The notes under the pieces were generated by a model. That model saw only the letters and a list, made by a program, of their open reading frames with translations. It did not search any database and was not told where the DNA came from. Both the position numbers and the translations under genes were made by a program. From an uncultured Alphaproteobacteria bacterium (GTDB taxonomy: Bacteria > Pseudomonadota > Alphaproteobacteria > Rhizobiales > Xanthobacteraceae), in the NCBI GenBank assembly GCA_963823115.1, contig CAWGKJ010000015.1, positions 70,795 through 134,794 on the forward strand: a DNA stretch of 64,000 nucleotides, given 5' to 3'. Positions 1-64,000 of the stretch are shown piece after piece. Position 1 is the first letter of the stretch. Every line of letters begins with the position of its first letter.

Positions 1-573
1 CTGGTTGCCGACGAGACCTACGGTCCCAAGGACACCGACATGGGTCCGCAGCTCACCAAGATCAAAGGCACGCCAGGCGTCCAGGCCTTGTTCATTTTCG
101 GCCTCGGTCAGGGGCCTGCCGTCGTGAACAAGAACATCAGGCAGCTCGGCATCACCATGCCGATCTATCATGCGCACGGCGTTGCGTCGGAGGAATTCAT
201 CAAATTGTCCGCCGGCGCTGCGGAAGGCGTTCGGCTGCCGGCCGCCGCGCTGCTCGTCGCATCGAAACTGCCTGCCGACGATCCGCAGAAGCCGGTGGCG
301 ATGGGTTACGCCAAGGCCTATTCCGAGCGTTACAAGGAAGAGGTCTCGACCTTCGGCGGCCATGCCTACGATGGGCTGATGATCGCCATCGATGCGATCA
401 AGCGCGCCGGCGGGACCGACAAGGCCAAGGTGCGCGATGCGATCGAGACGACCAAGAATTATGTCGGCACGGGCGGCAAGGTGAATATGTCGCCCACCGA
501 TCACATGGGGCTCGAACTCTCGGCCTTCCGCATGCTGGAAGTGCGGAATGGCGATTGGGCGTTGATCAACTGA
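1..573 (+). CDS. ABC transporter substrate-binding protein, branched-chain/aromatic acid type (5' end outside window)
   Basis: Frame is open from base 1 (LVADETYGPKDTDM...). Contains FGGHAYDG, VRDAIE and SPTDHMGL motifs of LivJ/HbaE-like binding proteins. Confidence 0.85.
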   Translation: MVADETYGPKDTDMGPQLTKIKGTPGVQALFIFGLGQGPAVVNKNIRQLGITMPIYHAHGVASEEFIKLSAGAAEGVRLPAAALLVASKLPADDPQKPVAMGYAKAYSERYKEEVSTFGGHAYDGLMIAIDAIKRAGGTDKAKVRDAIETTKNYVGTGGKVNMSPTDHMGLELSAFRMLEVRNGDWALIN

Positions 574-779
574 CGGTCTCGGTCGCGTCCGGCGGTGCCG
601 GACGCGACTTCGCCTTCGGCTGCGGCGCAATGGCGAGTGCGCGGTCGTGCCCAACCGCGCCGCGGGTCCGGCCGGCAGATCGGGACTGCGGCCTGCCGTT
701 AATTTTCGATCAGTCCTGTCCGAGATCGAACACACCGGGAGGGTCGTCCCCTGCGATCCCGAGGGGTTACATTGCGGCC

Positions 780-1751
780 ATGAAGAATCGTTTGTTGGGT
801 CAGTGGATCGAAAAGCAATTGGCCGATCGCCCCTTGCGGGCGAATTCGCTGATCATCACGATATACGGTGACATGATCGCGCCGCACGGCGGTACCGCCT
901 GGCTCGGCGGCCTTATCCGTCTGGTGGAGCCGCTCGGACTCAATCCGCGCACGGTGCGCACCTCGGTGTTTCGCCTCTCGCGCGAGAAATGGCTCGTGTC
1001 GGAGCAGATCGGCCGGCGCAGCTATTACAGCCTGACCGCGATCGGCCGGCGACGGTTCGAACATGCCTTCCACAGGATATACGACGATGCGCGAGTGTCC
1101 TGGGAAGGCGACTGGCAGGTTGTCCTGACTCCCGGCGACAGCCTGACGCCGGCGCTCCGCGATGCACTGCGAAAGGAGTTGCTCTGGGAGGGGTACGGCG
1201 CCATCGCTCCCGGTGTTTTGGTTCATCCTTCGGGGCAGACCGATGAGCTGCTGGATATTCTCCAGATCGCCGGCGCGCACGACAAAGTGGTAGTGCTGAA
1301 GGCGCAAACCCTCGGCGCTCTTTCCAGCCGGCCGCTGAAGGAACTAGTGGATCAGTGCTGGAATCTGAGTAAGGTCGCGGCCGAATACCAGGCGTTTATC
1401 GACCGCTTCCGCAGCGTGGCGCGGGCGCTGCGTAGCGCGTCGATCCTCGACCCCGAACAGTGCTTCGTCATCCGTACGCTGCTGATGCATGAATTTCGCC
1501 GCGTTCAGCTTCGCGACCCTTCCTTGCCGCGCCAGCTCCTGCCAGACGATTGGCCCGGCTACACGGCGCGGGCCATGTGTCGCGACATCTACCAGCTCTG
1601 CTGGGGGAAGACCGAAGCGCATTTGATGCAAATGCTGGAAACGGCCAATGGGCCGTTGCCGCCGGCGGCGAAGAGCTTCCACGCGCGCTTTGGCGGCATC
1701 CTATTGGATGAACCCGAACCGGGCGGCTCACAACCGATGGGCGCCACTTGA
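780..1751 (+). CDS. paaX: PaaX-family transcriptional repressor (phenylacetyl-CoA-responsive type)
   Basis: SLIITIYGD...VRTSVFRL, LRKELLWEGYG and RDPSLPRQLLPDDWPG are PaaX signatures. ATG at 780 preferred over the ORF-track start at 555. Confidence 0.9.
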   Translation: MKNRLLGQWIEKQLADRPLRANSLIITIYGDMIAPHGGTAWLGGLIRLVEPLGLNPRTVRTSVFRLSREKWLVSEQIGRRSYYSLTAIGRRRFEHAFHRIYDDARVSWEGDWQVVLTPGDSLTPALRDALRKELLWEGYGAIAPGVLVHPSGQTDELLDILQIAGAHDKVVVLKAQTLGALSSRPLKELVDQCWNLSKVAAEYQAFIDRFRSVARALRSASILDPEQCFVIRTLLMHEFRRVQLRDPSLPRQLLPDDWPGYTARAMCRDIYQLCWGKTEAHLMQMLETANGPLPPAAKSFHARFGGILLDEPEPGGSQPMGAT

Positions 1752-1753
1752 AG

Positions 1754-2347
1754 TTACGATGAGGATCGACCCCAGGCCAGAGGCTCGGTATCGTTGGCAA
1801 GACCATCTCCCTGCGCCAACAGGGCATAGCCCGCCTTGAGCGCGTCGACGTTCAGGTCGAGAAAGCCTCTGGGCGCCTCCGCACGCACCACTTGCTCAAT
1901 CTGCGTCCGGTCACAGACGCCGCTCAATGCGACCAGGGCTCCGAGCGCAACGATGTTCGTCACCCGCTCGCTTCCCAATTCCAAAGCGGTGCGGCTGAGC
2001 GGCAAGTGATAACGGCGATAATTGCCCGCCGGTAATTCAGGACAGAGTCTCGTGTCAGCGATGACCAGCGCGCCCGCCTTGAGCAGCGGCCAGGAAGGCT
2101 TGACGGCGAGTTGATCGAGCAGCACCAAATGGTCGATCGCGGTGGCAAGCGGGAAATCCACTTCGGCGTCGGAGATCACCAGGTCCGCATTGCAGAAGCC
2201 ACCGCGCGAGGTCGGCTCATAGGTTTGCGACTGAGCAACGCGTTTGCCGCCGGCGGCCAGAGCATCGGCCAATATCTTGGCACTGAGGAGCAGCCCCTGT
2301 CCGCCGGTGCCGCCGATGCGCATTTCTATCCGCGAGTCGCTCATCAC
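1754..2347 (-). CDS. 2-oxoacid:acceptor oxidoreductase gamma subunit
   Basis: GGTGGQG, QTYEPTSRGG and NIVALGAL motifs. GTG start overlaps the beta-subunit stop. Confidence 0.88.
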   Translation of the reverse strand: MMSDSRIEMRIGGTGGQGLLLSAKILADALAAGGKRVAQSQTYEPTSRGGFCNADLVISDAEVDFPLATAIDHLVLLDQLAVKPSWPLLKAGALVIADTRLCPELPAGNYRRYHLPLSRTALELGSERVTNIVALGALVALSGVCDRTQIEQVVRAEAPRGFLDLNVDALKAGYALLAQGDGLANDTEPLAWGRSSS

Positions 2348-3180
2348 GAGGCTCCCGCTTGCGACGCCGCGGCGAGCCTATAGGTGGCGCCGTATTCGGG
2401 GCGATCATTCCTCGCCAGAATTCCGGTCGGCAGATCGTTCGACCGGAACGGGGAATCCAACGTATCGCGGTAAGAGCTCGGACGTATCTCGCTCTTTTGG
2501 CGCATGATCATTTCAGGCGACGAGCCTAGATCGTTCTTGCGTCCGAAGATCTCCGTGCAGTCGGACAGAACCTCGACAAATGCGAACCCCGGATGCTCGA
2601 GCCCGGCCTTGATCAGTTCCTTGAGCTTGGGAACGTGGTGCGTCACTTCACGGCCGACGAAACCCGCCCCGGCTGCGACCGCGAGCGCGCAGGCATCAAA
2701 GCGCGGCTCCTGGTTTCCGAGCGGTGTCGTCGTCGTCAGCCGCGTTTCCGACGTGGTCGGAGAAACCTGGCCGCCGGTCATGCCGTAAATTTCATTGTTG
2801 AGCATCAAGCAGGTCAGCTTGAGATTGCGGCGGCAAGCGTGGATCAGATGGTTTCCGCCGATCGCGAGACAGTCGCCATCCCCGGTTATGACGATGACAT
2901 GGAGGTCCGGACGGGCCAGCGCGAGCCCCGTCGCATAGGCCAGCGGTCGGCCGTGGGTGACATGGAAGGTGTTGGCATCGATATAGGCAGACAGCCGTCC
3001 GGCGCAGCCGATGCCGGACACGACGGCGAGCTTGTCCTTGTCGAGGTCGAGCTCGTGGACCGCCCACAACAACGCCCGCAACGCGATACCATGACCGCAG
3101 CCGGGACAGAGAAAGTGAGGCATCATCTCCAGGCGGAGATAGTTTCTGATGTCGAAGCCGGGGGCTGAATCGATGAACAC
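2344..3180 (-). CDS. 2-oxoacid:acceptor oxidoreductase beta (TPP-binding) subunit
   Basis: CPGCGHG, SGIGC, HGR and the TPP motif GDGD...NNEIYGMTGGQ. GTG at 3180 with GAGGAG RBS. Confidence 0.9.
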   Translation of the reverse strand: MFIDSAPGFDIRNYLRLEMMPHFLCPGCGHGIALRALLWAVHELDLDKDKLAVVSGIGCAGRLSAYIDANTFHVTHGRPLAYATGLALARPDLHVIVITGDGDCLAIGGNHLIHACRRNLKLTCLMLNNEIYGMTGGQVSPTTSETRLTTTTPLGNQEPRFDACALAVAAGAGFVGREVTHHVPKLKELIKAGLEHPGFAFVEVLSDCTEIFGRKNDLGSSPEMIMRQKSEIRPSSYRDTLDSPFRSNDLPTGILARNDRPEYGATYRLAAASQAGAS

Positions 3181-4346
3181 TACATCCTCCTCGCCAGAGC
3201 CGCAGCGTGTGTGGCGATATCTACCGGCGTGATTGCCTCGCCGCTGAAAAGATGAATACCTTCGACCGGCGTTCCGCCGAGCACGCGTTCGACCACAAGG
3301 CGAAGCTGGCCGGTATTCATTTCGGGAACGAGCACGGCGCGCGCCTTTGCGGTTGCCTGGCGCAACGCCTGTTCGGGGAACGGCCAGAACGTTATCGGAC
3401 GGAACAGTCCCGCGCGGAGCCCCTGTGATCGGCACAGTTCAACGGCACGGATCGCTGCGCGGGCACTGATGCCGATGGCAACGATGACTACGTCGGCATC
3501 GTCGCAGCGCAGCGCTTCCCAGGAGTCGATCACATCACGGTGCTGGTCCAGCTTGGAAAAGAGTCGTGACAGGTTGCGGGTAACGGCCTCCGGGTCCTGG
3601 GTCGGGAAGCCGTCTTCGCGGTGGGTCAAGCCTGTTGTGTGGGTGCGATAGCCGGCGCCCGGCCGCGCCATGGCTGGAATACAGTCGTCGCCGGCAGCAT
3701 AGGGCTTTGCGGTTGAACGCGGCCCGCTCATCAATTTGCGTTCCGCCCGGTTCAGGCTCCCGGTGTTGTTGAGAGCAGCCGTTTCGGAAAGTTGCGCGAT
3801 CACCTGGTCATAGAGCAGGACTACCGGGGAGCGGAATTGCTCGGCCAAGTCGAAAGCGCGGATGGTCTCGCTGTAGATTTCCCCAACCGAGGCCGGCGTA
3901 AGTGCGATGATCGGATAATCGCCATGGCTGCCCCAGCGCGCTTGCATCAGGTCAGCCTGTGACGGTCGGGTCGGCATGCCGGTGGATGGTCCGCCCCGCA
4001 TGACATTGACGATGACGCAGGGGATTTCGGCTCCCGCAGCGTAGCCGATATTCTCCTGTTTCAGCGAAAATCCCGGTCCGCTGGTCGCGGTCATGGATTT
4101 GGTGCCGCCCATCGATGCGCCGATCACGGCCGCTATGGAGGCGATTTCATCCTCCATCTGCACGAATACGCCATCGACTTTCGGCAACAAGCGCGCCAGC
4201 CGCTCGGCAATTTCCGACGACGGGGTGATCGGGTATCCGGCAAAGAACCGGCAGCCGGCGGCGATCGCTCCCAACGCACAAGCGTGGTTGCCCGAGATCA
4301 GCTTCGAGACGTTCTTGCCGGTAAGCGCGGTATCAATGGCGTTCAT
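3180..4346 (-). CDS. 2-oxoacid:acceptor oxidoreductase alpha subunit (no fused gamma domain)
   Basis: GYPITPSSEI, QMEDE, TATSGPG, RGGPSTGMPT and EMNTGQ motifs. Confidence 0.92.
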   Translation of the reverse strand: MNAIDTALTGKNVSKLISGNHACALGAIAAGCRFFAGYPITPSSEIAERLARLLPKVDGVFVQMEDEIASIAAVIGASMGGTKSMTATSGPGFSLKQENIGYAAGAEIPCVIVNVMRGGPSTGMPTRPSQADLMQARWGSHGDYPIIALTPASVGEIYSETIRAFDLAEQFRSPVVLLYDQVIAQLSETAALNNTGSLNRAERKLMSGPRSTAKPYAAGDDCIPAMARPGAGYRTHTTGLTHREDGFPTQDPEAVTRNLSRLFSKLDQHRDVIDSWEALRCDDADVVIVAIGISARAAIRAVELCRSQGLRAGLFRPITFWPFPEQALRQATAKARAVLVPEMNTGQLRLVVERVLGGTPVEGIHLFSGEAITPVDIATHAAALARRM

Positions 4347-5308
4347 CGCAGAGCCGCTCCTTCTGCAACGGTCGTTGCATCATCGAGATGAACCCGAATG
4401 GCGAAATCCGGACACAGCCACTCGCACAACCGGCAACCCGTACACTTGTCCGGAGCGGACAGTTCCGCGATCTGCTCTGCATCCAGTCGCAAACAGTGCT
4501 CCGGACAGAATTTCACGCAGATATCGCAGCTCTTGCACCACTCGCGATTGATTTCGAGGTGTATTCGGCCGGCTTCGCCCGCCGGCGCCGGTATCCTCGC
4601 CGTCGGCGTTTCCTGCAGCGGAGTGGATTTTCGCGCCTCGTCGATCCAAATGCGACCGCGGCGGAAAGCCTCCAGGTTTACGGTGACGGTCTTCTTCGGT
4701 ACGAAGCTGGCAACCGCCGTCTCCCAATCCGCGACAGAAAAATCCAGTGTGGTGGAAAGCGCGCCGAGCAGGATGACGTTCGCCGCGCGTTCGTTGCCGA
4801 GTTCTTCTGCCATATGGGATGCGTCGATCGCATATCCCTCCGCCACGTGAGCAATGACTTCGGCCGGCGTCTCGGACGAATAGCGCAACGGCGCGCCCGG
4901 ATGGCGATTGAGGCAGGCAAACGGTGGAACGATGCGCTTGGTGTCACAGATGAGGATGCCGGTGGTTGGTTTGAGGAAGGGCAGCCACCGCATTCCCTCT
5001 GCCCATTCCAGTGCGACGAGAATATCGACTTCGCCTTTCGGGATGGTCGGCGACCACACCCTTCGCCCAAACCGCACATGGCTGAACACAGCGCCGCCGC
5101 GCTTGGCCATGCCGTGGACTTCGCTCTGTTTGACATCGAAGCCCTGGGACTGCGCGAGCAAAGCGAGCACTTTGGAGACCATGATGACGCCTTGGCCGCC
5201 TACGCCGACGATCAGGACGTTGGTCGGCTCGTGCGCTGGATTGGCCGCCGCTGCCGTGCGATCCGGCAACGCGGTGGCGGAAAGGACCGTGGGGGGCGGG
5301 CCGCTCAT
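4343..5308 (-). CDS. iorB: Indolepyruvate oxidoreductase beta subunit fused to a C-terminal 2x[4Fe-4S] ferredoxin (delta-like) domain
   Basis: GVGGQG and SEVHGMAKRGG (IorB), then a Pro/Ala linker, then CKSCDICVKFCP and CTGCRLCEWLCPDFAI. ATG at 5308 overlaps the iorA stop. Confidence 0.85.
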   Translation of the reverse strand: MSGPPPTVLSATALPDRTAAAANPAHEPTNVLIVGVGGQGVIMVSKVLALLAQSQGFDVKQSEVHGMAKRGGAVFSHVRFGRRVWSPTIPKGEVDILVALEWAEGMRWLPFLKPTTGILICDTKRIVPPFACLNRHPGAPLRYSSETPAEVIAHVAEGYAIDASHMAEELGNERAANVILLGALSTTLDFSVADWETAVASFVPKKTVTVNLEAFRRGRIWIDEARKSTPLQETPTARIPAPAGEAGRIHLEINREWCKSCDICVKFCPEHCLRLDAEQIAELSAPDKCTGCRLCEWLCPDFAIRVHLDDATTVAEGAALR

Positions 5309-7125
5309 TGTGTCACCGGAGCAGCAGACTTGATGCAATCCACGCTGCATACTTGTGCGCAGAGCGTGCAACCGATGCAAAGCGACTGGTCGATCTGGAC
5401 CTTATGCCTGCCCTCGAACCATTGACCGCTCCAGGTTATCGCCGGGCAGCCCAGGTTCATGCACGACTGGCAGGCACTGCACTGTTCCTCGACGACCTGC
5501 AACGGCGGGCCCTTGATTTTGACGGGGTCAAGGACGCAAGGGCGATTGGCGATCAGGACGGAAACGCCGCGGTAATTGATGGCATCGCGCAACGAGTGAT
5601 GCATGGCGGCAAGGTCGTAGGAATCCACAGTGCGTACCCATTCCACGCCGATCGCGCGAACCAGCGCTTCGTAATTCACCTGCGGCGCGTCCTCTCCCCT
5701 GAGCGTCTTGCCCGTGCCGGGATGTTGCTGACCTCCGGTCATCGCCGTCACATGGTTGTCGAGCAGCAGCACCGTGATGTTGGCCTGGTTGTAGACAGCG
5801 TTGAGGAGTGACGGAATTCCCGCGTGCAGGAAGGTCGAATCGCCGATGGTAGCGATGACCGGCTTGGTTTCGCCAGCCTTGACCATGCCGATCGCGTTTC
5901 CGATCGAGGATCCCATCGACACAGTTGTGTCCATGCCGCGCAGCGGATCGAGGCATGCCAGGGTGTAGCAGCCGATATCTCCGGCGACGCGCGCGCCGGC
6001 AGAGCGCACGGCCATGAAGCTCGATGTATGCGGGCAACCGGCGCAAAGCACGGGCGGACGCACCAACGGCTCCGGTGTCCACGGGCTTTGATGCGGGCGC
6101 GGCGCAAGAATCCCGGCCTGCTCGAACCCGGCGCGAACGAGCTCAGGAGACAATTCGCCGCTTCGGGGAAAGAAGCGCTTGCCCTCAACCTGAAATCCCA
6201 GCACGCGGATTTGCTGTTCGATCACGGGTTCGAGTTCCTCGACCACGAAAATACGGTCGACCAACTCGCAATAGCGGCGCAGTAACTCGTCCGGCAGCGG
6301 CCACGAAGCGCCCAGCTTCAGCACACTCGCGTCAGGAAGCGCTTCGCGCACGTAAGAATAGCACGTTCCCGCCGTGATGACGCCGAAGCTCGGGTCGCCG
6401 TCCTCCCAGCGATTGATCGGGCTTTCCGAAAAATGCGCCTTCAAGCGCGCCTCGCGCTCGAGCACGACGCCATGGCGTCGCCGGGCGTGGGCCGGAATCA
6501 TGACATTCTTCGCAGGGTCTTCGATGAACTTGCGCGGCGGCGGCTCCACGCGATCGCCGATCATCACCGCACTGCGGGTATGCGAAAGACGGGTCGTACT
6601 GCGCACGATCACGGGTGTGTCGAACGTCTCCGAAAGCTCGAACGCAAGGCGCGTAAAATCAAGCGCCTCCTGGGCATCGCTCGGCTCGAGCACCGGAACG
6701 GTAGCCAGCGCTCCGTAGATTCGTGTGTCCTGCTCGTTCTGCGAACTGTGAATGCCGGGATCGTCGCACACGGCGAGGACCAGCCCGCCGTTTACGCCAA
6801 TATAGGTTTGCGACAGGAATGCGTCAGCCGCAACGTTGAGTCCGACGTGCTTCATGGCAGCCAGTGCGCGCCGTCCGGCAAAGGATGCGCCGATCGCAAC
6901 GTCGAGCGCGACCTTTTCATTGGTCGACCACTGGGCGTGCACGCTCTCCGCCGGATAGGTGGCCAGCGTTTCGAGAATTTCAGTGCTCGGTGTGCCCGGG
7001 TAGGCGGCGGCGACCTTCACGCCAGCCTCCCACGCGCCGCGCGCGATCGCTTCATTCCCCGTCAGCGGACGAGTTTCCTTTGTCTCGCCAGCCGGCGGCT
7101 CAACGGCCTGCAATCCTTGATCCAT
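5305..7125 (-). CDS. iorA: Indolepyruvate (aryl-pyruvate):ferredoxin oxidoreductase alpha subunit
   Basis: GNEAIARGA, YPGTPSTEI, MKHVGLNVAAD, SSQNEQD, CAGCPH, GDIGCY, GDSTFLH and C-terminal Fe-S motifs. ATG at 7125. Confidence 0.93.
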   Translation of the reverse strand: MDQGLQAVEPPAGETKETRPLTGNEAIARGAWEAGVKVAAAYPGTPSTEILETLATYPAESVHAQWSTNEKVALDVAIGASFAGRRALAAMKHVGLNVAADAFLSQTYIGVNGGLVLAVCDDPGIHSSQNEQDTRIYGALATVPVLEPSDAQEALDFTRLAFELSETFDTPVIVRSTTRLSHTRSAVMIGDRVEPPPRKFIEDPAKNVMIPAHARRRHGVVLEREARLKAHFSESPINRWEDGDPSFGVITAGTCYSYVREALPDASVLKLGASWPLPDELLRRYCELVDRIFVVEELEPVIEQQIRVLGFQVEGKRFFPRSGELSPELVRAGFEQAGILAPRPHQSPWTPEPLVRPPVLCAGCPHTSSFMAVRSAGARVAGDIGCYTLACLDPLRGMDTTVSMGSSIGNAIGMVKAGETKPVIATIGDSTFLHAGIPSLLNAVYNQANITVLLLDNHVTAMTGGQQHPGTGKTLRGEDAPQVNYEALVRAIGVEWVRTVDSYDLAAMHHSLRDAINYRGVSVLIANRPCVLDPVKIKGPPLQVVEEQCSACQSCMNLGCPAITWSGQWFEGRHKVQIDQSLCIGCTLCAQVCSVDCIKSAAPVTQ

Positions 7126-7195
7126 CCCTATTGCCCCAACTGGACTTGGCTGTTCTGCCAAACACCTATTGTTCTTCAATCATCAACCAACGTAA

Positions 7196-7209
7196 TTGAG
7201 CCAGATCAA
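7196..7209. promoter_or_regulatory. FNR/FixK/AadR-type box (one mismatch) upstream of iorA
   Basis: TTGAG-CCAG-ATCAA versus consensus TTGAT-N4-ATCAA, about 70 bp upstream of the iorA start. Confidence 0.55.
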
Positions 7210-7647
7210 TCGGTTACTGCTCAACTTCCGAACAACAGCCGAGATTCCCAGCTTGCGCGGACCGAAATACGCATTATAGTACCAAATATAATAATAAGAA
7301 CTCTGGAGCAACTGTAAATGCGCATGGAACTGCGGACAGGGAGAGACAATTCTTGATCGTCGCCGTTTGCCGTCGATGAGTATGTGAGCCAGCGCTGCCT
7401 CAGGTTGCATGTGAAACGGACGATTGGTCCCTGGAAATATCAGCGGTGGATCGAATTCGTTGATAGCCTGTCCGAGATCGCGACCGGGAGCCTTCAGCGC
7501 TACATGCGGCGTGACATGGAACTCGGATCAAACAGTGGGGCTGCCGATTTCCGTGCTATCTGAATTGATGGTCTCGCCACATGGTTGTGAAATGGCGGGA
7601 TCAAGTCCGTCGCCCCGTTTTGTACGCCATCCATGGTGAGGAGCAGC

Positions 7648-8613
7648 ATGACGAACGCACAAGCCCAGGCATCCGCAGATGGTTCAATACGCCGCCTGAC
7701 GTCGGCTGACCTCGACAGGGTCATCGAAATCGATCGCGAAGTCAGTGGCCAGCCGCGGCGCGGATTTTTCGAGAACCGGCTTGCTGCAAGCCTGAACGAG
7801 CCCGGTGCCTTCATTTCGCTCGCCTACATCGAGAAGGGCGTGGTGCAGGGGCACGCGCTCGCGCATATGCTCGACGGCGAGTTCGGAGTTCGCAAGCGGG
7901 TTGCCGTTCTTGATGCGATCGGGACGTCGCAATCAGTTCGTGGGCATGGCGGCGCCCGTGCGCTGGTGAGGGAACTTCAGCTCACGGCGCGCGCATCCGG
8001 CGCACACGCCCTGCGCACGCAGGCTTTGTGGTCCAACGTGTCCATGATGCGATTTCTCGCAGCGGTTGGCTTCAGGCTCGGGACCCGTATCGTGCTTGAT
8101 CGCCCGTGTGCCAGGAAACCCGGCGAGATGCCGCTGGGCGACGTTGACGCAGATATAAGTCTGGATCTTGCGCCGGAGAGAATATCGGTGCGCTCGCTGA
8201 CGCTTGCCGATCTTCCTTCTGTCATTGGGCTCGACCGCGAAATCACCGGACAGGACCGGTCCGTCTATTTGAAGCGAAAGGTCAGTGAAGCACTTCGCAA
8301 GAACGGCGTGCGTTTGTCCATGCTGGCCGAAATAGATGGGACCCCCGCCGGATTTATCATGGCGCGGGTCGATTATGGCGAGTTTGGTGAAACGGAAACC
8401 GAGGCCGTGCTGGATACGATCGGCGTCGATTCGGAATTTCAAGGTCAGCACGTGGGCACGTCCTTGCTGGCGCAGATGCTGTCCCAGCTCAGCAGTTTGC
8501 GTGTCGAACGGGTCCGGACCATGGTCGAGTGGAACAATGCGACGCTCATTGCCTTTCTCGATCGGTCGGGGTTCAAGCCGACGCAAGATCTGAACTTCTC
8601 GCTATCGCTTTGA
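7648..8613 (+). CDS. Tandem (two-domain) GNAT acetyltransferase, BadL-like
   Basis: Two repeats (IRRLTSADL..IDREVSGQ.R...DGEFG...LDAIG and VRSLTLADL..LDREITGQDR...YGEFG...LDTIG), each resembling the single GNAT at 32245-32724. GAGGAG RBS before ATG 7648. Confidence 0.82.
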   Translation: MTNAQAQASADGSIRRLTSADLDRVIEIDREVSGQPRRGFFENRLAASLNEPGAFISLAYIEKGVVQGHALAHMLDGEFGVRKRVAVLDAIGTSQSVRGHGGARALVRELQLTARASGAHALRTQALWSNVSMMRFLAAVGFRLGTRIVLDRPCARKPGEMPLGDVDADISLDLAPERISVRSLTLADLPSVIGLDREITGQDRSVYLKRKVSEALRKNGVRLSMLAEIDGTPAGFIMARVDYGEFGETETEAVLDTIGVDSEFQGQHVGTSLLAQMLSQLSSLRVERVRTMVEWNNATLIAFLDRSGFKPTQDLNFSLSL

Positions 8614-8661
8614 CGGCGCCGTCGTTTTCGGCGTCATGAGGACGATTGATCACAGGAGACC

Positions 8662-9156
8662 GTGGTGCCGCTGAAATATTCGTCGTCCCGCATTCTGCAT
8701 GACGATCACATGGCGACGATCGCCCTCCTGACCGAAGTCGAACGCGTGGTTCTCTCCCGCCAGGCCGTGCCTGGTCAGAACTCCGAAGAAACCGCAAGGT
8801 TGATCGATCGCCTGTGCAAGGCCCTGGATGGCGAGATCTCCGGCCATTTCGATTTCGAAGAGGCTTCGGTTTTTCCAGCGCTCGCTGAATTGGGCATGGC
8901 GGATCTCGGCGATTTGCTGACCGAGGAGCATCATGCCTTGCGCAATGTCATGAACGATATCGTCGCCAGCGGACGCGCGGTTCGTGGCGAGGGATTTTCC
9001 CCCGAGACGTGGGTAGTATTCCGACGGCTGTGTGGCGAACTGATCGAGCGCCTCACCTCGCATATCGAGAAGGAAGAGCGGGCGTTAATCCCGGAGATGG
9101 AGGACGCCCTGACGCCGGAAATCGACACCGAACTCGCCGCCCGCCACGATCTCTGA
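8662..9156 (+). CDS. Hemerythrin-like (HHE) domain protein
   Basis: HDDH...HFDFEE...EEH...HIEKEE pattern. GGAG RBS. Confidence 0.8.
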   Translation: MVPLKYSSSRILHDDHMATIALLTEVERVVLSRQAVPGQNSEETARLIDRLCKALDGEISGHFDFEEASVFPALAELGMADLGDLLTEEHHALRNVMNDIVASGRAVRGEGFSPETWVVFRRLCGELIERLTSHIEKEERALIPEMEDALTPEIDTELAARHDL

Positions 9157-9204
9157 TCGCAGGGCTGACGGAGCTCTCGTGGCTTCGCGCAAGACGTCTC
9201 CCGG

Positions 9205-9741
9205 TCACTCCGAATGAACGGGAGGATCCGGATCCTCATCCCATCCGGGTTCGTCCGGAGCGAATTGCTTCAGCCATTTATCAACCCAGACCACGTGATC
9301 TCGTTCATCCGCGGCCATTTGCGCCGCAAGCGCGGCGATCTGGGGATCGGTCGCGGCGGCCGCGATGGCTTCGAAATACGTGACCGCACGCTCCTCGTTG
9401 AACCGCGCCAGCATCAGGGCGCGGTAGGGCGTCATCAAGTAGTGGACGCCCTCGAAATCAGTGGCTTCAGGACCTTCCGGGCCGGTCCAGGTAAAGCTGG
9501 CCGGACGGCCTTCGACGAGGGCGTCGCCCGCGCGGCGGGCGATCTCATTGCGGTGTTCGGCCTCGATCAGGGCCATCTTGCGAAAAATCGCGGCGATCTC
9601 CCTGTTGTTGTGCACCTCCATCTGGTCGGCCAACAGGTTATAGCGCTCGGTGGCTTCCTCTTCGATGGCAAGAGCTTGCGCGAAAAACTCGGCAACGCTG
9701 TTGAATTTTGGCAGCTCGTTCGGTTGCTGGGAACCGGTCAT
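9205..9741 (-). CDS. Rubrerythrin/ferritin-like di-iron protein without rubredoxin domain
   Basis: ALAIEEEATERY...EAEH...EERAVTYF...ERDH (two ExxH motifs). ATGA overlap with korB. Confidence 0.8.
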   Translation of the reverse strand: MTGSQQPNELPKFNSVAEFFAQALAIEEEATERYNLLADQMEVHNNREIAAIFRKMALIEAEHRNEIARRAGDALVEGRPASFTWTGPEGPEATDFEGVHYLMTPYRALMLARFNEERAVTYFEAIAAAATDPQIAALAAQMAADERDHVVWVDKWLKQFAPDEPGWDEDPDPPVHSE

Positions 9742-10568
9742 ATAGCGAACTCGGCTTCGAGGTGGGACGGATCCAGGTGAGCCAGCGGCTTGGGTTGATA
9801 GGGTGCGCGATTGCCGCGGTAGAGAACGCCGATATTGAAGCCATCATCGGTCATCAGGCGGCGCGCGGCACGTGCCGGATCGTCCGTCTCCGGCACGATC
9901 GCTTTATGGACGAGAGTCTTCCAGCCCTTCTGCTGGTCTTCGCGAAACGTGACGCAGGGACTCAGAATTTGCACAAAGGAAAACCCCGGTGTCTGAACGG
10001 CGTCGACGATCAGTTTGGCGCAGCCGCCGACGTCGCCTGAAAAGCCGCGCGCGATGAAATTGGCACCGGAAGCGAGCGCGACCACCAGCGGATGAAACGG
10101 ACTGAGACCGGTGCCGCCCGGTGCGATGGCGGTGTCCCAGTCGGACTCGGTCGTCGGCGATGGTTGCCCCTTGGTCATGCCGTAGATGCGGTTATCCATG
10201 ACGATATAGGTCAGGTCGATATTGCGGCGGCAGGCGTGAAGGAAGTGGTTGCCGCCGATCGAAAAGCCGTCGCCGTCGCCGCTGGCGACGAGGACGGTCA
10301 AGTCGGGACGGGCCACTTTAAGTCCGGTGGCAAGGGCCAGGGAACGGCCATGGACACCGTGAAAGCCGTAACAGTTTGTATAAGCGGGGATACGCGACGA
10401 GCAGCCAATGCCCGAAACGATTGCGACCTGTTCCGGCGGAAGCGCGAGTTCGGCCAACGCCCGCTGGAAGGAACTCAGCACCGCATGGTCGCCGCATCCC
10501 GGGCACCAAACCGGCTTGACCCCCGACTTGTAATCGGCAGGCGTGAAGGTATTCGGGATCATGTTCAT
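9738..10568 (-). CDS. korB: 2-oxoglutarate:ferredoxin oxidoreductase beta subunit
   Basis: WCPGCGD, SGIGCSSR, HGVHGR, GDGDGFSIGGNH. Located next to bcr genes. Confidence 0.88.
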   Translation of the reverse strand: MNMIPNTFTPADYKSGVKPVWCPGCGDHAVLSSFQRALAELALPPEQVAIVSGIGCSSRIPAYTNCYGFHGVHGRSLALATGLKVARPDLTVLVASGDGDGFSIGGNHFLHACRRNIDLTYIVMDNRIYGMTKGQPSPTTESDWDTAIAPGGTGLSPFHPLVVALASGANFIARGFSGDVGGCAKLIVDAVQTPGFSFVQILSPCVTFREDQQKGWKTLVHKAIVPETDDPARAARRLMTDDGFNIGVLYRGNRAPYQPKPLAHLDPSHLEAEFAI

Positions 10569-12295
10569 GCGCGTGCCCCTCTCTGAATATATGCGAAGGC
10601 CTCGCCCGGCCGGATCGGCAGCGGGCCGGGACAGTGAATCGGGATGACGTCGTGGGGCAGATCGTAATGAGCGCGCAGATAGCGCCAGAACTGTCCGGTG
10701 TGATTTTGTTCGATCACAAGGATGCGCTTCACACCCTCAAGCGCGGCCGCCAGCCGTGCCGGTTGAACCGGCGCGATCAGGCGCAGCGCGATCAGCTTGA
10801 CCTTGATGCCGGCAGCACGTGCCGCGGCGACGGCTTCGCGCAAGGGCTCGCTTGATGAGCCCCAGGTCAGAACGGCCAATTCGCCTTCGCCATCGATCTC
10901 AGCCCAGTGCGCGCCAAAGTCGAAAGCCTCCAGCTTGCGTTGGCGCTTGTCGAGCTGGCCGACATGGTCCTTGGCCTGGCTCGAAGGCGTGCCCCGCGCA
11001 TTATGGGTAAGACCGTCGGCCGTATACTGGCCGCCGGGAAGGCCCGGTATCGCCATTGGCGAAACGCCCAATTCGGTTGCGGCATATCGTTCGTAATGAT
11101 CGAGAGGCGCTTCAGGGACCAGGCGTTTGGTCTGGAAGGCAACGTCTTCCGGTTTGTCGATAACGACGCGGGCCTGGCCGAGGGACTGGTCGGAAAGCAT
11201 GATGACCGGCGTCTGGAACGTTTCGGCCAGATGAACCGACCATTGCGCGGTCAGAAGGCAGTCACCGACGGAGAGGGGTGCCGTTACGATATGGGGAGCA
11301 TCACCATGCAGACCATAGACAGCGATGTTGAGGTCGCTTTGCTCGGATTTTGTTGCAATGCCCGTCGAAGGCCCGGAGCGCATCACATCGACGACGACCA
11401 TCGGAATTTCGGACGCCACGGCGAGGCCGAGAGATTCGATCATCAGGGATAGGCCGGGACCGGCGGTCGCGGTCAGTGATGGAGCGCCACCATAGCTCGC
11501 GCCCATAATCATGTTGATCGAAGCGAGCTCGTCCTCGGCCTGCACCAGCACGCCGCCGGATTGCGGCAAAGCGTGCGCCATCCACTCGAGAATTTCGGTT
11601 GCCGGTGTGATCGGATAACCCGCGACGAATTTGACGCCGCCCTTCAACGCGCCGAACCCGGTTGCCTCGTTGCCAGTGATCGACCAGCGATCTTTCTTTG
11701 GCGCGCCCGGCAGGGCAAGTTTGGTAAAGGTCACGTCCGGTGCCGCGTTCGCGCCGAGCAGAACCGCGCTTTCGCTGGCCGCCAGCGCTTCAGGCTTCTT
11801 GCGGCCTATCGATGCGGCGACCGCGGCGATGATGGCAGTCTCGGGCAGACCAATGAGCCGCGCCAGAGCGCCGAGGGCGACCATCGAAACACGCGCGCCC
11901 TTGATACTTTTTGCGAGCTTCGCCATCGGCACGAGCCCGACGGCGGCGCCGGTATCCTTCAGAAAGCCCGGCATTTCGCCAGCAGCGGGATCCGCAATGA
12001 TCAGGCTGGCGGAATCCAGCGGCAGCTCGTCGGCGAAACGCTGCACATTGTCGAAATCGAGGGCCAGCAGAATGTCGAACCGGTCATCGGGCGACTGAAC
12101 GGGCTTCGACGAAAGCCGGATCATCGCCGCCGCCTCGCCGCCCCTGATCTGCGGACCGGTCGAACGCGTCATAAAGCCATAGAGGCCACAACTCGTCGCC
12201 GCGTCGAGCAGCATCTGCCCGGCGGTCATAACGCCGGCGCCGCCCGATCCCGTTAGAACGATGGACAGCGAGGCCGAAGGAGTTGATTTAGTCAT
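10565..12295 (-). CDS. korA: 2-oxoglutarate:ferredoxin oxidoreductase alpha subunit (gamma-alpha fusion type)
   Basis: GSGGAGVMTAG, GPQIRGGE, GYPITPATEI, QAEDE, RSGPSTGIATK. ATG at 12295. Divergent from had, in the context expected for a Bcr electron-donor system. Confidence 0.88.
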   Translation of the reverse strand: MTKSTPSASLSIVLTGSGGAGVMTAGQMLLDAATSCGLYGFMTRSTGPQIRGGEAAAMIRLSSKPVQSPDDRFDILLALDFDNVQRFADELPLDSASLIIADPAAGEMPGFLKDTGAAVGLVPMAKLAKSIKGARVSMVALGALARLIGLPETAIIAAVAASIGRKKPEALAASESAVLLGANAAPDVTFTKLALPGAPKKDRWSITGNEATGFGALKGGVKFVAGYPITPATEILEWMAHALPQSGGVLVQAEDELASINMIMGASYGGAPSLTATAGPGLSLMIESLGLAVASEIPMVVVDVMRSGPSTGIATKSEQSDLNIAVYGLHGDAPHIVTAPLSVGDCLLTAQWSVHLAETFQTPVIMLSDQSLGQARVVIDKPEDVAFQTKRLVPEAPLDHYERYAATELGVSPMAIPGLPGGQYTADGLTHNARGTPSSQAKDHVGQLDKRQRKLEAFDFGAHWAEIDGEGELAVLTWGSSSEPLREAVAAARAAGIKVKLIALRLIAPVQPARLAAALEGVKRILVIEQNHTGQFWRYLRAHYDLPHDVIPIHCPGPLPIRPGEAFAYIQRGARA

Positions 12296-12583
12296 GATGC
12301 CCGCCTCTTCATTTCGCGCGCCCTCCTGTTTGGAGCCATTGTTGCGAATTATCCGCAAGTTCGAGAATCGGGTTGGTACGCAACCCTACAACGGAGTTGG
12401 TTGCGACCCGCGTGAGCAAAAAACGCGCCAACCGCGCGGGCTGGCGTCGAGATGTCGCTGCATTGGCACGATAGCGCTGATACAACGGACTTCTGTCGCA
12501 GGGCTTCTTGCGATGGGCGCCGGATCGATGATGGGCGGCGGGCCGGGAATAGGTCACTAACCGAAATCCGATTTATGGGGTTG

Positions 12584-12620
12584 CTTATTTGGTATTTCTA
12601 TACTAATTTACCAAAATAAG
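12584..12620. promoter_or_regulatory. AT-rich inverted repeat in the korA/had divergent promoter, candidate repressor operator
   Basis: CTTATTTGGTA-N14-TACCAAAATAAG. Confidence 0.5.
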
Positions 12621-12672
12621 AGGCGGACTGCAACAAGCAATCAAGCTGTCCGAGCGAAAATAGGGAAGCCCA

Positions 12673-13749
12673 ATGGTTCAGGGTATCGCGGCGCATCGCT
12701 GGATGATGACGGCGGTAAATCAGCCGATGGTTCGCGAGGCTTTTGTCGCGACGGCGGGCGAAGGCGAAGTTGTGGTCGCCGTCGCCGGCTGCGGCGTCTG
12801 CCATACCGATCTCGGCTATTTCTACGATGGCGTGCGTACAAATCATCCCTTGGCGCTGGCACTGGGCCACGAGATTTCGGGGCGGGTTGTCGCAACCGGC
12901 AGCGGTGCCCAATCGTGGCTCGGTCGCGCCGTGATCATTCCTGCGGTGCTGCCCTGTGGCGAATGCGACACCTGCAAACGCGGTCGTCCGAACATCTGCC
13001 GTAAACAGAAAATGCCCGGCAACGACATCCAGGGGGGCTTTGCCTCACACATCGTTGTGCCTGCGCGCGGCCTGTGCCCGGTAGACGAAGCGCGGCTTGC
13101 CAAACGCGGCCTTTCGCTCGCCGATGTCAGCGTTGTCGCCGATGCCGTGACGACGCCGTATCAGGCCGTCATGCGTGCCGGCGTCACCAACGGCTCGGTG
13201 GCGATCGTGATCGGCATTGGTGGCGTCGGCGGCTATTCGGCCCAGATTGCCAAGGCGTCCGGCGCCACCGTGATCGCCATCGATGTCGATCCGATCAAGC
13301 TCGCATCGATCGGCCAGCATGGAGCGAGTTTGACGCTCAATGCCCGCGAGCACGACATCAAGAGTCTCAAGGCGAAGATCGGCGAGTTCTGCAAGGCAAA
13401 CGGCCTGCCCTTGACCGAATGGACAATCTTCGAATGTTCGGGCACGGCGGCCGGACAGACCACGGCCTTTGGCCTCCTGACCTTCGGCGCGACGCTGTGT
13501 GTCGTCGGCTTCACGATGGATCGAGTGGAGTTGCGCCTCTCCAATCTGATGGCCTTTGATGCCCGCGCTCTGGGAAATTGGGGATGTCCGCCCGAACTTT
13601 ACCCGGCCGCGCTCGATCTCGTTCTCGATGGCAAGATCAATCTTGCCGCCTTTGTCGAACAGCATCCGCTCGACGACATCAACTCGATCTTCGCGCAGGT
13701 GCACGCCCACAAGCTCGCCCGCCGCGCGGTTCTCGTTCCCCAGCAATGA
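12673..13749 (+). CDS. had: 6-hydroxycyclohex-1-ene-1-carbonyl-CoA dehydrogenase (Zn-dependent)
   Basis: [42 protein letters not shown]. Confidence 0.93.
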
Positions 13750-14873
13750 CAGGACTCCTCAAGATGCCCCAGCCCCATCTCGTCGATCACGATATCGTCG
13801 CCTTTGAGCCAGTCGCGGGCGTTATCTATGAGAAGCGCCCGGCGCGCGGCGCTGATGGCAAGGTCGTGCCGGGCCTGTTCAACGCCTGGATCTGGCTCGA
13901 CAATCCCAGCCAGTTCAATTCCTACACAACCGATATGGTGAAGGGCGTAATTCGCGCCTTCCGCGCCGCCTCCAATGCGCGCGATGTCGTCGCGGTAGTC
14001 TTCACCGGCGTGGGCGACAAGGCGTTCTGCACGGGCGGAAACACCGAGGAATACGCGGAGTACTACGCCGGCAATCCGCAGGAATACCGCCAGTACATGC
14101 GTCTGTTCAACGACATGGTGTCGTCGATCCTCGGTTGCGACAAGCCCGTGATCGCGCGCGTCAACGGCATGCGTATCGGCGGCGGCCAGGAAATCGGCAT
14201 GGCATGCGATTTCACCATCGCCCAGGATCTGGCCCGGTTTGGCCAGGCTGGTCCCAAGCACGGCTCGGCCGCCATCGGCGGCGCGACGGATTTTCTTCCG
14301 CTGATGGTCGGCGCGGAACGTGCGATGGAATCCGGAACCCTGTGCGAGCCGTGGTCGGCGCACAAAGCCTATCGTCTCGGCGTCGTTCTGGACATCGTGC
14401 CGGGGTTGAAGGTGGATGGCGTGTTCGTCGCCAACCCGCTGGTCGAAACGCAACGCTATCTCGACGAATATGGCCGCATCGTGCACGGCGAGCCCCTGAC
14501 CGGTGCAGCCCTGACGGCAGGCAAGGCAGTGGTGGCGCGCGGCGTTGTCGATCTGTCGCTGCTTGATGCCAAAGTCGAGGCGATGTGCACCAAACTGATG
14601 ACCACGTTCCCCGAATGCTTGACCAAGAGCTTCGAGGAACTGCGCAAGCCGAAGCTCGACGCCTGGAATCGCAACAAGGAAAACAGCCGAGCGTGGCTCG
14701 CCCTCAACATGATGGCGGAGGCCCGGACGGGATTCCGCGCCTTCAATGAAGGCCCGAAAAACGAGCGCGAAATCGATTTCGTCGCCCTGCGCCAGCGTCT
14801 CGCCAACGGAGAGGGGTGGACCGAGGCGATGATCGAGGAGCTGATTCCGAAGGCGGGAGGGCACAAGGCGTGA
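13746..14873 (+). CDS. oah: 6-oxocyclohex-1-ene-1-carbonyl-CoA hydrolase
   Basis: [57 protein letters not shown] overlap with had. Confidence 0.95.
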
Positions 14874-15637
14874 GCAGCCCGCTGAAGGTTTGGCTCGAGC
14901 GCGACGGACGGTTGCTTCGCCTGAGGCTCGATCGTCCCAAGGCGAATATCCTCGATGCCGCGCTGGTCGGTGCGATCGAGAATGCTATCCGCCAGCATGG
15001 GACGGTTGCTGAATTGCGCGGCATTCTCATTGACGCTGCCGGCGGGCATTTCAGTTTCGGCGCCTCGATCGAGGAGCATCTGCCCGATCAATGCGCGGCG
15101 ATGCTCGCGAGCTTTCACCGGCTGATTCTGCAAATCTTTGCCTCGCCTGTTCCTGTACTGGTAGCGGTCCGCGGGCAATGTCTCGGGGGCGGCCTCGAAT
15201 TAGCGACCGCCGGGCATCTGCTTTTTGTCGGGCGCGATGCCAAATTCGGCCAGCCGGAGATTCAGATCGGCGTCATCGCGCCGGCCGCGTCCTGCCTGCT
15301 GCCCGAACGCATCGGGCTTGCGGCCGCGGAGGATCTTCTGTTTTCCGGGCGTTCGATCGATGCCGAGGAGGCTTTCAGGATCGGCCTCGTAACGGAAGTC
15401 GCCGACGATCCGGAAGCGGCCGCACTCGGCTACTTCGATCGGCATCTGGCGCCAAAAAGCGCAAATTCGCTGCGCTTTGCCGCGCGCGCGTCCCGGTATG
15501 GAACGACCGGAAGGATCGCGGCGAAACTCGCAGCGATCGAGAGGATCTATCTGGACGAATTGATGGTGACGCAAGACGCCGTCGAAGGCCTTTCTGCATT
15601 CATCGAAAAACGCCAGGCGCGTTGGAAGGATCGCTGA
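14870..15637 (+). CDS. dch: Cyclohexa-1,5-diene-1-carbonyl-CoA hydratase
   Basis: RPKANILD, HFSFGASIEEH, GQCLGGGLE, GQPEI. GTG start overlaps the oah stop. Confidence 0.92.
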   Translation: MSSPLKVWLERDGRLLRLRLDRPKANILDAALVGAIENAIRQHGTVAELRGILIDAAGGHFSFGASIEEHLPDQCAAMLASFHRLILQIFASPVPVLVAVRGQCLGGGLELATAGHLLFVGRDAKFGQPEIQIGVIAPAASCLLPERIGLAAAEDLLFSGRSIDAEEAFRIGLVTEVADDPEAAALGYFDRHLAPKSANSLRFAARASRYGTTGRIAAKLAAIERIYLDELMVTQDAVEGLSAFIEKRQARWKDR

Positions 15638-15638
15638 C

Positions 15639-16823
15639 ATGCTCGACAAAACGAAATCGGCAACAGCCAACATCGTGCAGCGCTGCGAAGACCTGTTCAC
15701 CGATCTGAATTTCGGTGCGGCGCGGGCCTGGAAGGCGGCGACGCCAGGCCGGAAGGTTATCGGGTTCATGCCGTATTACGTGCCGCGTGAAATCATCCAC
15801 GCAGCCGGAGCGCTGCCGCTCGGCATTTTGGGCGGCGGCGATCAGCTCGAAGTCATTCACGGCGACGCGTACTATCAGAGCTATATCTGTCGTATCCCGC
15901 GCTCGACCATCGAGCTTGGCGTCTCGGGTCGTCTCGATTTCGTCGACGGCATGCTCTTCCCTTCGATCTGCGACGTCATTCGCAATCTGTCGGGAATGTG
16001 GAGGTTGATGTTCCCGAAAGTCGCGTCCCGTTACGTTGACCTGCCGCAGACCTTCGAGGACGATGTCGGCGGCGAATTTTACAGGCACGAACTGAACGAG
16101 ATTCGCGAATGGCTGGCCAACATCACGGGCAAGCCCGTCACCGATGAGGCCATCCGGGCCTCGATCGTGCTCTTCAACGAAAATCGCCGGTTGGTGCGCG
16201 AAGCCTATGCGCTGCGAATGAAGGAGCCGTGGAACGTTCCGTCCTCGGAACTCTATCTTCTGCTGCGCGCCGGCCTCGCCCTGCCGGTGGAAGATCACAA
16301 CCAGCTGATGCGCGACTATCTTGATTTAGTGCGTGAGCAGCAGAGACCGATCAAGGACAATTGCCGGGTCGTGCTCTGCGGAGTCTTCTGCGAGCAGCCG
16401 CCGCTCAATCTGATCAAGTCGATCGAGCTTTCCGGCTGCTATATCGTCGATGACGACTTCATTCTCGTCACACGCTGGGAAAAATCCGCAGTTGCCACTG
16501 ACGGGGATCCGATCGCAAATCTCGCGCGTTCCTATCTGCACGATTCGATGTCGACCGCGCCGAAATACGAGCCGGATGAGGCCAAGAAGGGCATGTATCT
16601 CGTCGAGAGCGTGCGCGAGAACCGCGCCGAAGGCGTCATTTTTGCAATGCCGAGCTTCTGCGACCCGGCGCTCCTCGAACGCCCGATGCTGCAGAGCGTC
16701 CTGAAGAAACACGGCGTCCCCCAAATCGCGTTCAAATACGCCGAAAATTCCGGCCAGATGCAGCCCATTCGCGAACAGGCAGGGACATTCGCCGACTCGA
16801 TCAAACTGTGGAGCGGAGCATGA
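15639..16823 (+). CDS. bcrC: Benzoyl-CoA reductase subunit C (BadD homolog)
   Basis: HGDAYYQSYICRIPRSTIELG, SFCDPALLE, QAGTFADSIKLWS. Confidence 0.95.
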   Translation: MLDKTKSATANIVQRCEDLFTDLNFGAARAWKAATPGRKVIGFMPYYVPREIIHAAGALPLGILGGGDQLEVIHGDAYYQSYICRIPRSTIELGVSGRLDFVDGMLFPSICDVIRNLSGMWRLMFPKVASRYVDLPQTFEDDVGGEFYRHELNEIREWLANITGKPVTDEAIRASIVLFNENRRLVREAYALRMKEPWNVPSSELYLLLRAGLALPVEDHNQLMRDYLDLVREQQRPIKDNCRVVLCGVFCEQPPLNLIKSIELSGCYIVDDDFILVTRWEKSAVATDGDPIANLARSYLHDSMSTAPKYEPDEAKKGMYLVESVRENRAEGVIFAMPSFCDPALLERPMLQSVLKKHGVPQIAFKYAENSGQMQPIREQAGTFADSIKLWSGA

Positions 16824-18134
16824 CGACAATTATCACGCGACCCAAAGCCAAACCGGCCGACGTCATCAAGGACGCTTCCATGACGAAGCAGAAGGAGATG
16901 ATGGCCGGGCACTACGAGCGGCTGGCCAATGCGCCCGAGAGCGGCGAAAAGGTGGCTGCGACTTTCGTTCCGGGCAATCTCAACGAATTATTGATGTGCT
17001 TCGGTTTTGCCAACAATTTGCCCGAGGTCAACGCGATCCAGAACGGTCTGCGCAAGACGAGCGGGGGTTTCGTCATGGAAGCCGAAAAGCTCGGCCATTC
17101 CGAGGACGTCTGCACTTACGTCAAGTCCGACATCGGCATGATGGCCAAGGGCAATATCGGTCCCAACGGGCGCAAGCTCCCGGATCCGGACGTGTTGCTG
17201 TTGTCCTACACCGGCTGCTTCACCTTCATGAAGTGGTTCGAGTTGCTGCGCCAGCAATACAATTGTGAAACGATCATGCTTCACACGCCCTACCTGGCGG
17301 ACGGAAAAATCACCAAGGACATGGTCCAGTACATGGTGAAGCAACTCAAGCAGGATGTCATTCCAAAGCTCGAGAAGGTCTCCGGCGTCAAGTTCGACAT
17401 CGACCGGCTGCGTGAATATCTGCGCAAGTCGGCCAAGGCTGAAGATGATCTCGTGTGGGTGCTACAAAGCGCCAAGACCAAACCGTCGCCGATCGACGCC
17501 TATTTCGGGGGCATCTATTATATCGGGCCGATTTTTGGCGCCTTCCGTGGCACCGACGATGCAATCGACTACTATCGGTTTCTGCGTGAAGAGGTCGAGG
17601 AGCGCGTCGCGCAGGGCAAAGGCCCGGTCACGCCGGACGGGGACATGGGCAAGGAGCGATATCGCCTCGTTGTCGAGGGGCCGCCGAACTACACCAACTT
17701 CCGCCAGTTCTGGAAGATGTTCTATGACGAGGGGGCGGTGGTCGTCGCCTCGAGCTACACCAAGGTTGGCGGCACCTATGATTTCGGGTTCCGGCATAAC
17801 CCGGACCATCCGCTTGAAATCGCTCGCCGAATACTGCCTGAATGTCTACACCAATCGGAACCTGCCGATGCGCGTCGACATGCTGGAAAACTATGTCAAC
17901 GAATATGAGGCGGACGGGCTTCTGATCAACTCGATCAAGAGCTGTAACAGCTTCTCGGCCGGCCAATTGCTGATGATGCGCGAAGTGGAAAAGCGGACGG
18001 GTAAACCGGCGGCTTTCATCGAGACCGATCTTGTCGATCCCCGCTATTTCTCGGCGGCCAACGTCAAGAACCGGCTCGAGAGCTATTTTCAGATGATTGA
18101 ACAGAAACGCGCTGGCATGCGCGGTGCCGCCTAG
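16820..18134 (+). CDS. bcrB: Benzoyl-CoA reductase subunit B (BadE homolog), +1 frameshift at ~17818
   Basis: [32 protein letters not shown]. Continues in the next frame as SLAEYCL...[13 protein letters not shown]...NRLESY. Extra A in cttgaaatcg. Confidence 0.93.
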
Positions 18135-18142
18135 GAGAAGTC

Positions 18143-19456
18143 ATGCGCACCTTCATTGGGATCGACCTCGGCTCGACCACGACGAAAGCCGTTCTGCTCG
18201 ACGAAAACCAGGACGTCGTCGGACGCGGAATCACCAACTCGCGTTCCAACTACGGCACCGCGGCGCGCGTCGCCAGCGAGGAGGCGCGAATTGACGGACG
18301 TTTCACGTTGTTTCGCCGTGCCCTGAGTTCGGGCGAAGCCAACGGCGAGCGCGTTCAGGAGTTCCTGGGCGCCCTGGAACGAAACTTTCGTCTCGTTCAA
18401 TTCCTGGAACAGCTCAACGACCTGGAAGCGACCTGCATCGGGCAATTGCAGACCGAACGGTTCGCGAAAGTAGCCGAAAAAATGGGCGAGGCGCTGAACG
18501 AAGTGTTCCGGCGCCTGAAGGCCGAAGCGCCGGAGCTTTACGCCCCGGGCGCCAAGCGCAAGTCGGACTTTTTCCGCGATATCGCCGGTTCCCGCTTTCA
18601 CGTGCACGCCGAGGCGGTCGCCCGCGAGTCGGCCGTGCCGCACGATATATTGCTGAACGCCTACGACAAGTCGATCATCGAAGTCGAAAACAGGCCGCCG
18701 GCCGGCGACATGAGCGACAAGTTTCGTCGCGCCATGGCGCGCGTACTCGAAATTGACCCGCATCTCATCGACGGGTCGAACAATGTCCCGGGCACGATCG
18801 AGGATACGCTCGGCATCGAACTCGAAGAGACCTATCTGGTTGGCACGGGTTATGGGCGCGTCACGTTGCCGTTCTCCAAGGAGCATATCCGCTCGGAGAT
18901 TCTCTGCCATGGGCTCGGTGCCCACATGATGTATCCGAAAACCCGAACGGTCCTCGACATCGGAGGACAGGACACCAAGGGCATCCAGGTCGACAACGCT
19001 GGCATTGTCGAAAATTTCCAGATGAACGATCGCTGCGCGGCGGGCTGTGGCCGCTATCTCGGCTATATCGCCGACGAGATGAACATGGGTCTGCACGAAC
19101 TCGGGCCTCTGGCGATGAAGTCGAACAGGCCAGCGCGCATCAATTCCACGTGCACCGTGTTCGCCGGTGCGGAACTGCGCGATCGCCTGTCGCTTGGAGA
19201 AAAGCGCGAGGATATTCTGGCCGGCCTTCATCGCGCGATCATCCTGCGCGCGATCTCCATCATCTCGCGATCGGGTGGCGTGACGGATGAGTTCACCTTC
19301 ACCGGCGGCGTCGCCAAGAATGAGGCCGCGGTTCGGGAATTGCGCAAGTTGATCAAGGAAAATTACGGTGATGTGACGATCAACATCAATCCGGATTCCA
19401 TCTATACGGGCGCGCTCGGCGCCGCCGAATTCGCGCGTCGCGCGGTCGCTTCCTGA
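18143..19456 (+). CDS. bcrA: Benzoyl-CoA reductase subunit A (BadF homolog)
   Basis: [44 protein letters not shown] (ASKHA ATPase). Confidence 0.95.
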
Positions 19457-19470
19457 AACAGGAGAATTTC

Positions 19471-20313
19471 ATGCCCATCACAGCAGGGATCGACGTCGGA
19501 ACTGGCGCCATCAAGGTCGCGCTTTTCAATGTGGAAGGCGCCGCCGAAACGTGCCTTGTCAAGCGCGTTGACCGCATGCGCCAACGTGATCCGATGAAGC
19601 TCGCGGAACAAATGTACGATGACGCCCTCGCGGAGGCCGGTCTGAAGCGAAAGGACGTCGCTTATTGCGCGACCACGGGCGAAGGCGAGGCGCTGCATTT
19701 TCATACGGGCCATTTCTATTCCATGACCACGCATGCCCGCGGAGCGATTTATCTGCGCCCGGACTGCCGCGCCGCGCTCGATATCGGCGCCCTGCATGGC
19801 CGCGCCATTCGTCTCGACGAGCGTGGCAAGGTGCTCAACTACAAAATGACGAGCCAATGTGCGTCGGGCTCCGGCCAATTCCTGGAGAATATCGCGCGCT
19901 ATCTCGGCATCGCCCAGGATGAAATCGGCACCCTGTCGAAACAGGCCGACAATCCGGAGAAAGTGTCGGGCATCTGCGCAGTGCTCGCCGAGACTGACGT
20001 CATCAACATGGTGTCTCGGGGCATTACGGCGTCGAATATCCTCAAGGGAATTCACGAGTTGATGGCGGATCGCCTGGCTAAACTCCTGAAGACGGTCGGC
20101 GGGCTCGATGGAACTGTCCAAATGACCGGCGGTCTCGCGCTGGACGCCGGTTTGGTCGAGGCGATGAAAGAGTCGATGCTTCGGGAGAAGGTCAAGGTTC
20201 CGATTGAGAGCCATCCCGATGCGATTTTTGCCGGCGCCTTCGGTGCGGCGCTGTGGGGAGCTTTCCGGCACGACAAGCTGGCGCTCCTTGCCGAGCAAGC
20301 CACGGCCGCGTAA
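19471..20313 (+). CDS. bcrD: Benzoyl-CoA reductase subunit D (BadG homolog)
   Basis: GIDVGTG, HFYSMTTHARGA, KMTSQCASGSGQFLENI, CAVLAETDVINMV. Confidence 0.95.
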   Translation: MPITAGIDVGTGAIKVALFNVEGAAETCLVKRVDRMRQRDPMKLAEQMYDDALAEAGLKRKDVAYCATTGEGEALHFHTGHFYSMTTHARGAIYLRPDCRAALDIGALHGRAIRLDERGKVLNYKMTSQCASGSGQFLENIARYLGIAQDEIGTLSKQADNPEKVSGICAVLAETDVINMVSRGITASNILKGIHELMADRLAKLLKTVGGLDGTVQMTGGLALDAGLVEAMKESMLREKVKVPIESHPDAIFAGAFGAALWGAFRHDKLALLAEQATAA

Positions 20314-20338
20314 GCGTTGTTACAAAGGAGATCTCGAC

Positions 20339-20584
20339 ATGGCCCTTATGATCAATGAAGACTGCACCGCATGCGATGCGTGCAAGCCAGTCTGCCCGAA
20401 CGATGCGATCTCGTCGGGTGACACAATATATACCATTGATGCCTTGCGCTGCACGGAATGTGTCGGCGCCGAGGATGAACCGCAATGCAAGCTCGTTTGC
20501 CCGGCGAATTGCATTGTCCCCAATCCGGATTTTCCGGAGACGCCCGAGGAATTGCAGGAGAAATACGAACAGCTGCATTCCTGA
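20339..20584 (+). CDS. fdx: 2x[4Fe-4S] ferredoxin (YfhL/BadB type), likely electron donor to Bcr
   Basis: CTACDACKPVCPN and CTECVG...QCKLVCP. AAGGAG RBS. Confidence 0.93.
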   Translation: MALMINEDCTACDACKPVCPNDAISSGDTIYTIDALRCTECVGAEDEPQCKLVCPANCIVPNPDFPETPEELQEKYEQLHS

Positions 20585-20604
20585 ACGGCTGCAGGAGCGA
20601 CGTC

Positions 20605-21237
20605 ATGCAATCGGTCCGGTTGAAGGTCTATTCGATCGATGGCGTGACGCCGGTGGTGCACCCGCTTGCCTTTGTTCATCCCGAGGCGGTTCTGATAGGC
20701 GACGTAATCGTCGAGGAAGGCTGTTATGTCGGTCCTTGCGCGTCGCTTCGGGGCGATTTCGGGCGAATCATCGTCCGGAAGGGGTCGAACGTTCAGGACA
20801 ACTGCACCTTGCATAGCATGCCGGGCTTCGATTGCGATATCGGAGCCAACGGCCATATCGGGCATGGCGCTGTCATTCACAGCGCGCAGCTCGGTTCCAA
20901 CGTTCTTATCGGGATGAACGCCGTGGTGATGGATCACGCGCGGATCGGCGAAGCCGCGATGATCGGGGCAATGAGCTTTGTGAAGGCAGGCGCCGAAGTG
21001 CCAGCCCGTCATCTTGCCGCGGGCGTTCCGGCTCGGGTGTTGCGGGAGCTTTCAGCGGACGAACTCGCCGGGAAGGTCGAGGGTACGAAAGTCTACCAGG
21101 AGCTTGCGCGCCGGTGCCTGGCTTCGTTACGGCTTGCCGAGCCTCTCGCGCATTTCGACGCGAACCGTCGCAGGGTGGATGCCGACATCGTCCTTCCGGC
21201 GCGGAGCGCGGCGGAGGCGGCGAAGCGACGCGGCTAG
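20605..21237 (+). CDS. PaaY-like hexapeptide-repeat (gamma carbonic anhydrase fold) protein
   Basis: VYSIDGVTPVVHP, ASLRGDFGRI, NVQDNC, GHIGHGAVIH. Confidence 0.85.
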   Translation: MQSVRLKVYSIDGVTPVVHPLAFVHPEAVLIGDVIVEEGCYVGPCASLRGDFGRIIVRKGSNVQDNCTLHSMPGFDCDIGANGHIGHGAVIHSAQLGSNVLIGMNAVVMDHARIGEAAMIGAMSFVKAGAEVPARHLAAGVPARVLRELSADELAGKVEGTKVYQELARRCLASLRLAEPLAHFDANRRRVDADIVLPARSAAEAAKRRG

Positions 21238-21257
21238 ATGCACGCCCCTTCAACCCG

Positions 21258-21271
21258 TTGATTTAAATCAA
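21258..21271. promoter_or_regulatory. Perfect FNR/AadR box
   Basis: TTGAT-TTAA-ATCAA upstream of the 21350 ORF/hbaR unit. Confidence 0.85.
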
Positions 21272-21349
21272 TGCAAGCAGAAACCCGGTCGGAAACAGTT
21301 TCAAACAACAGCAAGATAATTCACGAATAGCCTCCGGGAGGATGGTCTA

Positions 21350-21787
21350 ATGATCGCAAAGTCGGTCGGTTGGACGACGGGTGGCCCGCCCCGCCATCTT
21401 GATCCCGTGGAATCCAGCAAAAAAAACCTGGGCCCGGACGAGGTTCTCGTCAAGATTGACGGGCGCCAAGCAAGGGGCATCGATCTCAAGACAGCCTGCG
21501 ACGGCGGGGATAAGACGCTTGGATCGCAAGCGGTCTGCCGCGGTGTCCCTGGCCGCGTCGTGGAGGCTGGCGCGAACGCGTTGTGGTATGTGGACCGCTC
21601 CGTCATTGTTCCTGCCGAAGGCAAGTGCGCAAGTTGCGACGCGGTCCAGCGCGACCGGGCAGCGGCACACTTCGGCGAAAACCTGATCGAAAATGATGAT
21701 GACGAGACACCTGCCAGGCTCGTCGTTGTGCGGGCAAGCGAACTCTGTGTGGTGTCGACGATCATCGATTGGCAGAAACCAGCATAG
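21350..21787 (+). CDS. Degenerate stand-alone paralog of the Had N-terminal (GroES-like) domain
   Basis: Aligns by eye with Had (EVLVKI/EVVVAV, GRVVEAG/GRVVATG, RSVIVPA/RAVIIPA, CASCD/CGECD). Most Zn ligands are lost and there is no NAD domain. GGGAGG RBS. Confidence 0.65.
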   Translation: MIAKSVGWTTGGPPRHLDPVESSKKNLGPDEVLVKIDGRQARGIDLKTACDGGDKTLGSQAVCRGVPGRVVEAGANALWYVDRSVIVPAEGKCASCDAVQRDRAAAHFGENLIENDDDETPARLVVVRASELCVVSTIIDWQKPA

Positions 21788-21867
21788 GTCGTAGTTCCGA
21801 TGCCGCGATCACGGTCGGCCTGGTTGTGCGTCTGCTCGCTTCGTCGCGAATGATTGGAGAGCTGGCT

Positions 21868-22593
21868 ATGGAATCGAAATTAACGGCCGGTGACCTCCAG
21901 GTGATCGCGCGCATCGCGGTGTTTCGCGGACTGAAGCCGGAAACCGTCGAGCACATCGTCGCGCCTGCGAAAGCCATCACGTTGCGACCGCGCGAATTGA
22001 TTGCCCGTCAGGACGAACCGGCGACCGCGTTCTTCATCGTGATCTACGGTTGGATAAAGCTCTATTGCAGCCTGTCATCGGGCGACGAGACGATCATCGA
22101 GACAGTTACAAAGGGCGGGAGCTTTGCCGAAGCCGTTGCATTCACCGGGAATCGATATCTTGCGACCGCCGAAGCGGTGGGCGAGGCGCGCATTGCACGA
22201 ATCCCCGCGGATCACGTCGTCCGCTGTATTCGTGACAACCCCGACATTGCGATGCCGATGATCGCGTCGATCTCTCAGCATATGAATTATCTCGTCCAGC
22301 ATATCAAGCAGCTCAAGGCGCAAAGCGGCGTTCAGCGGTTGGCCGAATATCTCGCGTCATTGTCGTTGGCGGAGCAGGGCCGTTGCGCGTTGGCGCTACC
22401 CTATGACAAGACCGTGATAGCAGGACAACTCGGTCTTAAGCCCGAGTCGTTGTCGCGGGCCTTCGCAAAGTTGAGAACGATCGGTGTCATGGTCGATGCG
22501 TCGCGCGTCGTCGTCGAGGACGTTGCCAAGCTCCGTCAGATTGCTGCCGACCATCGGGGTGTGGTGCAGGGCCCGCTGCGGCCCGAGAGTTGA
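21868..22593 (+). CDS. hbaR: Crp/Fnr-family regulator, HbaR-like
   Basis: cNMP-binding fold (GGSFAEA), HTH with LGLKPESLSR, no N-terminal Cys cluster. Near hcr/hbaA and downstream of an FNR box. Confidence 0.72.
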   Translation: MESKLTAGDLQVIARIAVFRGLKPETVEHIVAPAKAITLRPRELIARQDEPATAFFIVIYGWIKLYCSLSSGDETIIETVTKGGSFAEAVAFTGNRYLATAEAVGEARIARIPADHVVRCIRDNPDIAMPMIASISQHMNYLVQHIKQLKAQSGVQRLAEYLASLSLAEQGRCALALPYDKTVIAGQLGLKPESLSRAFAKLRTIGVMVDASRVVVEDVAKLRQIAADHRGVVQGPLRPES

Positions 22594-22683
22594 CGTCAGT
22601 TGTCGCCTATCGGCCAATTCCATAGTGCAAGCGCAGGAACGCACCGACCGTATCTTTCAAGTCCAACCAACGGAGATCTCCTA

Positions 22684-23094
22684 ATGCCATCGCAGCGTCT
22701 TGACCCACCGGGCTGGAAGCCACCGATCGGTTATGCGAACGGAATCAGCGTCGCGGCAGGCCAAATCGTGTTCATTGCCGGCCAGGTCGGATGGGATGCG
22801 GAGCAGCATTTCCAGAGCGAACAGCTCGTGCCGCAGTTTGAGCAGGCCCTCAAGAACATCCTCGCTATTCTTGCCCAGGCAGGCGGCAAGGCGACAGACA
22901 TCTGCAGGATTACGGCGTTTTGCATCGACAAGCCGGCTTACCTCGCCAACCGGCGCGAACTGGGACGCATCTGGAAATCCCTGATCGGAGACCATTATCC
23001 GGCGATGAGCATGATATTTGTCGCCGATCTTCTCGACACCCCTGCAAAGATTGAGTTGGAAGCGACAGCGGTCCTGCCCAATCCAGCGAAGTGA
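22684..23094 (+). CDS. RidA/YjgF-family enamine/imine deaminase
   Basis: PPGWKPPIGYANG, FIAGQVGW, HYPAMS, KIELEATAV. GGAG RBS. Confidence 0.88.
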   Translation: MPSQRLDPPGWKPPIGYANGISVAAGQIVFIAGQVGWDAEQHFQSEQLVPQFEQALKNILAILAQAGGKATDICRITAFCIDKPAYLANRRELGRIWKSLIGDHYPAMSMIFVADLLDTPAKIELEATAVLPNPAK

Positions 23095-23111
23095 GCACCG
23101 ATCCCACGACC

Positions 23112-23149
23112 GCGACGCAGTCAGCATTTCAGCGCTGCGTCGCTTTCTT
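23112..23149 (+). terminator. Putative intrinsic terminator between convergent ridA-like gene and hcrB
   Basis: GCGACGCAG...CTGCGTCGC stem followed by TTTCTT. Confidence 0.45.
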
Positions 23150-23220
23150 GCGCGTCAAGCCGGACGATTGACTGTCAGCGCTGAAAGGCGCCAGCGCCAG
23201 CCGGGCGTCAGAAGTGTTGT

Positions 23221-24204
23221 TCAGGCCTTGCACTCGGCGAACAGGCTTGCGGTCAGCCGGCGGGCTAGCGCCGCAGCCGATACCCGCCGATAGTTGGCGG
23301 ACGCAAGGGTGGTTCGCATCGGCTGGACCTGCTTTTGCACCAGCCGATCGATCTCCTGCAGGAGATGGTCATCGACCGATCGCAGCGCGAAACCATCGGT
23401 GCCTGACAGAAGGAATGGGCGGGAATTGGTGCCTGTCAGCGCGATCCGAAGTGAACCGATGTTTGCGCCGGATGGCGTGAGCGCAACCGCTACCCCGGCC
23501 AACGGATAGTCGATGGCGCCGCGCACCCGCACTTTCGCGTAGGCCGACAGCGGCGAGTTTGGCGGGAGATGGACGCCGGCGACGAGTTCGCCGTCCGCCA
23601 AGGCAAGATGCGCCTTGCCATCCTCGACATAAAGCTCCTGCAAGGGAATTCGCCGAATGCCCTGCGCGCTGGCGATATCCACCTCGGCGCCGAGAACAAG
23701 CAGAGCCGGCGCCAGATCGCCACTGAAGGCGGCGTGGCAACGTTTGCCTTGCGGCGCGACGTGACAAATATCGCCGCGGTTCTTGAGGCAATATGAATTC
23801 GCGTGCCGCCACCATTCGCTCTGGTTGTAGTAAATGCAGCGGGTATCGAGGCACAAATTTCCGCCGAGCGTTCCCAGGTTGCGGTGGCCGGGTGCGGCGA
23901 TTGCTCCGGCAGCCTGCGCCAGGGCGCGATAGTGCTTCCCGACGGCGGCGTTGCCCGCAATCGATGCGATCGTGACGCCCGCGCCGATCGTCATTCCGCC
24001 GTCGCTGGAATTGATCCCGGCAAGTTCGCCAATACCTGAAATATCAACCAGCAAATCCGGCTGCGTGATGCCACGGCGAATGTTCACGAGCAGGTCTGTT
24101 CCGCCCGCGACCATGCGGCTCCGCGGATGCGACAGCAGCGCCGCGATCGCCTCCTTGAGGGTGGCGGGTTTCGTGAGGCGCAGTTCGGCTAAGGCTAAGG
24201 TCAC
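23221..24204 (-). CDS. hcrB: 4-hydroxybenzoyl-CoA reductase beta (FAD, [4Fe-4S]) subunit (HbaD homolog)
   Basis: AGGTDLL, TLGGNLCLDTRCIYYNQSEWWR, CLK..GDICH insertion, RGAIDYPLAG. Confidence 0.93.
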   Translation of the reverse strand: MTLALAELRLTKPATLKEAIAALLSHPRSRMVAGGTDLLVNIRRGITQPDLLVDISGIGELAGINSSDGGMTIGAGVTIASIAGNAAVGKHYRALAQAAGAIAAPGHRNLGTLGGNLCLDTRCIYYNQSEWWRHANSYCLKNRGDICHVAPQGKRCHAAFSGDLAPALLVLGAEVDIASAQGIRRIPLQELYVEDGKAHLALADGELVAGVHLPPNSPLSAYAKVRVRGAIDYPLAGVAVALTPSGANIGSLRIALTGTNSRPFLLSGTDGFALRSVDDHLLQEIDRLVQKQVQPMRTTLASANYRRVSAAALARRLTASLFAECKA

Positions 24205-26534
24205 GATGCGGCCTTTGAACGTGCGAGCTTCGCCTTCCGGCGACGCTGGATGAGCGCTTCCACGACCCGGTCGGGGGTCACGGGCAATTCGTCGAAGTCG
24301 ATGCCGATTGCGTTGGCGATCGCGTTGACCATGGCTGGCGGGAAGCCGGCCAATGCGCCCTCGCTTGCCTCCTTTGCCCCGAAGGGCCCGAATGGATCGT
24401 GGCTTTCAACGATATGAACTTCGATCGGCGGAGATTCGGCGATCGTCGGCATGCGGTATTCGAGGAAACTCGCATGGGCCGCCAAACCATCGAGATAGCG
24501 GGTCTCTTCGCACAGCGCCTGGCCCATCCCCATCCAGACCGATCCCTCGATCTGTCCTACCACCGCAAGCGGATTGATCGCATGGCCGCAGTCCAGCGCA
24601 ACCCACACTTTTTCGATTGTCACCAGGCCGGTCGCATCGTCGACGCTCACCTCGACCACCTGGGCGCCGTAGCTGAAGCCCATGGTGGAGCCGACGGCGC
24701 CGCCGCGATGCTTGCCGCCCTGGAATTCGGGAGGGCAGGTGAAAGTTCCCTTCACAGTGATGGCGCCCTCGTCGACCAGCGCAGCGGCGACGACTTCGTC
24801 GAAGGGCAGGGCCGACTGGCCTCCCGTGCCGACGCGAAAAGTCTCTCCTATGCACTCGATCTCTTCCGGGCGGGCCTCCAGCTTGCGTGCGGCCGCGGCA
24901 ACCAGCTTGGCTTTCAGCTGCTTTGCGGCGTCGATCGCCGCGTTACCCACCATGAAAGTGATCCGTGACGAGTAAGCGCCGTTATCCTTCGGCGTGATGG
25001 CGGAATCGCCGGCAATGACGCGGATTCGACCGAGCGAGACGTCCAGCGTTTCCGCCACGGCGATCGCGACCATTGTCGAGGATCCCTGACCGATATCGGC
25101 CGCGCCCGTGAGCGCCGTAATCCCACCATCGAAGTCTACCTTGAGATTCACCAAAGCGTGCGGTTCGCCCGTGAAATGAATCGGTTTGGCAGACCCGCTG
25201 ACGTAGTGGGAGCAGGCCATGCCAAGGCCTTTGCCCGGCGGCATGTGACCGGCGCGTTCGCGCCATTGGCTCGCCCGCTCGACCTTGTCGAGACATTCGG
25301 GGAGTCCGTAGCTGTTCACCACCAAACCGTTCAGCGTCTGGGTGGGTGCCTGCAACAGGTTGGCACGGCGCACGGCGAACGGATCCAGCCCGAGTTCGCG
25401 GGCCATGCGGTCGACGAGACATTCGAACGTGTGGCGCATGTCGACCGAGCCGTGTCCACGCATCGCGCCGCAAGGCGGAAGATTGGTGTAGGCTCGGTAG
25501 CCGTCGTATTTGAGCGCTGGAATATCGTAGAGGCCCTGCAACAGAGCGCCCGCATAAAGGATCGTCACGATGCCATATCCGGCATACGCGCCGCCGCGCT
25601 GGACCACTTCGCAGGCGCAGGCAGTAAACCGGCCATCGCGCCGCATCCCGATCCGGAGGATGACGTCCGTTTGCGGTCGCGCGCGGTGAGTGAGGAACGT
25701 CTCCTCCCGGGTCAGCCGCATAAGTACCTTGCCGGCGGCCGCGCGTGCGAGAAGAGCCGTTATGATTTCAAAATTCAGGACCTCGACGCGCGCGCCAAAA
25801 CCGCCGCCGATAAACGGTTTCACCACACGGATCTGCGCTTCGGTCATCCGCAGGCATCGCGCCAGCATCAGGTGCAGGTAATAGCCGACCTGAGAAACGC
25901 TCTGGACAGTGAGCCGGTCGGTTATCGGGTCGTAATCCATCAGGCAGACATGCGGCTCGATTTGAGCGTGATTGACTTCCGCACAGTCGATCTTGACCTG
26001 GCGGACCAGATCCGCCGTTTCGAAGCCCTGTCGCCAGTCGCCAAACTCGTGATGAACCTCGCGTTCCAGATTGCCGGACTTGTTGTCATGCAACAGCATT
26101 GCGCCAGGAGCGCGAGCTTCTTCGGACGTGTAATAAGCGGGTAGCTCGCGCAGCTCCAGTTCGATCAGATCGAGCGCGCGTTCGGCCGTTTCCGCATTGA
26201 CCGCGGCCACCGCCGCTATCGGCTCACCGCGGTAGCGTACGCGACCCCGGGCCATCGGATACTCGTTCATGGCGATGGGGAGCACGCCATAGGTGAGGTC
26301 GCAGTCATCGCCGGTGATGACCGCCTCGACGCCTTCGAGCGCGCGAGCTCGGGACACGTCGAGCTTGACGATTTCTCCGTGGCTCACCGGGCTTCGCAGA
26401 ATGCGTCCGACAAGTGCGCCGGTATGGTCCAGATCGGCGGTGTAACGCGCGCGCCCGGTGACCTTCTCGATCCCGTCGATCAGGGGGACGCCGCGACGGC
26501 TGAGGCCGCCGTGAGTAACCGGTTCAGCAGTCAT
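24201..26534 (-). CDS. hcrA: 4-hydroxybenzoyl-CoA reductase alpha (Mo-cofactor) subunit (HbaC homolog)
   Basis: DGIEKVTGRA, GGGFGAR, GAMRGHG, DNGAYSSR, GGAVGSTMGFSY, GAKEASEG. Confidence 0.93.
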   Translation of the reverse strand: MTAEPVTHGGLSRRGVPLIDGIEKVTGRARYTADLDHTGALVGRILRSPVSHGEIVKLDVSRARALEGVEAVITGDDCDLTYGVLPIAMNEYPMARGRVRYRGEPIAAVAAVNAETAERALDLIELELRELPAYYTSEEARAPGAMLLHDNKSGNLEREVHHEFGDWRQGFETADLVRQVKIDCAEVNHAQIEPHVCLMDYDPITDRLTVQSVSQVGYYLHLMLARCLRMTEAQIRVVKPFIGGGFGARVEVLNFEIITALLARAAAGKVLMRLTREETFLTHRARPQTDVILRIGMRRDGRFTACACEVVQRGGAYAGYGIVTILYAGALLQGLYDIPALKYDGYRAYTNLPPCGAMRGHGSVDMRHTFECLVDRMARELGLDPFAVRRANLLQAPTQTLNGLVVNSYGLPECLDKVERASQWRERAGHMPPGKGLGMACSHYVSGSAKPIHFTGEPHALVNLKVDFDGGITALTGAADIGQGSSTMVAIAVAETLDVSLGRIRVIAGDSAITPKDNGAYSSRITFMVGNAAIDAAKQLKAKLVAAAARKLEARPEEIECIGETFRVGTGGQSALPFDEVVAAALVDEGAITVKGTFTCPPEFQGGKHRGGAVGSTMGFSYGAQVVEVSVDDATGLVTIEKVWVALDCGHAINPLAVVGQIEGSVWMGMGQALCEETRYLDGLAAHASFLEYRMPTIAESPPIEVHIVESHDPFGPFGAKEASEGALAGFPPAMVNAIANAIGIDFDELPVTPDRVVEALIQRRRKAKLARSKAAS

Positions 26535-27019
26535 GATTTGACGTCCGCTGCCGACTTGACCAATTCAAGAACTTTCACATAGCCCGTGCAGCGACAGAGA
26601 TTTCCGGACAGGGCGGAGCGTATCTCGTCGTCGGTAGGTGACGGATTGCGGCGTAACAGACCTTCCGCCGCCATGATCATTCCGGGGGTGCAAAAGCCGC
26701 ATTGCGCGCCCAGCTTCTCATGAAAGGCGCGCTGCAGCCGGCTGAGCTTGCCGTGCTTCGCCAGGCCTTCGACGGTTTCGACGTGGCGCCCCTCGCAGCG
26801 AGCCGCAAGCACGATACAGGACGGCACCGGCTCGTCGTCGATCAATACCGTGCATGCCCCGCACTCGCCGCCGTCGCAGCCGGTTTTCACGCCGGTGAGG
26901 TGCGCAACGTCGCGCAAGTAGTCGACGAGTAATTGTCCTTCTGCGACCGCGTCCTCGCGCATCCGCCCGTTGAGCTTAAGTTTTAGTAAACGCATCGTCT
27001 TCTGAGGCGGTGCATGCAT
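26531..27019 (-). CDS. hcrC: 4-hydroxybenzoyl-CoA reductase gamma (2x[2Fe-2S]) subunit (HbaB homolog)
   Basis: GCDGGECGAC, QCGFCTPG, GNLCRCTGY. GGAGGA RBS before ATG 27019. Confidence 0.92.
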   Translation of the reverse strand: MHAPPQKTMRLLKLKLNGRMREDAVAEGQLLVDYLRDVAHLTGVKTGCDGGECGACTVLIDDEPVPSCIVLAARCEGRHVETVEGLAKHGKLSRLQRAFHEKLGAQCGFCTPGMIMAAEGLLRRNPSPTDDEIRSALSGNLCRCTGYVKVLELVKSAADVKS

Positions 27020-27069
27020 CGAAACTGCTCCTCCAGCAGATAGTCTCCTCCCTTTGGGGTCGATGTTCC

Positions 27070-27136
27070 ATGACAAAAGTCAAGACATGGGAACAAATCG
27101 GTCGGAACATTGGGTGTTTCACCTGACCGAAGTCAA
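27070..27136. promoter_or_regulatory. Two Crp/Fnr-like TGAC-N4-GTCA boxes in the hcrC/hbaA divergent promoter
   Basis: ATGAC-AAAA-GTCAA (27070-27083) and CTGAC-CGAA-GTCAA (27123-27136). Confidence 0.55.
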
Positions 27137-27196
27137 GGAACGGTCTTCCGTTCGCCGGTAAACGGGAAGCTTCGGATCTGATCGGCGAGGTCGGCA

Positions 27197-28750
27197 ATGA
27201 CGGTTCGCGATTACAATGCTGCTGTCGATTTCGTTGATCGGAACGTCGCCGAAGGCCGGGGCGACAAAACCGCTTTTATCGATCCTTCGCGCAATCTGAC
27301 CTATGCGGAACTGCGGGACACCGCGGCGCGTGTCGGCCCGATGCTGGCGCGTCTCGGCATCGAAAGGGAAGACCGGATCGCAATCGTGTTGCTCGATACG
27401 GTTGAATTTCCGATACTCTTCTGGGGAGCTATACGGGCCGGCATAGTTCCGGTTCTGCTCAATACGCGGATAGCCGTCGACGAATATCGGTACCTGCTCG
27501 AAGATTCTCGCGCCAAGGCGGTATTTGTTTCGGCCGCTCTGCTTCCCGTTATCGAAGAGGCAGCGGCCGGGTTGCCAGATCTCAAGAGGATAGTTGTCGT
27601 TGGCGGAGGCCCTGCATCGAAGCCCCGCCTCGACGCGCTATTGGCGGCCGAGAATGAAGGTTCCGCGCCGGCGCGGACCTGCGCCGATGATGTCGCGTAT
27701 TGGCTCTACTCGTCCGGCACCACGGGAATGCCCAAAGGGGTCATGCACGTGCATTCCAGCCCGAGGCTTTTGGCGGAAAGCGCCGGCAAGCGCCGTATCG
27801 GTTATCGCGAGGACGACGTCGTGTTTTCCGCGGCGAAACTGTTCTTCTCCTATGGCCTCGGAAATGCGATTTTTTGTCCGATGTGGGTTGGAGCGACTTC
27901 AGTATTCTATCCGGAGCGGCCGACCCCGCAGACCGTCTTCGAGGTGCTGCGGGGGTATCAGCCGACGATGTTTTTCGCGGTCCCTACGCTCTATGCCGCA
28001 ATTCTTGCCGATCCGGAATGCACGGCGCAAAACATGTCGGGCCGGCTGCGATTGTGTTTTTCGGCCGGGGAAGCATTGCCGGCGCATGTTGGAGAGGCTT
28101 GGAAGGAACGATTCGCAATCGATATCGTGAACGGCGTCGGCTCGACCGAAATGGGGCATCTCTTTCTTACCAATCTTCCTGATGCCGTTGAATACGGCAC
28201 GTCGGGCGTCCCGGTGCATGGCTACCAGCTCAGACTGATCGACGAAGAGGGGCTGGACGTCGGCGATAACGAGATCGGCGAGCTTTTGGTAAATGGTGGA
28301 TCGGCGGCAGCAGGCTATTGGAACCAGCGAGAAAAATCGCGTCGTACATTCTTGGGCGAGTGGACGCGCACCGGCGACAAATACTTTCGGCGCCCGGACG
28401 GAGTTTACACATATTGCGGTCGTACCGACGATATGTTCAAAGTCAGCGGGATCTGGGTGTCGCCGTTTGAGGTTGAGGAAGCATTGACCAGCCATCCGCT
28501 GGTCGTCGAGGCCGCAGTCGTGCCCGCCGAGGACTCCGATGGCTTGATCAAGCCGAAGGCATACGTAGTGCTTGGCGACTGTGCCGCGAATGATTCCGAT
28601 TTGGCGCTTTACGAGGAACTCAAAGGGCATGTGAAACGGACGATCGGTCCATGGAAGTATCCGCGGTGGATCGTGTTCGTCGACAATTTGCCCAGAACCC
28701 CAAGCGGAAAACTTCAGCGCTTTCTGCTGCGCGAGATGGGGCATTCCTGA
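27197..28750 (+). CDS. hbaA: 4-hydroxybenzoate-CoA ligase (benzoate-CoA ligase family)
   Basis: YNAAVDFVDRN, YSSGTTGMPKG, FSAAKLFF.YGLGN, GSTE, WKYPRW. Divergent from hcrCAB. Confidence 0.85.
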   Translation: MTVRDYNAAVDFVDRNVAEGRGDKTAFIDPSRNLTYAELRDTAARVGPMLARLGIEREDRIAIVLLDTVEFPILFWGAIRAGIVPVLLNTRIAVDEYRYLLEDSRAKAVFVSAALLPVIEEAAAGLPDLKRIVVVGGGPASKPRLDALLAAENEGSAPARTCADDVAYWLYSSGTTGMPKGVMHVHSSPRLLAESAGKRRIGYREDDVVFSAAKLFFSYGLGNAIFCPMWVGATSVFYPERPTPQTVFEVLRGYQPTMFFAVPTLYAAILADPECTAQNMSGRLRLCFSAGEALPAHVGEAWKERFAIDIVNGVGSTEMGHLFLTNLPDAVEYGTSGVPVHGYQLRLIDEEGLDVGDNEIGELLVNGGSAAAGYWNQREKSRRTFLGEWTRTGDKYFRRPDGVYTYCGRTDDMFKVSGIWVSPFEVEEALTSHPLVVEAAVVPAEDSDGLIKPKAYVVLGDCAANDSDLALYEELKGHVKRTIGPWKYPRWIVFVDNLPRTPSGKLQRFLLREMGHS

Positions 28751-28885
28751 ATGTTCGAGATTGAAACCATGGCTCGATATTCGAACTCACAATGGCGCGT
28801 GATGCTGATCGAGCCCCAGGAGACCCACAAACTGTTCAACGCCGCCGACACCCGCAAGAGGGGCAAGGCATTTCTCGATAAATGA
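28751..28885 (+). pseudogene. Short ORF ending in a crotonase-like C-terminal remnant
   Basis: 44 aa ending ETHKLFNAADTRKRGKAFLDK*, resembling the F...D..EG..AF.EK tail of enoyl-CoA hydratases. Confidence 0.35.
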
Positions 28886-28895
28886 GGGTTAAAAC

Positions 28896-29636
28896 ATGAG
28901 GCTCGAAGGAAAAACCGCAGTAGTCACCGGGGCCGCTTCCGGTATCGGTCGTGCGACCGCCGAGACCCTGGCTCGCGCTGGCGCGAATGTCATCATTGCC
29001 GATCTTTCCGCCGACAAGGGCGAGGAGGAGGCCGCACGCCTTCGCAACAGCGGTCTAAAGGCCAGCTTCATGCGGATCGATGTTGCATCCGACGAATCCA
29101 TTGCCGCTTTTGCAAAGCTCGCACTGGGGCAGGGCGAGGTGCACGTCTTGGTGAACTGCGCCGGCTTCGGCAAAGGACAACCCTTCGTCGACAATGACAC
29201 GGCATTCTGGGAGCGCGTCGTCGACATCAACATGCTCGGGCCGATCAAGCTCACGCGCGCGTTGCTCGGGCCAATGATCGATCGGCGGTCGGGCAAGATC
29301 GTCAACGTCGCAAGCGACGCAGGGCGGGTCGGCAGTTCTGGCGAAACCGTCTATTCCGGCGCGAAGGGCGGCCTGATCGCCTTCAGCAAAGGGCTGGCCC
29401 GCGAGATGGCGCGCTATTCGATCAACGTGAATTGCGTGTGTCCCGGGCCTACCGAAACTCCGATGTTAATGGCTTTGCCGGAGAACCACCTGGAGGCGTT
29501 CAAGCGCGCGATTCCGTTGCGCCGGTTCGGCCAGCCCACAGATATCGCCAACGCTATTCTGTTTTTCGCCAGCGATTTGTCGAACTACATCACCGGTCAG
29601 ACGCTGAGCGTGTCCGGTGGATTGACGATGGCCTGA
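28896..29636 (+). CDS. Short-chain dehydrogenase, BadH/BzdZ-like
   Basis: TGAASGIG, VASDAGRVGSSGE.VYSGAKGG, CPGPT, YITGQTLSVSGGLTM. Paralog of 59081-59848. Confidence 0.88.
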   Translation: MRLEGKTAVVTGAASGIGRATAETLARAGANVIIADLSADKGEEEAARLRNSGLKASFMRIDVASDESIAAFAKLALGQGEVHVLVNCAGFGKGQPFVDNDTAFWERVVDINMLGPIKLTRALLGPMIDRRSGKIVNVASDAGRVGSSGETVYSGAKGGLIAFSKGLAREMARYSINVNCVCPGPTETPMLMALPENHLEAFKRAIPLRRFGQPTDIANAILFFASDLSNYITGQTLSVSGGLTMA

Positions 29637-29666
29637 TCGGGCCGCCACAAGGCAAGGGAGACACAC

Positions 29667-30497
29667 GTGCAGACGTTCAAAGCCGCCGAATATAAAGCGA
29701 CACATTTTCAGTGGGAGGTTTTGGGAAAGGTTGGGACGATTACCCTGAACCGGCCGGAACGCAAGAACCCGCTGACTTTCGAGAGCTACGCCGAGCTCAG
29801 GGACCTATTTCGAAGCCTGTCCTATGCAAGCGATGTGAAGACCGTGGTCGTTACTGGCGCGGGCGGAAATTTCTGCTCGGGCGGCGACGTGCATGAGATT
29901 ATCGGTCCGCTGGTGAAAATGCAGGAGGCCGACGACATGCAGGGCCTGCTTGCGTTCACGCGCATGACGGGCGATCTGGTCAAGGCGATGCGGCATTGTC
30001 CGCAGCCGATTATCGCCGCGGTGGACGGCATCTGCGCGGGGGCGGGGGCGATCGTTGCCATGGCGTCCGATATGCGGTTCGGTACGCCGCGGGCGAAGAC
30101 GGCCTTCCTGTTCGTGCGTGTCGGGCTTGCCGGCGCCGACATGGGTGCCTGCGCCATCCTGCCGCGTATCATCGGGCAAGGTCGCGCGTCGGAGCTTCTC
30201 TACACCGGACGTGTCATGACCAGCGAGGAGGCCGACAAATGGGGCTTCTTCAACCGCGTTGTGGCGCCGGAAGAGGTTCTGGCGGCGGCTCAGACGCTGG
30301 CAAAGGAACTCGCCGACGGCCCGACGTTCGGCCATGCCATGACCAAGAACTGTTTGCACCAGGAATGGGCACTCGACGTCGATTCCGCCATTGAGGCCGA
30401 AGCGCAAGCGCAGGCGATCTGCATGCAGACCAAGGATTACGGCCGGGCCTATCGCGCCTTCGTTGCCAAGCAGAAGCCCGTATTCGAGGGGAATTGA
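29667..30497 (+). CDS. Enoyl-CoA hydratase-family protein of the type found in 2-aminobenzoyl-CoA (abm) clusters
   Basis: [56 protein letters not shown]. Confidence 0.85.
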
Positions 30498-31679
30498 TGG
30501 CCGACCGGAGCTTCCTCTCCTGGCCATTCCTGGAGCCACGTCACCAGGATTTGTATGATTCCGTTGACGCCTGGGCGTCAGCCAATCATGCGATCCTGCA
30601 CGGCGAGGATGAGTCGAGCGTTGCCGCCGCGGCGACTGTTCGCCGCATCGTCGCGGAATTCGGGAAATCCGGGCTGCTGGCGATCGCCACCGGTGGCGGG
30701 AAGGGCACATTCCACGGGCCGCTCGATGCGCGCAGCCTATGCATCTGCCGTGAGGTCCTGGCGCGTCACGCGGGACTTCGCCGATTTTGCGTTTGCGATG
30801 CAGGGGCTCGGCACGGGGCCGATCGGCTTGTTCGGTACGGACGAGCAGAAGAGCCGCTGGCTGCCGGCCGTTGCGCAGGGCAAGGCGATCTCCGCTTTCG
30901 CGCTCTCGGAGGCGGCCGCTGGTTCGGACGTGTCCGCTCTCGCCATGAGTGCGACACGCGACGGGAACGGTTGGCGGCTCGACGGCGAGAAGACGTGGAT
31001 TTCCAACGCGGGTATCGCCGATCTCTATGTCGTGTTCGCGCGTACTGGCGAGGCGCCGGGCGCTAAGGGCCTGTCGGCCTTCGTCGTGGAGGCTACAACG
31101 CCGGGCTTCTCCGTCCCCAAGACAATCGACCTCATCGCGCCACACCCGATAGGCAAGCTCGCCTTCGCTGGTGTTAAAGTGACGGAGGCCGATCTGCTCG
31201 GCGCGTCCGGTCAAGGGTTCCAGATCGCCATGGCCACTCTGGACGTATTCCGTTCGACCGTCGGCGCCGCCGCTCTCGGCTTCGCGCGGCGGGCACTGGA
31301 CGAGGCGTTAAAGCATGCCAGCGCGCGCAAATTGTTCGGTCAGCCCTTGTCCGATTTCCAACTCACGCGCGCCAAGCTCGCCGACATGGCGCTCGCGATC
31401 GATGCAGCCGCATTGCTGATTTACCGCGCCGCTTGGACAAAAGATGTGAAAGGCGCGCGCATCAGCCGCGAATCCAGCATGGCGAAGCTGTTCGCCACCG
31501 AGGAGGCGCAGAAAGTCATCGACTCCGCCGTGCAAATCTTCGGCGGCCTCGGCGTCACCCACGGCCACATCGCCGAAAAGCTCTATCGTGAGATCAGGGC
31601 ATTGCGGATCTACGAAGGCGCAAGCGAGGTCCAGAAACTCGTCATCGCGACGCGCGTTCTCGCCGAATTCCAGGCCTAG
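30497..31679 (+). CDS. Acyl-CoA dehydrogenase, +1 frameshift at ~30777
   Basis: [11 protein letters not shown]..., then [45 protein letters not shown]. Confidence 0.87.
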
Positions 31680-31703
31680 ACTGGAACGTCGTTGCCGGCG
31701 GGG

Positions 31704-32162
31704 TCAGGCTCCGTCGGCGGTGGAGCGAGCCGGGACCTTGGCGTCCGCCTTTGTGCCACCCTTGTGCCTTTCGATGATCCTGAGCAGCGTGGTGATCGAT
31801 ATCGAACGCAGCGAAGCAATCGCGAAGTCATCGATCTCGCGAAGAACCTTGTGCAACGCGCGGCCTTCATCCAGGTAAACGGGCGGCGAATCTTCCGCGT
31901 CGCGGCCGACCTCTTCGAACAGTTCGATGACGTCGAGCAGTGTCACGCGCTTTGCATTTCCCGAGAAGCGGTAGCCGCCGCCAGCGCCGCGCACAGATTC
32001 AACGAGTTTCGCGCGCACCAGACTTCGCAGCACTTTGGCCAGGTGATTGAGCGAAATATCGTATTTAGTCGCGATTTGAGCGGCAGAAATCTGTTGATCG
32101 GAATGCGCCGCAAGCTCCAGTACCGCATAAAGTCCGCAAAGCGTCGCCTTTTGTAACTTCAT
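31704..32162 (-). CDS. badM: Rrf2-family repressor, BadM-like (no Fe-S cysteine triad)
   Basis: LYAVLELA, HLAKVL..L, VESVRGAGGGY. Adjacent to a badL-like GNAT. Confidence 0.78.
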   Translation of the reverse strand: MKLQKATLCGLYAVLELAAHSDQQISAAQIATKYDISLNHLAKVLRSLVRAKLVESVRGAGGGYRFSGNAKRVTLLDVIELFEEVGRDAEDSPPVYLDEGRALHKVLREIDDFAIASLRSISITTLLRIIERHKGGTKADAKVPARSTADGA

Positions 32163-32244
32163 CGGCTTCGTTCTTCTGACAGATTGCGCCCGACCAGGAC
32201 GCCCCGAACGGGCGCCGCAAACGGACTCAAAGCGACTTCAAAGT

Positions 32245-32724
32245 TTAGTCGAGGTCTTTCTCCAACTGAATAAACGGTCCTGCCATCATCCCCAGGCTTC
32301 GAAAGAAAGCCTGGACGAGATGATTGTCGCGTTTCAGCATTGTTCGCACCTTCTCGATACCGGCCTGCCTGAAAGTTTCGCACAAAGCCTCGAAAAGCCG
32401 GGTTCCCACGTTGTGCACCCGGATCTCCTGGTCGACGTTCAAAGCAAAGACCCAGCCACAAGGCTCAGATCCGAATTCGAACGCCCTGACCTCGCCGGTG
32501 ATGAAGCCTACCACCCGCCCGTGCTGTTCGGCGACCAGAAACGCCCGGCCGCTGCCACGCGATTGCTGAAAATCGGTGAATAAATCCTGCCAATACTGGC
32601 GCTTGGCTTGGCCAGTCGTCTTTTCATCGAGACTTGCGATCCAGGGAATATCACCGGCCTGTGCCGTCCGTATTTCGACATCGCCGAATGGAAGATCTCC
32701 CTCCAGCTTGGTCGGACTGTTCAT
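32245..32724 (-). CDS. badL: GNAT acetyltransferase, BadL-like
   Basis: GFITGEVRAFEFGSEPCGWVF, FFRSLGMMAGPFIQLE. Upstream of badM. Confidence 0.78.
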   Translation of the reverse strand: MNSPTKLEGDLPFGDVEIRTAQAGDIPWIASLDEKTTGQAKRQYWQDLFTDFQQSRGSGRAFLVAEQHGRVVGFITGEVRAFEFGSEPCGWVFALNVDQEIRVHNVGTRLFEALCETFRQAGIEKVRTMLKRDNHLVQAFFRSLGMMAGPFIQLEKDLD

Positions 32725-32783
32725 TCCCGTCTCCCGCTTTGCTCCGGTCTGGCTGTTAGACGCCCGAATGACGCGATTAGCTA

Positions 32784-32797
32784 TTGATCTGAATCAA
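32784..32797. promoter_or_regulatory. Perfect FNR/AadR box between badL and the iaa operon
   Basis: TTGAT-CTGA-ATCAA. Confidence 0.85.
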
Positions 32798-32830
32798 AGA
32801 CACTTGGCAATCGGGCTATATCTTGGCTTA

Positions 32831-32838
32831 TGTATACA
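32831..32838. promoter_or_regulatory. Candidate GntR/FadR operator core
   Basis: TGTATACA palindrome about 40 bp upstream of the GntR gene. Confidence 0.4.
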
Positions 32839-32879
32839 GTACACGGAATGCGGTATCCGCGACAAGAAACGGCAAGATA

Positions 32880-33578
32880 ATGGGAGCGCTCAAGACCCTC
32901 GAACGCCCGCGTTCTCTGGGGGATCGTGCCTATCACAGTCTCCGCGAACACCTGCGTTCCGGGGTGATCGTGATCGGCCAGCCGCTGCAGGAAGAGGTGC
33001 TTGCGGCACAGCTTGGCGTCTCGCGCACACCGGTGCGCGAAGCCCTGACCAGACTGGCAAGCGAGGGTTTGCTGGTATCCGACGGACGAAGTTTTGTCGT
33101 TCCGGCGCTCACCGAACGTGACATTGACGAGATTTACGAGCTGCGCCTGATGCTGGAGCCCGAGGCGCTGCGGCGCGTGGCCGAGGAAATGACCGATCCG
33201 GGCAAGCTGCGCGGACTGCGCCGTAACCTGGTGGCGATGCGCGCCGCCCACGCGGCGGATGACGCCGAGGCCTTCATGAAGGGCAACTACGGCTACCGCG
33301 CCGCCTGGATGGAACTGGTGCCCAACCGAAAGCTGGTGCGTGCCATCGAGCTTTACGCCGACCATGTGCGTTTCCTGCGCTCGCTTACCCTGGGTGACCG
33401 GAAGACCCGCGAGGTGGTGATGAAGGGCCTCAAACGCTTGCTCGAGAGCCTGGCGGCGGCTGATGGCGACGGCGCTGCCATCGCCATGCGCGGCCATCTG
33501 ATCGAGGCCAAGCGCATCCTCGGCAAGGCGATCGAACCTGAACAACGTTTGGACGGTGAGCATGACACACCAGGCTGA
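32880..33578 (+). CDS. iaaR: GntR-family (FCD) regulator of the iaa cluster
   Basis: LAAQLGVSRTPVREAL, EIYELRLMLE. First gene of the iaa block. Confidence 0.82.
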   Translation: MGALKTLERPRSLGDRAYHSLREHLRSGVIVIGQPLQEEVLAAQLGVSRTPVREALTRLASEGLLVSDGRSFVVPALTERDIDEIYELRLMLEPEALRRVAEEMTDPGKLRGLRRNLVAMRAAHAADDAEAFMKGNYGYRAAWMELVPNRKLVRAIELYADHVRFLRSLTLGDRKTREVVMKGLKRLLESLAAADGDGAAIAMRGHLIEAKRILGKAIEPEQRLDGEHDTPG

Positions 33579-34768
33579 GATTCCCTACGGCGCCTATTGG
33601 AGCACACCGTTTGCCCGATGGCAGGGCGCCTATGCCAATCTGAACTCGCTCGAGTTCGCCGCCCGGGTGGTGAAGGCCGAGTTGGCGGCGCGCGGCATTC
33701 CTGCCGAGACCTTCGACCATGGTGTCCTCGGCATCAGCGTGCCGCAGAAGCACTCATTTTACGGCATGCCTTGGCTGGCCGGGATGGCGGGGCTGGGTCA
33801 CATCAGCGGGCCGACGATCATGCAGGCTTGCGCCACGGGCGCGCGGGTGCTGCTCGCTGCGGTGCAGGAAGTCGATGCGGGCCTGTCGCAGACGTCCATC
33901 GCGATAACCTGCGACCGCACATCGAACGGGCCGCACCTTTATTACCCCAATCCGCGTGGCCCGGGCGGCACCGGCGCGCACGAGGACTGGGTGATGGACA
34001 ATTTCGGCTGCGATCCGCTCGGTCCGCATTCCATGCTTCAGACGGCGGAGAACGTCGCGACCAAGTACCAGATACCGACATCCGCCCAGCATGAGGTCGT
34101 GCTGATGCGGGAGGCTCAGTATCGCGACGCGCTGGCCGCCGACAGTTCCTTTCTCCGGCGGTTCATGCGGCTGCCCTTTGAGGTGCCAGATCCGTCTTTC
34201 CGTAAAACGGCCGCCACCCTGGCCGGCGACGAGGGGGCATCTCAGTCGACTGCCGAGGGCTTGGCTCGGCTGAAACCGGTGATGTCCGGCGGCAGCGTTA
34301 CGTTCGGCGGCCAAACTCACCCCGCCGACGGGAACGCTGCGATCGTCGTGGCCAGCCCCGATCGGGCGCGCGAACTGAGCCGCAATCCGAAGATCCGGGT
34401 TCGCCTGCTCGGTTTCGGGAGCGCCCGTGTGGCGCTTGCTCACATGCCCGAGGCTACCGTTCCGGCGGCGAAGCGGGCGTTGGCCGCAGCCGGACAAGTC
34501 GATCGACCAGATGGACGCGATCAAGACCCACAATCCGTTCGCTGTGAACGACGTCTTCTTCGCCCGCGAAACCGGCGCCGACATCGGCAAGATGAACAAT
34601 TTCGGCTGTTCCCTGGTTTGGGGCCATCCGCAGGCGCCGATGGGAACCCGCTCGGTCATCGAATTGATCGAGGAACTGGCTTTGCGCGGCGGCGGTCTTG
34701 GACTGTTCACCGGGTGCGCCGCGGGAGATTCCTCGATGGCCGTCGTGATTGACGTGTCCGACAGGTAG
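33562..34768 (+). CDS. iaaA: Thiolase of the anaerobic IAA pathway, +1 frameshift at ~34494
   Basis: QACATG, THPADGNA, then HNPFAVND and NNFGCSLVWGHPQAPMG...GCAAG in the next frame. Confidence 0.8.
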
Positions 34769-34773
34769 GCAAA

Positions 34774-36294
34774 ATGGACCTGGCGCACTGGATCGAGCGG
34801 CACGCCGCATTTGACCCGGGCAAACCGGCGATCTTGTTCGCCGGCAGCGAGATTAGCTATGCGGCGCTGGCGGCGGACATCCGTCTTGCCATCGGGCGGC
34901 TAGCTGAAGCTTGGCGTGCGTCCGGGCGAGGTGGTCGCCTATCTCGGCTTCAACCATCCGGCAAATCTGGTACTGCTGTTTGCCTGCGCCAGGATCGGAG
35001 CCATCCTGCTGCCGCTCAACTGGCGCCTTGCCGCGCCCGAACACGCCCGCATCCTTGCCGACGCCGCCGTCCGCGCAATCATCGTCGAGGCGGGCTTTGT
35101 CGCCCATGCCGAGAGCCTGCGCGCCAGCCGGCCGGAGACCCTTTGGCTGGTTTTGGAAGCCGCGGTGCCGGGCTGGTCGTCATGGCAAGACGTCGAGCCC
35201 GCCGCCGCTCCCGGGCGTCGAGACGCGGAACTCCAGGTCGGATCCGCTGCTGCTCTGCTATACGTCCGGCTCCACCGGAGCGCCCAAGGGCGTGGTGCTG
35301 ACCCAGGAGGCGCTGTTATGCAACGCCCTCAACAGCGTCCACATGCACGATCTCACGTCGGACGACCGCATCCTGACGACGTTGCCGCTGTTCCATGTTG
35401 GCGGACTCAACATCCTGACGCTGCCGGCGCTGCATGCTGGCGCCATCGTGGAACTGCACCCGAAATTCGACCCGAACGAGACCTTCGACGCCATCGAACG
35501 CCGGCGGATCACGCTGACCGTGCTGGTGCCCGCCCAGCTGACGCCGATGATGGAGCATCCCCGTTGGCCGCAAGCCGATTTGTCCAGCTTGCGGGTAATC
35601 TCGACGGGATCGACCATCGTCTCCGCCTCGTTCGTCCGCCGGGTGAACGCGCGGGGCCCGCTGCTTATCCAGGTCTACGGATCGACCGAGACCAGTCCGA
35701 TCGCCACCTATCTGCGTGCCCGCGATGCCGTGCGCAAAGCGGGGTCTGCCGGATTGCCGGCTCTGCATTGCGACGTCCGCATCGTCGATGCCGATGGTTA
35801 CGACCTGCCGCCGGGCAGCGACGGCGAGATACTGGTCCGCGGCGCCAACGTCATGCGCGACTACTGGAACCGGCCCGAACAGACCGCTCAGGCGCTGCAA
35901 GGTGGCTGGTACCATTCAGGCGACATCGGGCATTTCGACGCCGAGGGCTATCTCTATGTCGTCGCCCGCAAGAACGACATGATCATCTCCGGCGGCGAGA
36001 ACATCTATCCGGCCGAGATCGAGGCGGTGCTGGAGGAATGTCCGGCCATCGCCGAGGTCAGCGTCGTCGGCCGGCCGGACGAGCGCTGGGGCGAGACGGT
36101 GGTGGCGGCGGTGGCGCTGAAATCCGGCGCCGTCATGAGCGAGGCTGACGTGCTGGCGCTGCTGGCGGGCCGCATCGCCCGCTACAAGCAGCCGCGCGAA
36201 GTTCGCTTTGTTACCGCACTGCCGCGGTCAGTCGATGGGCAAGGTCAAGAAACAGGAACTGCGGGCTGCCCTTGCCATCTCGGCCACGGCATAG
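34774..36294 (+). CDS. iaaB: AMP-forming CoA ligase of the iaa cluster, three +1 frameshifts (~34900, ~35225, ~36230)
   Basis: PLNWRL, YTSGSTGAPKG, LPLFHVGG, YGSTE, SGDIG, MIISGGENIYPAE and a terminal GKVKK spread across frames. Confidence 0.8.
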
Positions 36295-36315
36295 GCGCAA
36301 AGATCGGGGATCTCC

Positions 36316-38446
36316 ATGGGATTGAAAATCGCCATCGACGTCGGGGGAACCTTCACCGATTTCATTTTCTTTGACGGCGACGGCGAGTTGCGGATCTACA
36401 AGGTTCTGTCAACGCCCGACGATCCGTCCATTGCGGTCGTCACCGGGTTGCGCGAGATCGCGGAGGTGATGGCGCCGGGCGGCAGCTTCTCCTCCTTTAT
36501 CGGCTCCGTCGATACGATCGTCCACGGCACGACGGTTGCCACGAACGCCACGCTCACCCACACCGGGGCGGTGTCGGGGCTGCTCACGACGCTGGGCGTG
36601 CGCGATGCGCTGGAGATGCGCCGCGGCATCCGCGAGCGCCAATATGACAACCGCTTCACCAATGTGAAGCCATTGGTGCCGCGCTATCTGAGGGTGGGAG
36701 TCGGTGGACGGCTCGACCGCAACGGCGACGAGCAGACGCCGCTGTCGCTGGACGACATCGAGCGCGCGATCGCCCTCTTCCGCCAGGAGGGGGTCGAGGC
36801 AGTGTCGATCTGCTTTATGAACGCCTTCGCCAACCCGGCTCACGAGCAGGCCGCCGCCGAGATGGTGCGGCGCGAACTGCCCGAAGCCTATCTTTCGGTC
36901 TCTTCCGACCTTCTGCCCTCGATCCGGTTCTATGAGCGGATCAGCACCACCGCGCTCAACTCCTATGTGGGGCCCAAACTCAACCGCTATCTCGATCGTC
37001 TGGTGACGCGGCTGAAGGAACACGGCTTCGCCGGTCTCCTGCTCATCATGCAGTCCAACGGCGGCGTCGTGTCGCCTCAAGTCGCCCGCGACAAAGCGGC
37101 GCTCACCTTGCTCTCCGGCCCGGCCGGCGGGCCTGGCGCCGGCATGTTTTACGCCCGCGCGCTTGGGGCCGATTGCTGCATCACCACCGATATGGGCGGC
37201 ACCAGCTTCGAGGCTTCGGTAGCCTTCGGCGCCCCGGCTGCGGTCAATGACGGCGAGATCGCGCGTCACAAGATCGCGCTGCCGATGCTGGACATCCACA
37301 CCATCGGCGCCGGCGGCGGCTCCATCGGCTGGCTCGATGAGGGCGGCATGCTGCGGATGGGCCCCCAAAGCGCCGGCGCTTCGCCGGGACCGGCGTGCTA
37401 TGGCAAGGGCGGGACCCTGCCGACGACCACCGATGCAAATCTGATCCTCGGCTATCTCGATCCCGATTATTTTGCCGGCGGCAAGATGCGCCTCGACATG
37501 GATGCGGCGCGGCGCGCCGTCGCGACCAGCATCGCCCAGCCGATGAAGCTGACGGTGGAAGAGGCGGCCGCGGGCATGTATCGGGTTGCCTGCAACAACA
37601 TGGCGCAGGGTGTCCGCGAGGTTACCATCAAGCGCGGCTACGATCCTCGCGAGTTCCCCTTTATCGCCGCCGGCGGCGCCGGGCCGATACATTCCTGCCT
37701 GATCTGCAACGAATTGGAAATTCCGTTGCAGATCGTGCCACGCTCATCGTCGGTGCTATGCGCCTTCGGCATGTTGCTGTCCGACCTCAAGCACGATTTC
37801 GTCCGCACCATCGTCGCGCGCCTCGACGCCCTCGATTGGGTGCGCCTCGCCGGCGTTATCGGCGACATGCGCTTCGCCGGCGACGCCGCTCTCGACGAGG
37901 AGAGTATGCCCGCGGCGCGCCGCCGCCACGTCGTCCGCTTCGACTGCCGCTATATCAAGCAGTATCACGAAGTCTCCTTCGTCGTGGCGGATGCAGCGCT
38001 TGCCGCGCGCGATGCCGACGCCATCGCGACGGCGTTCCATCGCGAGCACAATCGCCTGTACGGCTATTCGCTGGAAGCCGAAAAGACGCCGGTCGAACTC
38101 ATCAATGTCCGCCTGCAAGCGATCGGCGCGGCAGTCGCGCCGCGCTGGGCCGAGCAGCGCCGTGAGGGAAAGGACGCCGGCCACGCCTGCAAGGGCGAGC
38201 GCGCGGTTTATATCCCCGAGACCATGGCATTCGTACCGGTGCCGATCTACGACGGCCACCGCCTGCGCGCCGGCAACCAGATCGTCGGCCCGGCCATGAT
38301 CGAGACAGAGACGACGGCGACCTTCGTCTCTTCCGGCTACGACTGTGCTGGTCGACCGCTACGGCTCGGCGGTGCTCTATCGCAAGGGCCGGGAAGACCT
38401 GGTGAAGGGCAGCTTCGCTGCGGAACTGGCGGAGATGGCGCAATGA
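36316..38446 (+). CDS. iaaC: Hydantoinase/oxoprolinase A subunit (ATP-dependent 2-oxoindoleacetate ring opening), +1 frameshift at ~38350
   Basis: DVGGTFTD, HGTTVATN, SGPAGG, DMGGTS, GAGGGS. Corrected tail VDRYGSAVL...AEMAQ* overlaps the next ATG. Confidence 0.83.
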
Positions 38447-40110
38447 AAATCGATCCCATCCTGCTGTCGGTCTACGCGCGCACCTTCAAGTCGATCACCG
38501 ACGAGATGTCGATATCGATGCAGCAGACGACGCGCTCGCCGATTCTCTGCGAGGCCAAGGACTATGTCACCGGCCTCTATGACGCCGAAGGGCGCATGCT
38601 GGAGCAGACCGAGAACCTGCCGATCCTGGCTTTCTCGCTGGCTCCCGTGTGCAAGTACATCCGCGACTACTACAAGGACGACCTGCATCCCGGCGATGTC
38701 ATCTTTCACAACGACGTGTTTTCGCTGGGCAACCAGAACAACGACGTCGCCGTCTACATGCCGATCTTCTACGACGACGAACTGGTCGCGTGGACAGCCG
38801 TGAAGGGCCATCAAGCCGACATCGGCGGCGCCGTCGCCGGCGGATATAACCCCAACGCCGTCGAGGTCTGGCAGGAAGCGCTGCGCATCCCTCCGATCAA
38901 AGTCTACGAGAAGGGCAAGCTGCGGCGCGACGTCTGGAACCTGATCTTCGCCAACATCCGCTTCGACATCGTCGAGCACGACATGAAGGCCGAGATCGGC
39001 GCCTGCCGCGTCGGCGAGCGCCGCATGATCGATTTGATAAAGAAGCACGGCAGACCCAGCTTCGAAGCCCACAAGGATGCGCTGTTTGACGTCACCAGGA
39101 AGATGATGGAGGCCGAGATCGCCACCATCCCCAACGGGGTCTACCACGGGGAAGGCCGCGTCTATTACGACGGCCGCCACATCGGGTCGCAATTCACCAT
39201 CCGCGTGACCATCACCGTCGAGGACAAGCGCATCAAGTTCGACTATTCCCGAACCGACGCGCAGACCAACGGCTTCGTCAATGGCACTTTCACCTCGAGC
39301 GCATCTGCCACCATCCTGACCCTGCTGCAGATGGTCAATCCGGACATCCCTCACAACGAGGGCATGATCGCGCCGATAGAGATCGTCATTCCCGAGGGCA
39401 CGATTCTCAACGCCAGCTATCCCAAGGCGACAACGTTCGGCAACCATCTGTGTCCTCCCAATGCAGATGCCATCCAGCGGGCGCTGGCCGATGTGATGCC
39501 CGACCGCGTCACCGCCGGCTGGAACAATTTGCTGTGCTCGCTGACCACCGGCATCGATCCGCACAAGGGCGAGAAGTATGTCGACATCGGTTTCATGGGA
39601 CTGAAGGGCGGCTCGGGCGCCATGCGCGGGACCGACGGCTATGACCATATCGGCATGATTGACGCATCCGGCGGCGTCCTCGACCAGGACTATGAGATGT
39701 TCGAGCAGCAGACGCCGCATCTGCTGATCAAACACGAATACCTCACGGATTCTGCCGGACCCGGCGAGTGGCGCGGCGGCCTCGGCGTCGAGACGATCTT
39801 TACGATCGGCTCCGACGACACCCAATTGGTCACCTTCGGCGATGGCGATTTCGAGCCCGCCTTCGGCTTGTTCGGGGGCGGCAAGGGCACGCTCAACTTC
39901 ATCCGGCTGACCTATCCCGATGGAACGGAGGTCATACCGAAGAACAAGGACCTGATCGTCAACGTGCCCAAGGGCACGCTCTACCATCAGGCGGCTGGCG
40001 GCGGTGGGGGCTATGGCGATCCGGCCAGGCGGGACAAAGCGCGGCTGCGCGACGAGGTGCGCGACGGCGTGATTTCGGCAACAGCGGCAGAGAGGGTCTA
40101 TGGACTTTGA
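38443..40110 (+). CDS. iaaE: Hydantoinase/oxoprolinase B subunit
   Basis: MKIDPILLSV, HQADIGG, EALRIPP, SAGPGEWRGG, GGGGYGDP. GGAG RBS before ATG 38443. Confidence 0.85.
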   Translation: MKIDPILLSVYARTFKSITDEMSISMQQTTRSPILCEAKDYVTGLYDAEGRMLEQTENLPILAFSLAPVCKYIRDYYKDDLHPGDVIFHNDVFSLGNQNNDVAVYMPIFYDDELVAWTAVKGHQADIGGAVAGGYNPNAVEVWQEALRIPPIKVYEKGKLRRDVWNLIFANIRFDIVEHDMKAEIGACRVGERRMIDLIKKHGRPSFEAHKDALFDVTRKMMEAEIATIPNGVYHGEGRVYYDGRHIGSQFTIRVTITVEDKRIKFDYSRTDAQTNGFVNGTFTSSASATILTLLQMVNPDIPHNEGMIAPIEIVIPEGTILNASYPKATTFGNHLCPPNADAIQRALADVMPDRVTAGWNNLLCSLTTGIDPHKGEKYVDIGFMGLKGGSGAMRGTDGYDHIGMIDASGGVLDQDYEMFEQQTPHLLIKHEYLTDSAGPGEWRGGLGVETIFTIGSDDTQLVTFGDGDFEPAFGLFGGGKGTLNFIRLTYPDGTEVIPKNKDLIVNVPKGTLYHQAAGGGGGYGDPARRDKARLRDEVRDGVISATAAERVYGL

Positions 40111-41234
40111 TCTGACCGAGCAGCAGCGCGCCATCAAGGCCAATTTCGCGCGCTTTAGTGACGAGCGGATCGCGCCCCGGGCGGCCGCGATCGACGAGGC
40201 GCACGCGTTCCCGCGCGACATTCTTGCCGAGTTGGCCGAGATTGGCCTGTTCGGCATGCGCTATCCCGAGGCGGACGGCGGCAGCGGCCTCGGCCTCATC
40301 GAGTTCTGTCTCGCGATCGAGGAAATCGCGCGCGGCTCGATGTCGGTTGCCGCCGCCGCCACCATGCAGTCGCTGATGGGCACCAAGTTCCTGCATATGC
40401 TGGGCAGCGACGACATCAGGGAACGCCTGTTCAAACCGGCATTGGCCGGCCTCAAGATCGGCGCCATCTGCATGACCGAACCGAACGCGGGCAGCGATCT
40501 CGACGGCATCGCCACGTCGGCGCGGGTGGTCGATGGCGGCTACGTCCTCAACGGGCAGAAGACATGGGTGACCTCGGCGCCGGTCGCCGACTTCTTCACC
40601 GTGTTCGCAAAAGCGGGCGCGGAAAAAAAGCTGACCATCTTCCTGGTCGAACGCTCGTTCGAAGGGCTGAAGATCGGTCGCTCGATCGAGAAGATGGGCG
40701 TGTGGGCGCTGCCGACCTCGGAAATCGCATTCGATGACTGCTTCGTCCCGATCGGATCATCGGCTGTCCGCCGAAGAAGGCGACGGCGAGGGCCATCTGC
40801 GCAAGACGCTGGCGGAAATCCGCATCGTTACCGGGGCGCTGGCCAACGGCATCGCCCGCGCCGCGCTCGACGCCGCAATCCGCTACGCCGCCGAGCGCCG
40901 GCAGTTCGGAAAAGCCATCAACCGCTATCAGGCCATTCAGATGAAGCTGGCCGAGATGGCGACGTCGCTTGAAGCGGCGACCCACCTCGTCATGCACGCC
41001 GCACGGCTGCGCGACGCAGGCAAGCCGCACCACAAGCAGGCGGCGATGGCCAAGTTGTTCGCCAGCGAGACCGCCGCCGCGGTATGCGATCAGGCTGCGC
41101 GGGTCTTCGCTTCCTACGGTTTTGCCATGGAATATCCGGTGCAGCGTTATCTTCGCGATGTCCGTTTCACCCTGATCGGCGGCGGCACCAGCGAGATCTT
41201 GAAATTCATCATCGCCAAGGAGGTATCGGCATGA
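40100..41234 (+). CDS. iaaF: Acyl-CoA dehydrogenase ((amino)benzylmalonyl-CoA dehydrogenase-like), +1 frameshift at ~40751
   Basis: MTEPNAGSD, NGQKTWVT, RRQFGK, YLRDVRFTLIGGGTSEI. Located between hydantoinase and mutase genes. Confidence 0.82.
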
Positions 41235-41629
41235 TGCGGAATTGGCGAACCCGCGTGCTTCTCGCCAAGCCGGGGCTCGATGGTCACGACCAGGGAGCCA
41301 AGGTGGTGGCGCGCGCCTTCAAGGAAGCCGGTTTCGACGTGACCTATACCGGCCTGCGCCAGACCCCCGAGGCGGTGGCCAGCGCCGCCAAGGCTGCGGA
41401 TGCGGATGTCATCGCGCTGTCGTCGATGGCGGGGTCGCATATCTCGTTTTGCGAACGGCTGAAGCCGCTGCTGGAAGACGCGGGGCTCGGCGACCGGCTG
41501 TGGATTATCGGCGGCAACCTCCCCAAAGGCGATCACGCCCGGCTCGCCGAACTGGGCTTCCGCGGCATCTTCCCGTCGAGTTCGCGGCTCGATGACATCG
41601 TCGACTTCGTAAGGAGCAGCCTGCCATGA
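41231..41629 (+). CDS. iaaG: B12-binding small subunit of acyl-CoA mutase
   Basis: KPGLDGHDQGAK (DxHxxG), YTGLRQTPE, IGG. Confidence 0.88.
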   Translation: MMRNWRTRVLLAKPGLDGHDQGAKVVARAFKEAGFDVTYTGLRQTPEAVASAAKAADADVIALSSMAGSHISFCERLKPLLEDAGLGDRLWIIGGNLPKGDHARLAELGFRGIFPSSSRLDDIVDFVRSSLP

Positions 41630-43242
41630 CCGGACGCCCGAGCCCGCCCATCCGTCCGGTCCGCAACGAATTGGGCATCGAGATAAAGCCGGTCTACTAC
41701 CGAGGAGGACGTCCAGCGCACCGGTGGCTTCGGCTTCGTCGGCGAGCCCGGCGACTATCCGTTCGTGCGCGGCATACATCCCCTGATGTATCGGCATCGC
41801 CCTTACACCATGCGGCAGTACACCGGCTTCAGCAACGCTCGCCAAACCAACGAGCGGTTCAAGTACCTGATCGCCAACGGCCAGACCGGGCTCAATGTAG
41901 CCTTCGATCTGCCTACCCAATGCGGACTCGATTCCGACGATCCGCTGGCGGAGGGCGAGGTCGGACGGGTCGGCATGGCGGTCGACACCCTGCGCGATTT
42001 CGAGATTGCCTTCGATGGCATCGACCTCGACAAAATCACGGTGTCGCTGACGATCAACGGCGCCGCGCCGCAGCTGATCGCGATGTATCTGGCGATGGCG
42101 GAGAAGCGCGGCTACGACGTCGCCCGCCTGCGCGGCACCGCGCAGAACGATATCCTCAAGGAGTTCATCGGACGCGGCACCTGGATCTTTCCGGTCGAGC
42201 CGTCGGTGAAGCTGGTCGGCGATACCATCGAGTACTGCGCGCGCCACGCGCCCAAATACAGTCCGGTGTCCGTGTGCGGCTATCACATCCGCGAGTCCGG
42301 GGCCAACCCGGTGCAGGAGATGGCATACGCGTTTTGCATCGCCAGTGCCTATGCCGACGAGGTGCTTGCGCGCGGCATGAACATCGACGATTTCGCCGGC
42401 CGGCTGTCCTTCAACTTCAACGTCTTCGGCAGCATCTTCGAGCAGGTCGCCAAGTTTCGCGCCGGACGCGGTCTGTGGGCCAAGATTATCAAGGAAAAGT
42501 ACAGGGCAGCCAAGCCGGAGTCGGAATGGCTGCGAATGATCGCCGGCGGCGGCGGCGGCGGGCTGACCTTCGAGCAGCCCGAGGTCAATATCGTGCGCGG
42601 CGCCTACTACGCATTGATCGCGGCGCTGGCGGGCGCGCAGACGACGGCGTTATGCTGCTTCGACGAGGCCTACACCATTCCCAGCGAGTATGCGCAGCGG
42701 ATTTCGCTGCGCACCATGCAAATGCTGATCGAGGAAATGGGCCTGGCCGACACGGTCGATCCGATGGGCGGCTCCTGGTACGTCGAGACGCTGACCAACG
42801 AAATGCGCCGCATGATGGAAGACGTCATGCAGGAGGTCGACGAAGCGGGCGGCATCGTGCAAGCTGGTCGCCGAAGGGCATCGTCCAGGACAAGGTTTCG
42901 GAGCAGGCTTACCGGCACCAGCTTGCCGTCGAATCCGGCGCGTTCCGCAAGGTCGGCGTCAACTGCTACCGGCTCCCCGGCGAGGAAGAGGTGGACGTGA
43001 AGATGCACCCCTACGACGAGGCCGAGACGCGCCGCCAGATCGCCTCGCTTGAAGAGGTACGCGCAAGCCGCGACGGCGCCGCCGCGGCGCAAGCGCTGGC
43101 GAAGATCGGCGCTGCCGCGCGCGCCGGAAGCAACGTCATGCCCGCGATCGTCGAGGCCATAAAAGCCTACGCGACGGTCGGCGAGATCACCGGCCAACTC
43201 GCCGCGGTCTATGGCCGCTACCGTGAGCCGGTGCTGCTCTAG
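41626..43242 (+). CDS. iaaH: Methylmalonyl-CoA-mutase-like large subunit, frameshifts at ~41700, ~42860, ~42877
   Basis: TMRQYTGF, AFDLPTQ, GTAQNDILKE, GYHIRESG, DPMGGSWYVE, YATVGEI. Confidence 0.85.
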   Translation: MTGRPSPPIRPVRNELGIEIKPVYYRGGRPAHRWLRLRRRARRLSVRARHTSPDVSASPLHHAAVHRLQQRSPNQRAVQVPDRQRPDRAQCSLRSAYPMRTRFRRSAGGGRGRTGRHGGRHPARFRDCLRWHRPRQNHGVADDQRRRAAADRDVSGDGGEARLRRRPPARHRAERYPQGVHRTRHLDLSGRAVGEAGRRYHRVLRAPRAQIQSGVRVRLSHPRVRGQPGAGDGIRVLHRQCLCRRGACARHEHRRFRRPAVLQLQRLRQHLRAGRQVSRRTRSVGQDYQGKVQGSQAGVGMAANDRRRRRRRADLRAARGQYRARRLLRIDRGAGGRADDGVMLLRRGLHHSQRVCAADFAAHHANADRGNGPGRHGRSDGRLLVRRDADQRNAPHDGRRHAGGRRSGRHRASWSPKGIVQDKVSEQAYRHQLAVESGAFRKVGVNCYRLPGEEEVDVKMHPYDEAETRRQIASLEEVRASRDGAAAAQALAKIGAAARAGSNVMPAIVEAIKAYATVGEITGQLAAVYGRYREPVLL

Positions 43243-43255
43243 CTGGAGGAAAGTG

Positions 43256-44122
43256 ATGTCCGATATCGCGACCTACGCTGCGCCTCGTTCGCTCGACGAA
43301 GCATTCGCGCTGCTGCGTTCCGGCGAAGTCACGATCCTGGCCGGAGGGACCGACCTTATGGCGCAGACACAGTCGGGCAAGTCCAGCTTCAAGCCGACGC
43401 TGATGAACATCCGGCGCGTCCCGGAGCTGTCCGGCATCACGGACGCCAACGGCGTCGTCCGCATCGGCGCTCTCACCACCGTCACCGACCTGCGCGACAG
43501 CGTTATGGTCCGCCAGCGCTTTGGCGCGCTGTGGCAGGCCTGCGATCATTTCGCCAGCGACCAGATCCGCAACGCCGCCACTATCGGCGGCAATATCTGC
43601 AATGCCTCGCCGGCCGGCGATACCCTGGTGCCGCTGCTGGTGCTCGATGCGCGCGTCGTACTGGCCGGCAAGCCCAACGGATCGGTGAGGCGGCGAACGC
43701 TGCCGCTCGCAGAGTTCCTCGTCGGACCGGGGCGCACCGCGCGCGAGCCCACGGAACTGCTTGAAGCGGTCGAAATTCCGGTGCCGGCGGCGGGCTTCAT
43801 CAGTTCGTTCTTCAAGTTCGGCACGCGGCCGGCGCTGGACATCTCGCTGATCTCGATCGGCCTCGGCGCCGTGCGGGATGGCCGCAGGCTGACCGGCGTC
43901 AGGGTCGCGTTCGGGGCGGTGGCGCCGACTGCTATCCGGGCGCCGGCGACCGAGGCGATACTGGAGGGCCGCACCCTCGATGCCGCCACCATTGCTGCCG
44001 CCGCTACTGCCGCGGTCGGAGAAATACATCCCATCGGCGACATTCGCGCCTCGGCCTGGTACCGCCGCGAGCTGGTCGGCAACATGCTACGAAGGATGCT
44101 CAATCATGTCAGCAACGGCTGA
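43256..44122 (+). CDS. iaaI: Xanthine-dehydrogenase-family FAD subunit (IAA dehydrogenase)
   Basis: AGGTDL, QIRNAATIGGNICNASPAGD, DIRASAWYR. Confidence 0.83.
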   Translation: MSDIATYAAPRSLDEAFALLRSGEVTILAGGTDLMAQTQSGKSSFKPTLMNIRRVPELSGITDANGVVRIGALTTVTDLRDSVMVRQRFGALWQACDHFASDQIRNAATIGGNICNASPAGDTLVPLLVLDARVVLAGKPNGSVRRRTLPLAEFLVGPGRTAREPTELLEAVEIPVPAAGFISSFFKFGTRPALDISLISIGLGAVRDGRRLTGVRVAFGAVAPTAIRAPATEAILEGRTLDAATIAAAATAAVGEIHPIGDIRASAWYRRELVGNMLRRMLNHVSNG

Positions 44123-44597
44123 AATTTCGTTCACGCTTAACGGCGTGGTGACCCGCGTCCGGGTGCCCGCGTCCATGAGCGCGCTGGAAATGCTGCGCGA
44201 CCGGCTCGGCCTCACCGGCACCAAATATGGTTGCGGAGAAGGCGAATGCGGCGCGTGCACCATTCAGGTCGATGGCCTGACCGTCAACTCGTGCCTGATG
44301 TTCGCCGTCGATTGCGACGACCGCGAGGTGACCACCATCGAGGGGATTTCAACCACGCCCAACGGCGAAGCCCTCAGGGACGCGTTCACCGCCAAGGGCG
44401 CGGTGCAGTGCGGCTTCTGCACGCCCGGTCTGGTGGTGCAGGCCAACCACGTTCTGGAACGCCATGCCCACGGCAACGGACATGGCCACGCGGGGCCGGA
44501 AGAGATCAAGCGGGGCATCGAAGGCAATCTGTGCCGTTGCACCGGCTACAAGAAAGTGATCGAGGCCATCGCGGCGGTCGACGTGGGCGCCAAATAG
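44106..44597 (+). CDS. iaaJ: Xanthine-dehydrogenase-family [2Fe-2S] subunit
   Basis: GCGEGECGAC, QCGFCTPG, GNLCRCTGY. Confidence 0.85.
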   Translation: MSATAEISFTLNGVVTRVRVPASMSALEMLRDRLGLTGTKYGCGEGECGACTIQVDGLTVNSCLMFAVDCDDREVTTIEGISTTPNGEALRDAFTAKGAVQCGFCTPGLVVQANHVLERHAHGNGHGHAGPEEIKRGIEGNLCRCTGYKKVIEAIAAVDVGAK

Positions 44598-44606
44598 GAG
44601 GTTGAC

Positions 44607-47018
44607 ATGGAGCCGCTGCAAAAGTCCAAGGCGGAGCCTGGCGTCAGGCCCGCCTCCGGCGAGACGCTGATCGGCAAGCGCATCCCGAAAAAGGACGCGC
44701 CTGAAAAGGCCAGCGGCCGCACCCGCTACATCGCCGACATCAACATTTCCGGGCAATTGTACGGAAAGATTCTGCGCTCGACGGAGGTTCATGCCAGGAT
44801 CCGCGCGATCGACGTCAGCGCCGCGCGGGCATTGCCCGGCGTGCATGCGGTCATCACCGCCGCCGACGTGCCATGGCAACGCCCGATCGGCGTCGCCAAG
44901 GACCACCTCCCTCTCAAGTCGGATCGCGTCCGCAGCCCGCGCGACGAAGTAGCCGCGGTGGCCGCCGACAGCGAAGAAATCGCCGAGGCGGCGCTCAAGC
45001 TCATCCGCGTCGATTACGAGCCGCTGCCGATCGTTGCCGATGCCCGAGAGGCGCTGCAGCCGGGGACGCCGCTGTTGCACGGCGAGGATCTGGTGTGGAC
45101 GGGGCCTGACGGCCGCACCGAAGTGCTCCACAAGGCATCGCCGAATAACGTGGCGATGACCTTCGACTATACCCAGGGCGACGTGGCGAAGGGCGAAGCG
45201 GAGTCTGCCGTCGTCATCGAGGACGTGTTCCAGCTTCACTACGTCACCCATTGCTGCATGGGGGTATCCGGCGTGATCGCCGAATTCGACGCCTCGGACA
45301 ATCTGCTGATCTACTCCAACACCCAGGTCCCATTTCTGCACAAACGGGAATTTGCGGAGATGCTGGGCATCGATCCCGGCCGCGTCCGCATTATCCAGCC
45401 TCCGATCGGCGGCGGCTTCGGCTCCAAGCTCGACATATATCCGTTCGAGCCGATCGCCATTTTCCTCGCGCGCGTCACCGGCCGGCCGGTCAAGCTGGTT
45501 TTCACCCGCGAGGAGGAATTCCGCGCTTCGCCAACGCGCCAGCCGGTCTTGCTGAAGCTGCGATCGGGTTGTCGCGAAGATGGCTCGCTGACCTTCCGTT
45601 CGGTGGAGACCGTACACGACAACGGCGCCTACACCTCATGGGGAGCGACCACGCCGTTCGTGATGATGCAGACGTTCTCGTCGCTCTACCGGGTTCCCAA
45701 CTGCGACTACCGCACGCTGGCGGTCTATACCAACAATCCCTATTCCGGCTCGTTCCGCGGCTACGGCAATCTGCAGGCGACCTTCGCCGTCGAGGCCCAC
45801 ATGGACAAGCTGGCCGAGGCCATCGGAATGGACCCGCTGGAGTTTCGTCTCAAGAATGCGCAGGATGCCGGCGAAATCACGCCCCAGGGAATGAATTTCA
45901 AGTCGTGCGGCTTCAAGGACTGTCTGCGCACCGCTGCTGAGCGGAGTGACTATCAGCGGAAACATCGCGCCAATCAGGAGAACTGGAACGACGGTGCGGT
46001 CGTCAAGCGTGGCGTCGGTACGGCGTCGATGCTGCACGTCGGCGGTGGCGCCAAGATCTATCCGTCCGATGGTTGTGGCACCATTCTCAAGATGGACGAT
46101 TTCGCACACCTGACGCTCATTACCGGTGCTTCCGAGATCGGCCAGGGATCGGAAACCGTGCTGGCGATGTTGGTGTGCGAGGAGCTTGGCCTGCCGATGT
46201 CGGCGGTTTCGGTCGTCAACAGCGATACCGATATCACGCCGTGGGACGTCGGCGTCCACGCCTCGCGCACGACTTTCATCGCCGGCAATTCCGCCATCGG
46301 CGCTGCCCGCAAGGCCAAGTCCAAGATACTCGCCACTGCAGCCGCCAAATTGGATCTGCCGCCAGAGACTCTCGATCTGAACGATGGATACGTGATCGCC
46401 AAAGTCGGCGGCGAGCGGCTAATCGAGCTCAGCCGTCTGATCCGCTCGCTCCACTTTTCGGAGAAGGCCGAACTTGTCATGACGACCCACTATTACGAGC
46501 CGCCGAGCCAGCACCAGGACAAGGATTTCAAGGGTGACGTCTCCGCCGCCTATGCGTGGGGGACGCAGGTGGTCGAAATCGAGGTCGACACCGAAACCGG
46601 TATCGTCCGCCTGCTCAATGTCACCGCTGCCCATGATGTTGGCCGGGTACTCAACCGCCTCGGAATCGAAGGACAGATCGAGGGTGGCGTGGTTATGGGA
46701 CAGGGCTATGCGCTCACCGAGGATTTGCTGGTCGAGGACGGTGTGGTCCGCAATCCCAATTTCCGCGACTACAAGCTGGTGACTGCGCCGGAGATACCGC
46801 AAATTGATATTTCCTTCATCGAGTCGATCGACGGCGAAGGGCCCCAGGGCGCCAAGGGGGTCGGCGAGGCGCCAGCGATTTGCGTCGCCGCGGCAGTCGC
46901 CAACGCCATTTACAATGCCACCGGCGTGCGGGTTTACGGCCTGCCTTTCACTCCCGAGAAAGTTTATCGCGCCCTGCACGGGCAGGCGAAGCCACTGACG
47001 TGGGATATCGGCAAATGA
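44607..47018 (+). CDS. iaaK: Xanthine-dehydrogenase-family molybdopterin subunit (IAA to 2-oxo-IAA)
   Basis: GGGFGSK, FRGYG, GQGSET, HASR, GQIEGG, GAKGVGE. Located in the iaa block. Confidence 0.85.
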
Positions 47019-48205
47019 AGAGACGCACCGTCCTCAGCATGGAGCAGGCGCTGTCGCTCCCGTCGGCAACGCTGCGTTTTGCGCAGTTGGGATGGCGGGT
47101 CATCCGCATCGAAGCGACGCCGACGCAGAGCGGCCTGCCGGGCGACCCCAACCGTTATATCGGCGCCCGTATCGCCGACGACGACCGGCGCAGCTACTTC
47201 ATCGCGCCGAATGTCGGCAAGGAAGCGATCGCCCTCAATCTCAAGGACCAGCGCGGCAGGGAGGTGCTTCAGCGCCTGATCCGCGAGCTCGACGTCGATG
47301 TCTTCTGCTGCAACACGGTGCCATCGCGCTACCGTTCGCTCGGCATCGACTACGAGACGCTGGCGGCGGTAAAGCCGGATTTGGTGTGGGCCGGCATATC
47401 GGCCATGGGTCCCGACTACCCGGATGCCGCGGGCTATGATCCGGTGATTCAGGCGATGTGCGGCTACATGGAGGTCACGGGGGATGCCAACGGTCCGCCC
47501 ATGCTCACGGGCATCCCGGTGATCGACCTCAAGGCCGGCGACGAGGTGTATGCCAACGTGCTGCTGGCCCTGCTGGAGCGCCACGAAACGGGGCGCGGCA
47601 AGGCGATCCATGTCTCCATGTTGCAGGCGGCCGCGGCCTGGCTGATCACGGTGCTGCCGCTGATCGATTTCGGCTGCACGCCGGACGAAATCACGCGGGC
47701 GGGCAACGAACATCGCAAGTTCATCCCGAGCAACGTTTATCCGGCCAAGGACGGTTTCGTCTATTTGGCCATCGGCAGCGATGTGCAGTGGAAGCGCCTC
47801 ACAGCCATTCCCAAATTCAGTGTCGTTGCCAATGCCGGCCGGGTCACCAACGAGGGTCGGTATCGGGAGCGCCAGCAGATTCACCGTGACATGGCGGCGG
47901 TGACCTCCGGCGCTACGTCCGACGAAATTCTGGCTGATCTTCGCGCCGCCACCATCCCGGCTACTCGTATCTTCGATATCCGTCAGGTCCGCGAGCTGCC
48001 CCAGCTTCGCGATAAGCTGACCACCACGACGGTGCCGGACGGTCGGCAAATCCACATGCAGCCGTTGGCCGTTGATTATCCCGGCGCCGCGACAGCGATG
48101 AGCTTCCCGCCGAAATATGGCGCGGACACCCGCCGGCTGCTTATCGAGGCCGGTTACGCCGCGACCGATGTGGACGGATTGATCAGCGAGGGCGTGGCAG
48201 CATGA
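47015..48205 (+). CDS. iaaL: Family III (CaiB/BaiF) CoA-transferase
   Basis: VIRIE...[35 protein letters not shown] overlap with the upstream gene. Confidence 0.85.
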
Positions 48206-48723
48206 CCATGGCGTCGTCCTCTCCGCCCTGCTTCGCCGATCGCCTTGTCCGCGACGTCGAACGGGGTGAATGGCGCGATGGCGAGACTCGCTACCTGCTG
48301 CTGCGGCATGATTCGCTGATGGGCATGTTCCGCCGGCTTGCGCCGCGGGTCAGAGGCGAGGCGCTGGCGGCATTGGCGGCTGCGGTCACCGAAGCCGGCG
48401 GACGTTCGGCTGCGCGCTACCGCGCGACGACGCCGGGCGGGTCCGCCGCGCTGCTGGAGGTTATCGCCGAAACCGCGGCTCAGCTCGGCTGGGGCGTTTG
48501 GACGTTCGCGCAGCCGGCCGACGGAGAACTGTGTCTCGATGTCGTCAATAGTCCGTTCGCCAGGGTTTCGGCCCTTCGCCCGAGCCGGTGTGCGCCGCCA
48601 TCACCGGCATGGCGGGCGCCATCGCTGCGACCATCCTGGGACAGCCGGCGGTGGCGGAGGAAACGCGCTGTGTAGCCGCCGGCGCCGAGTCCTGCCGCTT
48701 CGTCGCCCGCGGCCAGCATCTGA
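48202..48723 (+). CDS. Stand-alone V4R-domain protein; apparent compensating indels at ~48561 and ~48711
   Basis: [22 protein letters not shown], then PVCA and [15 protein letters not shown] in a shifted frame. TGA at 48721 is in the original frame. Confidence 0.7.
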
Positions 48724-48744
48724 AATCAGGAGAGGTCACGCTAG

Positions 48745-50776
48745 ATGCAGCCAACAGACGCCGCCGTGCTTCCCGCCAATCCGCTGCTTCTCGGATCAGG
48801 GCGCAGCCTGCCCAAGGAGATCGCCGTGATCGGCGCCGGTACTATCGGCCCCGACATCGCCTACTATCTGAAGAGCGCGATCCCGGATCTAAAGCTGCAC
48901 CTTGTCGATGTCGCGCAATCGGCGCTCGACAACGCGATGCAGCGTTTGGGCGACTACGCCGCCAAGGCTGTCCAGCGCAAGCGCATGACGCAGAGCCAGG
49001 CCGAGGCAATCGTCGCCGGCATCCACCCAACTCTCGACTACGACAGCATCAGCCAGGCGGACTGGATCGTGGAAGCGGTCACGGAGGATCTGGCGCTCAA
49101 GCGCAAGATCTTCGCCCGTATCGAGGCCGTCGTGCGGCCGCATGCGCTGATCACCTCCAACACCAGCTCGCTGCCGGCGGCGCGGATCTTCGCAGACCTG
49201 AACCGCAAGGAGCGGGCGACGGTCACTCACTTTTTCGCGCCAGCGTGGCGCAATCCGATTGTCGAGGTGATCCGCTGGCCCGGCGTCGATCCCGGCGTTG
49301 TCGCACATCTGAATTGGCTGTTCTGTCTGACCGGCAAGGTACCGCTGGTCACCGAAGATGTCCCGTGTTTCATGCTCGACCGCGTCTTCGACAACTGGTG
49401 CAACGAGGCAGCCTTGCTGCTCGACCGCGCCAGCGCCGCCCAGATCGACAGCGTCGCCGGCGAGTTCGTCCATGCCGGGCCGTTCTTTGTGTTGAACCTG
49501 GCGCATGGCAATCCGATCATCATCGAGACCAATACGCTCCAGGCCGACGAGGAAGGCGAGCACTACCGTCCGGCGCCGATCTTCCGCTCGGTGGACAAAT
49601 GGTCCACGGTGGCGCCAGGCCGGACGGTGGAGGTGAAGCCCGCGGTCGCGGCAGAGCTGCGCGACCGCTTGCTCGGCATCCTGGTCTCGCAGACCGTCGA
49701 TATTCTCGACCGCGATATCGGCACGGCCGCCGATCTGGATCTGGGTTGCCGCCTGGCGCTCGGCTTCAAGTCCGGCCCGCTCGATCTCATGCGCGCCGCC
49801 GGGGAGGTGGAGGTGGAGCGCGTGCTGGCGCGTCTGGCGAAGGCGCGGCCCGGGTTGCCACTGCCGCGCCGGCCGATCGCCGCCTACCAGGATTTTCGCC
49901 GCTTCGTGCTGGTCGATCGGATCGACGACGTCGTGGTCGTGACCTTGCGCCGGCCCGAAGCGTTAAACGCCCTGCACGACGGGATCACCGACGAGATCCT
50001 TGGTGTCATTCGCGCCGCCGAGAAAGACAACGGCGTGACTGGCTTTGTCATCACCGGTTATGGCCCGCGTGCGTTTTCCGCCGGCGCCGATATCGGCCGC
50101 TTCCCCGCCGTGCTCGGCGACCCCAAGGCGGCTGCGCAGTACGCCCGCGATTGTTCGCGGCTGCTGGTCCATCTCGACGGGATGACGAAACCGGTCGTGG
50201 CAGCGCTGAACGGAATGGCGCTCGGTGGCGGGCTGGAGCTGGCACTCCGCTGCCACGATATTGTCGCGCTCGGCGATGCATGGATGCAATTGCCGGAGAT
50301 CACTCTCGGCATCGTGCCTGGAATCGGCGCCATGGTGGTGCCTTATCGGCGCTGGCCGGCGGCAGCGCCGGTGTTCCACGGCATGCTGCGCCGGGCCGAG
50401 AAACTGACCGCCGCCAGGGCCGTCGAGATCGGCATGATTGCGGACCTTGCGGACGATTACGCCAACCTGATCGCGCGCGCCGTTCTGCGGGTGAAGGCGC
50501 TGGCGGGAACGGTGCGAGGGACCGCAAAACGGACCCGTCGCCATCGTCGCGCCGCCGCCCGCCGATGCGGTCGCGGCCAGCGGCCAGCGTCTCAGCGGCG
50601 AGGTTGTCGGCATCCTCGATCGGGCGGTCCGTGAGGCCGCGGCAGCGCCCGATCTTAACGCCGCCCTCGAGATTGGATATCGCGCCTTCGCCGCCAGCGC
50701 CTGTACCGCGGCGGCGCGTGAAGGCATCGATGCGTTCCTGCAGCAGCGCACACCGAATTTCGAACGGACGGGATGA
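48745..50776 (+). CDS. iaaP: 3-hydroxyacyl-CoA dehydrogenase / enoyl-CoA hydratase fusion, +1 frameshift at ~50520
   Basis: VIGAGTIG, EAVTEDL..K, SNTSSL, HFF.P, then RPEALNAL, FSAGADI, ALGGGLE and EGIDAFL in the shifted tail. Confidence 0.83.
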
Positions 50777-50854
50777 CAACGGCGGCCGGCGCCACAACCG
50801 GCGCGGACCAAACAGTTCCGTCCAAAAAGGGCGGCAAACAGGAGGAAGAGCATC

Positions 50855-51997
50855 ATGAGGGCAAAACTGATTACCGCCCTGGGGTTGGCGGCGCTGCTTT
50901 ACGGCGGCGGCGCTTCGGCCCAGGAAATCACCATTGGCGTCACCATGGGCACCACCGGCCCCGGCGCGTCGCTGGGCATCAACTACAAGAACGCTTTTCA
51001 GCTGATGCCGAACGCCATCGGCGGCGTTCCGGTCAAATACATCATCCTCGAGGATGGCTCCGATCCGACCGCGGCGGCGAAGAACGCCCGCCAGCTCGTT
51101 ACAGAGAATCATGTCGACGCGCTGATGGGGGCGGTATCGGTGCCCTCGACCACCCAGGTCGCGATGATCGCCAACGAAACCAAGACGCCCTTGATCGCGC
51201 TGGCGCCGGTGGCGCTGCCGCCGCAGGATCTCGGCTGGGTCTTCATCGTGCCGCAGCCGGTGCCGCTCATGATGGGTGCGGTGGTCGACGACATGAAGAC
51301 CAAGTCGATCAAGACCGTCGGCTATATCGGCTTCTCCAATTCCTGGGGCGATCTGGTGCTGAAGGCGCTGAAGCAAAACGGCGATTCTGCCGGCATCACG
51401 ATCGTCGACGAGGAGCGCTACGCCCGCGCCGACACCGGGGTCACCGGCCAGATCGTCAAGCTCCTTGTTGCCAATCCTGACGCCGTCGTGGTGGGTGGCT
51501 CGGGCACGGGCGGCGCGCTGCCGCAAATTGCGCTGCGCGAAAGGGGCTTCAAGGGCCCGATCTACCACAACCACGGCACCGTCAACCGCGAGTTCATCAA
51601 GGTCGGCGGCGCTGCGGTAGAAGGCGCGATAGCGCCCACCGGTCCGCTGATCGTGGCCGAAGAACTGCCCGACAGCCACCCGGTCAAGGCGGTGGCGGTC
51701 GATTTTGACCATCGCTACGAGACAATGTTCGGCGCCGGCAGCCGCAACGCCTTTGCCGGCTACAGCTATGACGGCTTTCTGCTGCTCGCGGCCGCCATTC
51801 CCTCCGCGCTCGCGAAGGCCAAGCCCGGCACGCCAGAATTCCGTGCGGCGCTGCGCGATGCCCTGGAGTCCGGCCGTAGCGTCGTCGGTACCCACGGCGT
51901 CTACACCCAGACGCCTGCGGATCATCTGGGCCTCGACGGTCGCGCCGTCGTTCTCGCCGTGGTCGATCACGGCAATTGGCGTCTGCTGAAGAAGTAG
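50855..51997 (+). CDS. ABC transporter substrate-binding protein (HbaE/IaaM-like)
   Basis: Signal peptide, TGPGASLG, ERYARADT, GTPEFRAALRDALE, DHLGLD. Confidence 0.88.
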   Translation: MRAKLITALGLAALLYGGGASAQEITIGVTMGTTGPGASLGINYKNAFQLMPNAIGGVPVKYIILEDGSDPTAAAKNARQLVTENHVDALMGAVSVPSTTQVAMIANETKTPLIALAPVALPPQDLGWVFIVPQPVPLMMGAVVDDMKTKSIKTVGYIGFSNSWGDLVLKALKQNGDSAGITIVDEERYARADTGVTGQIVKLLVANPDAVVVGGSGTGGALPQIALRERGFKGPIYHNHGTVNREFIKVGGAAVEGAIAPTGPLIVAEELPDSHPVKAVAVDFDHRYETMFGAGSRNAFAGYSYDGFLLLAAAIPSALAKAKPGTPEFRAALRDALESGRSVVGTHGVYTQTPADHLGLDGRAVVLAVVDHGNWRLLKK

Positions 51998-52091
51998 CAG
52001 ACGGAATCGTGAGGGATTCTCTTTGCCCAGAGGCGGCCGCACCTTCGCGTGAGCCGCCCCTGGGGTTCGCTTGGGCCGCAACAGAATTGCC

Positions 52092-53114
52092 ATGAACCTC
52101 GATATCGCAATGTGGCTTTCGCAGGACGCGATCACCAACGGCGCCGTCTATGCGCTTCTGGCGATCGCGCTGGTCCTCGTCTACACCGTGACCCGGATCA
52201 TCTTCGTGCCGCAGGGCGAGTTCATCTCCTTCGCGGCGCTGTCGCTGGCGTCGCTGCAGGCCGGAGAGGTGCCCGGCACGGTGTATCTGCTGATCGCCGG
52301 CGGCGTCCTGGTTGTGGTGACCGACAGCTTCTCCTTGCCAAGGGCGGTGGCGTTGCAGCGTTTGCCTCGATGCCTGCTCCGGCACATGGCGTTGCCGCTT
52401 GCGGCAGGCGGCATCGCCTGGTGTTCGGCCGCGCGGCCCGACAATCTGTGGCTCCAGATCGTAACCACCCTCGTCATCGTCACGCCAATGGGACCCATCG
52501 TCTATCGGCTGGCATTCCAGCCGGTCGCCAATGCCTCGGTGCTGGTTTTGCTGATCGTCGCGGTCGCCGTCCACTATGTGCTCACTGGCATGGGCCTGGT
52601 GTTCTTCGGCGGCGAGGGCCTGCGCAGCAAGCCGTACTCGTCGCTCTCCTTCAAGCTCGGCGTCCTCAACGTCACGGCGCAGAGCCTGCTGATCGTCTTC
52701 GCCAGCATCGCATTGATGGCGGCGCTATGGTTTGTGTTCGAGCGGACGCTCTATGGCAAAGCGCTGCACGCCACCGCGATCAATCGGGTGGGCGCGCAAT
52801 TGATCGGCGTCTCGCCAAGTCTGTCGGGGCGGTTGAGTTTCACGCTCGCCGCCTTCATCGCCGCTATCTCCGGTCTGCTGATCGCGCCGATCACGACCGT
52901 TTATTACGACACCGGCTTCCTGATCAGCCTCAAGGGATTCGTCGGCGCGACCGTCGGTGGCATGGCGAGCTATCCGCTGGCGGCGGTGGGATCGCTGCTG
53001 GTCGGTTTTCTCGAAGCGGGATCGTCGTTCTGGTGGAGCGCCTTCAAGGATTCGATCGTGTTCACCCTGATCGTCCCGGTCTTGTTGTGGCGTTCGCTTG
53101 CTCACACCGCATAG
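52092..53114 (+). CDS. ABC permease, LivH/HbaF-like
   Basis: [39 protein letters not shown]; hydrophobic. Confidence 0.87.
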
Positions 53115-53132
53115 CGAAAGGGATGAAGGACA

Positions 53133-54896
53133 GTGAATCCGCGACTGCCGCTGCTCCTCGCCATCGCCGCCATCGCCGCGGCTCCGCTGCTGTTGCCGGA
53201 TTATTACGTCACCTTGATGAACTATATCGGACTGGCCAGTCTGGTCACACTTGGCCTGGTGCTGCTCACCGGCGTCGCGGGCCTTACCTCATTCGGTCAG
53301 GCGGCCTTTGTCGGGCTGGGGGCCTACGCCACCGCAGTCGTCACCACCAAATACGGCGGGTCGCCCTGGCTGGGACTGGCGGTCGGCCTGACGCTTACTG
53401 CCGTAGTGGCGCTATTCCTTGGCTTCATCACGCTGCGGCTGTCGGATCAATATCTCCCGCTGGGCACGATCGCCTGGGGCATCAGCCATCTATTTTGCCT
53501 TTGGCAACATGGTGTTCCTGGGTCAGCACACGGGCATACCCGGAATTCCGCAGCTCTCGCTGTTTGGCTGGACCATCGACACGGCGTGGCGGTTGTACCT
53601 GGCGATCTGGCTGGTCGTGGTGCTGGCTCTGCTTGCCGCCCGCAATTTGCTGGATTCGCGCGTCGGGCGGGCCATCCGTACGCTGAACGGCCACACCAAG
53701 ATGGCGGAGAGCTTCGGCATCGACACCGGACAGGCTGAAGATCGTCGTCTTCGTCTATTCGGCTTTGCTGGCCAGCCTGGCGGGGTGGCTGTACGCGCAT
53801 TTCCTGCGCTATGTCAGCCCGTCGCCGTTCGGCATCAACGCCGGTATCGACTATCTGTTCATGGCGGTGATCGGCGGCTCCGGGCATATCTGGGGCGCGG
53901 TGGTCGGCGCCTCCGTCCTGACACTGCTGCAGGAATGGCTCAAGGATTTTTTGCCCCACTTGCTCGGACACAACGGCAACTACGAGATCATCGTCTTTGG
54001 GCTGCTGGTGGTGCTGCTGCTGCATCGCACCGGCGATGGCGTGCTGCCCTTTCTCGCCCGAATGGTTCCCGGCGGCGAACGTTCGGGCAGGCCCGCGGCA
54101 GCGGCTCCGTTGCCGCGGCGGCCGCGGCCGGTCAAGGGTGAATCCCTGTTGGTGATCGACGGCGTCTCCAAGAACTTCGGTCCTCTGGCCGCGGTGAGCG
54201 ATCTATCGTTTGAACTGAAGGCGGGGGATATCGTTGGCCTGATCGGACCCAACGGCGCGGGCAAGAGCACGGTGTTCAATTTGACCACCGGGCTGCAGCC
54301 AGCGACCGAAGGGTCGATCCGATTCCGCGGCCAGCGCATCGAGCGCCTGGGCAGCCGCGAGATCGCCAGGCTCGGCATCGCGCGCACGTTCCAGCATCCC
54401 AACCTCCTTACCGATCTGAGCGCGATTGAGAACGCCGCCATCGGTGCCCATCTGCGCGGGCAGGGCGGCTTGGTCGCGGCAAGCCTGCGGCTGGAGCGCG
54501 CCGAGGAAGCGCGCCTGCGCGATGAAGCGGCGCGGCAGCTTGAACGCGTCGGCCTGGGCTCGCATCTGAATGATGCCGCCGGCAGCCTGCCGCTCGGATC
54601 GCAGCGCATCCTGGAAATCGCACGAGCGCTGTGCGCCGATCCGCTGCTTCTGTTGCTCGACGAACCGGCCGCCGGCCTGCGTCATCTGGAAAAGGAGGCG
54701 CTTGGCCGCGTTGCTGCGCGACTTGCGCGACGACGGCGTCAGCATTCTTCTCGTCGAGCACGACATGAATTTCGTGATGGGTCTGGCCGACCGCGTGGTG
54801 GTCATGGAGTTCGGCCGCCGCATCGCCGAGGGCGTGCCGCAGGCCATTCAGAGCAACCCCGCCGTGCTGGAAGCCTATCTTGGAGGAGCATCGTGA
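53133..54896 (+). CDS. ABC permease-ATPase fusion, LivM-LivG/HbaG-like; +1 frameshifts at ~53487, ~53731, ~54703
   Basis: SFGQAAF and TM segments, then [17 protein letters not shown] and VEHDM...V.EAYLG across frames. Confidence 0.82.
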
Positions 54897-55657
54897 GCCG
54901 CCGCGACGCACCGGCATTGCTTGTCGCCCGCGACGTGACCATCGCGTATGGCAAGGTGGCTGCGGTGCGCGGCGTGTCGTTTGAGATTCGTGCCGGAGAA
55001 GTGGTGACCATCGTCGGGCCCAACGGCGCTGGCAAGACCACTTTGCTCGCTGGGCTGATGGGCCTGTTGCCGCTGCAGGGCGAGGTGCAGCGCTTCGGCA
55101 AGGTGGCGGTGCCCCCGCCGACGGTGGAGCAATTGGTGCGCGCCGGCATGGGGCTGATCCCCGAGCGCCGCGAACTGTTCGCCACCCTGTCGGTCGAGGA
55201 CAATCTGCGCCTCGGTGGATTCGACCGTTGGCGTCAGGGAGCGCGCGATGGCGCTGCCGATCTCGCCGGCATCTACGCGCTGTTTCCGCAACTTCGCGAG
55301 CGTCGACGCCAGCAGGCCGGCACGCTGTCCGGCGGCGAGCGGCAAATGCTGGCGATGGGCCGTGCCTTGATGGCCCGGCCGAAGCTGTTGCTGCTGGATG
55401 AGCCGAGCCTCGGCCTTGCACCGTTGATCATTCGCGAGATCTTCCGGATCATTGATGGCTTGCGGGCGAGCGGCGTATCGATCCTGCTGGTTGAGCAGAA
55501 TGCCCGCGCCGCGCTGCAATTGGCCGATTACGCCTATGTCATGGAATCCGGATCATTCGTCCTTGACGGACCGGCCGCCGAGCTGGCGCGCAACGAACGC
55601 GTGATCGAGGCCTATCTCGGCCTGGCCTCGGTCGAACCGCCGCAGGCATCGCGATGA
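54893..55657 (+). CDS. ABC ATPase, LivF/HbaH-like
   Basis: [35 protein letters not shown] start with GGAGG RBS. Confidence 0.88.
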
Positions 55658-55773
55658 CGGCGGCCGAACCGGCTGCCGGAGTTCATCGCGCGTAAACTCG
55701 ATTGTTGCGCGGCCCAATGTTCCGGGGAAGCTTCGTTCCATGAAGAGAACCGGTTTGCGGCCCGGCCAAATAT

Positions 55774-55788
55774 TATGTCAATGTAATG
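55774..55788. promoter_or_regulatory. Candidate BadR operator upstream of badR
   Basis: TATGTCAATGTAATG, a variant of TATG(T/A)CAATGCATTG seen twice at 60.0-60.1 kb. Confidence 0.5.
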
Positions 55789-55860
55789 ATACAATTTGGG
55801 GTGAAATCTGTTGTTACCTTGCTATGGTGGTATGCAAGGCGAGTTTTGAGGATAGCGGCG

Positions 55861-56338
55861 ATGGCACCGGGTGCGGTATCGGCAAAGACCGACGTCGAAT
55901 TCGACGTCGCCAACAGGGTGTTCTTCCGCCTCTATCAGGCGTCGAACCTGATGCACAAACAGGGCACGCGTTATGTCAGCCGATTTGCAGCAACGACGCA
56001 GCAATGGGCCGTCCTGGGCGCGCTTGCGCGACCACTCGTCCGCGACGGCGGAATGACCGTCAAGGATCTGATCGAATTTCTCGATGTCAGCCGGCAGAAT
56101 CTCACTGCTGTTCTCGACAGGCTGGAGGGGCGCGGCTGGATCCGGCGAGTGAAAGACAAGGATGACGGCCGCAGCCGACGCATTCGCCTGACCGGTGAAG
56201 GCAAGTCGACCTGGACGCGCATGCAGGAACCGATCGAGGCTTTCTACTCGACCGCCCTTGCCGACTTCACCCGTGACGACCGAGCTTGCGCTTTATCGGT
56301 TGCTCGATCGTCTCAAGACCGCGTTGATGCAGGTCTAG
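55861..56338 (+). CDS. badR: MarR-family regulator BadR, +1 frameshift at ~56281
   Basis: ANRVFFRLYQASNLMHK.GTR, TTQQWAVLGAL.R, VSRQNL, DGRSR. Corrected tail ELALYRLLDRLK...QV*. Confidence 0.82.
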
Positions 56339-56464
56339 AGCATGATCCGGAAAAGTGGGTACCGGTTTTCCCTCGCGACAAACGCGAAGCGTTTGCGCGG
56401 AGATCATGCTCAAATGGAAAGATAGAGCGAGATGACGATTCGAAGAAAAGTCATCCCGCTCTAA
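56335..56464. repeat. Rhizobiales intergenic palindromic repeat (RIME/MITE-like element)
   Basis: CTAGAGCATGATCCGGAAAAGTGG..CCGGTTTTCC...GATCATGCTC hairpin plus a second hairpin TAGAGCG..ATGAC...GTCAT..CGCTCTA. Confidence 0.8.
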
Positions 56465-56471
56465 AGGCTGA

Positions 56472-57261
56472 TCAGCGACTGAATTTCCGGAAATCGGGTT
56501 TGCGCTTCTCGCGGAAGGCCCGGCCGCCCTCTTTGGACTCTTCGGTGTCGTAGTAGAGACTGAGCGCCTGCATCCCCATGCTGGAGATGCCGCGGATCGA
56601 CTTCCGTATCCGCATTGAAAGAGCGCTTGGCGAGTGCGATTGCCGTCGGGCTGCGCTCGAGTAATTCCTCGCACCAGCGATCGACCTCTGCATCGAGTTC
56701 GTCATGCGGCACGACGATGTTGGCGAGCCCCATCTCGACCGCCTGCGCAGCGGTATAGCGCCGGCAGAAATACCAGATCTCCCGAGCCTTCTTCTCGCCG
56801 ACCACGCGCGCCAGATAGGCGGTTCCAAATCCGGGATCGACGGAACCCATTTTCGGCCCGACCTGCCCGAATTGCGCGCGATCCGAAGCGATCGTCAGAT
56901 CGCAAATCGCCGCAAGAACGTTACCTCCGCCAATTGCAAAGCCGTTGACCCGCGCGATGACCGGTTTGGGCACATCGCGGATAAGGCTCTGGAATTCCTC
57001 GATCGGCAAGCCGATCGTGCCGCGTCCGTCGTATTGTCCGTCGTGCGCGCCTTGGTCACCGCCGGTGCAAAAGGCCTTGTCGCCGATGCCGGTCAGAACG
57101 ATAACGCCGATCGATTTATCCCAGCCGGCGCGCTGAAATGCGTGGATGAGCTCTTCGACCGTCTTGCCGCGAAAAGCGTTGTAACTTGCCGGCCGGTTGA
57201 TCGTGATGCGCGCGACGCCCTTCGGACGTTCCTCATAGATGATGTCTTCATAAGTCGTCAT
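56472..57261 (-). CDS. badI: 2-ketocyclohexanecarboxyl-CoA hydrolase, +1 frameshift at ~56600
   Basis: AFCTGGDQ, YDGRGTIG, GQVGPKMGSVDPGFGT, GEKKAREIW. Tail LYYDTEESKEG..AF.EKRKPDF in the next frame. Confidence 0.9.
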
Positions 57262-57297
57262 GTTCTTTTCCTTTTCTGTTGCGCGGCGCGCGGTGAG

Positions 57298-58942
57298 CTA
57301 TTCCGTGGATTGTTTGACGATATCCCGCAGTTTGAATTTCTGGATCTTTCCCGATGGCGTCGCCGGCATTTCGTTCAGAACCAGCAGCCTCTCTGGGATG
57401 TACTGGATCGCGACCTTCTGCGACTTGAGGAAGTCCGTCACGGCAGTCAGGTCGATCGCCTGCCCCTGACTTCGGTACCACGACAGCGCATCCACGCTCG
57501 CCCAGCCGCTCGTCGGGATACGCCACGATGGCAACCTGGCTGATCGCGGGATGCTTATAGAGAAGCGTCTCGATCTCCACGACGGGAACATTTTCACCGC
57601 CGCGAATGATCACGTCCTTCGACCGGCCGGTGATCTGGACGTAGCCCCTATCATCGATCCTGGCGAGGTCGCCGGTGTCGAACCATCCCTCGGCATCGGT
57701 ATTGTTCAGATGGGGCCGTCGCAGGTAACCGCCAAAATTGGAACACGTCCGCACAAGGAGCCTGCCTTCCGTATCGTGAGGCAACGGCTTGCCCTCTGCG
57801 TCGACAACGCGAATCTCGGTGCCGGGCAAGGGGCAGCCCGAGGTGTTGAAGGCCCGCTCATCGTCATCATCGATCTTGATCAGCGTCACGGCGCCGTTCT
57901 CGGTCATGCCCCATGCCGATACGATCTTTGCTCCCAGCGCCTTGCGCGCGTGCTCGACGAGCGGTCCCGGAATCGGAGCGCCGGCGCACAGGAAAGTGCG
58001 CAGTGTCGGAACGCCCTGGGCATCTTCGCTGACGCCTTTGGCAAGGTCGGTGAGGAACGGCGTCGAGGCCATGGTGAACGTGACGCCCTCTGCACGGATC
58101 AGCTCGATCGCCTTCTTCGGATCCCAGATGTCCTGCAGCACAGCGCTGGCGCGCAGCATGATCGGCATCATCAGCCCGTACATGAAGCCGGTCTGGTGAG
58201 CCATAGGCGAGGCCATCAGAACGACTTCGTCAGTTCCGAGACGTAACCGTTCCGCATAGGGGATGATGTTCGCCATCAGGGTATTTGCCGAATGCATCAC
58301 GCCCTTCGGCTCTCCCGTCGTGCCTGACGTATAGATCAGCTGCGTGATGTCGTCAGGGCCAGGGCGGTGGCGCGCAAGGATCTCGTTTGCGTCCGGCGCG
58401 TCCTCCCATTTGGTTTCGCTGAGCAATTTCTCAAAACTATTGTCGCCCGCGCCCCCCACGACGACAACGTGCTGCAGGTCGGGAAGGCTCGGCCTGAGGC
58501 CGGCGATCATCTGCTCGTAGTCGAAGCCCCGGAATTGCTTCGGCACGATGACGATCTTGCTGGCGCCGTGCTTCAACATGAACGAAAGCTCTCGCTCCCG
58601 GAAAATATGCATCAGGGGATTGAGCACGGCACCGATGCGCGAGCAGGCGAGGTAGGTCAGCGTGAACTGCCACCAGTTCGGCAGTTGCATGGAAACAACG
58701 TCGTTCCGGCCGACGCCGAGCCGCGAGAGACCGATCGCCATGCGATCCGCCATCGCCGCCATCTGTCGATAGGTGAAGCGCTTGATGCCTCCGCTTTCCG
58801 ACGACACCGCCGTCAGCGCCAGCTTGTCGGGACAGGAAGCGAGACACGCGTCCAGATCGTCGTTGATGGTGCGGTCGTGCCAAAGGCCTTGCGCGATCAT
58901 GGCGGCCCGGCGTGGCGGCAACAGTATGGCGTCGAAGTCCAT
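57298..58942 (-). CDS. aliA: Cyclohexanecarboxylate-CoA ligase, +1 frameshift at ~57465
   Basis: MDFDAILLPPRR, QLPNWWQF, YTSGTTGEPKG, HQTGFMYG, WGMTE. Tail QYIPERL...TPSGKIQKFKLR. Confidence 0.88.
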
Positions 58943-58978
58943 GGCTTCTTTTCCTCCCGCTCGGTGGGCCGATGTCCG

Positions 58979-59060
58979 TTAAGCCGCAGCGGCCTTCAAT
59001 ATTCCTCGTATAATGATGCGTTTCGCGATCTGCGTCGATCCCGCCGCCGATCTCGTCCGA
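58979..59060 (-). pseudogene. Remnant of an acyl-CoA dehydrogenase C-terminus (AliB-like)
   Basis: With one G removed it reads EIGGGSTQIAKRIIIRGILKAAAA*, matching the IGxG(T/S)xQIxKxIIxR terminal motif. Lies just upstream of aliA. Confidence 0.45.
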
Positions 59061-59080
59061 ATCTTATTTGCAAATTCCCG

Positions 59081-59848
59081 TCAGCCCGCCATCGTCAGGC
59101 CGCCCGAAACGCTGAGCACCTGGCCAGTGATGTATGCCGCGTCATCGCTGGCAAAGAAGCAGATTGCGCCTGGCAGATCGTCCGGCGCGCCAATGCGTCC
59201 GAGCGGAATCGAGCGGCGGAACGCCTCCCTCAGCTTCTCGGGATTGCTGGCCGTGTTGAGGACGTTGCCCAAGAGCTGCGTGTCGGTGGGGCCGGGGCAA
59301 ACGACATTGAAGGTGATCCCGTCGCGCGCATGCTCGCGCGCCAGTGTCTTCGAGAGCGCGACGAGGCCCCCCTTGCAGGCCGCATAAACCGCCTCGCCGG
59401 AGGAGCCGACACGTGCTGCATCGGACGCGACGTTCACCACACGGCCACTGCGCCGCTCGACCATTTGCGGCAGGATGGCGTGGTGCATGTTCAACGCGCC
59501 GGTCAGGTTGATGGCGATCAGCTTCTGCCAATCGGCCGGCGAGGTCTTGAGGAATGGCTTGAAGGCATCCCATCCGGCGTTGTTGACCAGCACGTCGACC
59601 GGCCCAAACGACACGTTCACCTTGGCCACCGCGGATCGTACGCCCTCATAATCGGTAATGTCGCAGGCGAAAGCGGCGGCCCTGCCACCCTCGGAAGCGA
59701 TCGCCGCGACAGTTCGGTCGGCTGCCGCGGCGCCGATATCGAATACCGCAACATTCGCACCCTCGGCCGCAAAACGGCGGCAGGTCACGCCACCGATTCC
59801 TCCGCCCCCGCCCGTGACGATGACGGTCTTCGCACTCAGTCCTCGCAT
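59081..59848 (-). CDS. badH: 2-hydroxycyclohexanecarboxyl-CoA dehydrogenase
   Basis: MRGLSAKTVIVTGGGGGIG, NNAGWD, ALNMHHA, SDAARVGSSGEAVY..CKGG, CPGPTDT. Confidence 0.9.
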   Translation of the reverse strand: MRGLSAKTVIVTGGGGGIGGVTCRRFAAEGANVAVFDIGAAAADRTVAAIASEGGRAAAFACDITDYEGVRSAVAKVNVSFGPVDVLVNNAGWDAFKPFLKTSPADWQKLIAINLTGALNMHHAILPQMVERRSGRVVNVASDAARVGSSGEAVYAACKGGLVALSKTLAREHARDGITFNVVCPGPTDTQLLGNVLNTASNPEKLREAFRRSIPLGRIGAPDDLPGAICFFASDDAAYITGQVLSVSGGLTMAG

Positions 59849-60017
59849 TTTCCGCTCCCACAACCCCGGTTTAACCGATGTGGCGCCGCCACATCTATTT
59901 CTCGGATATTCCTGCCGGCGCCGGTATCGCGCCGTCCATCGCTCAAATCGCATCCGTCGTGTCTTCTGCGACTTCTGAACTTCGGCGACGGACGCCAAGT
60001 ATTGCTATTCAAAATAA

Positions 60018-60127
60018 TATGTCAATGCATTGTCTCATTTTGCGAAGGCCGCGCCAGCATCCATCGTCCGTCGCCGATACCCCCTCCACTAAATATGAAA
60101 CGGGCTCTATTTTATGACAATGCATTG
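60018..60127. promoter_or_regulatory. Two CAATGCATTG palindromes in the badH/badA divergent promoter, candidate BadR operators
   Basis: TATGT-CAATGCATTG (core 60023-60032) and TATGA-CAATGCATTG (core 60118-60127). Confidence 0.65.
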
Positions 60128-60156
60128 ATTTATAATGTCACATGGAGGAGTCAAAC

Positions 60157-61756
60157 TTGACAACACAACCCCAGGTCCAGGCACCAGGCGAGCATTTCAA
60201 CTTCGCGGAACACCTCATCAGGCGTAACGCCCAACGCCCGTCCAAGGCCGCCTATGTCGACGACCGCGGCCGTATGAGCTTTGGCGAATTGACCGGGCAA
60301 ATCCAGTGCGCGGCCGCCGCATTGCTGGCTTCCGGTGTGCATCGCGAGGAACGCGTGCTGCTGCTGATGCACGACTGCAACGACTGGCCGGTCGCATTCC
60401 TCGGCGCGATGTACGCCGGCATTGTGCCGGTAGCCGTCAACACGCTCCTGACCGTCGATGACTACGCCTACATGTTGCAGCACAGCCGCTCGCAGGCGGT
60501 GATGGTATCGGGTGCGCTGCTGCCGACGTTGCGGGAAGCCGTGGCAACCGCCGGGGCTCGGGGCGGACACGAGGTAAAGACCGTAATCGTCTCGCGCCCC
60601 AACGGCGCGCTTGCGCAGGGTGAGGTGGCGCTGGACTCGCTGCTCGGTCAACACGCGCCACGGTTGGCGTCCGCCGAGACCCGCCCCGACGATCCTGGCT
60701 TCTGGCTTTATTCCTCAGGGTCCACCGGCCGCCCCAAGGCCACGCTCCACAGCCATGCCAATCCGTACTGGACCGCGGAATTGTACGGCACGCCGGTGTT
60801 GGGCGTTACCGAGCAAGATGTTTGCTTTTCCGCGGCCAAGCTATTCTTCGCCTACGGGCTTGGCAACGCGCTTACCTTCCCGCTGAGCGTTGGCGCGACC
60901 ACGATCCTGATGGCCGAGCGACCGACGCCGGACGCGGTATTCGCGCGCTGGCGTGGCGAAGTGGGCGGTGTGCGCCCGACGATCTTCTTCGGCGCCCCGA
61001 CCGGCTACGCCGGAATGCTCGCCTCTGCCAATCTACCGGCGCGCAATGAGGTGTCCCTGCGTCTGTGCTCTTCGGCGGGAGAAGCGCTGCCCGCCGAATT
61101 GGGGCAGCGTTTTACGGCGCATTTCGGCTGCGAAATCATCGACGGCATCGGTTCCACCGAGATGCTTCACATTTTCCTGTCAAACCGTCCGGGGCAGGTC
61201 CGCTACGGCACCACGGGCTGGCCGGTTCCGGGCTATAGCGTGGAGCTGCGCGGCGAAGCCGGCCAGCCGGTGCCCGACGGCGAGCCGGGCGATCTCTATA
61301 TACAAGGGCCCAGCTCGGCACTGATGTATTGGGGCGATCGAGAGAAGTCGCGCGAGACCTTCCAGGGCATATGGACCAAGAGCGGCGACAAATATGTGCG
61401 CAATGCCGACGACGGCTCGTTCACCTATTCGGGCCGCAGCGACGACATGCTCAAGGTCAGCGGCATCTATGTGTCGCCGTTCGAGATCGAAGTCCACGCT
61501 CATCCAGCATCCGTCCGTTCTGGAAGCCGCGGTCATCGGCGTGCTCGACAAAGAGGGGCTCACCAAGACCAAGGCTTTCGTCGTGCTGAAGCCCGGTTCG
61601 AGCGCGAGCGACGCCGACCTCAAGGCCTTCGTGAAGGACCGCATCGCCGCCTACAAATACCCGCGGACGATCGAGTTTCTGCCCGATTTGCCGAAGACGG
61701 CTACCGGCAAGATCCAGCGCTTCAGGCTGCGCGAGCGCGAGGCGGCAGAGAAATGA
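60157..61756 (+). CDS. badA: Benzoate-CoA ligase, +1 frameshift at ~61492
   Basis: FNFAEHL, PVAVNTLLT, YSSGSTGRPK, AKLFFAYGLGN, DGIGSTEMLHIF. Tail YKYPR...KTATGKIQRF. TTG start after GGAGGAG. Confidence 0.88.
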
Positions 61757-61841
61757 TCAGTCGCGGCGGCTGTCCAGCTCAAAGCTGCCGGCGAACGCGC
61801 CACGGCGAATAACGGGGACGGCACGTTTTCGGCCGCCACGA

Positions 61842-62360
61842 TCAACGGAATCCGGAGAGAATCTCCAACAACCGCCGGCAATTCTCGGGTCCGATCTTTT
61901 CGTCGACGTGCCGCTCATGTTCGGCGGCGAGCATCTTGAACTGCCGAAGTGAGACCTGCCCGCCGGGGGTAAGATGCAGCGCGTGCGACCGCCGATCGGT
62001 CCGCGAAGGAATACGTTTTACCAGATTGCGCACCTCGAGACTGTCCAGCAAGTGCACCAGCCGGGCACGCTCGATGCCAAGACGCTTGGCGACGGCCATC
62101 TGGGTCATGCCCGGGTTCGCGCCGATCACCGTCATCACCGAATACTGCGCAGGGTGGATATTTACGGCCGCCAGCGTTTTGATGAAATCGTGAAAAATCC
62201 ACATCTGGAAGCGTCGCACCGAATAGCCGACGTGGCTGACCAATCCATCGAGACCAATTTCAAACCCCGTTTCATCAGGACGAGCTGCGCTCGTCTTTGA
62301 GCTCTTCCGTGCGGGGCGCACTGGAATAGCAGTCTTGGATCGGGCTGGCCTGGTCGACAC
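61842..62360 (-). CDS. MarR-family regulator
   Basis: HVGYSVRRFQ, QYSVM..I.ANPG, L.IERARLV.LLD.LE, DRRSH. GTG at 62360 with GGAG RBS. Confidence 0.85.
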   Translation of the reverse strand: MSTRPARSKTAIPVRPARKSSKTSAARPDETGFEIGLDGLVSHVGYSVRRFQMWIFHDFIKTLAAVNIHPAQYSVMTVIGANPGMTQMAVAKRLGIERARLVHLLDSLEVRNLVKRIPSRTDRRSHALHLTPGGQVSLRQFKMLAAEHERHVDEKIGPENCRRLLEILSGFR

Positions 62361-62422
62361 TTCGTTTCTCCGGAGAGGTCCCTTTCTTCTTATTGCTTTG
62401 CGAAACAGAAGCAAGGTTGGAA

Positions 62423-62445
62423 AATTGTTGTTGACGACAACAATT
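62423..62445. promoter_or_regulatory. Perfect 9-bp inverted repeat, candidate MarR operator
   Basis: AATTGTTGT-tgacg-ACAACAATT between the divergent marR and binding-protein genes. Confidence 0.6.
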
Positions 62446-62536
62446 GTTAATAGCAACATAACACGTCCGGCCAGTTGCCGGCGCCAGACGGTCATGCTGT
62501 CGATAGAACGGCACCGACAAATCAGGAGGGACGCCC

Positions 62537-63799
62537 ATGAGGCCAGAGCTCGGTACCAGCTTGCGTTGTCTTTTGGGGAGCGCCTCGTTGCAGACTTGTT
62601 GCAGGGTCCTGACAATTGCAGCCGCGTTATCGGCAGTCAGCCCGCTACCCGCATCTGCCCAGGAAACGATTCGAATTGGCGTCCTCAACGATCAGTCGGG
62701 GGCATTTGCTTCGTTTCAGGGCGTTGGGTCGGTCGTCGCGGCGCAGATGGCCGTCGAGGACTATGGTGGAAGGGCTGCCGGCAAGAAGGTCGAGGTGATA
62801 TCCGCCGACCATCAGAACAAGACCGACATCGGCGTCAATATTGCGCGCCGCTGGTACGAGACGGAAAACGTCGACGCGATCTTTGACTTGCCAAATTCCG
62901 CCATCGCCTTGGCCGTCGCCAACATGACGGAACAAAAGAACAAGGTTTTCGTCGGATCGGGTGCGGGCACGGCGCTCCTCACGGGCGAAAAATGCACCCC
63001 GAACACCGTGCATTGGACCTACGATACCTACGCCTATGGTCACGGATTGGGAAAAGCCGTTCTCGCCCAAGGCGGCAAGACATGGTTCTTCCTGACGGCC
63101 GACTATGCGTTCGGAGCCGATCTGGAAAAGCAGGCATCCGAAGCGGTCAAGGCCGGAGGCGGGCAGGTGCTCGGCGCGGTCCGCCATCCCCTCGGCAATG
63201 CCGACTACGCGTCATTTCTCCTCCAGGCACAGTCTTCCGGAGCCCAGATCGTTGCGCTGGCTAACGCAGGCGACGATACAACCGTTTCGATCAAGCAGGC
63301 GGCTGAATTCGGCCTGACCAGAAAGCAAAAGATTGTGGGCTTGATTCTGGGCATCAACAGCATTCCCGTGCTGACGCTCAGGGCGGCGCAAGGCGCCCAG
63401 TTCCTGAATCCGTTCTATTGGGACCTTAACGACGGCACACGGGCATTCACAAAGAGATATGTGGAGAGGCATCCTCAGCACAACGTCCCGAATGACATGC
63501 AGGCCGGCGTCTATGCTTCCGTCATTCACTATCTCAAAGCTGTCGACAAGGTCGGCTCGGCGGCCGATGGAAAATCGGTGGTCGCAGCTATGAAGGCCTT
63601 GCCGACCGACGACCCGTTGTTCGGCAAAGGCTACATCCGGAGCGACGGACGGAAGATCCATCCGATGTATCTGCTGGAGGTCAAGAAGCCAGAGGAATCG
63701 ACAAGCAGTTGGGACCTTCTGAAGCTGGTGTCGACCCTTCCCGGCGAAGATGCTTTCCGTCCGGAAAGCGAAGGAAATTGCCGGTTGACGGCGAAATGA
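62537..63799 (+). CDS. ABC substrate-binding protein (branched-chain/aromatic acid type)
   Basis: IGVLNDQSG, ADHQNK.D, HWTYDT, TADYAFG, IR.DGR.IHPMYL. AGGAGG RBS. Confidence 0.9.
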   Translation: MRPELGTSLRCLLGSASLQTCCRVLTIAAALSAVSPLPASAQETIRIGVLNDQSGAFASFQGVGSVVAAQMAVEDYGGRAAGKKVEVISADHQNKTDIGVNIARRWYETENVDAIFDLPNSAIALAVANMTEQKNKVFVGSGAGTALLTGEKCTPNTVHWTYDTYAYGHGLGKAVLAQGGKTWFFLTADYAFGADLEKQASEAVKAGGGQVLGAVRHPLGNADYASFLLQAQSSGAQIVALANAGDDTTVSIKQAAEFGLTRKQKIVGLILGINSIPVLTLRAAQGAQFLNPFYWDLNDGTRAFTKRYVERHPQHNVPNDMQAGVYASVIHYLKAVDKVGSAADGKSVVAAMKALPTDDPLFGKGYIRSDGRKIHPMYLLEVKKPEESTSSWDLLKLVSTLPGEDAFRPESEGNCRLTAK

Positions 63800-63923
63800 A
63801 GATTCGATCCAGTATGGTAAAATGACCAGAATGAGCGCGCTTTCATGCGTTATGGCCGAAGCGCGCGGTTCTTGCGTAGAGCAAAACAAAGCCCCGCTAT
63901 CAGAAGGGCGCCCGAGGAAACAT

Positions 63924-64000
63924 ATGACCATCGCTGCCGCTAACCGCCGCGACAATTCCGCAACGCTGTTCGCTGTGCCCGCGATCGTGGCAGATCGACG
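63924..64000 (+). CDS. Possible start of a CDS running off the window, product unknown
   Basis: GAGGAAACAT-ATG followed by an open frame to the window end. Confidence 0.35.
   Translation, partial: MTIAAANRRDNSATLFAVPAIVADR

Follow-up and report, generated by a model that had tools for sequence, protein, structure and literature searches.

An IorB–ferredoxin fusion in a conserved five-gene operon suggests a tethered pair of 2-oxoacid:ferredoxin oxidoreductases

Proposed twin enzyme

We analyzed a 64,000-nucleotide stretch of DNA from an uncultured Xanthobacteraceae bacterium (referred to as the window; all coordinates are positions within it) and found an operon in which the small subunit IorB continues in frame into a ferredoxin-like delta domain. 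Hundreds of bacterial species share this layout, and our literature search returned no biochemical study of it. With a probability of roughly 60%, we propose that the operon encodes an uncharacterized twin enzyme, namely two complete ThDP-dependent 2-oxoacid:ferredoxin oxidoreductases (OFORs) held together by the IorB–delta chain.

Here, enzyme 1 would be an indolepyruvate-type oxidoreductase (IOR) made of IorA and the IorB domain. In its pad/paaX/bcr setting, phenylpyruvate appears to be the most likely substrate, and indolepyruvate and 4-hydroxyphenylpyruvate would probably also be converted to the respective arylacetyl-CoA. Enzyme 2 would be a four-subunit, Kor/Oor-type enzyme with the gene order delta-alpha-beta-gamma, whose delta subunit, bearing the two outer [4Fe-4S] clusters, would not be free but form the C-terminal domain of IorB behind a flexible linker of 20–45 residues. 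As IorB would have to bind IorA and delta would have to bind beta/gamma, the fused chain should keep both enzymes in a 1:1 complex and bring their electron exits near each other. A structure search yielded no IOR structure for checking the geometry of such a complex.

Operon organization

The five overlapping genes and the fusion that an earlier note had read from the letters are borne out by the open reading frames, the gene junctions and the Pfam and NCBIfam domains. All five genes lie on the minus strand:

5305–7125, minus strand: iorA, 606 aa, large subunit of an indolepyruvate/arylpyruvate:ferredoxin oxidoreductase
4343–5308, minus strand: iorB::delta, 321 aa, in-frame fusion with a 2x[4Fe-4S] delta domain
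3180–4346, minus strand: OFOR alpha, 388 aa, domains I+II with YPITP motif, Kor/Oor type
2344–3180, minus strand: OFOR beta, 278 aa, domain VI
1754–2347, minus strand: OFOR gamma, 197 aa, domain III, Kor/Oor type

Stop and start codons overlap at every junction. Both iorA/iorB (with the iorB ATG at 5308 overlapping the iorA stop) and delta/alpha (with the delta stop overlapping the alpha start) are joined by ATGA. The GTG start of beta, preceded by GGAGG, lies one base inside the alpha stop (TAGTG), and the gamma start overlaps the beta stop in GTGATGA. The domain scan found no free-standing delta gene among those of the operon, and the conventional two-subunit korAB described at 9.7–12.3 kb is also real (9738–12358).

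IorA reached 709.5 bits against TIGR03336 (cut-off 650.9) and comprises POR_N, TPP_enzyme_C and Fer4 domains, including a YPGTP motif, the TPP motif GDS..DN and the proximal-cluster cysteines; its C-terminus (aa 544–599) is a 2x[4Fe-4S] domain of its own. The fused gene is divided as follows:

4628–5308, minus strand: IorB part, with a disordered N-terminus (aa 1–28) and a domain III/POR fold (aa 29–227)
4565–4627, minus strand: flexible, Pro/Ala/Thr-rich linker (aa 228–248) joining IorB to the delta domain
4343–4564, minus strand: delta domain (aa 249–321), an OorD/KorD-type 2x[4Fe-4S] ferredoxin

The POR domain (PF01558, 126 bits) spans residues 37–219 of the 321-aa protein, and the IorB part scored up to 200.6 bits against IorB equivalog models versus 41 bits against the OFOR gamma model (like the beta, gamma and delta parts, it stays below the curated cut-off of its best NCBIfam model). 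Residues 251–306 carry two CxxCxxCxxxCP motifs, CKSCDICVKFCP and CTGCRLCEWLCP, and match OorD best, with 47 bits against the NCBIfam OorD model and Helicobacter pylori OorD (8ys5_D, E 5.8e-10) as best PDB sequence match. None of the eight cysteines varies among 36 aligned sequences. In the AF2 model, pLDDT exceeds 90 across most of the IorB domain and is low (~58–66) in the linker between the two confident domains.

The remaining subunits were compared with NCBIfam and PDB in the same way. Alpha scored 548.6 bits against NF006412 (cut-off 411) and matched 1yd7 (E 1e-103) and HpOorA (8ys5_A, E 2.8e-85). Beta, matching HpOorB (8ys5_C, E 7.8e-73), scored 295 bits against NF007207, which is below the cut-off of 364; its TPP motif GDG..NN and its four cluster cysteines (C25, C28, C59 and C208) are invariant in 35 sequences. 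Gamma scored 115 bits against NF006323 and ~50 bits against IorB models, and it matched the Geobacter OFOR gamma subunit 3on3 with 123 bits and OorC of Campylobacter and Helicobacter with 54 bits. The H. pylori OorDABC chains (8ys5) were matched by alpha, beta, delta and gamma and represent the top match for beta and delta. Judged by sequence, these four subunits resemble four-subunit Kor/Oor enzymes (for example, Helicobacter OorDABC) most closely, and enzyme 2 is nearest to 2-oxoglutarate enzymes. Both halves of the module keep their own complete catalytic and cluster motifs.

Conservation of the fusion

A search for this architecture in other genomes showed the fusion in frame at 84/85 related loci from Alpha-, Beta-, Gamma- and Deltaproteobacteria, with the order iorA, iorB::delta, alpha, beta, gamma kept wherever the locus is long enough to reveal it. 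Over 120 protein clusters with 72–93% identity all have the POR+Fer4 architecture and a length of ~320 aa, and a relative is encoded in at least 547 species-level genomes. Even divergent fused forms (45% and 38% identity) retain the five-gene order. Among 36 aligned homologues, the linker is hypervariable in length and sequence, yet always in frame. The two nearest unfused IorB genes that we looked up (48% and 46% identity) stem from two-gene iorAB operons, and no alpha, beta or gamma genes lie beside them. Furthermore, the pairwise identities of the six parts of the module correlate across 34 loci (r 0.54–0.84), as expected if the module is inherited as one unit. The fusion is real and ancient, and strictly co-occurs with the alpha/beta/gamma genes; therefore, the delta domain is very probably the delta subunit of enzyme 2.

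Genomic neighbourhood

The operon converges with a regulatory gene that ends 2 bp from the gamma stop, and it is preceded by a putative control region:

780–1751, plus strand: paaX, probable ATG at 780, 323 aa, phenylacetyl-CoA-responsive repressor
7126–7330, minus strand: non-coding region upstream of iorA, candidate promoter and operator (predicted)

PaaX scored 308 bits against TIGR02277 (cut-off 264.6). The region upstream of iorA contains an AT-rich stretch with a TATAAT-like element between the arms of an inverted repeat (ATACGCATT/AATGCGCAT, at 7267–7275 and 7317–7325); a search for a paaX operator did not find the E. coli-type PaaX box (TGATTC-N-GAATCA). PaaX is the probable regulator of the operon. 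The suggested link to phenylacetyl-CoA also holds: at least five further loci (L020, L065, L088, L089, L091) have PaaX beside the module, and in 28/84 loci a PaaK-like ligase lies within 8 kb. Apart from these two and a LIV-type transporter, the neighbours are heterogeneous, and the second substrate is not evident from them. A putative supply of reduced ferredoxin to Bcr by the module is plausible.

Upstream on the same contig, at a distance of 8–12 kb, lie genuine PadG (759.5 bits, cut-off 700) and PadI (779.3 bits) genes, together with padBC-like genes and paaK. Frame breaks occur in several genes of the pad region immediately upstream of the window.

Alternative interpretations

The earlier note had suggested a tethered complex for successive steps. 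A tether between the two TPP enzymes is still the most parsimonious account; the aryl-glyoxylate step that the note placed next is not supported for this genome. Under this reading, enzyme 2 would be a phenylglyoxylate or 4-hydroxyphenylglyoxylate:ferredoxin oxidoreductase, and the complex would perform two steps of Phe/Tyr catabolism, from arylpyruvate to arylacetyl-CoA and later from arylglyoxylate to aroyl-CoA. PadEGHI is itself an alpha/beta/gamma/delta-type OFOR, which makes a shift in specificity conceivable, and hcr-like genes in the window could take 4-hydroxybenzoyl-CoA. Moreover, in four close relatives (L011, L013, L014, L025) the module directly precedes padB/padC-like genes and then paaK, and three of these relatives, tested for both proteins (genomes G041, G043 and G046), have neither PadG nor PadI above cut-off. 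However, relatives without true PadG/PadI encode an unlinked paralogue resembling PadG/PadI (283 and 195 bits), which could serve instead, and a PadI-like beta lies right beside PadB in several other genomes. A PadB-like enzyme, which could make phenylglyoxylate, occurs in 21/50 module-bearing genomes, and its absence from the other 29 counts against this role. Against the PadG and PadI models, alpha and beta reach no more than 85 and 32 bits, compared with 549 and 295 bits against Kor/Oor-type models. Because PadEFGHI-type genes are present next door, enzyme 2 of this genome is probably not the phenylglyoxylate enzyme, and we consider the arylglyoxylate role unlikely overall.

Alternatively, the fused chain might tether nothing. 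Its domains III and V would work in cis with alpha/beta, the trailing gamma would be the partner of IorA, and two ordinary enzymes would simply have interleaved genes, for which the domain count balances as well. The top Foldseek matches of the chain are indeed Moorella oxalate oxidoreductase chains of ~310 aa (E 2.5e-11), aligned with nearly the whole 321-aa model; there, domains III and V reportedly serve one alpha/beta pair and need no further domain III subunit, and therefore the fused chain could serve alpha/beta alone. This is nevertheless quite unlikely given the lineages of the parts: the N-terminal domain scores as IorB rather than gamma, the closest unfused relatives that we looked up for it are the IorB genes in iorAB operons, and the trailing gamma is of the Kor/Oor lineage. 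In addition, oorDABC has precisely the order delta-alpha-beta-gamma, so the layout would be explained if two operons lay side by side and the stop codon of iorB was simply lost.

It is also conceivable, albeit improbable, that the two enzymes exchange electrons directly. Electrons from arylpyruvate would pass via the ferredoxin domain of IorA and the tethered delta to enzyme 2, running in reverse as a 2-oxoacid synthase, with a net reaction without free ferredoxin. For example, succinyl-CoA and CO2 might yield 2-oxoglutarate, renewing the amino acceptor of Phe transamination. The strictly conserved covalent tether, the complete motifs of both halves and the proximity of enzyme 2 to 2-oxoglutarate enzymes are in line with this idea, as is the occurrence of the module in many Rhodobacteraceae, Gammaproteobacteria and other lineages, which are largely aerobic or facultative and in which a low-potential ferredoxin sink is not obvious. 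On the other hand, soluble ferredoxin is the usual acceptor for both kinds of OFOR, and our neighbourhood survey found no aminotransferase conserved beside the module.

Finally, the frame breaks in the pad region might suggest that an indel from assembly or sequencing created the fusion in this metagenome-assembled genome. Such an origin is ruled out by the recurrence of the fusion in independent genomes and protein clusters, and contigs of three sequencing runs cross the linker (nt 4565–4627) without indels.

Comparison with known systems

The proposed twin enzyme combines features of several known OFORs. PadEFGHI (NF045762/764/766), reportedly the phenylglyoxylate:acceptor oxidoreductase of Azoarcus evansii, is likewise an alpha/beta/gamma/delta-type OFOR, belongs to anaerobic phenylalanine/phenylacetate catabolism and shares the neighbourhood in this genome. 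However, alpha, beta and gamma of the module (38 bits for gamma) are far from the respective cut-offs (700, 700 and 300), a PadF-like NAD module is missing from the operon, and PadG and PadI are separate genes. The oxalate oxidoreductase of Moorella thermoacetica (PDB 5C4I/5EXE) also combines domain III and, behind it, a 2x[4Fe-4S] domain V in one chain, whereas the domain III of the module is of the IorB lineage, a separate Kor/Oor-type gamma is encoded in addition, and alpha/beta reach no more than 53 and 38 bits with the oxalate models.

IorAB (TIGR03336/TIGR03334), reportedly a two-subunit OFOR in Pyrococcus furiosus, is the counterpart of enzyme 1. The IorA of the module scores above the equivalog threshold and includes a ferredoxin domain of its own. 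Its gene is followed, with an overlapping start, by one for an IorB-type domain III, and the module is tied to a PaaK-type ligase and phenylacetyl-CoA metabolism. In contrast to the ~190 aa of a usual IorB, the 321-aa chain carries the delta ferredoxin of the second enzyme, its IorB part stays below the curated cut-offs, and three more OFOR genes are translationally coupled to it.

The 2-oxoglutarate:acceptor oxidoreductase of H. pylori (PDB 8YS5), with the gene order oorD-A-B-C (PMC12307629), is the counterpart of enzyme 2, being a solved complex whose chains all match alpha, beta, gamma and delta of the module, with the genes in the same order. It has the same beta cluster cysteines and likewise a 2x[4Fe-4S] delta. 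Beta, gamma and delta of the module fall below the Oor equivalog cut-offs. OorD is a free protein of 113 aa, whereas the delta of the module is the C-terminal domain of IorB.

Organization of the five-gene module

The module consists of five genes on the minus strand, encoding two TPP enzymes: an indolepyruvate-type oxidoreductase (IOR, consisting of IorA and the IorB domain) and a Kor/Oor-type 2-oxoacid:ferredoxin oxidoreductase (OFOR), the delta subunit of which forms the C-terminal domain of IorB.

7125–5305, minus strand: iorA (open reading frame and junction reading)
5308–4343, minus strand: iorB::delta fused gene, 321 aa, with ATGA overlaps at both ends
4346–3180, minus strand: alpha (open reading frame and junction reading)
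3180–2344, minus strand: beta, GTG start one base within the alpha stop, with GGAGG ahead
2347–1754, minus strand: gamma, beta/gamma junction GTGATGA

An earlier note had described these open reading frames and the fusion together with a separate korAB and an adjacent PaaX, and its description proved correct in every testable detail. The two-subunit korAB at 9738–12358 is real, and PaaX (TIGR02277, 308 bits; probable start at 780) adjoins the operon.

IorA scores 709.5 bits on the NCBIfam equivalog model TIGR03336 (cut-off 650.9) and carries the TPP motif GDS..DN at 428, YPGTP at 42 and a C-terminal 2x[4Fe-4S] Fer4 domain at 544–599, with the proximal-cluster cysteines kept. According to Pfam and NCBIfam, the fused protein is composed of an IorB-like POR domain (37–219) and an OorD-like double-cluster domain (251–306). 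IorB models are its best matches, although the IorB part scores below their cut-offs (NF005322, 200.6 bits versus 237; TIGR03334, 142 versus 205.8; NCBIfam). With 321 aa and an added 2x[4Fe-4S] domain, compared to approximately 190 aa for the usual IorB, it does not qualify as a stand-alone small subunit. The alpha subunit exceeds the cut-off of the curated alpha model NF006412 (548.6 bits, cut-off 411) and falls below that of the 2-oxoglutarate-specific model NF007206 (408.7, cut-off 579). Beta is OorB-like, with 295 bits on NF007207 (cut-off 364); its TPP motif GDG..NN lies at residue 100, and its cluster cysteines C25, C28, C59 and C208 do not vary among 35 sequences. The last gene encodes a Kor/Oor-type gamma (Pfam, NCBIfam). 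TPP motifs and cluster cysteines are thus retained in both catalytic units.

Conservation of the IorB-delta fusion

A word-indexed search yielded more than 120 protein clusters at 72–93% identity, all of about 320 aa and all combining POR and Fer4, and a scan limited to a single genome per species detected a relative in at least 547 species, from which 80 loci were fetched. Named carriers among the records include Xanthobacteraceae, Rhodopseudomonas palustris BisB18, R. faecalis, Blastochloris, Rhodopila, Rhodovulum, Rhodoplanes, Burkholderiales, Gammaproteobacteria, Deltaproteobacteria and SAR324. In tblastn searches with the window proteins, all loci of sufficient length displayed the genes in the order iorA, iorB::delta, alpha, beta, gamma. 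IorB and delta form a single open frame in 84/85 loci; a free delta subunit (~70–115 aa) is found neither here nor in these 84 loci, where delta occurs only as the part of the IorB chain corresponding to residues 249–321. The sole disrupted frame belongs to L087, a Burkholderiaceae metagenome-assembled genome in which alpha and gamma are also truncated, and which is either a decayed or decaying copy or an error-ridden, poor assembly. Two further loci (L019, L055) carry stop codons outside the junction and were both counted as fused.

The linker, for which the earlier note had proposed a check of the reads, held up: contigs of three sequencing runs span nucleotides 4473–4643 with zero indels, the runs besides the probable source sample holding small shares of the stretch and being used for the indel check alone. 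An assembly artefact is therefore excluded by the in-frame loci, the protein clusters and the indel-free contigs. When 36 fused proteins are aligned, all eight delta cysteines prove invariant, whereas neither the length nor the sequence of the linker is constant. In an AlphaFold2 model, both domains are predicted confidently and the linker between them, residues 228–248, with low confidence. The pairwise identities of the six module parts correlate across loci, as expected of a jointly inherited unit.

Among the examined hits and unfused IorBs, none showed a split arrangement in which iorB and a free delta gene precede alpha, beta and gamma. Two short proteins of high identity (P0129, P0140) had been candidates for a split ancestor and were rejected, as the first derives from a contig riddled with frameshifts and the second lies at the edge of a contig.

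Assignment of the delta domain and a possible two-enzyme complex

IorA has its own double-cluster domain and hence no need for delta, and the operon contains no further delta gene for alpha, beta and gamma. All five genes are retained even where the fused form has diverged to 45% and 38% identity; the two nearest unfused IorBs that were looked up (48% and 46% identity) belong to plain two-gene iorAB operons without alpha, beta and gamma. The best solved-structure match of beta and of the delta domain is OorDABC of H. pylori (8YS5), alpha matches first the 2-ketoacid oxidoreductase alpha of P. furiosus and second HpOorA, and gamma matches first a Geobacter OFOR gamma, followed by OorC of Campylobacter and Helicobacter. 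In H. pylori, the operon order is oorD-A-B-C, and OorD is located at the OorB/OorC interface (PMC12307629). A complex prediction of alpha, beta and gamma with the delta domain reached 0.79 and a control with a substitute for alpha 0.70, and it is given no weight in either direction. Judging from the gene arrangement, the simplest history would be that an iorAB operon was placed beside a delta-alpha-beta-gamma operon and the iorB stop codon was subsequently lost.

We propose that the IorB domain docks on IorA and the delta domain on beta/gamma, so that the chain would hold both enzymes together in one complex at a ratio of 1:1. Translational coupling of all five genes would fit this stoichiometry.

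Genomic context and origin

The window lies within an anaerobic aromatic island, where korAB is accompanied by genes of a class I benzoyl-CoA reductase and by hcr-like genes. In seeded tblastn searches, a PaaK-like ligase was located within 8 kb of the module in 28/84 loci, a LIV-type transporter in about 20/84 and PaaX in at least five; beyond the ligase, nothing recurrent appeared in a Pfam tally of 97 downstream ORFs. The E. coli-type PaaX operator (TGATTC-N18-33-GAATCA, at most one mismatch per half-site) was not found upstream of iorA or paaX. Upstream of iorA, an inverted repeat, which is a candidate operator, brackets an AT-rich TATAAT-like stretch.

7267–7275 and 7317–7325, upstream of iorA: inverted repeat ATACGCATT/AATGCGCAT

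The fused gene was not found in 24 genomes of the same genus (G001–G024), where only a single-chain IOR family of ~1,170 aa occurs, and the module is present in two other families of the order. This distribution fits acquisition along with the aromatic island, and the module, perhaps even the whole island, looks horizontally acquired.

Besides that, divergent modules were observed in other settings. On a JGI metagenome contig (L091), a module of 45% identity lies between two PaaX genes, together with a PaaK-like ligase, an enoyl-CoA hydratase and a quinohemoprotein amine dehydrogenase operon, which hints at a setting for the conversion of phenylethylamine or phenylalanine to phenylacetyl-CoA. 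The most divergent modules (L092 and L093, 38% identity) encode a fused protein of 344 aa with a longer linker and are flanked by an HMGL/LeuA-like gene, a family III CoA-transferase, a hydratase, an SDR, a ChsH2-like protein and a thiolase.

Phenylglyoxylate genes beside the module

The earlier note had suggested that the second enzyme carries out an aryl-glyoxylate step. On the PadG, PadI and PadE equivalog models, the alpha, beta and gamma subunits of the module reach 84.7, 31.8 and 38 bits, far from the cut-offs of 700, 700 and 300, respectively. The 19 kb upstream of the window (L098, positions 52000–71500 of the same contig, G000:C15) contain, ahead of paaX, padB-/padC-like molybdenum and Fe-S genes, PadG, PadI, PaaK and a LIV-type ABC transporter.

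G000:C15:61537–62688: PadG, 759.5 bits (cut-off 700)
G000:C15:64130–65317: PadI, 779.3 bits
L098, ahead of paaX: true PaaK ligase, 702.6 bits (cut-off 646.3)

With PadG and PadI next door, the genome already encodes a dedicated phenylglyoxylate enzyme. Among 50 module-bearing genomes, a true PadI was present in 8/50 and a PadB-like orthologue in 21/50, and 29/50 had no PadB-like enzyme. Considering this census and the adjoining PadG/PadI, aryl-glyoxylate oxidation is not what the module does in general, and it would be superfluous in this genome. Nevertheless, the idea is not dead, as it is kept alive by four close relatives (L011, L013, L014, L025) in which the module is directly followed by padB/padC-like genes and paaK. 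Three of their genomes were tested for both PadG and PadI and lack the true forms; however, all three carry an unlinked PadG/PadI-like paralogue.

In these four loci (at about 11.5–16.9 kb in each), the genes right after the module encode a 912-aa molybdopterin enzyme and a 530-aa Fer4_11 protein, with paaK next; the molybdopterin enzyme is 55–64% identical to the PadB-like gene product of this genome, and no PadEFGHI genes lie in between. A PadG/PadI-like OFOR pair scoring far under the cut-offs (~283 and ~190 bits) is present in this genome (G000:C3:132616–134824) and in module-bearing relatives without true PadG/PadI (G041:C6:360445–362699, G043:C1:1694177–1696373), and may represent either a phenylglyoxylate enzyme that has diverged or an enzyme for some other 2-oxoacid. 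Three further contigs (G076:C200, G054:C235, G069:C222) encode a shorter PadI-like beta (210–230 bits, without the N-terminal ferredoxin part) a few kb from a PadB-like gene, which may belong to a variant phenylglyoxylate oxidoreductase.

The pad-type cluster of L098 is complete, with several genes broken across frames: the PadB-like gene is in three pieces (L098 positions 4290–5798, 5840–6250 and 6304–6969), the PadC-like gene is split into two, and the PadI frame is broken by one base near L098:12131. Either assembly indels or early gene decay would account for these breaks. Unlike the broken pad genes, the five-gene module is intact.

Proposed function of the two enzymes

The context of PaaX, PaaK and pad genes points to a CoA-dependent oxidative decarboxylation of arylpyruvates by the IOR half, which would yield arylacetyl-CoA under PaaX control. 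The second enzyme would oxidize or synthesize some 2-oxoacid. Based on its sequence relationships, our tentative first choice is a substrate of the 2-oxoglutarate type; other amino-acid-derived 2-oxoacids come close behind. For the reasons discussed above, aryl-glyoxylate is unlikely, and a substrate of another kind is more unlikely still.

One highly speculative option, to which we give little credence, is that the tether creates an internally wired machine, in which arylpyruvate oxidation by the IOR half drives the reductive carboxylation of an acyl-CoA by the Kor/Oor half. Such a redox-neutral exchange of 2-oxoacid and acyl-CoA would proceed without soluble ferredoxin. For example, succinyl-CoA could be converted to 2-oxoglutarate, regenerating the amino acceptor of phenylalanine transamination.

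Comparison with known oxidoreductases

2-Oxoacid:ferredoxin oxidoreductases are central in anaerobic carbon and amino-acid metabolism, and to our knowledge all descriptions so far concern single enzymes with one set of domains. Full-text literature searches and a 2026 review of PFOR diversity gave no account of an IorB-ferredoxin fusion or of the five-gene module. In public annotations, the fused gene appears as 'IorB' or '2-oxoacid:acceptor oxidoreductase family protein', and the current labels give no hint that the module genes belong together. The placement of the ferredoxin subunit of one enzyme on the CoA-binding subunit of another implies that two different TPP active sites are united in one hetero-complex. 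Conservation of the module extends from Hyphomicrobiales to Burkholderiales, Rhodobacterales, Gammaproteobacteria and SAR324. Should such a complex exist, it could bring to light channelling of substrates, an electron exit common to both enzymes, or electrons exchanged directly between the two 2-oxoacid reactions. Cultured carriers, among them Rhodopseudomonas palustris BisB18 (its proteins 73–88% identical to those of the window), R. faecalis, Afifella pfennigii, Blastochloris sulfoviridis and Rhodovulum tesquicola, make the module testable.

A different division of labour, which we consider improbable, is suggested by structural similarity: the first-ranking Foldseek match of the fused protein is a ~310-aa chain of the Moorella oxalate oxidoreductase (5exe_B/5c4i_E, E 2.5e-11), with an alignment spanning both domains. 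As this chain reportedly carries domains III and V of one enzyme, the fused chain could serve alpha and beta in cis, with the trailing gamma partnering IorA and no tether between the enzymes. However, the N-terminal domain reaches 200 bits on IorB models against 41 on the gamma model, and the trailing gamma 115–123 bits on Kor-type gammas against about 50 on IorB models. On the oxalate models, alpha and beta score 53 bits (cut-off 500) and 38 bits (cut-off 590), respectively.

This window contributes the pad/paaX surroundings, in which true PadG and PadI neighbour the module, a genome census that speaks against the phenylglyoxylate idea, and the oxalate oxidoreductase precedent as a rival reading. 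Like the oxalate-oxidoreductase-type OFORs, the fused protein presents domain III followed by domain V in one chain, but unlike in these enzymes, a separate gamma gene is always present in the module. Read from the delta domain onwards, its gene order of delta, alpha, beta and gamma matches that of the Kor/Oor-type OFORs, as in oorDABC (PMC12307629).

Follow-up and report, generated by a model that had tools for sequence, protein, structure and literature searches.

The DNA analysed here, a 64,000-nucleotide stretch of contig C15 (hereafter the window), carries genes for a Rid-family protein, an SDR, a crotonase and an acyl-CoA dehydrogenase (ACAD) among bcrCBAD, hcrBAC and a set of iaa-like genes (Table 1). 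All four lie where the first-pass annotation had placed them, the ACAD start included, and to that list our analysis adds a ligase gene upstream of the SDR–crotonase–ACAD trio, a 44-codon hydratase remnant and an abmA-like gene on another contig. The ligase is the first gene of the operon in which the trio stands behind it, and this ligase–cassette operon is divergent from the hcr genes, whose subunits all exceed their equivalog cut-offs (TIGR03195, 497 bits; TIGR03194, 1305 bits; TIGR03193, 278 bits). The CRP/FNR regulator gene lies 90 bp upstream of the Rid gene and in the same direction, with homologues of 62–72% identity at the equivalent position in hcr-linked loci. Between the cassette and the iaa genes stands an Rrf2 and GNAT pair; the cassette of locus L071 is also followed by such a pair (52% and 50% identity). 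A near-threshold BadH (TIGR03206, 428 bits vs 431) is encoded at 59081–59998 of the window. The earlier observation that no flavin monooxygenase/reductase is present was borne out for the window, in which a profile search found no C15 gene matching PF00724, PF01494 or NF006101.

Table 1. Genes and gene remnants at and around the cassette, in window positions
Feature	Position	Strand	Assignment or detail
bcrCBAD	15639–20313		On the other side of hcr from iaa
CRP/FNR-family regulator (HbaR/AadR-like)	21769–22593	+	PF00027 + PF13545
Rid-family gene	22684–23094	+	PF01042, 65.6 bits
hcrBAC (4-hydroxybenzoyl-CoA reductase)	23221–27076	-	hcrB 23221–24204, hcrA 24201–26534, hcrC 26531–27076
Benzoate-CoA-ligase-family gene (BadA/HbaA-like, not AbmG-like)	27197–28750	+	TIGR02262, 836 bits
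ECH250 remnant (canonical enoyl-CoA hydratase gene, 44 codons)	28751–28885	+	blastn and direct sequence reading
BadH-like SDR (SDR_B)	28896–29636	+	PF13561/PF00106; top NCBIfam model BadH
PaaG-like crotonase, family NF006107/PRK08258	29667–30497	+	490 bits vs cut-off 330
Acyl-CoA dehydrogenase (ACAD)	30497–31679	+	Frameshifted as assembled
Rrf2 regulator and GNAT (BadM/BadL-like neighbours)	31704–32724	-	Rrf2 31704–32162, GNAT 32245–32724
iaa-like genes	from 33556		

The crotonase is the only NF006107 gene in this genome and shares 64–78% identity with abmA-adjacent copies of the same NCBIfam equivalog. We rejected its assignment as a classical enoyl-CoA hydratase because both catalytic glutamates (Glu144 and Glu164 of rat ECH) are absent, Ile129 and Phe149 standing in their place while Asp158 is kept; ECH250 and Dch, unlike the crotonase, have Glu at both positions. 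Its closest functionally named solved relatives are PaaG proteins (1,2-epoxyphenylacetyl-CoA isomerase; PDB 4FZW chain C and 3HRX; 131–142 bits), which likewise lack both hydratase glutamates and align an Asp in the G-L-x-P-D-x-G segment, but the window protein differs from PaaG in scoring 161 bits against an equivalog cut-off of 345, in a one-residue insertion before the Asp and in pathway context. Well-supported branches of the crotonase tree require at least six changes of the abmA label, with abmA-linked and SDR_B/hcr-linked contexts intermixed. The ACAD gene directly follows, its start overlapping the crotonase stop (TGATG), in the arrangement seen in abm clusters, and its product is 59–72% identical to abmA-linked ACADs. 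A +1 shift interrupts the assembled reading frame near 30775–30777; because a short-read contig from the probable source soil metagenome has one base fewer at 30777, this frameshift is an assembly error. Cassette ACADs score highest on acryloyl-CoA reductase models and next on those of cyclohexane-1-carbonyl-CoA dehydrogenase, and the AliB model (TIGR03207) gives 170 bits against a cut-off of 575.

The Rid protein was originally named RidA. Its place in the Rid family stands, but the Arg required by canonical RidA is absent: Met replaces the catalytic residue at the Arg105 position, which binds the substrate carboxylate, within a YPAMS motif, and the same Met is found in 36 of 36 relatives. 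We rejected canonical RidA (2-iminoacid deaminase) on this replacement together with a TIGR00004 score of 50.9 bits, below the cut-off of 106. The P-A-M motif is common to the window protein and 29 abm-type Rid proteins, and at 37–53% identity the window and abm-linked proteins belong to one Arg-to-Met subfamily. Within the tree, however, the window protein and seven relatives (74–82% identity) form a separate, long-stemmed hcr-linked clade of eight sequences (SH-aLRT 100) next to the abm-type proteins.

The top PDB matches of the window ligase are BadA (504 bits) and an anthranilate-CoA ligase (422 bits), the HbdA model scores it at 364 bits (cut-off 1000), and HbdA had no match among 401 Burkholderiales genomes. 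A ligase 93% identical to it occupies the equivalent position in locus L051. Its identity to the ligase that accompanies abmA on contig C31 is only 34%, and it is not of AbmG type, whereas the C31 ligase is 54–93% identical to abmA-linked ligases. The SDR has BadH as its best NCBIfam model (269 bits vs a cut-off of 431), not PRK12429, and thus falls outside the 3-hydroxybutyrate-dehydrogenase-like type of abm clusters; it is 81–93% identical to SDRs of the nearest cassettes and about 33% to abm-linked ones. Between the ligase and SDR genes, ECH250 is missing approximately 617 bp relative to its closest relative, with the blastn alignment to L051 breaking at 28801/28802, and contigs of two other metagenomes span the same deletion junction without the gene.

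The first-pass annotation had interpreted these genes as an oxygenase-less module. The abmA fusion (FAD monooxygenase plus OYE reductase) is indeed not encoded at the window locus, but an abmA-like gene lies at C31:68849–71115, where three frames together score 1088 bits (NF006101/PRK08255, cut-off 1078), and the claim of an oxygenase-free route therefore fails. Next to this abmA stand genes for MarR and for a ligase of AbmG type, and the DNA of the three is 83–85% identical to that of congeners. The homology ends at the abmA 5' end, where the congeners have a crotonase and an SDR that the C31 locus has lost. C15 belongs to this genome, since its IS copies are 97–100% identical to those on other contigs and its syntenic stretches are 79–85% identical to congeners. 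As a MAG of 89% completeness and 3.9% contamination, the assembly could have missed a second cassette.

Strict co-occurrence with abmA had been named beforehand as an argument against the oxygenase-free proposal, and the survey came close to it: abmA is present, mostly adjacent to the crotonase gene, in 87 of 88 sampled Hyphomicrobiales genomes carrying an NF006107 crotonase. It is also present in 13 of 15 genomes with an SDR_B-type cassette. In most Hyphomicrobiales and Burkholderiales the crotonase and ACAD genes sit directly beside AbmA. Eight of 301 genomes bear iaa genes and all eight have both abmA and the crotonase, with the iaa genes of G121 about 10 kb from abmA–ligase–Rid. Five genomes with an hcr-linked cassette lack the iaa cluster, and the cassette is therefore not tied to IAA. 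Among the 80 nearest loci, 25 share the order CRP/FNR–Rid–hcrBAC<>ligase–ACAD(s)–hydratase–SDR–crotonase, and bcrA and the crotonase gene share a contig, 11–26 kb apart, both here and in all five hcr-linked genomes tested, three of which keep a second, abmA-linked crotonase. The hcr-linked cassette is fixed near hcr and bcr in many genomes. Cassettes 87–89% identical to the window's occur in the complete genomes of Phreatobacter aquaticus (G077) and Mesorhizobium koreense (G301), which lack BcrA and in which the abmA operon is without crotonase and ACAD and the cassette lies elsewhere, the same split as here. Fuller versions of the cassette also contain a second ACAD, a canonical hydratase and a CoA-transferase of family III.

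Besides the AbmA monooxygenase/reductase and the AbmG ligase, the aerobic 2-aminobenzoyl-CoA (abm) cluster of the Azoarcus evansii type reportedly encodes three enzymes of beta-oxidation type and a Rid ('translation-inhibitor') protein. Compared with the abm type, represented here by PRK08255-centred clusters of Hyphomicrobiales and Paraburkholderia, the window has the same crotonase equivalog, a related ACAD, the Arg-to-Met Rid subfamily and the crotonase–ACAD order, but AbmA is encoded on a different contig, the ligase resembles BadA rather than AbmG, the SDR is BadH-like, the Rid gene stands with a CRP/FNR regulator and hcr, and the locus lies inside an anaerobic bcr/hcr island. The abm kinship first proposed for these genes thus holds for the crotonase, ACAD and Rid protein and breaks down at the SDR. 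Features shared with the hba/bad/ali region of Rhodopseudomonas palustris (HbaR, HbaA, HbaBCD, BadH, BadI, BadK, AliAB, BadM, BadL) are the CRP-family regulator, a ligase divergent from 4-hydroxybenzoyl-CoA reductase genes, the BadH-like SDR and the Rrf2/GNAT neighbours; the cassette proteins nevertheless fall below all Bad/Ali cut-offs, and bcrCBAD, had, oah and dch give the window a ring reductase and lower pathway of Thauera type. By enzyme class, the window can also be likened to the anaerobic 3-hydroxybenzoate modules of Aromatoleum aromaticum EbN1 (ebA720, ebA722, ebA723, ebA727/hcl1, ebA736, hbrABCD; PMC9765128) and Thauera aromatica, which act after a class I benzoyl-CoA reductase and are clustered with its genes, but here the second (canonical) crotonase is missing, hcr and a Rid-family gene are added, and the ligase is no orthologue of HbdA.

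Building on these gene identities, homologies, synteny and co-occurrence, we infer a substrate, an order of steps and a coupling in trans, and give an even chance to the reading that the window cassette provides the later steps of an O2-dependent 2-aminobenzoyl-CoA pathway whose genes are split between two loci. The trio would be a portable lower-pathway cassette, present once in the genome, that acts after dearomatisation of a substituted benzoyl-CoA. The pathway would be divided between C31, with abmA, MarR and the AbmG-like ligase, and an acquired bcr/hcr/iaa island in the window, with the crotonase, ACAD, Rid protein and a BadH-like replacement SDR. Anthranilate or the adjacent iaa pathway would supply 2-aminobenzoyl-CoA, which AbmA would hydroxylate and reduce when O2 is present, and the Rid-like protein, PaaG-like crotonase, SDR and ACAD would then deaminate, isomerise and oxidise the product toward beta-oxidation. 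Several observations count against this split pathway. The separate abmA-linked crotonase kept in three of the five hcr-linked genomes means that the hcr-linked copy must do something else there; full abmA was not found in two cassette-bearing MAGs (G303 and G723); the SDR family differs from the abm-linked one and the operon ligase is BadA-like; and the cassette is set in an anaerobic gene island, downstream of a CRP/FNR-type regulator.

We consider unlikely an O2-independent abm counterpart in which Bcr would dearomatise 2-aminobenzoyl-CoA, the Rid-like protein would hydrolyse the CoA-bound enamine, and the cassette and/or Oah would finish ring cleavage. The gene order conserved in 25 loci, with its tandem ACADs, the nearby bcrA and the long-stemmed hcr-linked Rid clade are consistent with such a route, and where the abmA-linked crotonase is also kept, the hcr-linked copy is a retained paralogue. 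Loss of the carboxylate-binding Arg would fit a thioester substrate, and the window ligase family includes anthranilate-activating enzymes. This genome has abmA, however, cassettes 87–89% identical occur in two complete genomes lacking BcrA, the iaa cluster is missing from five hcr-linked genomes, and in the window the cassette has lost its canonical hydratase through a deletion. Hydrolysis of 2-amino-dienoyl-CoA would moreover give the normal Oah substrate directly. Bcr with promiscuous Dch and Oah removes the ortho substituent of 2-fluorobenzoate without extra enzymes (PMC5742626), which could make a dedicated cassette superfluous.

It seems to us rather improbable that the ligase–cassette operon supplies the lower steps of a Bcr-dependent route for benzoates hydroxylated at the meta position, either 3-hydroxybenzoate or protocatechuate whose para-hydroxyl group Hcr has removed, by analogy with the Aromatoleum aromaticum and Thauera aromatica 3-hydroxybenzoate modules. 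Such a role would leave the Rid-like gene and the near-universal abmA co-occurrence unexplained, cassettes also occur in genomes without Bcr, and the ligase is far from HbdA; yet the association with hcr, the ligase and bcr is constant, extra enzymes are known to be required for meta-substituted benzoates (PMC5742626), and the enzyme classes match those that 3-hydroxybenzoate induces anoxically in EbN1 (PMC9765128, Table S1): a CoA ligase, two enoyl-CoA hydratases/isomerases, an SDR 3-oxoacyl-CoA reductase, a Bcr-type reductase and an ACAD. In its keto tautomer, reduced 3-hydroxybenzoyl-CoA would also share a 5-oxocyclohexene skeleton with the AbmA product, which would explain why crotonase and ACAD are common to both pathways. 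We consider it very unlikely that the cassette degrades alicyclic acids of the cyclohexane- or cyclohexene-carboxylate type by a Bad/Ali-like pathway, has no connection to amino- or hydroxy-aromatics and simply happens to adjoin benzoate genes, as ali/bad adjoin hba in R. palustris. The BadH and AliB scores are below cut-off, like those of all Bad/Ali equivalog models, a real BadH orthologue is elsewhere in the window, the crotonase is PaaG-like rather than BadI/MenB-like, and neither the abmA co-occurrence nor the Rid gene would be explained, even if the SDR's best model, the ACAD model ranking, the composition of the fuller cassettes and the presence of such cassettes in aerobes without Bcr all point toward alicyclic substrates.

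Many soil bacteria have the cassette next to genes for anaerobic ring reduction. There is a small chance that the conserved supercluster running from the CRP/FNR regulator to the crotonase, which in many Hyphomicrobiales is 11–26 kb away from bcrCBAD, encodes an O2-independent twin of the abm pathway, with Bcr in AbmA's place acting on ortho-amino (or meta-hydroxy) benzoyl-CoA and the Rid-like protein as deaminase of the CoA-bound enamine. If true, this would fill a gap in the anaerobic fate of 2-aminobenzoyl-CoA that has stood since 1992.

Pfam and NCBIfam scans of the window confirmed that Rid, SDR, crotonase and acyl-CoA dehydrogenase (ACAD) genes are present as the first-pass annotation had stated; together with a ligase, the last three form a cassette beside hcrBAC. 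The same annotation had described an abm-like module without its oxygenase, and within the window contig C15 indeed has no match to PF00724, PF01494 or NF006101. Extended to the source genome (7.15 Mb, 65 contigs, 89% complete), that description fails: an abmA-like gene, a fusion of FAD-monooxygenase and OYE-reductase, lies on another contig (C31:68849-71115), where NF006101, the model for AbmA and salicylyl-CoA hydroxylase, matches in three consecutive frames covering model positions 1-231, 231-472 and 462-761 with 304, 280 and 504 bits, the cut-off being 1078. Genes for MarR, an AbmG-like ligase, an ABC transporter and a thiolase adjoin it. The ligase, MarR gene and abmA show 81-85% DNA identity to abm loci of same-genus genomes, and the homology runs out at the abmA 5' end, precisely the point at which the congeners have a crotonase and an SDR. 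The single NF006107 gene of the source genome is the window crotonase. Mis-binning of C15, which would void the finding of abmA in the same genome, is ruled out by insertion sequence (IS) copies 97-100% identical to those on many other contigs of the genome and by stretches syntenic with congeners. IS-like repeats lie at both ends of C15 (1-20000 and 186175-206174; L154 and L156), with copies of 97-100% identity on at least eight other contigs, and a ~470-bp repeat recurs on over 15 contigs as well as in congeners. A further locus of the genome (L153, C39:146000-159999) groups within 6 kb a gene for an abm-type SDR (52%), one for an OYE-like protein and, on the opposite strand, a stand-alone FAD-monooxygenase half (389 bits over positions 1-382 of NF006101); it may be a split AbmA-like system. 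Claims of gene absence cannot rest on one window.

Features of the window called by Pfam and NCBIfam scans, in window order
Feature	Position	Strand	Remark
PaaX and kor/ior genes			first in order
had, oah, dch	had at 12673		followed by bcr
bcrCBAD	15639-20313		
CRP/FNR regulator	21769-22593		
Rid-family ORF	22684-23094		
hcrBAC	23221-27076	minus	3/3 subunits above 4-hydroxybenzoyl-CoA reductase equivalog cut-offs
benzoate-CoA-ligase-family gene	27197-28750		TIGR02262, 836 bits
SDR	28896-29636		
crotonase	29667-30497		
ACAD	30497-31679		
Rrf2 and GNAT genes	after ACAD	minus	
iaa-like genes	from 33556		

The ACAD gene starts in one frame and runs on in another, with one additional base near 30775 relative to L051, the locus of the closest relative. 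This frameshift is an assembly error, because in the soil metagenome that matches best, a short-read contig of 711 nt has one base fewer at 30777, and the gene is to be read as intact. Single-base frameshifts are frequent in the assembly (bcrB, window 16808-18134; the C31 abmA; a second ligase, window 60142-61812; others), and its apparent pseudogenes should not be trusted, since the single frameshift checked proved to be an assembly error. Between ligase and SDR, ~617 bp that are present in L051 are absent; they encode the greater part of ECH250, a canonical enoyl-CoA hydratase of 250 aa, and an in-frame 44-codon remnant of its gene persists at 28751-28885. Contigs from two other metagenomes span the identical junction and are likewise without this gene, and the hydratase-less form is therefore a natural variant. 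Elsewhere in the window, hydantoinase A-like and B-like halves of iaa type form a single 1264-aa ORF (36316-40110) that could be a true fusion or an assembly indel; in the order, the remaining seven genomes with these halves all encode them as two adjoining genes (59-81% identity). The second benzoate-CoA-ligase-family gene (60142-61812, plus strand; 649 bits to TIGR02262), whose C-terminus is in a different frame, is divergent from a BadH orthologue that narrowly misses the TIGR03206 cut-off (59081-59998, minus strand; 428 against 431.2 bits); besides the Thauera-type had/oah/dch genes, the window thus has a Rhodopseudomonas-type piece.

Across 301 sampled Hyphomicrobiales genomes, the crotonase occurs in 88 and abmA in 92, usually 1-3 kb apart in the order abmA-SDR'-(MarR)-crotonase-ACAD-ligase-Rid, SDR' being the SDR type that adjoins abmA. 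Strict co-occurrence with abmA, which the first-pass annotation had taken as contrary to its proposal, is nearly what we find, as 87 of the 88 crotonase genomes have both genes, as do all eight genomes with iaa-type hydantoinase genes, seven of which also carry hcr. One of these eight, G121, has its hydantoinase genes (C71:22613-40441, partly L063) ~10 kb from abmA-ligase-Rid; its hcr genes and a cassette with the window's BadH-like SDR type (SDR_B) share another contig, C11, 40 kb apart. The hcr genes are scarce in the order (16 of 301 genomes) and were not found in eight sampled genomes of the source family, and the bcr/hcr island is thus an acquisition. In G056, hcr and abmA are directly juxtaposed, hcrA being divergent from an abmA-crotonase cluster of the same contig (G056:C88:5120-14296).

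Comparison of the 80 loci whose crotonases most resemble that of the window revealed a recurrent arrangement, (CRP)-(Rid)-hcrBAC<>ligase-ACAD-second ACAD-ECH250-SDR_B-crotonase, in 25, with Rid proteins 74-82% and ligases 68-83% identical to those of the window. Linkage to abmA was seen in thirteen loci, and a CoA-transferase or a pair of OYE and MarR genes in others. In L051, whose proteins are 93-96% identical to the window's, the order is hcrC<>ligase-ECH250-SDR-crotonase-ACAD. All five hcr-linked genomes tested have bcrA and the crotonase on one contig, 15-26 kb apart (11.5 kb in the source genome); three have a second, abmA-linked crotonase, a full abmA was not found in one, and none has window-type iaa genes (best match 42% identical). 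Among nearer relatives bcrA is present in three of five, and abmA in four of five genomes tested. The complete genomes of Phreatobacter aquaticus and Mesorhizobium koreense are without bcrA, yet their cassettes are 87-89% identical, and their abmA operons are without a crotonase and ACAD of their own. Other cultured strains with the cassette are Rhodovulum sp. PH10 and Stella vacuolata ATCC 43931 (loci L098 and L108). In Rhodoblastus and Methylobacteriaceae MAGs (L053/L054, L077, L080, L081, L088), crotonases 86-88% identical stand behind a 484-aa OYE gene and MarR with no SDR or ACAD nearby; L054 has IOR-like genes upstream.

The crotonase belongs clearly to NF006107/PRK08258 (490 bits) and has Ile129 and Phe149 at the positions of the two catalytic glutamates of ECH250 and Dch; among solved structures with a named function, PaaG isomerases are nearest to it, and their Asp lines up with Asp158. 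For this protein "hydratase" is probably the wrong word, and our initial guess of a BadI-like ring hydrolase was discarded, the protein being PaaG-like and without the hydratase glutamates. The best model for the SDR is BadH, at 269 bits far under the cut-off of 431, and the ACAD has acryloyl-CoA reductase as top model and cyclohexane-1-carbonyl-CoA dehydrogenase as second. Canonical RidA binds the substrate carboxylate through an Arg; the Rid protein, which falls under the RidA cut-off, has Met at that position. Eight hcr-linked Rid proteins form one clade (SH-aLRT 100) on a long stem beside abm-type proteins. In the crotonase tree, whose backbone is poorly resolved, abm-linked and hcr-linked copies are not separated, and well-supported branches require the abmA label to change no fewer than six times. 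Two ancient clades of hcr-linked and abmA-linked crotonases are accordingly unsupported, as the contexts interleave, and the topology fits one reaction type serving several contexts.

The divergent spacer between hcr and the ligase (27076-27197) has no FNR box, perfect boxes occurring only at 21258 and 32784. The motif AAGTCAAG occurs twice in this spacer, at 27068 and 27117, 49 bp apart, a pair that is possibly an operator for the neighbouring CRP-family regulator. A promoter and terminator scan of 21200-32900 returned sites below the chance number and is hence uninformative. Wetland metatranscriptome contigs are identical to 29239-29548, a match that cannot show transcription by the source organism.

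The simplest account, to which we give an even chance, is that the genome carries a split abm pathway. The abmA, MarR and ligase genes on C31 would form one part, and the crotonase, ACAD, replacement SDR and related Rid protein the other, in an island adjoining iaa genes, whose pathway product is 2-aminobenzoyl-CoA (PMC9613470). Retained paralogues and the conserved placement by hcr and bcr, following a CRP/FNR regulator, lend some probability to a Bcr-coupled anoxic role as well. For a 2-amino substrate, the first-pass annotation had proposed that Bcr dearomatises 2-aminobenzoyl-CoA and RidA hydrolyses the enamine; we regard this as unlikely, given that the cassette also occurs in Bcr-less genomes, that hydrolysis of the Bcr product would be expected to yield an ordinary Oah substrate, and that Bcr, Dch and Oah alone suffice for 2-fluorobenzoate (PMC5742626). 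A meta-hydroxybenzoate route, which we hold to be more doubtful still, draws on the EbN1 3-hydroxybenzoate module, alike in enzyme classes when compared by class (PMC9765128 Table S1). The HbdA ligase family, sought as a route to the Aromatoleum/Thauera cluster, was found in none of 5 and then 401 Burkholderiales genomes, a sample without such genomes. Literature searches on 2-aminobenzoyl-CoA with benzoyl-CoA reductase and on 3-hydroxybenzoyl-CoA enzymes returned nothing specific.

Anthranilate or 2-aminobenzoyl-CoA is the convergence point of IAA and tryptophan breakdown, and to our knowledge no enzyme-level account exists of its anoxic disposal as the CoA ester by facultative anaerobes. The enzyme families and the abm cluster are known; the novelty lies in a portable cassette that in several genomes is separated from abmA and that has become a fixed part of a bcr/hcr supercluster, accompanied by a Rid(Arg->Met) lineage of its own; our literature search found no paper on this. 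The labels "RidA" and "enoyl-CoA hydratase" mislead annotators for the cassette-linked Rid protein and crotonase, and the Rid(Arg->Met) protein, the PaaG-like crotonase and the BadH-like SDR are concrete candidates for biochemistry. Rather than giving evidence of an oxygenase-free organism, the window presents the abm lower-pathway enzymes as a movable cassette, a version of which has been built into the bcr/hcr regulon of many Hyphomicrobiales from soil and peat, some of them also keeping a second, AbmA-linked copy.
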